NCBI GenBank assembly: GCA_002269645.1
Contig: NIVC01003594.1
Location: 1 to 64,000, forward strand
Source of the DNA: Macrostomum lignano
Taxonomy: Eukaryota
DNA: 64,000 nt
Direction of reading: 5' to 3'
Part shown: one piece after another, positions 1 through 64,000 of the stretch
How the letters are laid out: each line of letters starts with the position of its first letter
Numbering within the stretch: the first letter of the stretch is position 1
Position numbers and translations under genes: made by a program
The notes under the pieces: model-generated
Database searches by the model: none
Seen by the model: only the letters and a program-made list of their open reading frames with translations
What the model was told of the DNA's origin: nothing

Positions 1-603
1 AATCGCCCTCTAGCCTAATCTAGAATCGCCCTCTAGCCTAATCTTGAACCACCCTATTGTCTAATCTAGAATCGCCCTCCAGCCTAATCTAGAATCGCCC
101 TCTAGCCTAATCTAGAATCGCCCTCTAGCCTAATCTTGAACCACCCTATTGTCTAATCTAGAATCGCCCTCCAGCCTAATCTAGAACCACCCTAATAGTC
201 TAATCTAAAAATCGCCCTCTACCTAATCTAGAATCGCCCTCTAGCCTAATCTAGAACCACCCTATAGCCTAATCTAGAACCACCCTATAGTCTAATCTAG
301 AATCGCCTCTAGCCTAATCTAGAATCGCCCTCCAGCCTAATCTAGAACCACCCTATAGTCTAATCTAAAATCGCCATCTAGCCTAATCTAGAATCGCCCT
401 CTAGCCTAATCTAGAATCGCCCTCCAGCCTAATCTAAAACCACCCTATAGTCTAATCTAAAATCGCCATCTAGCCTAATCTAGAATCGCCCTCTAGCCTA
501 ATCTAGAATCGCCCTCCAGCCTAATCTAAAACCACCCTATAGTCTAATCTAAAATCGCCATCTAGCCTAATCTAGAATCGCCCTCTAGCCTAATTTAGAA
601 TCG
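1..603. repeat. 23-bp tandem minisatellite (AATCGCCCTCTAGCCTAATCTAG and an AACCACCCTATAGTCTAATCTAG variant), runs off the window start
   Basis: Direct periodicity: the unit restarts at positions 1 and 24. Confidence 0.95.
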
Positions 604-986
604 TCATTGAGTCTACGAAGAATCCTGTATGTACTATCAACCTGTACGATTACCTGCTGCTGCACTGCAAACTCAAATCCTTCTATCTCAATTCAGACAA
701 TAGCATGCTTCAATTCTTCATTTTATCTGCTTTCGCTTTTTTGTATTGCCCCAAAAACGCATCTACCTGGCTGCCTCAGATCCCCTGGTTCGGATTAGCT
801 GGCTTTATTAGCCAAGCCGAAAATCAATTGCGTGCGTTTTTGTGTTTAAAATTTTCAATACTCGAAATAACAAAGTTCAAAGCATAATTGTGATAAATTC
901 TGTTTGCGCTTTTTCACTAGCTAATGGTCCTGTGTATGCTGCATAAGCGGAGTACTTATTGGTTGCTGCTCATTTCTGAGCCACCC

Positions 987-1250
987 AAACAGCGCGACGC
1001 GCCACTCAAACGGCGCCACTTAAACAGCGCCATTCAAACGGCGCCACTCAAAAAGCGCCGCTCAAAAGGCGCCACTTAAACAGCGCCATTCACACGGCGC
1101 CACTCAAAAAGCGCCGTTTAAAAGGCGCTACTCAAACGGCGCCGCTCAAAAGGCGCCGCTCATAAGGTGCCGCTCAAAAGGCCGCTCAAAAGGCGCCACT
1201 CCAGCAACGCCATTCACACGGCGCCATTCAAAAGGCGACACCCAAACGAC
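987..1250. repeat. Degenerate ~15-16-bp tandem repeat (CGGCGCCACTCAAA)
   Basis: Repeated GGCGCC/CTCAAA motif visible directly. Confidence 0.85.
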
Positions 1251-1709
1251 GCTTTTTGTTTCCAATTTTATTATAAATTGGATTCTTTTGATAATAATAA
1301 TTTTTCTGTACTTCTGCCGCACATAAGTGTTGACCAGTGATTTATTTATAATCCGCGCATTTATGACTAATGCGCCTTAGCTACTAGTTGACGCTGACGC
1401 CATCTATTGCCACAAAAGTATACATGGAGATAGTACCAATATAAATGGGAATTTGTTTATTCGCAGCTAGAATCCTCTCGTATTTTTCTCTCCCCACATC
1501 CTTTCTAGCTTTAGTAGCTAATAGACAGGCCGTTTCTATTTTTCATTAGTCTCCTCTTCCCGAGCTCTAGTCTTCGCTTTTGAGTCCGCTTCCAGCCGGC
1601 TGAGAGAGAGCTGCAGTTGCAAGCACAAGGAGACCGAAAAAACCCAGCAGTCTGGAGTGGCGACTTGCCATTTTTAGACAGCTGTAGGCTTTAGTTTAGT
1701 TTGCAAATG

Positions 1710-3186
1710 TAGGCTTACTGGGCTATTGCTGAGATTTCAAGGCTTACTGGGAATTGCTGAGATTTCAAGGCTTACTGGGGAATTGCTGAGATTTCAAGGC
1801 TTACTGGGGAATTTCTGAGATGTCAGTGCTTACTGGGTATTGCTGAGATTTCAAGGCTTACTGGGGAATTTCTGAGATGTCAGTGCTTACTGGGGTATTG
1901 CTGAGATGTCAGTGCTTACTGGGGAATTGCTGAGATGTCAAGGCTTACTGGGTATTGCTGAGATGTCAAGGCTTACTGGGGGAATTGCTGAGATGTCAAG
2001 GCTTACTGGGTATTGCTGAGATGTCAAGGCTTACTGGGAATTGCTGAGATGTCAAGGCTTACTGGGGTATTGCTGAGATGTCAAGGCTTACTGGGGTATT
2101 GCTGAGATGTCAGTGCTTACTGGGGTATTGCTGAGATTTCAAGACTTACTGGGGAATTTCTGAGATGTCAGTGCTTACTGGGGTATTGCTGAGATTTCAA
2201 GGCTTACTGGGGAATTCTGAGATGTCAGTGCTTACTGGGGTATTGCTGAGATGTCAGTGCTTACTGGGGAATTTCTGAGATGTCAGTGCTTACTGGGGTA
2301 TTGCTGAGATGTCAGTGCTTACTGGGTATTGCTGAGATTTCAAGGCTTACTGGGGAATTTCTGAGATGTCAGTGCTTACTGGGGTATTGCTGAGATGTCA
2401 GTGCTTACTGGGTATTGCTGAGATTTCAAGGCTTACTGGGGAATTTCTGAGATGTCAGTGCTTACTGGGGGTATTGCTGAGATGTCAAGGCTTACTGGGG
2501 TATTGCTGAGATTTCAAGGCTTACTGGGGGAATTTCTGAGATGTCAGTGCTTACTGGGGGTATTGCTGAGATGTCAGTGCTTACTGGGGTATTGCTGAGA
2601 TTTCAAGACTTACTGGGGAATTTCTGAGATGTCAGTGCTTACTGGGGTATTGCTGAGATGTCAAGGCTTACTGGGGTATTGCTGAGATGTCAGTGCTTAC
2701 TGGGGTATTGCTGAGATTTCAAGGCTTACTGGGGAATTTCTGAGATGTCAGTGCTTACTGGGGTATTGCTGAGATGTCAGTGCTTACTGGGGTATTGCTG
2801 AGATTTCAAGGCTTACTGGGGGAATTTCTGAGATGTCAGTGCTTACTGGGGGTATTGCTGAGATGTCAGTGCTTACTGGGGGTATTGCTGAGATTTCAAG
2901 ACTTACTGGGGGAATTTCTGAGATGTCAGTGCTTACTGGGGGTATTGCTGAGATGTCAAGGCTTACTGGGGGAATTGCTAAGAGTTCAATGCTTACTCAG
3001 GGAATTGCTAAGATGTCAAGGCTTACTGGGGGTATTGCTAAGAGTTCAAGGCTTACTGGAGGGCGGGTATTGCTGAGATGTCAAGGCTTACTGGGGAATC
3101 GCTAAGATGTGAAGTCATAGGATACGCATTAATAATTTTCTTCCCTTGCTAATTGGCCGCCCCAAAGGGAGACACAAGATTGCTAG
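1710..3186 (+). mobile_element. 3' fragment of the non-autonomous Helitron family, consisting mostly of an expanded 28-29-bp minisatellite (GCTTACTGGGGTATTGCTGAGATGTCAAG)
   Basis: Array at ~1710-3105, followed by an imperfect hairpin and AGATTGCTAG|T (CTAG 3183-3186). The same terminus occurs at 38840 and 48790, and the same unit occurs in degenerate form at 48100-48720 inside the complete copy. Confidence 0.7.
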
Positions 3187-3964
3187 TCTATGTAACTAAT
3201 CTTCAAGTATTATCATTAATTCGGTTTGGTAGAACTGAGTATGTCCTCTATGTTCTTGAGCAATTGGGTAAAGTACTTTTATCTTTTGTTTAAAAGTGCA
3301 ATAAATTCAAGCAATAAAAATGTTTTCTGCATTACAAACATTTATGCATAAGTTGAGGAAACAATAGTCAGCCTATAGTTGTCTGAAAGTGGCGGGTTTT
3401 GAGGGGAGTCGCCACTCCAGTCCAGACTGCTGGTTTTTTTGGGTCTCCTTGAGCCAAGCAAAGCCTGCCTGCTTCCTATTGGCTGGAACTGGCAAGGCCA
3501 GATAGTAGCTGCCGGATAGTTTAAACTGTCAAGCCTGTGCCAACCCCCCAGTCCCTGCCCACCCTCCTCACCCGCCTTAGGCAATGATTCGGGCATAAAA
3601 GCGTTACGATCGCGTGCAATGCTGCCTGTGCTCAGTCTCTCCGGCTTAAGCTCGCCTGTAAATACTAAATAGTTATAACAGACAACTCATTAAAACCGTG
3701 CTCGCCTTTGTCATTAGTCCTTTATTAATATTCGAGAAAATTGATTGCAAGCCTTACTCAGCAACATATTCGCTTGCATAGACTCGAATTCATAAATTGT
3801 AGTGTTAAAGTAAGCATCTGGAACTTAAAGCTTGAATTATAGGGTGAAAATTTATAAATCAAACGGCATTATCTATTTGTTGCAGATAAATCGGGTCGGT
3901 CGCAAAGCAGTTAAAAAGCGTTGACAAGGTTGACAAGCCAACAATAGATCCGCTGTCCGCTAAG

Positions 3965-11268
<7,304 letters not shown>

Positions 11269-11579
11269 AAGTGGGCAAGATGGATTCCTCAGTGACTGAC
11301 AGCACAAACTGCAGCTGAATATTCAGTGTTGAATATCTGTTCCACTATTTTGCTTTGTTGCCTGTCTTTGTTCTTTTTTAGCCAGTTCAACACAGATAGG
11401 CTCTATTGGAGTCTGTTTTTAGTTTTCGTTTTGTACGCTCCTAATGGCGAGTCTCTTTAGTAGTATTTAATAGTATACGAGCGTACAAAAGAGCAATATC
11501 TCGACAGTCTGAACAGAGGTGTTTGACAAATTAGAAACAAAGTCATAAATAGAATATAATCCCTCGACCTACAAGACCG

Positions 11580-12190
11580 CGCATGACCACCGGAACCCAC
11601 ATGACACAATGACTACATGACCTAATATGACCCCATGACCCCACGATCCACATGACCCTACATAACCCCAAACGACCCCATGACCCGTACATGACCTTAC
11701 CTACACGACTGACATGACCCGATGACCCGATGATTCTCATGACTCCATGATCCACAACCCACATGACCCCATGAGTCATGACCTCATGAGCCACATGACC
11801 CCATGACTCTCATGACTCCATGACCCATGACCCACAACCCACTTGACTTCATGTCCCAATGACCCCATGATCCTATGACCCACATGACCCAATGACCCAC
11901 ATGATCCACATGACCTCATAAGCCACATGACCCCATGACTCTCATGACTCCATGACCCACGACCCACATATGACCCACATATGACCCACATGACCCTATG
12001 ACCCACATGACCCACATGACCCTATGACCCACGACCCACATGACCCCATGACCCACATGATCCCGTGACCCACATGACCAAATATGAACCCAAACGACTC
12101 CATGACCCGTACATGACCCTACCTACATAACCCAATATAACCCTACATGACCCATGACCCCACGTGACCCCATGACCCACATGACCCAAG
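11580..12190. repeat. Degenerate ATGACCC(C)/CACATGACC short-unit satellite downstream of MEF2
   Basis: Direct inspection. Confidence 0.9.
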
Positions 12191-13261
12191 CGCCATAGCT
12201 ACGCTTTTGGTTAAACTTCTATGAAGTAAAATTGTCAGTAGGTTTTCGAAGACCCTCGCCTTTTCCCCTGCTATTTCATAACAACCTGCTCATTGTTCTT
12301 CAGAGCTTTTATTTTTGATCTGGCGTGACTTTCACCGTGTTTGTCGCATACTTGGCTACTATATGTGCTATACAATTGTTTCTAATCTGTTTGTGAGTTT
12401 TAGTGAGTCAGAAAATAATCAAAACACAGCCTCAGCCAGCCAGGTAGAAATCTTATTTAAATTTCAAATCATTTCATCACATTTATTTTTGAGCAGTTAA
12501 GAATCGGCCCTACTCACAGTGCAGTTTCTATATTTATTAATTACATTTTTGCATGCCTGTCTTCAATGCAATAGCGGCGCAAGTCGTGTACACACAAGAG
12601 CAGAGATTCTAGAAACGTGTTTTTGTGTGCTCCGCCCTCTATTAGTTTGTATTATATTTGTTAATCATTTTTACACGCTGCGTTCACGTCAGACATTGTC
12701 ATTTTTTGTTTGTTTTGTGTCCGCGCGCATAGTCTGAGAGCTGTGTTCCCCTTTTTTTCAGTTTCTGACCCGTTCGCCGCTCAGTTTGGGGGGCGCGAGT
12801 TCGATTCTGTTTTTGTTTATTTTCCGGATTGATTTTCTTATAGTTTTTGTGTTGTTTGTTTGAATGCAGGGTAACAGTGTTTATTTATAAGCCCGTGCTA
12901 TTGCTTTCACTGTTGTTTCTGGGATAGAAATGATTGTAGGGGATTTTTTGTACCCGATTCATGAATAAGCAATTCCTGTTCTGTGTACATAGTAGCCTGT
13001 AAAATAATTGTGCATTAAAGGTAGCTGAGTTCAAGTCTCCTACCTGTTTCCTGCTTATATCTGTACAGTCTTAGTCTTGGTTTTGTTGCCGTCTCACTCT
13101 CTGTGTCTCTCAGTTGCTCTTTGTTTCTGTCTTTGTGTTTTTTATCTATTGGGCTACGTGTGCACTCGTGACCACTGCCCCGTTGCTATGGAGACGAGAA
13201 CGACTGGGAAACTGTAATTATTGTGTAGCACACCTATCTCGCTTCTGCTGGTCGGCCGCTG

Positions 13262-13610
13262 TCACCATCTCTCACTCTATCTCTATCCTTTCTCACTCCA
13301 TCTTTATCTCTATCTCTCACTATCTCTATCCTTTCTCACTCCATCTTTATCTCTATCTCTCACTATCTCTATCCTTTCTCACTCCATCTTTATCTCTATC
13401 TCTCACTCTATCTCTATCCATTTCTCACTCCATCTCTATCCATTTCTCACTTTATCTCTATCCATCTCTCACTCTATCTCTATCCATTTCTCACTCCATC
13501 TCTATCCATTTCTCACTCTATCTCTATCCATCTCTCACTCTATCTCTATCCATCTCTCACTCCATCTCTATCCATCTCTCTCTTTCTCTCTCTCCCTCTC
13601 CCTCTCTGAT
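13262..13610. repeat. CT/TCTATC low-complexity repeat
   Basis: Direct inspection. Confidence 0.9.
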
Positions 13611-14033
13611 TGTCTATCCGCCCCTCGATCACATCACTCTTTGCTCATTCACAAATTGCGCCATTCGATTATTTGACAACCTTTGTCGAACTAATAAATT
13701 TGGTAACATTTTTTGTGTTCTTTTTCTAAGAGCCTTTGAATGGACGAACGGTCTTTGTGCAAAAACATATTCATTCGTTATTTAAGATTTTTGAGTCCGG
13801 AGATACAGATTAATAATAATCCACTAGACTATAACTTGAGAGTGACTGGTGTGTCGCATCCTTATACTGCTTGGTTTTTTTTTCTAATTATTTTCTTTTT
13901 TCTCTCTTCTTAATAAGAAAAGAGCTTAAAACTGTTTACTTAGGTACCAGTAGGAATATAAATTTCCTAAAAAAATTGTTTGTTTTATCCAATATGTTTT
14001 CAAAGGGCTTACTTACCTTTTCCCCCAGTCTAT

Positions 14034-14112
14034 GGGCCGTATGCAGAAAGCCTAGTCCAGACTAGCTTTTCAAGACCGGACTACCCTAGACAGAGCTTTC
14101 TGCATACGGCCC
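14034..14112. mobile_element. 79-bp micro-MITE with perfect 18-bp TIRs (GGGCCGTATGCAGAAAGC) and 3-bp TSD TAT; PIF/Harbinger-like
   Basis: Arms 14034-14051 and 14095-14112 are exact reverse complements. TAT occurs at 14031-14033 and 14113-14115. Superfamily inferred from GGGCC ends and a 3-bp AT-rich TSD. Confidence 0.7.
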
Positions 14113-15061
14113 TATATCTCTTGTGCTATATGGAGAGAGAATCATTTATAAAGTTTCTAGTTAGACAAGGCCACGCCGAACTCAGCAACTAGCGGTGCAA
14201 TTTAGACAGATCCTCGTTTCACTCTCAATTGTCTATGGCTAAAAGGGGTTGCCATCATAATCTGGCGATTTGAAATTTATAGGAATTTATTGTGTTTTTT
14301 TTTAGTTTTTGTTCCTATATAGGCTAGGCTTCACCTGTTAGGCAGGTGTCATACTGTAGGTTTCTGCGACAATCTGATTTGATAATATTCCCAGTATAGG
14401 GCATCTCTTGACCCAGCTGAGAATCGAAATGGATGAAGATGGATGGTGCGAAGCCATTCTGGTATTACCGGGATCCCTGCATGCTTGATGCTGGGTGGCA
14501 TGAAACTGTCCCTAATTCACCTATAGATGGAATCTGAACAACAAAACAAGAATGGTTTCGTCGCAATATTATCTTCTAAAAGCAGAGAACAAATAATTTT
14601 GTTGTCTCTTTTTGTTATAAAAAAACGGTTCCTGACTCCAGTGTCTGTTTAGCATTGTTTGAAGGACAGAAAGCTTATCTTCATGCCCGTGTTTTGCTGT
14701 CGAGAATTTTACTGAGTAACCTGCTAAATTTAAATGCCGCCCTGTCAAACGCATGGCTGAACTGCTATCACTAGGAGTTCGTCTGTTGCGGCTTCTTCCC
14801 AATTTCACGTTTGTTTCTGTGGCGGCGAGTTCTGCTTTGATGTTTCCGAACTCTCCGGTTCATTGTTCCGAATCTGGGGCTTTTTGTGACACAAAGCTAG
14901 TCAGACTCTTTAAGGGTATTCAAGTTTCTAAAAAACTATTTCCAATCAAGCGTGGAGAATTTCCCATTGTATCTGTTTGGTAGAATTGATTTTGATGAGT
15001 CTTTGTTCCAGGGATTTTCGCAATCTCTATTGTAGCTTAGACCCAAAAAATTAAAGTCAAG

Positions 15062-15815
15062 TATTCTGCCGTCTCCTACAGCTGGTCCCCAAGCCACAGT
15101 TTGATATCTGCCATCTCCTGCAGCTGGTCCCCAAGCCACAGTCTGATATGTGCCATCTCCTGCAGCTGGTCCCCAAGCCACAGTCTGATATGTGCCATCT
15201 CCTGCAGCTGGTCCCCAAGCCACAGTTTGATATGTGCCATCTCCTGCAGCTGGTCCCCAAGCCACAGTCTGATATGTGCCATCTCCTGCAGCTGGTCCCC
15301 AAGCCACAGTCTGATATCTGCCATCTCCTACAGCTGGTCCCCAAGCCACAGTCTGATATGTGCCATCTCCTGCAGCTGGTCCTTAAGCCACAGTCTAATA
15401 TCTGCCATCTCCTGCAGCTGGTCCCCAAGCCACAGTCTGATATCTGCCATCTCCTGCAGCTGGTCCCCAAGCCACAGTCTGATATCTGCCATCTCCTGCA
15501 GCTGGTCCCCAAGCCACAGTCTGATATGTGCCATCTCCTGCAGCTGGTCCCCAAGCCACAGTCTGATATCTGCCATCTCCTACAGCTGGTCCCCAAGCTA
15601 CAGTCTGATATGTGCCATCTCCTGCAGCTGGTCCCCAAGCCACAGTCTGATATCTGCCATCTCCTACAGCTGGTCCCCAAGCCACAGTCTGATATGTGCC
15701 ATCTCCTGCAGCTGGTCCCTAAGCCACAGTCTAATATGTGCCATCTCCTACAGCTGGTCCCCAAGCAAAGTCTAATATGTGCCATCTCCTACAGCTGGTC
15801 CCCAAGCAAAGTCTA
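15062..15815. repeat. 42-bp minisatellite (TGCCATCTCCTGCAGCTGGTCCCCAAGCCACAGTCTGATATG)
   Basis: Direct periodicity; 14-aa periodic ORFs on both strands. Confidence 0.97.
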
Positions 15816-16423
15816 ATATGTGCAGTTCATCAGTTGCTGCATTCTTGCAATCGGATAGGGGTGTTTGGGATTTTTATCCTGCCTATGCCTAGGCTAATCC
15901 TCTCGATTTCTCCTGAGATCTGCCACCCCTCCTTCTCTTGACGATGCCGATGAGGCAGGGAAGAGAAGCGGCTGGGATGGCGCAGTCGATGAGAGCTACA
16001 TGATCTTCACAGCGCGCAGGAAACAATAAATGTAGGGATAACTTGCTTCTGAGTATAGGCATAAGAGAGAGGGGAAGCGAAGGCTGCTCCAAGTAGCGAG
16101 TTTCTTCTCTGATGCGGGGCAGGGGGGGGGTGCTGGGTGCGCACTTGCAGGAGGAGTAAGGAGGGGGGTGTTTCACCTTTGTGTGTCTCACGCGCTTCCT
16201 GGCTGCTAATTAATTAGGAGCTGAGAGCGGCAGCAGAGAGCAGCGCGTCCGACCTTTTCTATGCCATGCGGATTTCTCCGCCGCTTTTCCGTTTCTCTCT
16301 GAGCTCCCCTTTAATCCCCAGCTAGCCGTGTACTTCCCTTTTGTATGGCTGGCGTATTGAATTTTTTTAAATCCCCAATTCACTTTTGCTAGTTTGACTC
16401 TATAGAAATATAGAATCTACATC

Positions 16424-17440
16424 ACAAACTAGAGCCTTCACAAACTAGAGCCTTCACAAACTAGTGACTTCACAAATAGAGCCTTCACAAACTAGAGCCT
16501 TCACAAACTAGAGCTTTCACAAACTAGAGCCTTCACAAACTAGAGCTTTCACAAACTATAGCCTTCGCAAACTAGAGCCTTCACAAACTATAGCCTTCAC
16601 AAACTAGTGACTTCACAAACTAGTGACTTCACAAACTAGAGCCTTCACAAACTAGAGCCTTCACAAACTAGAGCTTTCACAAACTAGAGCCTTCACAAAC
16701 TAGAGCTTTCACAAACTATAGCCTTCGCAAACTAGAGCCTTCACAAACTATAGCCTTCACAAACTAGTGACTTCACAAACTAGTGACTTCACAAACTAGA
16801 GCCTTCACAAACTAGAGCTTTCACAAACTAGAGCCTTCACAAACTAGAGCTTTCACAAACTAGAGCTTTCACAAACTAGAGCTTTCACAAACTAGAGCCT
16901 TCACAAACTAGAGCCTTCACAATTTAGAGCCTTCACAAACTAGAGCTTTCACAAACTAGTGCCTTCCAAAGCTAGTGCCTTCACAAACTAGTGACTTCAC
17001 AAACTAGAGCATTCACAAACTAGATCCTTCACAAACTAGAGCCTTCACAAACTATAGCCTTCGCAAACTAGAGCCTTCACAAACTATAGCCTTCACAAAC
17101 TAGTGACTTCACAAACTAGAGCCTTCACAAACTAGAGCTTTCACAAATTAGAGCCTTCACAAACTAGAGCTTTCACAAACTAGAGCTTTCACAAATTAGA
17201 GCCTTCACAAACTAGAGCTTTCACAAACTAGAGCTTTCACAAACTAGAGCTTTCACAAACTAGTGCCTTCACAAACTAGTGCCTTCACAAACTATAGCCT
17301 TCACAAACTAGAGCTTTCACAAACTAGAGCTTTCACAAACTAGTGCCTTCACAAACTAGTGCCTTCACAAACTATAGCCTTCACAAACTAGAGCCTTCAC
17401 AAACTAGTGACTTCATAAACTAGAGCCTTCACAAGCTATA
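16424..17440. repeat. 16-bp minisatellite (AGAGCCTTCACAAACT)
   Basis: Direct periodicity. Confidence 0.97.
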
Positions 17441-17620
17441 TACGAGTAATATAAAAAACTAGAGCCTTCAAACTCAATTATATTAGAGTGGCTAACTATT
17501 GCAATAGATTATGAAATAAAGCCTCACTAATTCGCTAATTTTTTTAACTTGCATATTTGTTGCAGCCTTTTCACTCTGAGCTGCACTTCTGGCAGCCCAA
17601 TCTTAATCTCCTTTGTCCGC

Positions 17621-20233
17621 ATGGAGTCCGCGCTATCTTCAGTGAAGTCCAGCCTGCGCCCCGTCACCACCCGGGTGACCTCGCAGACCGGACTGGTGAC
17701 GCTTGAAAGGCGCGACGGCTGCTTGATGAACGAGGAGGCTGCCGAGGCTCAGGCGGAATCTGATAAAGAGTCCGTGTTCGCCAGACATGGATTTATTCCT
17801 CTGACTAAACCGGATCTGCAGGTGAGCACTTGTCTGCTTTTTCTCCCTCGTAGCTTTTCAACTCATTGGCAGAGGGTTCAATCGATATGTATCGAAAGCA
17901 TCGTATCGGTGCAGTTTTAGCCGATATGTATCGAAAGTATCGTATCTGTGCAGTTTTAGCCGATATGTATCGAAAATATCGTTTCGATTCAGTTTTAGCC
18001 GATATGTATCGAAAGTATCGTATCGGTGCAGTTTTAGCCGATATGTATCAGAAGTATCGTATCGGTGTAGTTTTAGCCGATAGGTATCGAAAGTATAGTG
18101 TTGGTGCAGTTTTAGCCGATATGTATCGAAAGTATCGTATCGGTGCAGTTTTAGCCGATATGTATCGAAAATATCGTATCAGTACAGTTTTAGCGATATG
18201 TATCGAAAGTATCATAATTGGTACAGGTTTAGCCTATATGTATCGAAAATCAAATTATACGTGTACTATGTGTCTGTTTTTTTATTCGTTCAAACTGCAG
18301 CAGAAGATCAGCAAGGCGAACAGAAGGGGTATCGGTCAGAAAAAACGCAACGGCCCCCAATTATGATTCGAGAATCGATAGGGGAAAATTTTGCCAGCTG
18401 CTCATTAATCTATAGTGGCTTCGCTAAAGCTCTTGCAAGCTCTTCTGTCTTTTTTGCCCGCCGCTTCTCAAAGCACAGCTGAGTCCGGCAGCCTACAGCA
18501 TATTTTTCTTCCTATTTTGTATAGCAGCTCCGCCTTGGGCGCTTGTTTTAGAATTCATCGTTTCGGCTTTGAATTTCTCTCACCAAAGGCGCAGCCATCC
18601 CGGTTTTAGCCAGGACGTTCTTTAGTGCATTTTCACTTCCACTGCGGGTCCTAGCTGAGTTTTTGTCAATATTTTTGTGCTGGGAAATAAAGCTTTCGAT
18701 GCTTAATTAACAATAGCGTGTAAGGATCTGTGTAATGGTTTCTAATCCCCGTTTGGGATGGGAATATTTTTGCTTATCAGTGGGTTGGGGAGGCGATCTG
18801 TTTGATTATCAGTGGGTTGGGGAGGCGATCTGTTTGATTATCAGTGGGTTGGGGAGGCGATCTGTGTGATTATCAGTGGTTGGGGAGGCGATCTGTGTGA
18901 TTATCAGTGGGTTGGGGAGGCGATCTGTGTGATTATCAGTCGGTTGGGGAGGCGATCTGTGTGATTATCAGTGGGTTGGGGAGGCGATCTGTTTGATTAT
19001 CAGTCGGTTGGGGAGGCGATCTGTTTGATTATCAGTGGGTTGGGGAGGCGATCTGTGTGATTATCAGTGGGTTGGGGAGGCGATCTGTGTGATTATCAGT
19101 GGGTTGGGGAGGCGATCTGTGTGATTATCAGTCGGTTGGGAAGGCGATCTGTTTGATTATCAGTGGGTTGGGGAGGCGATCTGTTTGATTATCAGTGGGT
19201 TGGGGAGGCGATCTGTTTGATTATCAGTCGGTTGGGGAGGCGATCTGTTTGATTATCAGTGGGTTGGGGAGGCGATCTGTGTGATTATCAGTGGGTTGGG
19301 GAGGCGATCTGTGTGATTATCAGTCGGTTGGGGAGGCGATCTGTTTGATTATCAGTCGGTTGGGGCTGCAATCTGTGTGATTATCAGTCGGTTGGGGAGG
19401 CGATCTGTGTGATTATCAGTCGGTTGGGGAGGCGATCTGTGTGATTATCAGTGGGTTGGGGAGGCGATCTGTGTGATTATCAGTCGGTTGGGGAGGCGAT
19501 CTGTGTGATTATCAGTCGGTTGGGGAGGCGATCTGTGTGATTATCAGTGGGTTGGGGAGGCAATCTGTTTGATTATCAGTGGGTTGGGGAGGCGATCTGT
19601 GTGATTATCAGAGGTTAGGCAGTTTCTCTACCTTTTCATAGGGGACGATTTGCCGAACAGGCAGTTGCTTTACATATAATCAAACGTACACAAGCTTCAT
19701 ACGCTCAAGTTTACTGCCAGTAGTCTATGTGAGACTTTACAAATGGGATAAAATCTAAGCGCAAATCCCCACTGCAGGTCGGCTGCGTCCTGCCGCACCT
19801 GCTTGTCGGCTCGCAAGACGCCGCGGCAGACGGGCCGACCCTTCACCGCTACTGCATCAGCCACGTGGTCAACCTGGCGCACCCCGCCGTGCGGCCGCGC
19901 CCGCCCCCGGAGATTCGCCTGGACGCCACCCTCCAACTGGCCGTCCTGGACACCGACCAGCAGCAGCTGCGTCCGCATCTGGCCGGGGTGGCCGACTTTA
20001 TCGACGCCTGCCGCGACTCCGGCGGTGTCTGTCTGCTGCACTGCAACGCCGGCGTGTCGCGGGCGCCGACATTTGCGGCGGCCTACTTGATCCTGCGCCG
20101 TGGCCTCGGCTTCGAGGCCGCTCTCGCCCAGGTCCGAGCCGCCAGGCCGGCCGCCCGGCCCAATGCCAACTTCCTGCGGCAGCTCCGGCTGCTGGCCGAG
20201 GAGATGGCGGCTGGCGGGCACGACACAGTCTAG
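17621..20233 (+). CDS. DUSP19: Atypical dual-specificity phosphatase, DUSP19-like, join(17621..17821,19778..20233), ~218 aa
   Basis: N-terminal LRPVTTRVTSQTG and PDLQ|VG..LLVGSQDAA motifs typical of DUSP19. General-acid Asp (VLD), intact HCNAGVSR P-loop and ARP...PNANFLRQL. Phase-0 intron CAG|gtgagc ... ctgcag|GTC. Confidence 0.88.
17882..18250. repeat. 39-bp minisatellite in the DUSP19 intron
   Basis: Unit GATATGTATCGAAAGTATCGTATCGGTGCAGTTTTAGCC. Confidence 0.93.
18775..19612. repeat. 32-bp G-rich minisatellite in the DUSP19 intron (TTATCAGTGGGTTGGGGAGGCGATCTGTGTGA)
   Basis: Direct periodicity. Confidence 0.97.
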
Positions 20234-20235
20234 AC

Positions 20236-20512
20236 TGCCTCTCACCCTGCCTCACCCTGCCTCTCACCCTGCCTCACCCTGCCTCTCACCCTGCCTCACC
20301 CTGCCTCTCACCCTGCCTCACCCTGCCTCTCACTCTCACCCTGCCTCTCACTCTCACCCTGCCTCTCACTCTCACTCTGCCTCTCACCTTTTTCTTCACC
20401 CTGCCTCTCACCCTTACCTTCACCCTGCCTCTCACCCTTACCTTCACCCTGCCTCTCACCCTTCTCTTCACCATGCCTCTCACCCCTAATCTCACTCTGC
20501 CTCACCCTGACT
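20236..20512. repeat. ~12-bp CTCACCCTGCCT repeat in the DUSP19 3'UTR; AATAAA at 20520-20525
   Basis: Direct inspection. Confidence 0.88.
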
Positions 20513-21704
20513 CCTATCCAATAAAAAATACAATAGTATTTCTAAACATATCAGTGGCTAGCATGTGTATAATGAATAATATGTTAAACGACATTATAAA
20601 GTTAACCATCGAAATTGAGCTGTGCTCACCTTCTCCTCCTCTTATTGATCACAAAATTCCATTTCCAGCTTAATTTACTTCACTGCCTCATGTAGTTGAA
20701 AAAACAGCTTATTAAATTAGTACCAGTCTTTTCCACTTTGATTGCTTTTATTAAAATTTTGTGCATCTCTTATGCAAGCTTAGCTTTATATTCTTGCCTA
20801 ATTGGTTTGTACTTTATTTAAACAATTTATTATCCAAAAAATCGGTGCAAAGCATTGTCTTCCAGTTGCTGAATGCTTTTAAGCAAAACGCTTTCAATAT
20901 CACTTTGGGTGCCACTTGTCTACTTGTCTACTGAGTAGTAGTAGTAGTTAACGCTTATTGTCATCTTGCTTCTTTTCTCCCGGAAGCTCAAATCTACTTG
21001 CTATTACGTTTTTTAGACTTGATTTCGACAGTGAATCGATTAAAATACTCGTAGTTCCCCAATCCGATATAACTGTTCTTGTTCTTGTCTCGGTCTTGTT
21101 TGTTATTCTGAACAAAGTTTACCCATGCTAACACGTTATTTAAACCAGTGTAGCATTAATTCGCATTGGCATATAGAAAATACACGACTGTTTTGGTATT
21201 TCGTATTGCTATTGACAGTGAGTCGAATCCTGTTGCTTCTGCGTTCTTACTTCTGTCTATGTTAGACTAAATGGGTTATGAAACGACCATTTTGTGATTG
21301 TCTTCAGAATAAAAGCTGAAATGGAAAGCTAGCATCTAGTAAGATATAGGGTGGAAAAGAAATAAGATAAGAACAGCTGAGCTGACGTATCACGCATTGT
21401 AATGAAATGCGTACGTTTCTCGGTGTGTATGTGTACGTTCCTGTTTTTTATACAAAGTATCTTCTTTGGTCCAGGGCCGAGGCCCCTCTAATGAGGGAGG
21501 CACTCCACGGCGCAACATTAGCAGCAGTAGAGGCTTAGAAGGACGAGAAATATGCAGTGAAAAAACCTACCCTCTATTTCTCTTCCTCTCCCCAACTGGC
21601 CCCAGTTTACTGTTTCATTTTCATGGGGTCTGACTCAGCCACCCCACTCCCCCAACCCCCTTTTGGAATAATATATGTACTTCGCCTTACAAGGTCGTAA
21701 ACAA

Positions 21705-21771
21705 GTCACGTGACTCCTTGTGTGTTGTTTTCAGTGTACAGTTTATTATTTAGGGCTAGGCCAACTATAAA
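21705..21771 (+). promoter_or_regulatory. Putative ALDH2 promoter: palindromic E-box GTCACGTGAC (21705-21714) and TATAAA (21766-21771), with a probable 80-nt 5'UTR intron at 21823-21902
   Basis: Motif matches at plausible spacing from an AAG|gtatat donor and a tttatatag acceptor 41 nt before the ATG. Confidence 0.5.
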
Positions 21772-21943
21772 CCCACCCCACCACCACCTCTTCCTCCACT
21801 TCCCGCGCTAAGTTAAAGCAAGGTATATTAGCGCTGTACCCTGTCCCCTACACTCTGTTCTTATAACCGCCTGCACACAGCTGTTTACTTGACTTTATAT
21901 AGCCTAAGGCTAAGCTAGAACTCTAAACTTGAGCGTGGAAGCC

Positions 21944-24900
21944 ATGCTATCCGCTAAGCTGAGCCAGTCTGTCCGCCTCCTCTTGCCCAGGGCCGCAGCG
22001 GCCGCCGCCCGCCCGCTGTCCGGCGGCCCGGCTATTCCGGAGCCGATTCGCCAACCCGAAGTGAAATTCAACAAACTATTCATTAACAACGAATGGGTTG
22101 ATTCGGTGTCTGGTAAAACGTTTCCAACTATTAATCCGGCTACGGGCGAGGTCATCACCCAGGTGGCCGAGGGTGACAAAGCCGATATTGACAAGGCCGT
22201 TGATGCGGCTAATCAGGCCTTTCGCTATGGCTCTGAATGGCGCCGAATGGACGCTTCTCAGCGGGGCAACCTCATGAACAAGCTTGCCGATCTAATGGAG
22301 CGGGACAAAGTCTATCTTGCGGTTAGTTAACTAGAAAATATAGGCTTGGGCATAATAGTTTAACTAAAATCTACATGGTTTAGTTTTACCCCTTTCGTAA
22401 AATGAACTCTTGTATCATTTATTTGTTTCTTTGACCCAGCCACTTTGTCTAGCTGGCGTACATCTAATTCTAATGCCTGACTTATTGTGTTACAGTCGCT
22501 AGAATCCTTGGACAATGGCAAGCCGTATCTGTTCTCTTACCTGGCTGACGTTGAGCTCAGCATTCGTTGCTATCGGTGAGTTTATTGCATCGAGTTGCTG
22601 CATTAGCCAGCAGCAGCAGGGTTGAGCTGCACGTTTTCAACTATTTTGCTTTTCAAACTTCTATACCTTGCAGAGTGGGGTTTGGGGCATTATCCAATTC
22701 TCGTATTGGCTATTCTTAAAGCTTGTGTTTGCAAGCACTATAGCCCTTTAATTGCGCTGTTTCCAGTGGGCCATCGTGCATTATGCATGATTAAATAGTA
22801 TAGACAGAAGAATTGCCATGTATATATGCATTGCATAACAATATGTGTTTAAATTAAAATATTGAGTGAGAATTATCACAAATTAGCTGCGTGCCACATG
22901 CTCCATCATGTACGCCACCTATGCTTGGCGCCCTATCAACCATGCTTGACGCCTCTATCACCCATGCTTGGCGCCTCTATCACCCATGCTTGGCGCCTCT
23001 ATCACCCATGCTTGGCGCCTCTATCACCCATGCTTGGCGCCTCTATCACCTATGCATGGCGCCCTTATCACCCATGCTTGGCGCCTCTATCACCCATGCT
23101 TGGCGCCTCTATCACCCATGCTTGGCGCCTCTATCACCCATGCTTGGTGCCCTTATCACCTATGCTTGGCGCCTCTATCACCCATGCTTGGCGCCTCTAT
23201 CACCTATGCCTGACGCCCCTATCACCGATGCCTGGCGCCCCTGTACCTATGCTTGGCGCCTCTATCACCCATGCTTGGCGCCTCTATCACCTATGCCTGA
23301 CGCCCCTATCACCGATGCCTGGCGCCCCTGTACCTATGCTTGGCGCCTTTATCACCCATGCTTGGCGCCTCTATCACCTATGCCTGACGCCCCTACCACC
23401 GATGCCTGGCGCCCCTGTACCTATGCTTGGCGCATTTATCACCCATGCTTGGCGCCTCTATCACCTATGCCTGACGCCCCTATCACCTATGCTTGGCGTC
23501 CCGGTCCCTATCACCCATGCTTGGCGCCTCTATCACCTATGCTTGGCGCCTCTATCACCCATGCTTGGCGCCTCTATCACCTATGCCTGACGCCCCTATC
23601 ACCGATGCCTGGCGCCCCTGTACCTATGCTTGGCGCATTTATCACCCATGCTTGGCGCCTCTATCACCCATGCTTGGCGCCTCTATCACCTATGCATGGC
23701 GCCCTTATCACCTATGCTTGGCGTCCCGGTCCCTATCACCGATGCCTGGCGCCTTTATCACCCATGCTTGGTTGATCTATTGAATCGTTAGATTAACTTG
23801 TTGAGGGCTTCTGGGCCTTTTATTGGTCTTTTATTACCTTGGATAATAAATTTACCATCTCCATAGTTACTACGCCGGCTGGGCCAACAAGAACCACGGC
23901 AAGACCATCCCGGTTGACGGCAACGCGTTCTGCTTCACCCGACACGAGCCGGTCGGTGTCTGCGGCCAAATTATTCCGTGGAATTTTCCTCTACTGATGC
24001 AGGCCTGGAAGCTGGGCCCGGCGCTCAGCATGGGCAACACCGTTGTGATGAAGACGGCTGAGCAGACTCCCCTTACTGGGAATTATCTTGCCCAGCTGGC
24101 CAAGGAGGCCGGATTTCCACCCGGCGTGCTCAATATTGTGCCCGGCTATGGGCCCACCGCAGGCGCAGCTCTGGCGCTGCACAACAAAGTTGACAAGGTG
24201 AGCCGCTGTTCGATGTAGTGATCCAAGATTTCATTATAAATAAGGTTGGAAATTGCCTGTCACCCAGCAGTATGCCAACCAACTGAGGATAAGTGGATAA
24301 CCAAGAACTAAGGATAAGTGGATAACCAACTGAAGATAAGTGGATAACCAACTGAGGATAAGTGGATAACCAAGAACTAAGGATAAGTGGATAACCAACT
24401 GAAGATAAGTGGATAACCAACTGAGGATAAGTGGATAACCAACTGAGGATAAGTGGATAACCAACTGAAGATAAGTGGATAAACAACTGAGGATAAGTGG
24501 ATAACCAACTGAGGATAAGTGGATAACCAACTGAGGATAAGTGGATAACCAACTGAGGATAAGTGGATAACCAACTGAGGATAAGTGGATAACCAACTGA
24601 GGATAAGTGGATAACCAACTGAGGATAAGTGGATAACCAACTCAGGATAAGTGGATAACCAACTGGGGATAAATGGATAACCAACTGAGGATAAGTGGAT
24701 AACCAACTGAGGATAAGTGGATAACCAACTGAGGATAAGTGGATAACCAACTGAGGATAAGTGGATAACCAACTGAGGATAAGTGGATAACCAACTGAGG
24801 ATAAGTGGATAACCAACTGAGGATAAGTGGATAACCAACTGAGGATAAGTGGATAACCAACTGAGGATAAGTGGATAACCAACTGAGGATAAGTGGATAA

Positions 24901-26433
24901 CCAACTGAGGATAAGTGGATAACCAACTGAGGATAAGTGGATAACCAACTGAGGATAAGTGGATAACCAACTGAGGATAAGTGGATAACCAACTCAGGAT
25001 AAGTGGATAACCAACTGGGGATAAATGGATAACCAACTGAGGATAAGTGGATAACCAACTGAGGATAAGTGGATAACCAACTGGGGATAAATGGATAACC
25101 AACTGGGGATAAGTGGATAACCAACTGGGGATAAATGGATAACCAACTGGGGATAAGTGGATAACCAACTGGGGATAAGTGGATAACCAACTGAGGATAA
25201 GTGGATAACCAACTGAGGATAAGTGGATAACCAACTGGGGATAAGTGGATAACCAACTGGGGATAAGTGGATAACCAACTGGGGATAAATGGATAACCAA
25301 CTGAGGATATGTGGATAACCATCTGAGGATAACAATATCTAGGTTTACAAACCAAAAACATGCTTACTCCCTGAATAAAGGATAACAATAGGAGAAAGGT
25401 TGTTAAGCCAGCCATATCTTTTAATCCTTTCGTTAATCCTTTTGATTACCTGAACACAAGTGTCTCTTGAATGTAAAAATAGCCTGAAGTCACAAGCAGC
25501 AGGCGTGGCAAATCCATCAATTCCTAATTCGCTTCCCTCACCCTCCCCCCCCCCATCCAGCTGGCCTTCACCGGCAGCACGGAGGTCGGCCGCCTGATCC
25601 CGCAGTACGCCGGCCAAAGCAATCTGAAGCGCGTCAGCCTCGAGCTGGGCGGCAAGAGTCCCAATGTGATCTTCTCCGACGCTGATCTTGAGTACGCCGT
25701 TGAGAAGTCGCACTTTGCTCTATTCTTCAACCAGGGCCAGTGCTGCTGCGCCGGCAGTCGCACCTTTGTTGAGGAGTCCATCTACGACAAATTTGTCGAG
25801 ATGAGCGTCGAGCGGGCCAAGAAGCGTCTGGTTGGCGACCCTTTCAATCTCAACACGGAACAGGGACCGCAGATCGACCAGGAGCAGATGGGCAAAATTC
25901 TTGAGTTGATCAAGAGCGGCAAGAGCCAGGGTGCTAAGCTGCTCACTGGCGGTGCTCAGCACGGCGATAAGGGCTACTTTGTGCAGCCGACCATCTTCTC
26001 CGATGTCCAGGTTGGCTGATTTGAACTGCTTGACTATCTTGACTGGCTGACAGTAAAGGCAGCTTTGAATTTCCTAACCAAATTGCTATCCAAATCCCAG
26101 GACGAGATGCGCATCGCCCAGGAGGAGATTTTCGGCCCGGTCATGCAGATCATGAAGTTCAAATCTGTCGACGAGCTGATCGAACGCGGCAACAAGACCA
26201 TCTACGGTCTGGCAGCCGGCATCTTCACCAAAGACCTGGACAAGGCCATGCACGTCAGCCAGGGCCTGCGCGCTGGCACCATCTGGATCAACGAGTTCGA
26301 TCATTTCGACGCCGCCGCTCCATTCGGCGGTTTCAAGATGTCCGGCAACGGCCGAGAGCTGGGCGAGTACGGCCTGGAGGCCTACACCGAGATCAAGTGC
26401 GTCATGATACGCCTGGCCGAGAAAAATAGCTAA
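21944..26433 (+). CDS. ALDH2: Mitochondrial aldehyde dehydrogenase (ALDH2-like), join(21944..22321,22496..22575,23867..24197,25561..26010,26101..26433), ~523 aa
   Basis: Arg-rich, acid-free N-terminal presequence. Motifs [36 protein letters not shown] (catalytic Glu), [12 protein letters not shown] (catalytic Cys), EEIFGPV and [19 protein letters not shown]. All junctions are GT-AG and phase-consistent. Confidence 0.95.
22905..23770. repeat. ~22-bp minisatellite in ALDH2 intron 2 (CTTGGCGCCTCTATCACCCATG)
   Basis: Direct periodicity. Confidence 0.95.
24283..25330. repeat. 22-bp minisatellite in ALDH2 intron 3 (GATAAGTGGATAACCAACTGAG)
   Basis: Direct periodicity. Confidence 0.97.
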
Positions 26434-26868
26434 ATCTGTTAATGAACATGTTCGAGCTGCAGACATTAGAAACATTGAACTAGATATTAGATAAGTCAAA
26501 TGACTACTTTCGATTGGGCGTCTACTCGGAGTTTTTTGGCTAAATTTGTGCACCGAAGTACTGGTAATATATATAGACTAAGGCTAGGCCAATTTATCTG
26601 AGGACTAGACTGACTGTAGGATGCTATGTATAACTCCTGTGTCCTCCCTGTAAATTTCTATTGGCTGGCTCCTTTATCGATCGCTTACCCCCTCCTAGCT
26701 CAACCCCCCTCCGGCTGCGTCCGCCTTCCACGCGCAAACCAATAAACCCCATTCCTCCCTGCCCCGTTTATTCCCCTTGTCAAGCCATGTATGTACATTC
26801 TCAGTGGCGCTTGTGAATGTACATTATGACTGCACCCTGTAACAAGCTGCTTACGCTCTTCACGCGTG

Positions 26869-29032
26869 CCCGGTTAAAAAAAAGACGGTCGCCAAAATGG
26901 CTTGCGACTGTTCATTCCGCGACCGTTGGTCGACCGTATGTCGACCGTTCGTCGACCGTTGCCTGTCACGCGTCGACCGTTGATTTTCGACCGTCGTTTT
27001 CGTCGACCTTTGCGACTAACAATGCGACCGTTTGGGGACCTACTCCTGTGACCGTTCCTGCGACCGTCCATCGACCGTTCCCACGACCGTCCATCGACCA
27101 TTCCCGCGACCGTCCATCGACCGTTCCCACGACCGTCTATCGACCGTTCCCACGACCGTCTATCGACCGTTCCCGCGCCCGTTCCTGCGACCGTCCATCG
27201 ACCATTCCTGCGACCGTCCATCGATCATTCCTGCGACCGTCCATCGACCGTTCATCGACTGTTCCTGCGACCGTTCATCGACCGTACCTGCGACCGTTCA
27301 TCGACCGTTCCTGCGACCGTTCATCGACCGTCCATCGACTGTTCATCGACCGTTCCTGCGACCGTTCATCGACCGTTCCTGCGACCGTTCATCGACCGTT
27401 CCTGCGACCGTTCCTGCGACCGTTCCTGTGACCCGTCCTGCGACCGTTCGTCCTCCTTTCATCGACCGTTCAGCGACTGTTTGGATTGCTCCGGCGACCC
27501 TTCGTCGCCCTAGATCGTATTGTGTTCTAAAAGTCTAAAAATGAAAAAAAGCGTGTAAAGACGGAAACTTTCTTTCGCTACTAATTATTACTTTCGACAA
27601 ATTGAAGATTTAACGCGTCGAAAATGTAGGAAGCGTAGACAGTGTAGACATTCTTCCCTGTTTATTTTCTACTTTTTGTTATCAATAATACCAAAAAACA
27701 AAAACATTTGCGTATATAAACGAAGCGCATAAAGGAACAAATGCCAAAGGAGTGACAGAGAAGTGGCCAGACGGAGGGGAGAGATGAAATTGTAAGATGG
27801 GTATTTTAGGTTAATGCAGTGCTAAATGCTAAACGCCCAGGCGCATGTGTCTCGCATTTTCGGAAACTGCACGTTCAAATTCGTGTGAGCAAGTAATTAA
27901 TAGCTACATACTTCACGCTGCTCGCGAACATTTGTGACACTAATTATAACTACTGCTTTAACTGCTATAACTGCTACTGCTATAACTATAACTATTGCTG
28001 CTGCTATTTTACCCACCACGGCTGCTCCGTGTTGGGCAAGTAGCATAAATTTTTAAATATCGAGCTGGTGCTAGATTTAATGTAGGTGGAGTAAGGGAAA
28101 GAAAAAACTGGTGCTCACATTGCCCAAGTAGGAAATTGCCACGAGCAAGTGTTAGTTTAAGTAGTAAAAAAATAATTCATTTTTTCAATAACTTGCCACA
28201 CACTGAAGCTGCTGCACTTGTTGCCGTTTCGTTGTTGGTTTATTGTGCTGTTCTAGATGAATAAATACATTCGTCACATATATGGAATTCCATCATCTAT
28301 GGTAGTGTCACTGAAAGGTGTGGAATAATGGCCACATCGATTAATTATTGCTTCTGGCTAAAAGTATACATACAATGAGAGAACACAAGCGTCAGGTAAA
28401 ATGCACAGGTTCGTATAATGGAACAACAAATGTAATTAAGTAGTTGGGCTCCGTAGTAGGATGGGATAAAGCTAGGATAGGCGTGAAACCGTGGTGGGAA
28501 AAACGGTCGAAAGAGTGGTCGATAAAACGGTCGACGGACGGTCGACGAAACGGTCGACGGACGGTCGACAGAACAGTGGACAGAACGGTCGACAGATGGT
28601 CGCAGAGACGGTCGCCGAGATGGTCGACAAGACGGTCGACAGAACGGTCGGCAAGCCGGTCGGCAAAACGGTCGACAAAACGGTCGACAGACGGTCGACA
28701 GACGGTCGCAGAGACGGTCGCAGAGACGGTCGCAGACAAGGTCGCAGAGATGGTCGAAGTAACGGTCGCAGAGACGGTCGCAGAAGAACGGTCGCAAAAA
28801 CAGTCGACGGAACAGTCGCTACCAACGGTCGCATGCCACGGTCGCAAGAATTAGTCGCACAGTCGCACACATCGACCGTGCAGAATGGTCGACTACTCGG
28901 TCGTTCACATGGTCGCATCCGGCGACCGTGCTTAACGGGCGCTGGAATGGTCGCAATAATAGTCGACGCCGGCCATCACGGTCGCAGGACGGTCGAGGGC
29001 CCTGAAATGCGACCGTTATTTTTTTAACCGGG
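26869..29032. mobile_element. Non-autonomous TIR DNA transposon (2164 bp): CCCGGTTAAAAAAA...TTTTTTTAACCGGG ends, 3-bp TSD GTG, long subterminal CGACCGTT arrays in opposite orientation in the two arms
   Basis: GTG at 26866-26868 and 29033-29035. Arms ~26900-27510 (CGACCGT) and ~28490-29020 (ACGGTCG), with an AT-rich non-coding centre. No transposase ORF. Superfamily uncertain (CACTA/EnSpm-like architecture). Confidence 0.82.
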
Positions 29033-29747
29033 GTGGCTTTAAAATTTAGAAAGTCATGCGCGTTCATATGCCCAAAAGAAAGTAGTCTAAGTGTACTTTT
29101 ATTAATTTGAGTTTCTGAGTGGTACAGCTAGTAGTGTTTCTAATTACTATGCTTCGACCAAAACAAAAGATTGTGTCGCTTTAATAAAACAAAAACTATT
29201 TATGAGTATAATCTCATAATTCTTGCCTTCTGTATTAAATTTTTACTATAAAACCATACTCATTGGGAGGATTTTTTACAATGAAGTAACTTGTTTTGGG
29301 ACTCAAATATTTAATTTTATGTTTTTTATGATTCATTTTCTCATTCAAAATTCAAAGGTTTTGTGTTCCGGTGTTTTGTTATTACAGTGGCTGCTCACTC
29401 AAATGTACTGAACTGTCTGCTGACTTTTCTCCACATTAATATTGGCTGGTGTAATCTCACGTGTTCAAATAAAAAGTTTTATTGTCCTATTGGTTGATTT
29501 AAACTGTCATTAAATATGAGTTTCGTCTTTAAAGCTTTCTTGCTTTTTGATAGAGTGAATTAAGTACTTTGAAGGCAGGTAGGTAACCCTGTGCTCAGGC
29601 TTAGGGTGGACAAAATATAATTTAGTCATTATCTATATGACTGTTAGCATTGATGATAATATGAAGTGACAGCATCCTTCGCTATAGTAGTTGCTGGGCC
29701 ACGGTCCTCCCAGATTGCCAGGGCTAGATTACCATCACCCTCGCAGA

Positions 29748-30478
29748 TCTTCAGTTGCTGGGCCAGCCTCCCAGATCCTCAGTTGCTGGGCCAGTCTCCC
29801 AGATCCTCAGTTGCTGAGCCAGCCTCCCAGATCCTCAGTTGCCATCCTCCCAGATCCTCAGTTGCCAGCCTCCCAGATCCTCAGTTGCTGAGCCAGCCTC
29901 CCAGATCCTCAGTTGCTGAGCCAGCCTCCCAGATCCTCAGTTGCTGAGCCAGCCTCCCAGATCCTCAGTTGCTGAGCCAGCCTCCCAGATCCTCAGTTGC
30001 TGAGCCAGCCTCCCAGATCCTCAGTTGCTGAGCCAGCCTCCCAGATCCTCAGTTGCTGAGCCAGACTCCCAGATCCTCAATTGCTGAGCCAGCCTCCCAG
30101 ATCCTCAGTTGCCATCCTCCCAGATCCTCAGTTGCCACCCTCCCAGATGCTCAGTTGCTGAGCCAGCCTCTCAGATCCTCAGTTGCTGAGCCAGCCTCTC
30201 AGATCCTCAGTTGCTGAGCCAGCCTCCCAGATCCTCAGTTGCCATCCTCCCAGATCCTCAGTTGCCACCCTCCCAGATCCTCAGTTGCTGAGCCAGCCTT
30301 CCAGATCCTCAGTTGCTGAGCCAGCCTCTCAGATCCTCAGTTGCTGAGCCAGCCTCCCAGATCCTCAGTTGCTGAGCCAGCCTCTCAGATCCTCAGTTGC
30401 TGAGCCAGCCTTCCAGATCCTCAGTTGCTAGGCCAGCCTCCCAGATCCTCAGTTGCCATCCTCCAGATCCTCATTTGC
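29748..30478. repeat. 28-bp minisatellite (CCTCCCAGATCCTCAGTTGCTGAGCCAG) upstream of the first RINT1 coding exon
   Basis: Direct periodicity. Confidence 0.96.
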
Positions 30479-30583
30479 TGGGCCACCACCGCCCTCCCGA
30501 TCATCAGTAGTGAGATTTTGGCGCCAGTTAAAATTGAAGATCAGCTCAAACAAAACAAAAATTGGTGCTCTTTGTGTCCCCAG

Positions 30584-33500
30584 TCGCAGTCGCTAACCGC
30601 CCCGATCCCGGCCGCTCTGGCTGCCGAGCTGGCCAAGCAGCTGAACGATCGGCTGCCCACCGTGGAGGCGGTCCGCGAGCTCGCGCCCGGCCTGCTGCGC
30701 GAATCCGCAGAACGGCTGGACCTGCTGCGCAAGCAGGCCCGTCTGCACGACTGCACGCGCTACGGACAGGCCAGGCTGGCCTGCCGGCAGCTGCAGGCCG
30801 AAGTTGCCGAACTGCTGCAGCTGCACGCACAGCTCGCCGACCGCTGCCAGCGTCAGCTGGACAACTGCCGACCGCTGCTGGTCGACGGCGGCCTAGCGGA
30901 GCGGGCGGCCGAGCTGGACTTGGCCGAGGCGCGGCTGGAGGCGATGAAGCTTCGAGAACAGCTGGAGTGCCAGGTGAGCTGGCAGAATTGTGTCCGGTTG
31001 CTCCTGTGCTAGATGCATCTAGTTGATATAGTGTCCTAGATGTGTCCGGTTGATTGTGTCCTAGATGTGTCCGGTTGATTGTGTCCTAGATAGATGTGTC
31101 CGGTTGATTGTGTCCTAGATAGATGTTTCCGCTTGATTGTGTCCTAGATAGATAGATGTGTCGGGTTGATTGTGTCCTAGATAGATAGATGTGACCGGTT
31201 GATTGTGTCCTAGATAGATAGATAGATGTGTCGGGTTGATTGTGTCCTAGATAGATAGATAGATGTGACCGGTTGATTGTGTCCTAGATAGATAGATGTG
31301 TCCGGTTGATTGTGTCCTAGATAGATGTGTCCGGTTAATTGTGTCCTAGATAGAGAGATGTGTCCGGTTGATTGTGTGCTAGATAGATCGATAGATGTGT
31401 TCGGTTGATTGTGTCCTAGATAGATGTTTCCGCTTGATTGTGTCCTAGATAGATAGATAGATGTGTCGGGTTGATTGTGTCCTAGATAGATAGATGTGTC
31501 CGGTTGATTGTGTCCTAGATAGATCGATGTGTCCAAAGCTGTCAGGAGCCAAACCCAGTGACCCTCCGCCCGCAGGCGAGCGCGGTGCAGGCCGCCCTAG
31601 TCACTGGCAGCTTCGACCGGGCCGCCGAGCAGTTCCGCCGGCTGGCCCTGATGCGCCGCGATCTCCGGCCGCCGGATCGCCTGCCCGAAGCCGAAGCTGC
31701 CGAGCTCCGCTCGGACGCCGAGGCCAGCCTGGACCACTGGGCCAACCAGCTGCGCCGGAAGTTTAGCGCCGAATTCGCCGCTGCCGTGCGCGCCATTGGC
31801 TGGCCGTTTAACAGCGGCGGCTCGACCGGTGGCGGTTCCGCCGACACCTCCACTCCGGTATCCGCTTCCGGTTCCGCTTCGTCCGGCACTTCCGGTAGCA
31901 GCGGCGGCAAAGAGAGAGACTTTGTGGTGAGCTTTCGCCGATTCGCCCAGCTGCAAGTTCCTGCCGAGGCTTCCGGCCGGTCGCTACCGCCTCTGGAGGT
32001 GATGCTGGAGCCGTTCCGAAAGAAATTCGCCTTCCACTTCTCTGGAGATCGGCCGACTAACGATCCGGCCAGGCCGGAGATCTTCCTCACGCAGGTGCGA
32101 TTATTAGCAGGTGGTTTTAGATTGGATAGGAGCATGGCGGAACCCACGAAAGGAGCCGAGAGGAGGGTAGCGGAGTCCACCAAAGGACCCGAGAGGAGGG
32201 CAGCGGAGCCCACCAAAGGACCCGAGAGGAGGGTAGCGGAGCCCACCAAAGGACCGATATTCCTTTGCGGCGTTTCCAACATCCGGCATCAGAAGTAGAG
32301 AGAATTAGTGGCGTCCACCAACTTTTAAAGTAAAAATGAAGATTTTATATAGGGTGGTAATTGTCTGTCGCATAGTTTTAAACCCCGCAATCACTGTTAA
32401 CTACCGCCAGGTGCTGAAATGGATCAAAGAGCACGACGCCTTCCTAGGCCAGGTGGTGCAGCCCTGCCTTGATCAGGTTGGCATGTCCGCTTGGGACGTG
32501 CGCGAAGAATTCGCATCCGGCCTGATGGAGCTGGTCAAACGGAAGCTGGGCCAGTTGTTGGAGCAGTACAGGTAGAAGTTCGCTCTGGCTCTATTTTGGG
32601 GCTTGTGCACGAATAATTGTCGTGTGGGTTGTCCTACAATTCACACCTATGAGGCCCGACCCCTAAGCACAGGGTGTTTCTGACAATTATAAAATAGGGC
32701 GATGTCCAGGGAAATCGTATAATGATGCTAAGCAATGATTCGCTAAATTTTCCAGAGAGCTGCCCGACAAAGAGGAGGCTGACCTCCGCTTGGCGCACCT
32801 CATCAACGAGCTGCTGGCGCTGGACCGGGAGCTGGCCGCAGTCGGTCTGCCCTCGGCCGCTGCCACCGTCGGCAGCGTGCTTGGCGAGCCGCGCTGGCTG
32901 GCCTGGTGGGAGGGCCTGGAGGCCAAGTTTGCCCAGGCCCGCCTGGACGAGATCCTGCTGGCTGGCGACGCCTGGAGCCCCGCTGGCGGCGTTGAAGACT
33001 CGTCCTCGTCCTCGTCGGCGGCGGTGCCGCAGTGCGCGGAGGCGGTGATGGCGCTGGTGCAGGCGCTGGGCGGGCGGGCCAACCTGCTGCGCACCGACCT
33101 GCACAAGCGGGCCCGGCTGTTCCGCGTGCAGCTGGACGTGCTGGAGGACTTCCGGGTTCGACTGCGGCAGGTGAGCAGCGCCCGGAGTGACTGGCTGTGC
33201 CCGGAGTGACTGGCTGTGCCGGAGTGACTGGCTGTGCCGGAGTGACTGGCTGTGCCCGGAGTGACTGGCTGTGCCCGGAGTGACTGGCTGTGCCCGGAGT
33301 GACTGGCTGTGCTGGAGTGACTTGCCGTGCCGGAGTAACTGGCTGTGCCGGAGTGACTGGCTGTGCCGATCAGGCTTTATGACCTATTGCGCCTTTACTA
33401 TGAGTAATTGTGCCGATGGTGCCATTGTATGGCCAATTGTGCTATTTTATGACTGATATGTGTAATTATATGATCAAAAGTGCTTTTCCGACCGGCTGTG

Positions 33501-34840
33501 TGCTCCATTTTTGTGTTTAATATCTGATATTTTTACCTAAAAACACACGGTCTGGCTTCACTCACTCCCGCGACCTCAGGTGACCCGCCGCTACCCGACC
33601 TCCGATCCGCGCTGGTTCGGCGCCCTGAACAGCCTGCAGTTTGCCCGGGACTCCCTCACGGACTGGGCCGATCAGCTCGATTACGCCGAGCTGTCCCGGC
33701 TGCCCGAGTCTGAGCGGAGCATCCACGGAGCTGCCGCCGCCGCCTCCGGCACCGCTGGTGATGAAGCTGCCAGGTGAATTTGTTGCACAAATGGTCAGCT
33801 AGGATTCAATGGTGTCTCTTGGCGTCTATGGGGGTCTCTAGGGATCTAGAGGTGTATATAGAGATCTAAGGGTGTCTCTAGGGATCTAAAGATGTATATA
33901 GATATCTAAGGGTGTCTCTAGAGATCTAGGGGTGTCTCTAGGGATCTGCAATCATTCAGAGTCTATCAAAGACACCCTTTGCAATGATTTGCAATCATTT
34001 TCCCTAGCAGAGCGCCGGCCGCCGCAGCCGCAGGCCTGGCCGATCTGTCCAGCGCCGCCATCGCTGACGACGACGACTCCTCCGGGGCGGGCGTTTTCGC
34101 CCCGGTTGCTAGGCGCCTTGCCGCCACCCAATCCGAACTGCTCGAGTCCCTAGTGCGCGGCATCCTTGACCAGCTGGCCGCCTTGTTGGAGAGCCTTGGA
34201 CCGGACACTTTCCTGTCTGGTCGGCCGAGCGACGCACCGGCTTTGGCCGCCCTGTTCCTGGCCGTCAGAGACTCGCTGCAGGCCTGCCGTGATCGCCTGC
34301 AGCCGGCCGTGTTCCGGCCCGTGTGGCGCCGTCTGGCTGCCGGGCTCAACCGGCTGCTCATGCGACAGCTGCTGGGCATGCGGTTCAGCCACGCCGGTGG
34401 CCTGCAGTTCGCGCACACAGTGACCAAGGTGAGCCGTCGAGCGTTCGGGCACTGCTCGAGCACCCTAGAGTTTCACATCCCTATAGAGTTTCACATCCCT
34501 ATAGAGGTTCACATCCCTATAGAGTTTCACATCCCTATAGAGTTTCACATCCTGATAAACCTGATAAATCGAACCCAACATCAAACCCATGCAGGTATTC
34601 ATGCCGGTGTTCGCCCAGTACTGCGGCCGGCCGGACCGTCTGCTAGCCGAGAGCGCCCAGGCCTGCTGCCTGCTCGGCTTGGCGCGGGGCACCGCGGCGC
34701 TGCTGCGCCAGGCGCTGGCCGGACCGCCGCGCGATGGCGAAGATCCGCTAAGAATGCTGCTGGATCTGGGCGTGTCGTCGCTGACGCCCGAGGAGGCGCT
34801 GGCCGTGCTGAAGCGCCGGATTGACTTGGACCAGGCGTGA
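30584..34840 (+). CDS. RINT1: RAD50-interacting protein 1 / TIP20 (NRZ tethering complex), join(30584..30973,31576..32094,32411..32571,32756..33170,33580..33773,34011..34428,34595..34840), ~780 aa; initiator codon not found in the first exon
   Basis: LPPLEVMLEPFRKKFAFHFSGDRPTN..RPEIFLTQ|VLKWI, HLINELLALDREL, CAEAVMALV, LEDFRVRLRQ|V, LNSLQF..LTDWAD, FSHAGGLQF and YCGRP match RINT1/TIP20 motifs. Six GT-AG introns with consistent phases (0,0,2,0,2,0). Confidence 0.9.
31030..31535. repeat. GATTGTGTCCTAGATAGATGTGTCCGGTT minisatellite with variable GATA units, RINT1 intron
   Basis: Direct inspection. Confidence 0.93.
33181..33370. repeat. 18-19-bp GGAGTGACTGGCTGTGCC minisatellite, RINT1 intron 4
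   Basis: Direct inspection; same unit at 35192-35720. Confidence 0.92.
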
Positions 34841-35187
34841 CCTGCCTGTGAAGATGCTGCAGGTTCTTATATACTACTCATATAGCTACTCATCATTTAG
34901 ACATGCTGGTTTAGGTTCGCCGTTTATCGATTTCATAAATAAACTGCTGCTGCTTCGCATCGGGTTATTCAGAGATCTGTTTTCTTACTGCAAGCAAAAC
35001 ATTTTCACACCCTAGAGTTTCACATCCTATAGTCCGATGCTCTATGAACTTGCATGTAAAAAATTATAGCAAGAGCACACAATCTGACTCGCGGTAAATT
35101 GAAATTGACTTTTTTAATGGAATTGGAATCCGAGCAACATGTACTCTATCACAATCTATATGTACATGTATATCTCGAAATGGTTTA

Positions 35188-35968
<781 letters not shown>

Positions 35969-36533
35969 TCTACATGAATAAGTCGGAACGGTTTTGATAA
36001 ATTAGACAAAGTTCTAATTGAATAGTTGCAAAATAAACTTCGGTAGTACGAGGCTGAATAGGTTTACATACATCAACGTTTTCAGGAAATGATTGTTAGG
36101 TGAAGTGTGGCATGACTAAAAGCTTGTTTAAAACTCGAACTACATGTAAGTCACTTTATATTGCTATATTCTTCCATATACGGGTATACATGTACTTATG
36201 GTAATGGAAGGTAAATTATATAAAGCGAGAATTTAACCTAATGGCCAAGGTCCAGTAGGCATTATTATTGCACTTGCAAGTAGCGAACTCGTGACCTTTG
36301 GCCATTACCTTAAATTCTAGCTTTAAATATTTAACCTTCCATTGATTTGAGGTTGCATTCACAAACTCGAACTTTCACAACGTCAAAAGCAAATGATTTC
36401 ACAAGGTCGAAATTTTGCGTCGAAAAACTCGAATGGCAGTGCAGTCACTTTCTCAATGTCGAAACTTTATAAAACTCGAAATTTCACGACTAACAAGAAC
36501 CATCCTGTTAGTTGTTAGTTGTTACAAACAACC

Positions 36534-38840
36534 CTAAAAATGAGTTGTCGGTAGGTATGCGATAGATTTCAGAAAAAACGGCTCAACCGATTTTCTTCAA
36601 ACTTGCACCATTCGATCAGAAATTTTCCTGGGACGGTACATACATCTTGGCTAAGAAATTGCTCAATTCTAAAGGGATTAAATATTCGAAAAACATGCTT
36701 TTTTGCAAAGGTCAAACAGAATTTTCGACTTGAAATGCATTGTAAAAATGCTAGAGAAAAAACTGACTGACTGAATTCCTATTCTGATAAAGATTGCATC
36801 ACAACAAGTTGAAAACAGTGCCAAAGAAATGCGCACAAGAATTGATTTAAATTGCGTAACCATATTGCTAACTTGAATTGAGACTGATACTGGCTGACTG
36901 AGAAATTGATTATGTCATAACTTTTTACTCTTACTGACTTGCTGTAAGAATTGAAGTATAAGGGCCACAATTCATGTTCTCCAATTGAAAAGAGATAGCC
37001 AAGATGCGAACAATGTAGCGACCTGGGTTCGAATCTTAGTAGTGCAAAATGATTTTTTAAAAACTTAAAAAGACAAAATGCTAAACATAAAAGAAGCGAA
37101 ATGTCAAACATAAAAGTGGCACCATGTCAAATATAAAAGAGCTACCGTACCATGTCAGATATAAAAGAGCCACCATGTCAGACATAAAAGAACCACCATA
37201 TCAAACATAAAAGAGCCACCATGTCAAACATAAAAGAGCCACCATGTCAAACATAAAAGAGCTACCATGTCAAACATTAAAGTGCTACCATGTCAAACAT
37301 AGAAGAGCCACCATGACCAACATTAAAGAGCTACTATGTCAAACATAGAAGAGCCACCATGTCAAAGATTAACGAGCTATCATGTCAAACACAAAAGAGC
37401 CACTATGTCAAACAAAGAAGAGACACCATATCAAACATAGAAGAGCCACCATGTCAAACATTAAAGTGCTACCATGTCAAACATAGACGTGACTCCGTGT
37501 CAAACATTAAAGAGCCAACATTTCAAACATACACGTGACTCCATGTCAAACATTAAAGAGCCACCATGTCAAACATAGAAGAGACACCATATCAAGCATA
37601 GAAGAGCCACCATGTCAAACATAAAAGAGACACCATATCAAGCATAAAAGAGCCACCATGTCAAACATTAAAGAACCATTTCAAACATAAAAGAGACACC
37701 GTTTCAAACATAAAAAGAAGTGTCATGCCAAACAAAATGGAGCCACTATGAAGCTAAGGAAATTGCTGCACTAGCTATTTGTTCTCTGGTGGATGCTTGC
37801 TATTTAAGGATGGATACTTGCTATCAGGGGGATGCTTGCTATCAGGGGGATGCTTGCTATCTGAGGGATGCTTGCTATCTGAGGGATACTTGCTATCAGG
37901 GGGATGCTTGCTATCAGGGGGATGCTTGCTATCTGAGGGATGCTTGCTATCTGAGGGATGCTTGCTATTGGGGGGATGCTTGCTATTGGAAGGATGCTTG
38001 CTACTGGGGTAACTTGCTATTGGGAGATGCTTGCTCTTAGGGGTGGAGGGTACTTGCTATCTGAGAGGGGGTTGATAGATATCTATAAGGTCTCTTTGTA
38101 TCCAGGTTATGCTTGCTGTCTAGGGTTGCTTGTGGTCTGGGGGATACTTGCTATCTAGGAGATGCTTGCTATCTGGGGGATGCTTGCTATCTAGGGGATG
38201 CTTGCTATCTGGGGGATGCTTGCTATCTGGGGGATGCTTGCTATCTGGGGGATGCTTGCTATCTGGGGGATGCTTGCTATCTGGGGTTGCTTGCTATATG
38301 GGGGGGGATGCTTGCTATCTAGCTGGGGGATGCTTGCTATCTGGGGGATGCTTGCTATCTGGGGGATGCTTGCTATCTGGGGGATGCTTGCTATCTGGGG
38401 GATGCTTGCTATCTGGGGGATGCTTGCTATCTGGGGGATGCTTGCTATCTGGGGGATGCTTGCTATCTGGGGGATGCTTGCTATCTGGGGGATGCTTGCT
38501 ATCTGGGGGATGCTTGCTATCTGGGGGATGCTTGCTATCTGGGGGATGCTTGCTATCTGGGGGATGCTTGCTATCTGGGGGATGCTTGCTATCTGGGGGA
38601 TGCTTGCTATCTGGGGTTGCTTGCTATATGGGGGGGATGCTTGCAGTCTGGGGGATGCTTGCTATTTGGGGATTGATGTTTGAATGCTGTCTGGGGATGC
38701 TTGCTGTCTTGGGATGTTAATTGTTTTTAGAGGCAATGTCTGTTGTTTTTTATGAAGGCTTTATTTCGCTGTCTATTTGTTATTTGTAAAGAACAAAGAT
38801 TCTATCCAGATGTCCCCCATCGGGGGGCGAAGATTGCTAG
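36534..38840 (+). mobile_element. Non-autonomous Helitron copy 1 (5' end damaged), carrying a 22-bp array (37095-37730) and an 18-19-bp GGGGGATGCTTGCTATCT array (37795-38715)
   Basis: Core shared with 44142ff (AAACGGCTCAACCGATTTTC...AAATATTCGAAAAACATGC). 3' hairpin CCCCC-ATCG-GGGGG followed by AGATTGCTAG|T. Confidence 0.78.
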
Positions 38841-40143
38841 TTCGCTACTAAAATGTTTCGGTGGGGTGAAATTTTGAGCTTGAGATTGAGAAGTGTAATT
38901 CGATCGAGTTTCGATGCCATATGCATGAAGCTCTGACCTCTAGTGAACAAGGAATTGGTTCGATTTTTGCATAGACGACGTTGTGAAATTTCTAGTTTGT
39001 GAAGCCCCCGTTTATTGATTGACTACAACCCAGGTGATTGAGTAGCGCCCTTCTTACCTAGCCTTTACTACGTAACCTAATAATTTAGGCTATGTCAGAT
39101 TCTATAAAATGCGGCCCCATATCCCAACCCAGCGAGAAGTGCTGGCTTCTGACTTTGTGGGACAGCTGATGAATAAGCGAGGGTATCTTATTATTCTAAC
39201 TTCAAGCTGCATTATTCAGATGAGGACTAATGCTTCAAGACAGTGATTTCGCCATATTCGTGTATTTAAGATCGCGTGTGTCACTTGACTGCAGTCATAA
39301 AAGTTCATAAAATTTTATAAAATGAAGCGACCCGACAAATGTGAAATGTGTGGGGTTTTAGGCCTATCACCTTTTCGGTAGGTCCAAGCCTAATTCTTAG
39401 GTTCGGCTTTGTACATTATTTTTATTGGTAATTCGATCTATTTTAAGTGGCCAGCGCGCCGCGAGTGCAGACTAGGCAAACCAACTTAAATTTAAACTCG
39501 TCAATTAAAAACAACAAAGTTGGTTTCGCTAACACCTCTATCTGAAAAAAGCAATTCTTGTAACAAAATAGAATCAAAATTAATAACTACAAGTTTTTCT
39601 ATCTTAAATAAAATACTTAGACACTTTACCTTGAAAGATTTTCGTTTTTGTTTTCGTTTTCAGCTGGAAAGCATGCTCAAAGTCTCAAACTTAACTAGGC
39701 ACTCGCTCTCTGCATCAGGAATCCATCAAATTGGATAAAATCAACATGCTGAACACGTGAAACGTGGACGTCATAGGATACAGTATTATAGTACAGTCAA
39801 TATCTGAATTAGACTAGGCCCCCAGAAAAGTTTTGTGGCTACATTTTAAAAAAATGCACAACTTTAACTTTATAGGTTAATTAGCTAGCTTGTGTGGCAA
39901 TCCTACACTTCCGTTCGGTAAATTATTTTCACATTTGAATTCGTACCACCGAGTCAAATGACGTCGATTGGCAATGTGTCTATGGCCAAAACTTATGCCG
40001 ATTTAGTATATTTGGATTAGGCCTACAAAACTTATTTTATTTTTAACTTCAAAATGCTTTTTAAATGCCTCATGCCTATTATTAGATGCAGTGATCATTT
40101 TTGCCTACTTACTATTTAGAAAGTATAGTAAGTTTTATACTAA

Positions 40144-43100
40144 TCAGATATACTAAAAAATGAAAAATTCTATATAATTAAACCTGAAATTTAATAAATA
40201 AGTTCTATGTATTTATGTATATAATCGATTTTAAAATAAATTTATCCATCCATTTTTTCCAAACTTGTACTAGGCCCGCTATTCAATTCAAAACTCTTGT
40301 AAATTGGTACAGTATAAAGGGATTAAATATTCTAAAAACATGCTTTTTGTAAAGGTCAAGCAGATTTTTTTGACTTGAAGTGTATTGTAAAATGCTAAAG
40401 AAAAAACTGACTAGCGAATTCCAATTCTAAAATAGATTGGGCTACACTAGGCTTTTTATTTATTGTCTGTTTATTGGCTGAATTAGACATAGGCCTAGAC
40501 ACTGAATTGAATTGTATCACCATGTTAAAAACACAATGTGGAAGCATAACACTAGCACCAGACTTGATTTAGATTTTGTAACCATATTGTCAACTTAATA
40601 GATATATATATAGGTACTAACTTGCCTAAGCAATTGATTATATCATAACTGACTTGGTATGAGTGTTGAATTATAAGTGCTTAATAGTACTACAAATTCA
40701 CTGTCTATCTATCTGTCTAGTAAAGTAATTTTCTAAGAGCAAGATTTTGGCTAAATTTGAAGAGGCAAGACTCAGTCCATAGGGCCACCCAGCCTAGTCT
40801 CAGCCTCATCCTAAGGGTTACCAATCACTTCAGCAACAGGTCACTTCAGCAACAGGTCACTTTGGCAATAGTCACTTTGGTCACAGTCATTTTGGCAACA
40901 TATTTGGATCACTTTGGCGACAATTATTAACAGCTAAAAAAGACATTTATAATGCATATATTTTTTGCCAATGAAACTTCACAATTAAAAAAGCAACACA
41001 AATTTATATTTGGCAAGGTTAATACCAGTTCTAGCAGGGGGTTGTAAATGTGCATGCATTACTATGTACTTATATGTTAACCAATTAGAATGGGGGTGAG
41101 AAAGGTGACATAAGGCATAGAAAGGGGCAGGTCATAGGAAATACAAAATTTATTTTGTACTTTATTGTATTTATTGTAAGCGTTCATAACAAAATACAGA
41201 AAATTTGTTAAATTGCTTTTTTAATAAATCTGGATAAATCACACTTTTTAATCTTGAAGTTTCATTGGCAAAAAATATATCCTTTAGCTGCTATTAATTG
41301 TTGCTGAAGTGATCCAAATGTGTCGCCAAAATGAATGTTGCCAAAGTGACTTGTTGCCAAAGTGACTGTTGCCAAAGTGATTTGTCGCCAAAGTGATTGT
41401 AATTTATCCTAAGTAGGTGCTTAGTCTTTCTATAGCTGACAAAAAACTGGCGGAAAAAAGTTTGAGTAGTGGGTAGCAGTAAGGTGAAAGCAGCTATGTG
41501 ATAGGTAGGGATAGCTCAGTTTTTTAAGACAAAAGGTGTGGCAAGCTGGGCTTCTTAATAGTTTGGGTTGGCTGTTGCCAAGGGATGCTGGCCCTTGAGA
41601 GAGCTAGAGATAAGAGCTAGCCTAGAGGTGAATAGGCTGAACTGCTAATATAGCAGCATAGGTTCAAATTTTTAGAGCATCAAGTTTTTTTATTAAAAAT
41701 TTTTAATGTCAAGAAAACTAAAGAAAGCTTTGAAAGTAACATCGTGTACTTGTATGAAAAGTAAAAAATGAAACGTGATACAAAAATTAAAAAGAACATT
41801 ATGTAATACACAAAAGAAACATCATGTCAAGCATAAGTATCATCTTAGGAATTAAATAAGCATCATGTCAGGCATAGGATAGACATAATCTTAACATAAA
41901 AGAAGCATCATGTAAAAAATAAAAGAAGTCCTTTATAAAAAGAAGTGTAATGTAAAATATAGTGTCACTTGAAATTGTGCTGTGACTTTTGGGGGATATA
42001 ACAGGGGGACAATAGCTATCTGAGGTTGCTTATTATATATGGTGGCTGCTTGCTCTTGGGAGATGCTTGCTTGGGGGAATTGCTAAGATATCAAGATTTA
42101 CTGCAGGGGAGTTCCTGAGATGGCTAGGCTCATTGGAGGAATTGCTAAGTTGTTTCAATCAAATAGTTGATTCACTCAAATAAACTATTTGAGTGATTTA
42201 TGGACTTTTACATGAGTATTTTAGGGATTCCTTGACATTGTAAAGGACATTTCTGATTTATAAAAAAATATTACTAAGGCAGGAGACTTTGGATAAAATG
42301 AAATAATTATTGACTAAATAGAAGAATTCTTAAGTCAATAGGAATTTAATTGATCAAGCAGAATATTAAATGATCAAAGGGACAATTGTGACTATAATTA
42401 GGAATTATATTCCTTTATAAGGAATTTATATAGGAGTTAAAACTATTGAATAGAATTGGGATTGGGGGGCAGTTATGCTAGTGTAATGCAAATAATAAGA
42501 ATTGCTATTTAATTTTTTGCCTAATTGATTTATTATATAAGTATTTGATTAATTATTTTTACTATATATATTCAATACTCAATATTTAGGAATCTCAAAG
42601 GTTAGCAAAATAGGCAGCTGCAGCTTTTTTGTAGCACTTGTCTGCCAGGTCTACCTAGTGCAAAGCGAATACTTTTTAGAATGCTATATGAAAAAATGTT
42701 GTTACAATGCTATAATAAGTCTTTTATAAAAGTGCAAGAATTTTTGTATTATTTTTTTAATTCTTTTCATCTATATCTACATAACTTATAGAACTAATAA
42801 TATGTAAAACTTGGCTATTAAACCTACAAGATGATAAAATGATCAGATTTACAACCAAAGTAGTTATAAATATTAACAGATTTTTTTTAAACTTGCCAAT
42901 GGGTAGTTTGATAGCATTTTATTATAAACATGCTAAGTTTGTTGCCTTAGGGCTTAAATACTTCTCTCTAAAATATATATAAGGAATTAGGCTAAAGACA
43001 AATGTCCCATAGGAAAAAATTCTTACAAAGAAAGTTTTTATATTCTAGCAGGCAAATGCATGAATGAGAAAATTTCCATTGTGTGATTTTAGTGCATTGC

Positions 43101-43235
43101 TTGCAAAAAGGTTGAGCACAGGTGATACACAGCATAATACCATCATTTTGAAGATAGTGACAGTATGACTAAAGTTCAAAGTACTTTAAAAATGAGTTCA
43201 CATCATAATTGTCAAATATCTTCTCAGATTGCTAG
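40144..43235 (+). mobile_element. Old, decayed and interrupted copy 3 of the same Helitron family; 3' end tentative
   Basis: A|TCAGATATACTAAAAAATGAAAAAT start resembles copy 2. Core at 40310-40680, tRNA-like module at 41613-41670 and remnants of all three minisatellites at 41750-42150. AGATTGCTAGT occurs at 43226-43236 without a clear hairpin. Confidence 0.55.
40816..41404. mobile_element. Mutator-like MITE (589 bp) with ~170-bp imperfect TIRs and 9-bp TSD (CATCCTAAG/TATCCTAAG)
   Basis: Start GGTTACCAATCACTT versus end AAGTGATTGTAATT. The arms share CACTTTGGCAAC repeats and TATATTTTTTGCCAATGAAACTTCA. TSD at 40807-40815 and 41405-41413. Confidence 0.78.
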
Positions 43236-44749
43236 TCTATCAAGTTGTTAGAAGGTCCTCCATGTCTATTATCAATCTCCCAATTACCTTTGGCTTTGTT
43301 GTCTTCTAGATCTGCTTGTTGCTCTTGCTGCTTAGGAGGAACACGATATATTTTTGGCACTAGTTCTGCTATGCTACACTATATGGCATAATGATAGAAC
43401 CTAGTCTATACCTTCCTTGAAGACATATAACTAACTTGAGCTTGGAGACTAGAAGTATATAATAGCCAAATACTAGGTTGCAAAAAGTATGCTTTATAAA
43501 AAAATCAGTCAACCTCCCAAAGTAAAACTATAAAAAACAAAGTAGCCTGTCATATAGTCTGAAGGGATATTATTTGATTCTATGCAGCAATATTAAAGCA
43601 GTTTTATTACTAGCAAAAGACATGGATGACACTTATACTAAGAAGGATAGGGCCAGAACAATAATTTTGCAGGCATAAAAGTGAGCAGATGATCAGGATA
43701 GAATAATAGCACTGCAGGTAGATGATCAATGATAATATAGTAGTATGAGGGCACGGATAGAATATTGGCAAATACTTAAAAACTAAAAGTATGCCACAAT
43801 AAAAAATACTTAAGAGCTTTTTATTATAAAGCTATTATATACTTCCAATCTTACAATTTTGTAAGCTTTTGGCCTGGCTAGCTGGTTATTTTTGGGTGCA
43901 TTGGCAATAGGCCTATGTCATATTTTATATTTGGTTTATATTTTAACCTTGTCTATTAATAAAATTAATTGTAATTATAATACTACTATTAGTAGGATAG
44001 CCAAAACCTTTGTAATCAGCCTACTTTGGGTATGTCATACATAGCTTACATAGCTTACCATAGTAATATCATTGATTTAAAAACTAACAAACTTGCAATT
44101 GCAAATAAGCTTTAAAAACAAAACTGTATCAATCAATAATATCCTATATACTAAAAATGAAAATCTTGCTTGCTTGCTTGCTTGCTTGTAATCGATTAGA
44201 GAAAAAATGGCTTAACCGATTTTCATGAGACTTGCACTGTTCGATCAGAAATTTTCCCGTGACGGTACATGCATCGTGGCTAAGAAATTGCTCGATGCTA
44301 AAGGCATTAAATATTCGAAAAACATGCTTTTTTGCAAAGGTCAAGCAAACTTTTCGACTTGAAATGCATTGTACGAATGCTAGAGAAAAAATTGACTGGT
44401 TGATTCTGATTCTGAAATAGATTGCATCATAACTGAATTGTAACTCCGACTTGAATCGAAAATGCAGTGTGGAAGCGTAGCACCAGACTTGATTTAGATT
44501 GCGTAACCATATTGTTAACTGATACTGACTGACTGAGAAATTGATTATGTCATAACTGCCTCGTGTGATTTACTCCATGCTTGGAGTTTTGAAACTTATA
44601 ATTATAAGTGCTAAAATTCATATGATCAAAACGATGAGAGCTAGCCTAGAGGTAAACAGACTGACTGCTAAATGCAGGGACGATGGTTCGAATTTTTAGA
44701 GAGTGGAATTTTTTTAATTAAAGCTTTTTAACACCAAGAAAAAAACTAA

Positions 44750-47700
44750 AAAATCATAGAAGCGTCATGTAAAAAATCATAGAAGCGTCATGTAAACAAT
44801 CATAGAAGCGTCATGTAAAAAATCATGGAAGCGTCATGAAAAAACCATAGGAGCGTCATGAAAAAATCATAGAAGCATCATGTAAAAATCATAGAAGCGT
44901 CATGTAAACAATCATAGAAGCGTCATGTAAAAAATCGTGGAAGCGTCATGAAAATATCATAGAAGCGTCATGTAAAAAATCATAGAAGCGTCATGTAAAC
45001 AATCATAGAAGCGTCATGTAAAAAATCATAGAAGCGTCATGTAAACAATCATAGAAGCGTCATGCAAAAAATCATAGAAGTGTCATGTAAAAAATCATGG
45101 AAGCGTCATGTAAAAATCATAGAAGTGTCATGAAAAAATCATGGAAGTGTCATGTAAAAAATCATGGAAGCGTCATGAAAAAAAACCATGGAAGCGTCAT
45201 GTAAAAAATCATAGAAGTGTCATGTAAAAAATCATGGAAGCGTCATGTAAAAAATCATAGAAGCGTCATGTAAAAATCATAGAAGCGTCATGTAAACAAT
45301 CATAGAAGCGTCATGTAAAAAATCATAGAAGCGTCATGTAAACAATCATAGAAGCGTCATGTAAAAAATCATAGAAGCGTCATGTAAACAATCATAGAAG
45401 CGTCATGCAAAAAATCATAGAAGTGTCATGTAAAAAATCATGGAAGCGTCATGTAAAAATCATAGAAGCGTCATGAAAAAATCATGGAAGCGTCATGTAA
45501 AAAATCATGGAAGCGTCATGAAAAAAAACCATGGAAGCGTCATGTAAAAAATCATAGAAGTGTCATGTAAAAAATCATGGAAGCGTCATGTAAAAAATCA
45601 TAGAAGCATCATGTAAAAATCATAGAAGCGTCATGTAAACAATCATAGAAGCGTCATGTAAAAAATCATGGAAGCGTCATGAAAGCGTCATGTAAACAAT
45701 CATAGAAGCGTCATGCAAAAAATCATAGAAGTGTCATGTAAAAAATCATGAAAGCGTCATGTAAAAATCATAGAAGCGTCATGAAAAAATCATAGAAGCG
45801 TCATGAAAAAATCATAGAAGCGTCATGAAAAAAAACCATGGAAGCGTCATGTAAAAATCATAGAAGTGTCATGTAAAAAATCATGGAAGCGTCATGTAAA
45901 AAATCATAGAAGCGTCATGTAAAAATCATACAAGCGTCATGTAAAAAGCATAGAAGCGTCATGTAAAAAATCATAGAAGCGTCATGTAAACAATCATAGA
46001 AGCGTCATGTAAAAAATCATAGAAGCGTCATGTAAACAATCATAGAAGCGTCATGCAAAAAATCATAGAAGTGTCATGTAAAAAATCATGGAAGCGTCAT
46101 GTAAAAATCATAGAAGCGTCATGAAAAAATCATGGAAGCGTCATGTAAAAAATCATAGAAGCGTCATGAAAAAATCATAGAAGCGTCATGAAAAAAAACC
46201 ATGGAAGCGTCATGTAAAAATCATAGAAGTGTCTTGTAGAAAATCATGGAAGCGTCATGTAAAAAATCATAGAAGCATCATGTAAAAATCATAGAAGCGT
46301 CATGTAAAAATCATAGAAGCGTCATGTAAAAAATCATGGAAGCATCATGTAAAAATCATAGTAGCGTCATGTAAAAAATCATAGAAGCGTCATGAAAAAA
46401 TCATAGAAGCGTCATGAAAAAAACATAGGAGCGTCATGAAAAAATCATAGAAACGTCATGTAAAAATCATAGAAGCGTCATGTAAACAATCATAGAAGCG
46501 TCATGTAAAAAATCATAGAAGCGTCATGTAAACAATCATAGAAGCGTCATGTAAAAAATCATAGAAGCGTCATGTAAAAATCATAGAAGCGTCCTGCAGA
46601 TATCGTAGAAGCGTCATGAAATAATCATAGAAGCGTCATGTAAAAAGCATAGAAGCGTCATGTAAAAAATCATAGAAGCGTCATGTAAACAATCATAGAA
46701 GCGTCATGTAAAAAATCATAGAAGCGTCATGTAAACAATCATAGAAGCGTCATGCAAAAAATCATAGAAGTGTCATGTAAAAAATCATGGAAGCGTCATG
46801 TAAAAATCATAGAAGCGTCATGAAAAAATCATGGAAGCGTCATGTAAAAAATCATAGAAGCGTCATGAAAAAATCATAGAAGCGTCATGAAAAAAAACCA
46901 TGGAAGCGTCATGTAAAAATCATAGAAGTGTCATGTAAAAAATCATGGAAGCGTCATGTAAAAAATCATAGAAACGTCATGTAAAAATCATAGAAGTGTC
47001 ATGTAAAAAGCATAGAAGCGTCATGTAAAAAATCATAGAAGCGTCATATAAACAATCATAGAATTGTCATGTAAAAAGCATAGAAGCGTCATGAAAAAAA
47101 CATAGGAGCGTCATGAAAAAATCATAGAAACGTCATGTAAAAATCATAGAAGCGTCATGTAAAAATCATAGAAGCGTCATGTAAAAATCATAGAATCGTC
47201 ATATAAAAAGCATAGAAGCGTCATGTAAACAATCATAGAAGCGTCATATAAAAAGCATAGAAGCGTCATATAAACAATCACAGAAGCGTCATGAAAAAAT
47301 CATGGAAGCGTCATGTAAAAATCATAGAAGTGTCATGTAAAAAATCATGGAAGCGTCATGAAAAAATCATAGAAGCGTCATGAAAAAATCATAGGAGCGT
47401 CATGAAAAAATCATAGAAGCATCATGTAAAAATCATAGAAGCGTCCTGCAAAAATCGTAGAAGCATCATGTAAACAATCATAGAAGCGTCATGTAAACAA
47501 TCATCGAAGCGTCATGAAATAATCATAGAAGCGTCATGTAAAAAGCATAGAAGCGTCATGTAAAAAGCAAAGAAGTGTCATGTAAAAAGCATAGAAGCGT
47601 CATGTAAACAATCATAGAAGCGTCATGAAAAAATCATAGAAGCCTCATTTAAAAACTAATGAAAGCGTCATTTAAAAAAATAAGCATCATGGAAGAATAA

Positions 47701-47770
47701 AAGAAGTGTAATGTAAAAATCAAAAGAAGCGTCATGTCAAACATTAAGGATGTCATGTAAAAATGAAATG
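44750..47770. repeat. ~23-bp AT-rich satellite (AAAATCATAGAAGCGTCATGTAA) inside Helitron copy 2
   Basis: Direct periodicity over ~3 kb. Confidence 0.97.
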
Positions 47771-48523
47771 CAGCTATAATGCTGTGCTGGGAAGAAAAAC
47801 TGAGACGTAAAGGCTCTCAGAGAATAACTGAGATTACGAGGGGGGGGGTTGTTTCTGGGATCTCAAAGCAAAAGTCAGAAGCTACTTCAAAGTTCATGTA
47901 CTTTACTCAATTTTTTATTGCATTCTTTGTTGGCTCGCCATGGGGGGGTGCTGATAGAAGAAGAGTCATGTAAAAAATAAAAGTAGCACTATGTATACAT
48001 AAAAGACAAGTCATGTCGAAGTTAAAAGATTCATTTGGGAATTGGTACGATGTCAAAGCTTGGTGGAAATCGTTATAGTGCTGTGATTCTTAAAGAAGGA
48101 ATCACTAAAATGTCAAGGCTTAGGGGAGAAGAATTGCTGAGATTTCAAGGCTTTAGGTTGGGTTAAAGTTAGGTTTAAGTCAGGTGTGGGTTGAGGGTTA
48201 TATTTTATCGGGTTTCAAGGTTAACAGTGGATTTTTTAGATTTCAAGGTTTATGGGGGCCATCGCTGACATGTCAAGGCTTACGGACGGGGGGGGGAATA
48301 GCTGAGATGTCAAGGCTCACGGGGGTATAAATGAGATTTCAAGGCTAAAGTCAGAAGCTACATGTAGTTTATTGAAAACTTTTTATTACATTATTTGATG
48401 CCTCCTCAGGCGAGGGATCGCTGATAAAAAAAGCGTTATGTAAAAAATAAAAGAAGCTTATCGCTATAATGCTGTAGTAGTGCTATAATGACTCTTAGAG
48501 AGAATTACTGAAATTTCAATGCT

Positions 48524-48568
48524 TTAGGGTTAGGTTAGGGTTAGGGTTAGGGTTAGGGTTAGGGTTAG
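48524..48568 (+). repeat. Short interstitial (TTAGGG)n run inside the Helitron
   Basis: About 7 units visible. Confidence 0.85.
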
Positions 48569-50702
48569 AAGGTTGACAGATATTTTTAGATTTCCAAGGC
48601 TTATTGGGGGCATTGCTGAGATGTCAAGGGGGGAAGTTGATATGTTAAAGCTGGGGGGGGGGAATTACTGACATGTCAAGGCTTACAAGGTTTGACAGGA
48701 GATTTTTTAAGATTTCAAGGATACATGTAGCTTATTAAAAAAACGTGTAAAGCATTTCTTTGGCTCCCCAACGGGGGCGTAGATTGCTAGTAATGTCTCC
48801 TAATATCAGTCATCCTCTCACAGTGCTTATACAGCTTTTTTCCTCAGCTTGCTTTTTCCTTTAGCTGCTAGAATTAATGTAATAGCCTACTTGACCTCTT
48901 AATGGTTTGCAAAATTCTTCTTTGAAAAGTTAGCCTTTAGACATTTGAATAGAAATCCATTGCACAAGTTGAAGTCTAGGCTATAGGGACCTTGCCTAGT
49001 CCCTAGATTTAATCAAAAGATCTAAAATAGCCTTATAAATGAGCAACTAGGCCTACACATTGTTTATCTATCATAAAATCTCATTCAATTGAATTAGATT
49101 TTATTAAAGAGTACATTAAAAGTCCCTAGTATGCTAGCTAAAATTTGATACTAAAGTACTAACTATTGACCTTAGTGTTTAATAAAGTTATGGAGATAGA
49201 GACTTGGATATTCTCTAGCCATAAATAGCACAATTTAGTCGAAATTGGCCTGGAATCTTTAGCTCTTAGCCAATAGTGATAGTCTCTTTTGTCATCTGAC
49301 TCATCTAGGACTAGGTATAACCAGGTTTTATCCTTAACAACAATAACAAAAACCTAAATAGCAATTTAGGATATTATCCAAGCTCATTGCTATTGAACAT
49401 CTTCTAGATCTGCTTGGTGCAAGTGTCTTGTTGAAATTCTTTGTGATTTTTGTTAGTTACCATATTGGAATAACTGCTTGTATGATGTACAACCATCTGT
49501 CACACAAAGTTGTTAAATTTTTGGTGCCATACTGCATAACTGCAAAATTAGTTATATTTATATATAACATTCATTATGTCAAAGCATAATGTTTATAAAC
49601 CTATACCATATATCTGCAGGATCTGAAATTGTATTTCAATAGGTATTACTTACATATTACTAGTTATTAGTTACATGGTGCAGCAAGGCAAAAAGTCCTT
49701 AAAAAGGCTTAAAAGCACAAAGTGATCTTCCTATTTCTTTATGGTGTCATTGGCTTTGTCATAGTGTAGCTTGTATAGGCATCTGGTGCACTTAAGCCAT
49801 AAACTTCAATAAAGGTAGAAATTTCTAGAATTACAATACAATGCATGCTACTACAGCAGCAGCCTCACATCCAGCAGGCCTCCGAGCAGCTCCAGACACT
49901 GGCTAGACCCCATCGGGGCTGGCCGCCAGTGCTGGACTGTCAGGCGTGGGGTGGAAGGTCCGTTGGCCACGGACACGAAAGCTGGAATTCCGGCCCCTCT
50001 GCTGGGGTTGACCCTGGTGGACCTGGTGGCAGGCTCACCGACATGCCCTCTGCACACTCACGCGGCGACGCGGTGGTGCAAGGCCCCTGTCCTATGGTGA
50101 GCGGGGCATTGACGGCTGGCTGTGCCATGTTGCAGTCAGACCGTTCCCGTAGGCCCATTGACCAGGTGACCCAGCGGGGCCGGCATCAACAACAACAACA
50201 ACTACAGCAGCAGTCCCTTTACCAAAGATAAAGTCCAAATAAGAAGAGAACTTTCACAAAATCCAAATGAATGATTAATGATTAATAAATGGTTTATTAA
50301 TATTGGTACATACAGTCAGTCAGCCAGCCAGTCAGACTGCTCTAAGCAAAGGAGGGGTTCACTGGCTTTGAAGCCTTATCCCTGATTGAGCAGCACCTTG
50401 CCATTGCCACTGTCTTGCTCTCTCTATATAACAAATAAATTGTGCTTCTTCTCCTTGCCTTCTTAACTTAGACTTGCCCAGTATATGTGAGCTGCCAAAC
50501 TGGTGAATGCAATGTGATCCAAACATACAACCTTTGTCATGCAGCCACCAAAAGATTCAATTTTAGTTTTGTCATCAATTTTTCCATTGACCAATGTTTT
50601 TGTTTTAATCTGGCTCGTTAATGTCTGAAATTGAAATTTAATTATGTTGATTAGATTCACAAATGTAGAAAGTTCTATTTTTCACCTTGCAGATTGCTAA
50701 AA

Positions 50703-52496
50703 ATGGCAAATGCAGACGCAGACGAGGATTCTTTATCTGTGATCGAGCTGCTTACTTGCTCCATATGCAACTGTGTTGTATCCGATCCTAGGTTTCTTCC
50801 TTGCACTCACTCTGTGTGTCTCAGCTGTGTGGATTCTATCAGAAATACCATAGACTGGTGCACTGGCAGCTGTGCTGTCTGCCAGCACAAACTTCAACTG
50901 CCTTTTAGTTCGTCTCAGCTAGGTCGCGATCTCGCCAAATCTCAGCTGGCCAAAACAGTTAAGATCAATAAAAAGAACAGACAGCCCCTCTGCTCAGCTC
51001 CTGACTGCCAGAATGCGTGGAAGGCCGTGTCAGCCTTGTCGAGCCGAGCCATGTGCGAGCAGCATCTGCAGGCGGAGCTGGACCGGCTGGCTGCAGAGGT
51101 GGCCTCACTGAGAGAGCCGGTCGCGGCTGCACTGGCGCCAGCAAGCCGTCTCTCAGGAATTTGTGGTCGAGCGGCAGAGAAGAAGCAGAGTCTGGAGGCC
51201 ACGCAGCGAGAGGTGGAGTCGAAGTTCGAGAGACTTCGAGAGCAGCTCGAGGACGCAGAGACGCTGGCGTTGAAGGCAGTTCGGATCGACATTGAGAGGA
51301 GCTCGAGCTGCAGTGAGAGTGCAGAGTCGATTCGAGCTCAGCTGGAGCAGTTTCAGAGTATGGGTGAGAGCTGGTCGGACTTGCAGACTGCAGGCAGTCA
51401 AGGTGCAGTGCAGCTGGTCGATGAGACGAAGAGAGCACTGCGTCAGCTTGAGCACCTTGACAACTCGTTTGCGACAGTCTCTGATGTAGTGAACTCTGCG
51501 TCTGAGAGTTTAGTTAGCAGCTTAAAGCCTGAATTAGAAAAATTGTCCGCTAAACTCGAGAATCTTGTTGATCGAACGGTTTCGTGCCGGCGTGTCTTGT
51601 CGCTTGAAGAATCAAAGTCCGTTAAACTGCAGAGCACACCTGACTTTGTGACTCTGTTATCGGACTGCAAGTTGATTTTGGACAAAAATTCGTGTTTCCG
51701 TGCTATCCCCGAGAAGGGTAAAATTCCTGCTGGAGCTGTGGAAATTCGTGGCTCAGTTTTGTGTTTTCTATATCGAACAATAGAAGCTGAGCCAACGGTG
51801 CAGTTGTTTTCATTTCCGAGTTGTGACATTATTTTAGGAGGATGTTTCAAGATTCCGTGTTACGATCAGAGGGGCTATCCGATTTTTAAAAAATTTGAAG
51901 TGGAAGCGTTTCTTGGTGTTTCTTCAAAGAGCGTTTTTATTTTAGCTATCGTGGATCGGATTGTTAGTTTTTCTATCGGAGGCGAGTTCTTAAAACGCAT
52001 CCGAACTAAGAATTCGTCATTGTGGTCATTTTGTTCCAAGTCAGAGCTGCTGATCATTTTTTCACCAGATCATGGCATTGGCTTGTATGATTCGGAGCTG
52101 CAGATTATGAAATTCATTTCCGTTTCGGATTTGTCGTGTCCTTCGGTCTTGTCAATGTGCCCGCAGTTTATCCTGGCAGACTTGGGTGATGGGCAGGTGT
52201 CAAGAATCGACGTTAGCAACCGCAGCGTGACCACACTGGCACAGTGCAAGCACCTGAGAGCTCAACTTCAACGCGCCAGTGTTATTTGTGAGGCTGAAAG
52301 CAAAATGTGCTTTGTACGCGGTGCAAAGTCAATCTTTGTGATGAACGAACAATTTGGTTTAGTTGAAACACTGAAAATAAAACCTGCGCTACCAGGCGGC
52401 TTCTTCAAGGTCCGCATCTCAAACATGGATTATCTTGTCGTGTGCAGCGCTGCCGGAAAGTCCGTTGACTTTATCTCAATTAATAACTATGAGTAG
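50703..52496 (+). CDS. TRIM-like E3 ligase copy A, uninterrupted CDS: C3HC4 RING, degenerate B-box, coiled coil, NHL-like beta-propeller; 597 aa
   Basis: CSIC..CTHSVCLSC..CAVC RING; heptad-rich middle; beta-rich C-terminus with an NHL-like RIVSFSIGGEFLKRI. Acceptor ttgcag lies 10 nt before the ATG. Confidence 0.85.
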   Translation: MANADADEDSLSVIELLTCSICNCVVSDPRFLPCTHSVCLSCVDSIRNTIDWCTGSCAVCQHKLQLPFSSSQLGRDLAKSQLAKTVKINKKNRQPLCSAPDCQNAWKAVSALSSRAMCEQHLQAELDRLAAEVASLREPVAAALAPASRLSGICGRAAEKKQSLEATQREVESKFERLREQLEDAETLALKAVRIDIERSSSCSESAESIRAQLEQFQSMGESWSDLQTAGSQGAVQLVDETKRALRQLEHLDNSFATVSDVVNSASESLVSSLKPELEKLSAKLENLVDRTVSCRRVLSLEESKSVKLQSTPDFVTLLSDCKLILDKNSCFRAIPEKGKIPAGAVEIRGSVLCFLYRTIEAEPTVQLFSFPSCDIILGGCFKIPCYDQRGYPIFKKFEVEAFLGVSSKSVFILAIVDRIVSFSIGGEFLKRIRTKNSSLWSFCSKSELLIIFSPDHGIGLYDSELQIMKFISVSDLSCPSVLSMCPQFILADLGDGQVSRIDVSNRSVTTLAQCKHLRAQLQRASVICEAESKMCFVRGAKSIFVMNEQFGLVETLKIKPALPGGFFKVRISNMDYLVVCSAAGKSVDFISINNYE

Positions 52497-53141
52497 TGCG
52501 CTGTAGAATCAGCTTACTTTTGATGCTTATAAAATGTTTTGGTGCTTTTTATATGGTGTTTCATTGCACTGTCTGCTATTCTTAACGACCATAAAACTCG
52601 ATCCATAAGTGGTAGGGTGGGGTTTCTTCCTAATGGACACATTCATTTCTGAACACAACAGTTGCTGTACAATTTGCTTGCTCTTAAGAGTGTCCTCTGA
52701 TTTTAAAACTAATTCTAATTAAACTGTACGTGTTAGAAATATGAAGCATTAAGCTGAGACTGGTCTCGGTTTAAGCTTAGCTTAAGCCACATTTCGATCG
52801 AACTGGGGTGGGTGATGGAGGGACCATATTTACATAGCTTTTTCGTCTCATTAGTTGCCTGAACTGGCCCCGAGATTTGCAGTCTATCTGGGGTAGAACA
52901 GATTGTAACAAAATGTGGCTCACATATGCATGTCAATTGCCAAGGTTTTTTCTTCCACTGTTGTACTCAAGTTTTTCCTTCTTTTCTGAATCTCTGTGAA
53001 GATTTTTATTTATTTATAACTTGTATTTTTTTATAATTTATTTTTTCGTATCCCTACAGTGTCTTCTATTTTTGTACTGGCTATTTTTGCTTTTTATGAG
53101 ATTTGCGCAAATAACCCTAGAGTTTTTTCCTTCATAACCAA

Positions 53142-53961
53142 CATAGGCGTAGGAACGGGGGGAGCCAGTGGGGCCATGGCCCCCACTTTTTAAAATGGGG
53201 GGGGGCAATAATGGTATCTGGCCCCTCCACATTTTTAATGTAAAATGTAGACTTTTTGCTTACTTTTGGTTTTTGCTGCTTTGGATGAATGCATTTTTCT
53301 GCAAGGGCGACAAAACATAGCGCCTGCAGCGCTAAAATGAGTGCCTGCAGCGCTTTATAAAATGAGTGCTGACAAGATGGGTTCCGAAAATAATCGGTAC
53401 ATGATAATGTGCATTTTCCATATAAAAAATCTAACTCGACGGGGCGTGCGCCCCCCCCCCTTCTAAATCCGTCACTGAACCTGCCCCCCCCCTTTAAATC
53501 CGTCACTGAACCTGCCCCCCCCCCTAAATCCGTCACTGAACCTGCCCCCCCCCTAAATCCGTCACTGAACCTGCCCCCCCCCCTAAATCCGTCACTGAAC
53601 CTGCCCCCCCCCTAAATCCGTCACTGAACCTGCCCCCCCCTAAATCCGTCACTGAACCTGCCCCCCCCCTAAATCCGTCACTGAACCTGCCCCCCCCTAA
53701 ATCCGTCACTGAACCTGCCCCCCCCCTAAATCCGTCACTGAACCTGCCCCCCCCCCCCCCCTAAATCCGTCACTGAACCTGCCCCCCCCTAAATCCGTCA
53801 CTGAACCTGCCCCCCCCCTAAATCCGTCACTGAACCTGCCCCCCCCCTAAATCCGTCACTGAACCTGCCCCCCCCCCCTAAATCCGTCACTGAACCTGCC
53901 CCCCCCTAAATCCGTCACTGAACCTGCCCCCCCCACTTTTTGAAACGTTCCTACGCCTATG
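53142..53961. mobile_element. hAT-type MITE (820 bp), 16-bp perfect TIR CATAGGCGTAGGAACG, 8-bp TSD (ATAACCAA/TTAACCAA), with an internal poly-C minisatellite (53465-53935)
   Basis: TIRs are exact reverse complements. Empty sites occur in the paralogous spacers (TTGACCAA at 58335). Confidence 0.85.
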
Positions 53962-54230
53962 TTAACCAAGATTGTTCTGTATATCAGCCACAAATTTTTA
54001 ATTTGGTATTATCTAGCATTTAATGAATACACAGGATTATTAATACATTTGCGCCTGTAAATTTTTAGCGATTTTAGCGTAATTTATTATTAATTTTGTT
54101 GTTGAACCGCGCCGTATTTGTGTGATTTCCTATGCTTTTACAGACAGGTTTACAAGTTATATTTTAGTTTTGTTATCCAGCAAATATTCGTTAAAGGTCT
54201 TTGTCTTTGCTATTCCAGAAAACTTGGCAC

Positions 54231-54737
54231 CATAGATCTTATCTACACTAGATAGGCCACTCAGTAGCACCCAGCCAAACCATTGAATCTATAGGAAGCT
54301 TTCCAAGAAGCGGTATTTTCATCTAATTCTCAGTAGTTAGTGCGCATATTTGTCAGTAGCTGAAACGAGAATTAAATGCTTTGTTTATTCAGCTGTGTCA
54401 GCGAAGACTTGAAATGCCATTGCATGAATACTGTGAGATTATAATCAGCAGAGTGCGTTTTCAGAGAAAGAAATCGTCTATGCATTTCTTCTGGGTCAGA
54501 AGGCTGTTGGAAAGCAGTGTAGATTTTAAAGAAAACTGAAAGAAGTTGGCGTAAAAAATTACTTTGCGTCATTTTATTGCGATTAAATATATTTTTTCGG
54601 CCATGTCCATAGGCTACTGACAATTTGTTTTCAGCAGTGCAAGTGAACATGTTATCGTCCACGAGTCATTGTTGGGTGTCATTTTCTACACATTGACTGG
54701 ATGGGGAGTGGCCTATCTAGTGTATATGAAATCTATT
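54231..54737. mobile_element. hAT-type MITE (507 bp), ~32-bp TIR starting CATAGAT, 8-bp TSD (CTTGGCAC/CTTAGCAC)
   Basis: The core TACACTAGATAGGCCACTC is perfectly inverted. Single-copy empty sites lie at 58570 and 60354. Confidence 0.8.
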
Positions 54738-55852
54738 CTTAGCACTAAAAACCCTAGAAGTGACCAATAGATAAATATAATTGGACGATGTGTTGTTAAG
54801 TCTGAAACCATTTCGCTGTGAATTCTTTCTAATGTTGACTTTTGCATTAAGGATGCCGCCTTAAAACATATTTATTCGATAGTTACATACGAGCGTATGT
54901 GTTAGAACACTATAAAGCCAGTTACCCCAGTATAATTTGCACTTTTCAATGATAAAATTGGCTGCCCTAGACAAGTAAAGTCCCAACTATGTTTTCCCGC
55001 AACTTTTCTTTTGACAATTTTTACTTTATATTTATAAATTTTATAACTCGAAAAAAAACTTTATAAAATGTTTGAAAAATTCCATTTTTGATATTAGTTT
55101 CACTGTTAATTTTTATTTTAAGACCCGTCAATATTTCGTTTAGCCTCTGTTGCACAACACAACAACAACAACAAAATACGCTGTCATGATGGTAAAAGTC
55201 AGCGTCACACAGCACACAGCAAGTTCAATTTTAGTTATAAGTTAGTTTCAAACGGGAGTACCAAGTTTGCTTGTTGAATGGGTTCAGCTTCCGCTACACT
55301 CAACAAGCAGCTTGTCGAAGTTTCTTGCCGACTACAAAGGGGGTATCTTGTGGCCACAGATTCGTAGTTTATGAGGCTCGCAGGAGCAAGTTATTGGGTG
55401 AAGTGCTTTGCGGTAAAATAAGATGGCATCAGTAAATAAAATTGATGCTCTCTGTCGCCTATCGGTATCAGCGTTGCCATTCTCAACGACTCAATATGAA
55501 TTCTAATTTAGCGTCAACGGCAAAGCAACGTTAAAAGTGCGTGGGAAACATTAAAAATAAGCAGGCACCCTATATGTATAGAAATATCCGTAGTGTTGTG
55601 GAATCTGTGTAACATACACTAGCAAACTTTAACAGGCAAGCTTCATACACCTTTTTTTGAAAATGTCTACTTAAGATTTTTTCAAAACACAGCTGCGGTT
55701 TTAAGACAAGTTTTGCGGCTCTCAATTTAATAAATAATTTGCCAGAAGCTTATCTATTAAAGACGATAGGTTAATAACTAGTCAGTGTCATTCTGTCAAT
55801 CTTATATCCAAAGAGTTCAATCTTATCATATATTAATTACTTCATGCCAGCC

Positions 55853-57658
55853 ATGGCCACCGCCTCAGCAGACGCTTCAGGCGACAGTGCTCAGTCTGTG
55901 GAGCAGCTACTCACCTGCTCTGCGTGCTGCCGCATGGTCTCCGATCCCAGACTGTTGCCATGCTCACACTCTGTGTGTCTCAGCTGTGTGGACTCGCTCA
56001 GAGAAGCCACAGACCGGTGCACAGGCAGCTGCCCTGTCTGCCAGCAGAAAATTCAGCTGCCGAATAATTCTTCTGAGCTGAAGCGCGACATCACGAAGTG
56101 TCAGTTTGCCAAAGCGTTGAATATCACAGAGAAGAGCAGAGAGCTCTGCTCAGCTCCTGACTGCCAGAATGCATAGAAGGCCGTGTCAGCCTTGTCGAGC
56201 CGAGCCATGTGCGAGCAGCATCTGCAGGCGGAGCTGGACCGGCTGGCTGCAGAGGCGGCCTCACTGAGAGAGCCGGTCGCGGCTGCACTGGCGCCAGCAA
56301 GCCGTCTCTCAGGAATTTGTAGTCGAGCGGCAGAGAAGAAGCAGAGTCTGGAGGCCACGCAGCGAGAGGTGGAGTCGAAGTTCGAGAGACTTCGAGAGCA
56401 GCTCGAGGACGCAGAGACGCTGGCGTTGAAGGCAGTTCGGATCGACATTGAGAGAAGCTCGAGCTGCAGCGAGAGTGCAGAGTCGATTCGAGCTCAGCTG
56501 GAGCAGTTTCAGAGTATGGGTGAGAGCTGGTCGGACTTGCAGACTGCAGGAAGTCAAGGTGCAGTGCAGCTGGTCGATGAGACGAAGAGAGCACTGCGTC
56601 AGCTTGAGCACCTTGACGACTCGTTTGCGACAGTCTCTGATCGGATCGAATCAACGGCTAAAAAGTTTGTTGCAAATCTAACTTTGGAAGTTGAGAAGTT
56701 ATCCATTGAGCTGGAAAAACTGGTTGATCAAACGGTTTCGTGCCGACGTGTGTTGTCGTTGAAAAAATCAAAGTCCGTTAAACTGCAGAGCGCACCTCAG
56801 TTTGTGACTCTGTTATCGGACTGCAAGCTGATGTTGGACAAGAACTCGTGTTTCACTTTCATCCCCTTTAACGATAAAATTCCTGCTGGAGCTGTAGCAA
56901 TTCGTGGTTCGGTTTTGTGTTATCTATTTCAAACACAGTATTCTGAGCCAACTATGCACTTGTTTTCATTTCCTGGTTGTGACCTTATTTTAGGAGGATT
57001 TTTCAAAATTCCTTATTGGCATCAGGACAGCGCGCTATGGTCAGAAGATCCTGATTACATAGTTAAAGCATGTTTCGGTGTTTCTTCAAGAAGCGTTTTT
57101 ATTTTGGCTTTCTCAGAAGCGATCGCTAGTTATTATGTCGGAGGCAAGCTTTTAAAACGCATCCAAACTAACCATTCGTCAATGTGGTCATTTTGTTCGA
57201 AGTCAGAGCAGCTACTCGTTTTTTCACGAAATCATGGCATGAGCTTGTATAATTCGGAGCTGCAGATTATGAAATTAATTCCGGTTTCGAATTTGTCGTG
57301 TCCTTCCGTATTGTCAATGTGCCCGCAGTTCATCCTGGCAGACTTGGGTGATGGACAGGTGTCAAGAATTGAGGTTAGCACCCGCAGCGTGACCATACTG
57401 GCACAGTGGAAACACCTGAGAGCTCAACTTCAAGGCGCCAGTGTTATTTGTGAAGCTAAAAGCAAATTGTGCTTTGTACGCGTTGAAAAGTCAATCTTTG
57501 TAATGAACGAACAATTTGATTTAGTTGAAACGCTGGAAATAAGAAATGTACGATCAGGCGGCTTCTTCAAGGTCCGCATCTCAAACGTGGATTATCTTGT
57601 CCTGTGCAGTGCTGCCGAAAAGTCCGTTGACTTTATCTCAATTAATAACTATGAGTAG
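55853..57658 (+). pseudogene. TRIM-like copy B, full length but with an in-frame TAG at 56174-56176 (TGG in copy A); pseudogene or split gene
   Basis: RING ORF 55853-56176 (107 aa) and a downstream in-frame ORF to 57658 with no other lesion; collinear with copy A. Confidence 0.75.
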
Positions 57659-59047
57659 TGAGTAGTTTGCGGTAGGATAACCTTGTTTTTCTGCTTACAA
57701 ATGTGTTTTGGCGTTTCATTGCACTGTCTGCTATTCTCAACGACCATATAGAAGTGGACAAGTCACAGGAAAAAGTCGATCGATAAGTGGTAGATGGGGC
57801 TTCTTCCTATTGGACGCATTGGTTTCTGAACTAACAGTTCTGTTTAATTTACTTGCCTTTGCTTTTAAGGGTTTCGTATGGTTCTAAAACTAATTTGAAT
57901 TAAAATGGACCTTTTAAAAAATGAAGCATAAAGCCGACACTGTCCTCGGCTTAAGCCCAGCTTATGCCAAATATCGATCGAACTGAGGTGGGTGAAGGAG
58001 AGGCCATGTTCGCATAGCTTTTTGTCTCATTTCTTGACTGCAGTCTTCTCTGGAGTAGAGCATATTGTAACAAAATGTGGCTCAATGTGCATACCAATTG
58101 CCAATGTTCATTTTCTTCCACTGTTTTACTCAAGTTTTTCCTTCCTTTTCCGAATCTTTGAAAGGGAAGTTTTTCATTTATCCATAAGTTTTTGCAAATT
58201 TTTATATTTCCATTCTTTAGTGTCCTTACAGGCTTACAGTCAGTTCGATTTTTATACTATTTTTTGCTTTTTATAAGCATTGTGCAAATAATCCTTACAA
58301 TTTGACTTCCATTTTCAATTGCGTTTTTTCTTACTTGACCAATATTGTATCTGTATATCTGCTACAAGTTTTAATTTTTTGTCTGATAATTATTACTTTT
58401 ATTACCTGTCAATTTTAGCCATTTAAGCGTCATTTTTGTTGATTTTGTTGTTGAAACGCCCCATTTTGGAGTGATTTCCTATGCTTTTTCAAAAGCATTT
58501 ACAAGTCATTTTAGTTGTGTTATCCAGCAAATATTCGTTAAAAGTCTTTGTCTTTGCTATGCTAAGAAACTTGGCATTAGAAACTCCAGACTAGAAGTGA
58601 CCGATGAGTTCGAGACTCGACGATGTGTTATTAACTCCGAGACCATGTTATTTTCTATATTTTGCGTTGGCAAAGTTCCAGTAGTTATAAGCTAGTTTCT
58701 AACGGGAGTACCACGTTTGCTTGCTGAGGCTTGCTTGTTGTATGTGTACAGCCTCCGCTACATTCAACAGACGGCTTGTCAAAGTTTTCTTACCGATTAC
58801 TATGGGGATATCTTATGACCACGGATACCTAGTTTATAAGGCTTACAGGAGCTAATTATTGGGTGAAGTGCTATGCGGTATAAAAGGGTTGCATGAATGC
58901 ATAAAATTGATGGACTCTTCCGCCTATTGGCGTTGCCATTCTTGACAAATCAGAGTAAATGCTAATTTAGCCGTCAATCTTTCAGTTGATAAGAAGTGCA
59001 TGGGAAACTTGATAATAAGCAGACACCCTGTAGGTATAGAAACGTCG

Positions 59048-59262
59048 TGTTGTTTGTGAAGCTGAAAGCAAATTGTGTTTTATACGCGGTGCAAAGTCAA
59101 TCTTTGTGATGAACGAACAATTCGAATTGGTTGAAACACTGGAAATAAAAACTGCGCTACCAGGCGGCTTCTTCAAGGTCCGCATCTCAAACATGGATTA
59201 TCTTGTCGTGTGCAGAGCTGCCGGAAACTGTTGACTTTATCTCAATTAATAACTACGAGTAG
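59048..59262 (+). pseudogene. 3' relic of a fourth TRIM-like copy (last ~70 codons, frameshifted)
   Basis: Close match to 52283-52496 (GCGGTGCAAAGTCAATCTTTGTGATGAACGAACAATT...AATAACTACGAGTAG), with a small deletion near 59228. Followed by the paralogous 3' spacer. Confidence 0.85.
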
Positions 59263-61370
59263 TGCGCTTTAAGATCAGCTTGCTTTCTGCTTCTAAAAAT
59301 GTTTTGTTGTTTCACTGTCTGCTATATTCACAGAATTTATAGAAGTAGACTGATGAAGAGAGGAAAAACTCGATCGATATGTGGTATGTGGGGCTTCTCT
59401 CTATTGGACGCAATCATTTCTAAGCAGAACATGGCTGTACAACTTGTTTGGTTATGTTTTTGATGGCGTCATCAGATTCCTGAAACAAATTCTACTTTGG
59501 ATCAGCTACTTAGAAATATAAATAAAAGTTATGGATTTTCATTCAAAGGCATAAAATGCATTATTATTCAGTCGTTTTATAACCTGTAGAAATCTTACAG
59601 ATTCAAGATACGCTCGTAGTTGCTATGTGCATTGTGCACTGCTTTACGCTCGTATCTAAGCTCTGTTCCTGTCTAAAGAAATGATAATAGTAGGTTCAGG
59701 CTGTCCTCTGCTTATAGCTTAGCTTATAGCATACCAAAAATCGATTGATTTTTACACAGCTATTTTTTGTCGTCATTTACTGGGACTGGTCATCACCGAG
59801 GTTTGCCGTCTTTTTCAGAGGTAGAACATATTGTAACAAACTGTGGTTCACAGATCCATACCAATTTGCTATTTGCCAGGTTTATTTTATCACATTGTAG
59901 TTGTCTAGTCTTTTCCAGTCTTTTCTGAAGCTCCGTAAAAGAGAACTTTTTATTAATCCAATAATTTATTCTTATATAATTACATTTTGTGTGAAAAATG
60001 TTACTATTTTTGGTACGGTGTGCTTTGTTTACCGGTAGAGCTTTGTGCAATAAATAAAAAAGTTTTTTTTTTCCTTTTTTCAGTAGAACTTTTTCCTACT
60101 TAACCACAATATATTTTTTACTATATCTGCCTCATTTAAAATTTGTTTTAATCAGATAATTAATACACTGGCTGAATTATACTATTGTACTTGTTATTGT
60201 AGTTTTTATGAGATTATTTATTGTTTTTTTTTTGTTACACCGCCGTATTTGTGTGATTAACTAGATTTCTTCAAAACAAACCACGAGTCATATTTAAGCT
60301 TTGTTATCCAGAAAATATTTGTTAAAGGTCTTTGTCTTTGCTATGCCAAGAAACTGGGCACTAGAAACTCTGGAAGTGAGCCGGCATGGTAAAGAGGATT
60401 CGGCAATGAGTTGTTGAATCTGAAACCAAGTCGCTATGAATTTTGGTTATTCTGACTTTTACGTCATGACACTGACTTGAAATGCATGTATAGGAGTAGC
60501 TACACACGAGGGTAGAATGCTATAAAATACTCGTGCTTGATAAACCAGGAACGTGTCTGAAAAATGGCCTTTTTCTTGACAGATAATATAATATACTCTT
60601 ATACTTTGTATATAATATTCAATAATAAACCTTTTTCAATCTGCTTTTTATCAGATTTTCGATGTTATTTGTCAATTTAACAGCCGTCAATATTTTATGT
60701 AGGCTCATAGTTTGAGTCAGCAAACAAGTTCAAGTATAGTATAACTTATTATAGTTTTAGCTTCAGTACACTACTTTTGCTTGCTGAAGTTTGCTTGAAT
60801 GTGTCCAGCTTCCACTGCACTCAACAGGCAGCTTGTCAATATTTTCTTGCCGATTACTAAGGGAATGTCTTGTGGCCACAGTTTTGTAGTTTATGAGGCT
60901 CATGGGAGCTAGTTATTGGGTGAAGTGCTATGCAGTATTTTTAGTGGTCTCTCTGTCACCTATTGGCGTTGCCATTTTTGACGAATCAAAATTGAATGCA
61001 AATTTCTGATAAATTGCGCATGCGCTACTTTATCGCCAGCAACAAAGCAACGGCTTTCAATGCTTCAGTAGGTAAGATTAGCAATCTGCGCCCCCTCCGT
61101 TTGTGATTGATATGGGCAGTAATGTCTCAACGGTTGTGTGAGTAGGCTACTTCATCCAGAATACGTAGCTTACTCACAGGTAATTGAAAAGATCCCAAAT
61201 CATATGGGATTTAGTATGCAGGAAGAATAGCATCTGTAGGGCGTAAATGAGTGCCTTTCATTAGCCATGAGGCTGTGTTTTGTGAAGTAGGACTTACAAA
61301 CCTGTGCTTTTTATTCACTCCAAATCGTACTATTTTTTGTTTAACTAATAAACCTTTCAGCAAACTGGCC

Positions 61371-63188
61371 ATGGCAACCTCGGAGAAGACGAACAACAAA
61401 GATGACTTACCGTCAGCTGAGCAGCTGCTGAACTGCTCCGTGTGTCACCGCATGGTCTCCGATCCCAGGCTGTTGCCATGCTCACACTCTGTGTGTCTCC
61501 GCTGTGTGGACTCAGTCAGAGATCCCACGGACAGGCGCACTGGAAGCTGCCCTGTCTGTCAGGCAAAACTTGAGCTGCCGCAGAACTCAAATCAGCTCCA
61601 TCGAGACGTCATGAAGTTACGATTAGCGGAAAGTGTCAAGGCCTCCGTAGTCAGTACGAAGCCATGCACTCATTCTGACTGCAAGAAAATGTCAAAAAGC
61701 GTGTCAGCCTTGTCGAGCCGAGCCATGTGCGAGCAGCATCTGCAGGCGGAGCTGGACCGGCTGGCTGCAGAGGCGGCCTCACTGAGAGAGCCGGTCGCGG
61801 CTGCACTGGCGCCAGCAAGCCGTCTCTCAGGAATTTGTGGTCGAGCGGCAGAGAAGAAGCAGAGTCTGGAGGCCACGCAGCGAGAGGTGGAGTCAAAGTT
61901 CAAGAGACTTCGAGAGCAGCTCGAGGACGCAGAGACGCTGGCGTTGAAGGCAGTTCGGATCGACATTGAGAGGAGCTCGAGCTGCAGTGAGAGTGCAGAG
62001 TCGATTCGAGCTCAGCTGGAGCAGTTTCAGAGTATGGGTGAGAGCTGGTCGGACTTGCAGACTGCAGGCAGTCAAGGTGCAGTGCAGCTGGTCGATGAGA
62101 CGAAGAGAGCACTGCGTCAGCTTGAGCACCTTGACGACTCGTTTGCGACAGTCTCTGATGTAGTGAAGTCAACAGTTCAGGCCAGTGTGGAGAGTTTGAA
62201 GGCCAGCAATGAAAAACTATGCAGTGAATTGGAGGTTCTTCTTGATCGGAAAGTTTCAGGTGGCTCGGTGTTATCGCTTAAAGATTCAAAGCCTGTTGGA
62301 TTTGAGTTCGCTCCTCTCTTTGTAGTCTGCTTGTCGGGTGTGAAGCTCATGTTGGACTCAAATTTGTATGTCTGTAAACTGAATGGCAGCCTTCCAACTG
62401 GCGCTACTACGCTACCAAAGTCGATCATGTTTGTCATCTTCAAACGGTCGAATTATTTCGATTCCAAGCAAGAATTTCAACTATTTTCGCTTCCTAATTG
62501 CATCCCAATTTTCGGAGCGCGATTTGCCTTGCAGTTTCCGAATTCGTATTACTCTCGTACTGAAACGATTGAAGCCATTTTTGGCGCTTCTTCTGGGTGT
62601 TTTGTTGTCGCTATTTATGGAAAACTCTTCACTGCAGATGCCAGTGGAAAATTGATAAAGTCCGTTGGCATAGAGGATAGCAAACTGTGGCACTTTTCTC
62701 CGGAATCAGACCAGCTTACGGTTTCTCACTCAAGCTGTGGTGTCCAGTATGTCTCTGTGTTCAACATCAATCTGGAAAAAATTCGAACCGTAGTGATTTC
62801 TGCTTCTTCCATCTCGTCAGTGTTCGCCGTTGGGCCGAAATTCATGTTGGTAGACTTTGGCGACGGCAAGGTGTCGAGAGTTGATGTAGACAGTCGCAGC
62901 ATCTCCGAGCTGGCTCAGCTCGACAGACTGGTTGGTCGACACCGTCGTACCACTGCAGAGCCTGGCGCCTTTGCGCTGTTCTTTGGCGCTGGCAATGCGG
63001 TATTTGTTGAAGGCAAGCATGCTGTGGCCGTGAACAAGAGCGGACAGGTGGTGCAAGCTCTGCAGCTGAAGAACAAGGTGTCGAGAACTGCAACTGTTGT
63101 TCGGATGGCGAACCAGTACTATCTGGTCATGCTCAGTGCATCCTGCAACTCCATGGAGCTTGTGTCAGTTGACCCGACTTGCTTTTGA
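61371..63188 (+). CDS. TRIM-like E3 ligase copy C, uninterrupted CDS: RING, degenerate B-box, coiled coil, divergent beta-propeller; 605 aa
   Basis: CSVC..CSHSVCLRC..CPVC RING; middle nearly identical to copies A and B. Acceptor tttcag lies 10 nt before the ATG, with a candidate 5'UTR donor CAG|gtaatt at 61180. Confidence 0.85.
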   Translation: MATSEKTNNKDDLPSAEQLLNCSVCHRMVSDPRLLPCSHSVCLRCVDSVRDPTDRRTGSCPVCQAKLELPQNSNQLHRDVMKLRLAESVKASVVSTKPCTHSDCKKMSKSVSALSSRAMCEQHLQAELDRLAAEAASLREPVAAALAPASRLSGICGRAAEKKQSLEATQREVESKFKRLREQLEDAETLALKAVRIDIERSSSCSESAESIRAQLEQFQSMGESWSDLQTAGSQGAVQLVDETKRALRQLEHLDDSFATVSDVVKSTVQASVESLKASNEKLCSELEVLLDRKVSGGSVLSLKDSKPVGFEFAPLFVVCLSGVKLMLDSNLYVCKLNGSLPTGATTLPKSIMFVIFKRSNYFDSKQEFQLFSLPNCIPIFGARFALQFPNSYYSRTETIEAIFGASSGCFVVAIYGKLFTADASGKLIKSVGIEDSKLWHFSPESDQLTVSHSSCGVQYVSVFNINLEKIRTVVISASSISSVFAVGPKFMLVDFGDGKVSRVDVDSRSISELAQLDRLVGRHRRTTAEPGAFALFFGAGNAVFVEGKHAVAVNKSGQVVQALQLKNKVSRTATVVRMANQYYLVMLSASCNSMELVSVDPTCF

Positions 63189-64000
63189 GGTCTTTATTTT
63201 ATTGTGTCGGAGACTTTTTGGATGCAAATGATCCTTATCTAGTTTAATGAAATTTCGCATCTTTGTTCGAATTCACGGTTTCACCTTTGATGACCTTTTC
63301 TTCTCAATGTTTACAGTTTTTTCAGCATTTTATTTAGTAGCTATCTGTAGTGGGATTTACGAAATTTTTGAGTAGCATTTGGAATATGCAATACTTCATT
63401 AAATATACTCGTAGCTAGAATACTCGTGTTGAATATCTAATGTTTATTTTATGCAGGTACAAAACTTGAGTCTTCAACGTACTCCTGAACCAAATAGCAA
63501 TTAGATTTCGTTAATTTTGTGTAACCACAGAAAACGTATGTACCAGTATGTATTTCATTGGATTATTAATATTTTTGAGCAACAGTATTTACTGTAGCAA
63601 TTATTAATGGTGGAGGTTTTTCAATTGCTGTATTTTTCTAAGAGCCAGCTCAAATGTATTTTTTCCGTTGCATTTGTTAATTACTATTTTCTATTTTCTA
63701 CAACCGAACCAAGCCTTTAAACTATGTGTAATGTTTCTCTTGAAGTGCATTTTGCTTTTCTAAGCTCGGTGATTTTCGCAGTGCATTATTGCCTAATAAT
63801 CTTGTTTACCAAATTTAACTGTTATGTACATTTAAAGTAGCAATAAACCGTTTCTACTCATTCAGTTTAATTTTGTTCTTTTATTGGTTATTTATTTCAG
63901 TATTTAAATTTGTCAAAAAGCGTTAATAACGTCATAAAATAGTTAAATGCATCATCATCCTTAGTGTAATATAAAGAACTATCACTTATGAAGATTTCAT

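What the first reader, a model, noticed from the sequence alone, without database searches (positions are those of the whole stretch)
30541..30620. RINT1 has no genomic start codon at its first exon: candidate for an initiator AUG supplied by a trans-spliced leader
Seen: the RINT1-homologous frame begins right after a good acceptor (ctttgtgtccccag|TCG CAG TCG CTA, 30584), and the first in-frame ATG is ~120 codons later, inside the conserved helical region. The best upstream donor (CAG|gtaggt, 29579) has an in-frame TGA at 29570-29572, so it cannot supply a Met. Known: flatworm spliced leaders end in AUG, and in Schistosoma this AUG can initiate translation. Inference: SL-AUG joined in phase 0 gives a natural-looking MSQSLTAPIP N-terminus and a ~781-aa protein, close to normal RINT1 length, so an essential trafficking gene would depend on trans-splicing. 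Depends on the untested flatworm assignment.
Basis: partly seen in the sequence, partly recalled or inferred. Interest (0 to 1): 0.75.

Follow-up and report, generated by a model that had tools for sequence, protein, structure and literature searches.

The report
RINT1 start codon supplied by spliced leader
In this piece of the flatworm Macrostomum lignano genome the trafficking gene RINT1 has no start codon of its own at its first exon and almost certainly takes its AUG from the trans-spliced leader, a mechanism already known in flatworms, so this is a clean but ordinary example.

Summary
The window is positions 1-64000 of M. lignano contig NIVC01003594.1 (assembly Mlig_3_7). A seven-exon RINT1 gene of 780 codons, with a full-length Pfam RINT1_TIP1 match (1.8e-59), begins at 30584, right after ...ctttgtgtccccag. 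The frame has no ATG back to a TGA at 30401. The only ATG in exon 1, in any frame, is codon 121 (30944).

The 35-nt M. lignano spliced leader ends in ATG, and joining it at 30584 or 30590 gives an in-frame MSQSLT... or MSLT... protein.

The strongest indirect support is the GenBank model of a homeolog (PAA86945.1, "partial", 780 aa). It starts with SQSLTAPIP on the first base after the same acceptor, and that annotation sets 5' gene ends from leader-containing reads. The acceptor and exon 1 are conserved without indels in all three genomic copies. Variation there is biased to third codon positions. Every candidate upstream ATG exon is broken in at least one copy.

No RNA or protein data could be examined, so leader addition and use of its AUG at this locus remain inferred (confidence about 0.75). 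The mechanism was described in flatworms in 2006. This is a new member of a known kind, of low to moderate interest.

The parts
30563..30583 (+). Polypyrimidine tract plus AG (ggtgctctttgtgtccccag): proposed spliced-leader trans-splice acceptor of RINT1
   Evidence: Identical in all three genomic copies, apart from 2 substitutions in the last 25 nt. The sequence further upstream is 28% substituted or gapped. The homeolog's GenBank CDS starts on the next base.
30584..30589 (+). TCGCAG: first two codons after the acceptor. Its AG (30588-30589) is a second possible acceptor giving an exon start at 30590, also in frame.
   Evidence: leader joined at 30584 gives MSQSLTAPIP..., joined at 30590 gives MSLTAPIP.... 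Conserved in all copies.
30584..30973 (+). RINT1 exon 1 (130 codons, phase 0 at both ends), with no genomic start codon at its 5' end
   Evidence: No indels among the three copies. 17 of 390 sites vary, split 5:1:11 by codon position (p=0.008). G+C by codon position is 0.85/0.46/0.87, similar to the rest of the CDS.
30692..30694 (+). Codon 37, CTG (Leu) in this copy. It is ATG (Met) in the two other genomic copies.
30944..30946 (+). First genomic in-frame ATG (codon 121). It is the only ATG in exon 1 in any frame.
30401..30403 (+). In-frame TGA that closes the frame upstream of the acceptor. There is no ATG between it and 30584.
31576..32094 (+). RINT1 exon 2
   Evidence: cag|GCG ... CAG|gtgcga.
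32411..32571 (+). RINT1 exon 3
32756..33170 (+). RINT1 exon 4
33580..33773 (+). RINT1 exon 5. The GenBank fragment model for this contig, PAA50634.1, starts at 33565.
34011..34428 (+). RINT1 exon 6 (tandem tag|cag acceptor)
34595..34840 (+). RINT1 exon 7 with stop TGA at 34838-34840. AATAAA follows at 34938-34943.
29736..30456 (+). Array of a 28-nt tandem repeat (about 26 copies) in the presumed outron just upstream of the acceptor. It is present with different copy numbers in the homeologs.
29034..29735 (+). Unique AT-rich spacer, either outron or possible promoter.
   Evidence: no ATG-bearing candidate exon is intact in all three copies.
26832..29033 (.). 2.2-kb foldback or MITE-like element inserted only in this copy, between Aldedh and RINT1
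21944..26433 (+). Upstream same-strand aldehyde dehydrogenase gene (possible operon partner). The CDS ends with TAA at 26431-26433.

Best explanation
This is the RINT1 (RAD50 interactor 1 / TIP20 family) gene of Macrostomum lignano. Its first coding exon begins at a spliced-leader trans-splice acceptor. The proposed mechanism has four steps.

1. A pre-mRNA is made, either from a promoter in the spacer or as a continuation of the upstream aldehyde dehydrogenase transcript. It carries an outron that includes the 28-nt repeat array.
2. The spliceosome joins the 35-nt leader of the SL RNA, which ends ...UUGCAUG, to the acceptor at 30583|30584. A join at 30589|30590 is a possible alternative.
3. 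The leader's terminal AUG is the only AUG in the leader and the first on the mature mRNA. It falls in phase 0 with TCG CAG TCG ....
4. Translation from that AUG yields a 781-aa (or 779-aa) protein, MSQSLTAPIP..., with an N-terminal helical region and the C-terminal RINT1/TIP20 domain.

Shown here: the organism, the gene model, the lack of a genomic ATG, the in-frame join, the conservation pattern, and the homeolog's 5'-partial CDS flush with the acceptor. Inferred: that the leader is added at this locus, and that its AUG is the initiator.
For: Organism and leader:
- The window is identical to M. lignano contig NIVC01003594.1.
- The M. lignano leader ends in ATG and is found on 30-39% of genes (PMC8629364; PMC5730564).

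Gene model and start codon:
- The gene has 780 codons, canonical GT-AG introns, and a full-length Pfam RINT1_TIP1 match.
- There is no in-frame ATG from the TGA at 30401 to codon 121, and no other ATG in exon 1.
- Leader plus exon 1 reads MSQSLT... in frame.

Database models:
- GenBank PAA86945.1 (Mlig004382g1, 'partial', 780 aa) starts SQSLTAPIP at L001:10001, the first base after gtgtccccag.
- In that annotation, transcriptional units were cut at peaks of leader-containing reads and ORFs were called by TransDecoder.
- None of the six database models of this gene family has an upstream Met exon.

Conservation among the three copies:
- The acceptor and exon 1 have no indels, and 4.4% of sites vary with a 5:1:11 codon-position bias.
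- At -26 to -144, 28% of columns are changed or gapped.
- Over the whole CDS, window against L002 shows 27 synonymous and 10 non-synonymous codon differences.

Upstream alternatives:
- Candidate upstream ATG exons are not conserved, or lie in a copy-specific transposon.

Precedent:
- In Schistosoma mansoni the leader AUG is in frame in 28% of trans-spliced mRNAs, and more than 40 cDNAs need it (Cheng et al. 2006, as summarised in PMC9851317).
Against: - No RNA-seq, RACE, ribosome-profiling or proteomic data could be examined, so leader addition at 30584 in this copy is not directly shown.
- GenBank annotates only exons 5-7 at this locus.
- The acceptor hexamers CCCCAG and TCGCAG match the published trans-splice motif [T/C]TNCAG only in NCAG.
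- Two homeologs carry an in-frame ATG at codon 37 that could act as a start.
- A good cis donor (CAG|gtaggt, 29579) lies about 1 kb upstream, and flatworm acceptors are often shared between cis- and trans-splicing (PMC12582326).
- A 5'-partial CDS next to an AG is not proof on its own. The neighbouring Aldedh model is also 5'-partial, starting 1 nt after an AG, and the leader AUG would be out of frame there.
- The exon 1 peptide has no detectable homologues outside M. lignano.
Confidence: 0.75

Rival explanations
1. The acceptor at 30584 is used mainly in cis. A non-coding first exon in the AT-rich spacer, for example one ending at CAG|gtaggt (29578/29579), would be spliced to it. The first 120 codons (36 in the homeologs) would then be 5' UTR, and translation would start at the first genomic AUG: codon 121 here, codon 37 in the other copies.
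For: The donor at 29579 is strong and retains GT in all three copies. Its in-frame TGA would make the upstream exon non-coding. The homeologs have ATG at codon 37. Flatworm acceptors are often shared by cis- and trans-splicing (PMC12582326).
Against: The homeolog's GenBank CDS is 5'-partial and begins exactly at the acceptor. A transcript with an upstream exon carrying an in-frame stop would have been given a Met start instead. Codons 1-120 show coding-type G+C periodicity, third-position-biased variation and no indels. Starting at codon 121 would remove most of the N-terminal helical region. In other RINT1/Tip20 proteins that region binds ZW10/Dsl1 (recalled from the literature, not tested here).
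Confidence: 0.12
2. An unrecognised upstream coding exon with a genomic ATG is cis-spliced in phase 0 to 30584, so the protein has a short extra N-terminus.
For: A scan of 26434-30560 finds 71 ATG...|GT combinations in the right phase. They include MIHFLIQNSK|gttttg (29328-29357), MSFVFKAFLLFDR|gtgaat (29516-29554) and MT|gttagc (29637-29642).
Against: None is intact in all three copies. The ATG at 29516 is AAG in L001 and L002. The exon at 29319/29328 is frameshifted and has lost its donor in L002. The GT at 29643 is AT in L002. The best-scoring donors (28396, 27893, 28432) lie inside the 2.2-kb element found only in this copy. No database model has such an exon.
Confidence: 0.05
3. The window copy is a redundant, decaying duplicate. 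It has lost the codon-37 ATG, and a transposon has landed in its upstream spacer. On this view the lack of a start codon is a defect rather than a mechanism.
For: This copy alone has CTG at codon 37 and the 2.2-kb insertion upstream. GenBank annotates only its 3' part. M. lignano DV1 carries extensive duplications (PMC8629364).
Against: All 780 codons are open, and all six introns keep GT-AG. Synonymous changes outnumber non-synonymous ones 27 to 10 against L002. The lack of an ATG at the exon start is shared by all three copies, so it predates their divergence.
Confidence: 0.05

Closest known systems
Flatworm mRNAs initiated at the 3'-terminal AUG of the spliced leader (Cheng, Cohen, Ndegwa and Davis 2006, J Biol Chem 281:733; called 'slORFs' in PMC9851317)
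   Same: The leader ends in AUG. It joins in phase with a long conserved ORF that has no genomic start codon at its 5' end. The leader's AUG is the first AUG on the mRNA.
   Different: That work was done on Schistosoma mansoni cDNAs with translation assays. Here the species is the free-living M. lignano, the gene is RINT1, and no transcript or translation data were examined. I found no paper that quantifies leader-AUG use in M. lignano.
SL trans-spliced genes and operons of M. lignano (Wudarski et al. 2017, PMC5730564; Ustyantsev and Berezikov 2021, PMC8629364)
   Same: Same organism and same 35-nt leader. [quoted passage not shown] Conserved housekeeping genes are reported to be over-represented among trans-spliced genes.
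   Different: The acceptor fits the published [T/C]TNCAG motif only partly. The repeat-adjusted distance to Aldedh (about 0.9-1.2 kb) straddles the authors' 1-kb operon threshold. Those papers do not discuss the leader AUG as an initiator.
RINT1 / Tip20 / MAG2 family (Pfam PF04437), a subunit of the NRZ/Dsl1 ER tethering complex
   Same: Full-length RINT1_TIP1 domain at the C-terminus (aa 269-774), preceded by a helical N-terminal region. Total length is about 780 aa.
   Different: The N-terminal 130 aa have no detectable sequence relatives outside M. lignano. The linker regions are low-complexity and rich in Ala, Ser and Gly. The gene is present in three near-identical genomic copies.

Membership tests
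mRNAs that use the flatworm spliced-leader AUG as initiator | The organism has a spliced leader ending in AUG | tested here: met
   The window is M. lignano contig NIVC01003594.1. The leader CGGTCTCTTACTGCGAAGACTCAATTTATTGCATG is given in PMC8629364 and PMC5173321. No SL RNA gene lies in the window itself.
mRNAs that use the flatworm spliced-leader AUG as initiator | [quoted passage not shown] | not testable with these tools
   The only evidence is indirect. The homeolog's GenBank CDS is 5'-partial and flush with the same acceptor, in an annotation built from leader-read peaks. A junction-sequence scan of metagenome contigs found nothing, and no Logan or other transcript-derived proteins exist for this gene.
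mRNAs that use the flatworm spliced-leader AUG as initiator | The leader AUG is in frame with the main conserved ORF, with no intervening stop | tested here: met
   Both possible acceptors (30584 and 30590) are in frame.
mRNAs that use the flatworm spliced-leader AUG as initiator | No genomic in-frame AUG at or upstream of the conserved N-terminal coding sequence | tested here: met
   There is no ATG from the TGA at 30401 to codon 121. The homeologs have one at codon 37, and the 36 codons before it are conserved.
mRNAs that use the flatworm spliced-leader AUG as initiator | Translation actually starts at the leader AUG | not testable with these tools
   This needs ribosome profiling, N-terminal proteomics or a reporter assay.
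RINT1/TIP20 family | RINT1_TIP1 domain (PF04437) above the gathering score | tested here: met
   202.5 bits against a cut-off of 30, E = 1.8e-59, profile positions 2-514 of 514, aa 269-774.
RINT1/TIP20 family | N-terminal region homologous to the ZW10/Dsl1-binding N-terminus of other members | tested here: inconclusive
   An HMMER search of 1.84 billion representatives with the exon 1 peptide found only M. lignano plus two spurious coiled-coil-type hits. There were no PDB relatives by sequence.
M. lignano operon (polycistronic unit resolved by trans-splicing) | Same-strand upstream gene within 1 kb after subtracting repeats (criterion of PMC8629364) | tested here: inconclusive
   The Aldedh stop is at 26433 and the acceptor at 30584, 4150 bp apart. 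Subtracting the 2202-bp element and the 720-bp array leaves about 1.2 kb from the stop codon, or about 0.9 kb from the AATAAA near 26743. In L001 the distance is 1710 bp including about 480 bp of array.

The most novel reading that the evidence does not exclude
All three homeologous RINT1 copies of M. lignano depend on the spliced leader for their initiator codon. This copy has also lost the only nearby fallback AUG (codon 37, ATG to CTG). Output of full-length RINT1 from this locus would then be strictly gated by trans-splicing. If many conserved housekeeping genes share this layout, the leader AUG would be a general, obligatory layer of translational control in a free-living flatworm, not an occasional convenience.
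Probability: 0.3. Interest if true: 0.4.

Novelty: new member of a known kind. Interest (0 to 1): 0.25.

Why it matters
There are two practical consequences.

**Annotation.** Genes of this type defeat standard gene finders. All six database models of this gene family are affected: five lack a start codon, including two models that begin 19 codons in, and one uses an internal Met at residue 155. At this locus exons 1-4 are not annotated at all.

**Experimental design.** Transgenes, knock-ins or expression constructs for such genes in M. lignano must either keep the acceptor or supply an ATG.

Biologically this adds a conserved, probably essential ER-Golgi trafficking gene to the set of flatworm genes that need the leader's AUG. 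The arrangement is shared by all three copies, so it predates their divergence. It does not open a new question, because the mechanism has been known since 2006.

Tried and rejected
- **Direct transcript evidence.** A scan of metagenome contigs for the leader-exon junction found nothing. The protein collection holds only six database members for this gene and none derived from transcript assemblies.
- **Orthologues for an N-terminal comparison.** The full-length search returned only the M. lignano cluster. A search with the domain region returned nothing, not even the self-match, so that result is uninformative. The exon 1 peptide searched against 1.84 billion representatives found only M. lignano. 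There were no PDB relatives by sequence.
- **Literature.** No paper mentions these gene identifiers or RINT1 in Macrostomum. The supplements of three M. lignano papers held nothing on them.
- **Other scans.** Rfam, tRNA and leader-sequence scans of the window were empty. The bacterial-type promoter/terminator scan is not applicable to this genome.
- **Rejected readings.** An upstream coding ATG exon was rejected because no candidate is conserved. A pseudogene was rejected because the ORF is intact and under purifying selection. An assembly artefact was rejected because three independent contigs share the same layout.
Full report
**1. What is in the sequence**

The stretch 30560-30600 reads aattggtgctctttgtgtccccag|TCGCAGTCGCTAACC. 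Translation from 30584 is open for 130 codons, SQSLTAPIPAALAAELAKQLNDRL...EAMKLREQLECQ, up to a consensus donor CAG|gtgagc at 30973/30974. Extended upstream, the same frame is closed by a TGA at 30401-30403 and contains no ATG. The only ATG in exon 1, in any frame, is at 30944, which is codon 121.

I built the whole gene from seven exons: 30584-30973, 31576-32094, 32411-32571, 32756-33170, 33580-33773, 34011-34428 and 34595-34840. All introns are GT-AG. The model has 780 codons plus TGA, with 69% G+C overall and 83% G+C at third positions. The product matches Pfam RINT1_TIP1 end to end, profile positions 2-514 of 514 and aa 269-774, at E = 1.8e-59.

**2. Which organism, and does its leader end in AUG**

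The protein is 99% identical to UniRef and GenBank entries of Macrostomum lignano. Window bases 23565-44840 are identical to NIVC01003594.1:23565-44840 of assembly GCA_002269645.1 (Mlig_3_7). The window is therefore positions 1-64000 of that contig.

M. lignano has one 35-nt spliced leader, CGGTCTCTTACTGCGAAGACTCAATTTATTGCATG, carried by an estimated 30-39% of its genes (PMC8629364; PMC5730564; PMC5173321). A later paper on the genus states that the terminal ATG is a translation start codon (PMC10468722). The leader holds no other ATG. Joined at 30584 it gives ATG TCG CAG ... = MSQSLTAPIP.... Joined at the second AG (exon start 30590) it gives MSLTAPIP.... Both are in frame. No SL RNA gene lies in the window.

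**3. Indirect transcript evidence from the database**

The 90% cluster of this protein has six members.

- PAA86945.1 (BOX15_Mlig004382g1) is flagged 'partial', is 780 aa long and begins SQSLTAPIP. On its contig (NIVC01000257.1, locus L001) the CDS starts at the first base after ...ctttgtgtccccag.
- The look-up tool reports CDS ranges, not gene ranges. I checked this on L002, where position 10001 is the ATG of the MRRDL... model.
- The Mlig_3_7 annotation was built by trimming the leader from reads, mapping them, cutting transcriptional units at the resulting peaks (the TBONE pipeline) and calling ORFs with TransDecoder (PMC5730564).

A 5'-partial ORF that starts in phase on the first base after an AG is what that pipeline yields for an mRNA whose start codon was in the trimmed leader. 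If the transcript had an upstream exon with the in-frame TGA, it would have been given a Met start instead.

The other models are instructive failures. Two WormBase/UniRef models start at LNDRL, an internal AG 19 codons in, with no Met. One GenBank model starts at an internal Met (residue 155). For this very contig GenBank annotates only a 290-aa fragment covering exons 5-7 (PAA50634.1, CDS 33565-34840) and nothing for exons 1-4.

One caution applies. The neighbouring Aldedh model is also 5'-partial and starts one base after an AG. There the leader AUG would be out of frame, and a genomic ATG lies 16 codons upstream. The annotation pattern is therefore supportive but not proof.

**4. Comparison of the three genomic copies**

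Two homeologous loci were fetched: L001 (NIVC01000257.1) and L002 (NIVC01000390.1).

| Region | Columns | Substituted | Gapped |
|---|---|---|---|
| Exon 1 | 390 | 17 | 0 |
| Last 25 nt before the acceptor | 25 | 2 | 0 |
| -26 to -144 | 121 | 22 | 12 |

- The upstream gaps include a 2-nt and a 1-nt indel that would break any reading frame.
- The 17 variable exon 1 sites split 5:1:11 by codon position. The binomial p for at least 11 of 17 at position 3 is 0.008.
- G+C by codon position in the first 120 codons is 0.85/0.46/0.87, against 0.73/0.51/0.82 in the rest of the CDS.
- Over the whole CDS, window against L002 shows 27 synonymous and 10 non-synonymous codon differences, and all copies are intact.

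The sequence is therefore constrained as coding from the first base after the acceptor, in the frame that the leader AUG would open. The layout is shared by all three copies and so predates their divergence. One difference stands out. L001 and L002 have ATG at codon 37 (APGM), whereas the window has CTG (30692-30694). This copy therefore has no genomic AUG before codon 121.

**5. Upstream alternatives**

I scanned 26434-30560 for every ATG that runs without a stop, in phase 0, into a GT. This gave 71 candidates.

- The donors that look best (28396 CAG|gtaaaa, 27893, 28432) lie in a 2.2-kb insertion (26832-29033) that is absent from both homeologs. The insertion has inverted ends and long subterminal inverted arrays of CGACCGT units, so it is a foldback or MITE-like element.
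- In the shared spacer:
  - the ATG at 29516 is AAG in both homeologs;
  - the exon at 29319/29328 is frameshifted and has lost its donor in L002;
  - the GT after ATGACT (29643) is AT in L002.
- The strong donor at 29579 is kept in all copies, but it is preceded by an in-frame TGA. It could only provide a non-coding first exon.

That last scenario, a cis-spliced 5' UTR exon with initiation at codon 121 or 37, is the main rival. I give it about 0.12. It conflicts with the homeolog's 5'-partial CDS and with the coding signature of codons 1-120. Minor cis-spliced isoforms cannot be excluded, because flatworm acceptors are often shared between cis- and trans-splicing (PMC12582326).

**6. Context**

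DSPc phosphatase, aldehyde dehydrogenase and RINT1 lie on the same strand in all copies. The Aldedh stop (26433) is 4150 bp from the acceptor. After subtracting the copy-specific element and the 28-nt repeat array (29736-30456), about 0.9-1.2 kb remain. That sits right at the 1-kb repeat-adjusted threshold used to call operons in this species (PMC8629364). Whether RINT1 is the downstream gene of an operon or has its own promoter in the AT-rich spacer is undecided. Either way the region upstream of 30584 would be removed as an outron.

**7. Comparison with what is known**

Use of the flatworm leader's 3'-terminal AUG as the initiator Met was shown for Schistosoma mansoni by Cheng et al. (2006). 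In that study the AUG was in frame in 28% of trans-spliced mRNAs and more than 40 cDNAs needed it. I cite this as summarised in PMC9851317 and PMC12582326. The present case meets every feature of that class that sequence alone can test: a leader ending in AUG, an in-frame join, no genomic start, and a conserved ORF from the acceptor onward. Two features need RNA or protein data and remain untested: leader addition at this site, and initiation at the leader AUG.

I found no paper that quantifies leader-AUG dependence in M. lignano or mentions RINT1 there. The gene is therefore a new member of a known kind.

**8. What did not work**

Attempts to find transcripts with the junction, orthologues for an N-terminal comparison, or supplementary tables naming the gene all failed. 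The domain-only protein search returned nothing at all, not even the self-match, so I treat it as uninformative.

**9. Verdict**

Confidence in the mechanism is about 0.75, pending leader-read mapping or 5' RACE. Interest is low to moderate. The case is a tidy illustration of a mechanism known for two decades. Its practical value is for annotation, since exons 1-4 of this locus are unannotated and all six database models of the gene family are either 5'-truncated or start at an internal Met. It also matters for transgene design in M. lignano.

Noticed in passing
window 26832-29033: A 2.2-kb insertion is present only in this copy of the Aldedh-RINT1 spacer. Its ends are inverted (CCGGTTAAAAAAAAGACGGTCGC ... 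GCGACCGTTATTTTTTTAACCGG) and it carries long subterminal inverted arrays of ~11-12-nt CGACCGT units. This looks like a foldback or MITE-like DNA transposon with no obvious transposase ORF.
   Followed up: partly
window 21944-21995 (and L001:4109-4160): The aldehyde dehydrogenase gene has a genomic ATG at 21944 that encodes a mitochondrial-presequence-like [16 protein letters not shown]. The GenBank CDS of the homeolog is 5'-partial and starts 16 codons later, one base after ...ttgcccag. A leader joined there would put its AUG out of frame. This may be an internal trans-splice site or an annotation artefact.
   Followed up: partly
window 30584-33564: RINT1 exons 1-4 are not annotated in GenBank for this contig. 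Only a 290-aa fragment (PAA50634.1, CDS 33565-34840) is called, probably because the tandem repeats in introns 1 and 4 broke the transcript assembly.
   Followed up: yes
window 34005-34011: There is a tandem tag|cag acceptor at RINT1 exon 6. The homeolog protein PAA84081.1 carries the extra Ser expected from use of the upstream AG, so both acceptors appear in database models.
   Followed up: partly
window 32411-33773 vs L001:11960-14457: RINT1 exons 3-5 are 100% identical between this copy and L001, while exon 1 is 96.9% identical. In exon 1, L001 is closer to L002 than to the window. This mosaic identity suggests gene conversion between homeologous copies.
   Followed up: no
window 50655-52493, 55778-57655, 61251-63185 (+ strand): Three tandem paralogues encode RING-finger (C3HC4) proteins of about 600 aa, each with its own genomic ATG. 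The middle one is split into two ORFs, by either an intron or a frameshift.
   Followed up: partly
window 19733-20230 (+ strand): An exon encodes a dual-specificity phosphatase domain (DSPc, 4.9e-23). With Aldedh and RINT1 it makes three co-oriented genes separated by repeat-rich spacers, which could be one polycistronic unit.
   Followed up: partly
window 29736-30456, 30989-31534, 33180-33367, 35192-35714, 37083-38671: The gene's outron, introns and 3' flank contain dense arrays of short tandem repeats (units of 18-33 nt). The 18-nt unit CGGAGTGACTGGCTGTGC occurs both in intron 4 and downstream of the gene.
   Followed up: no
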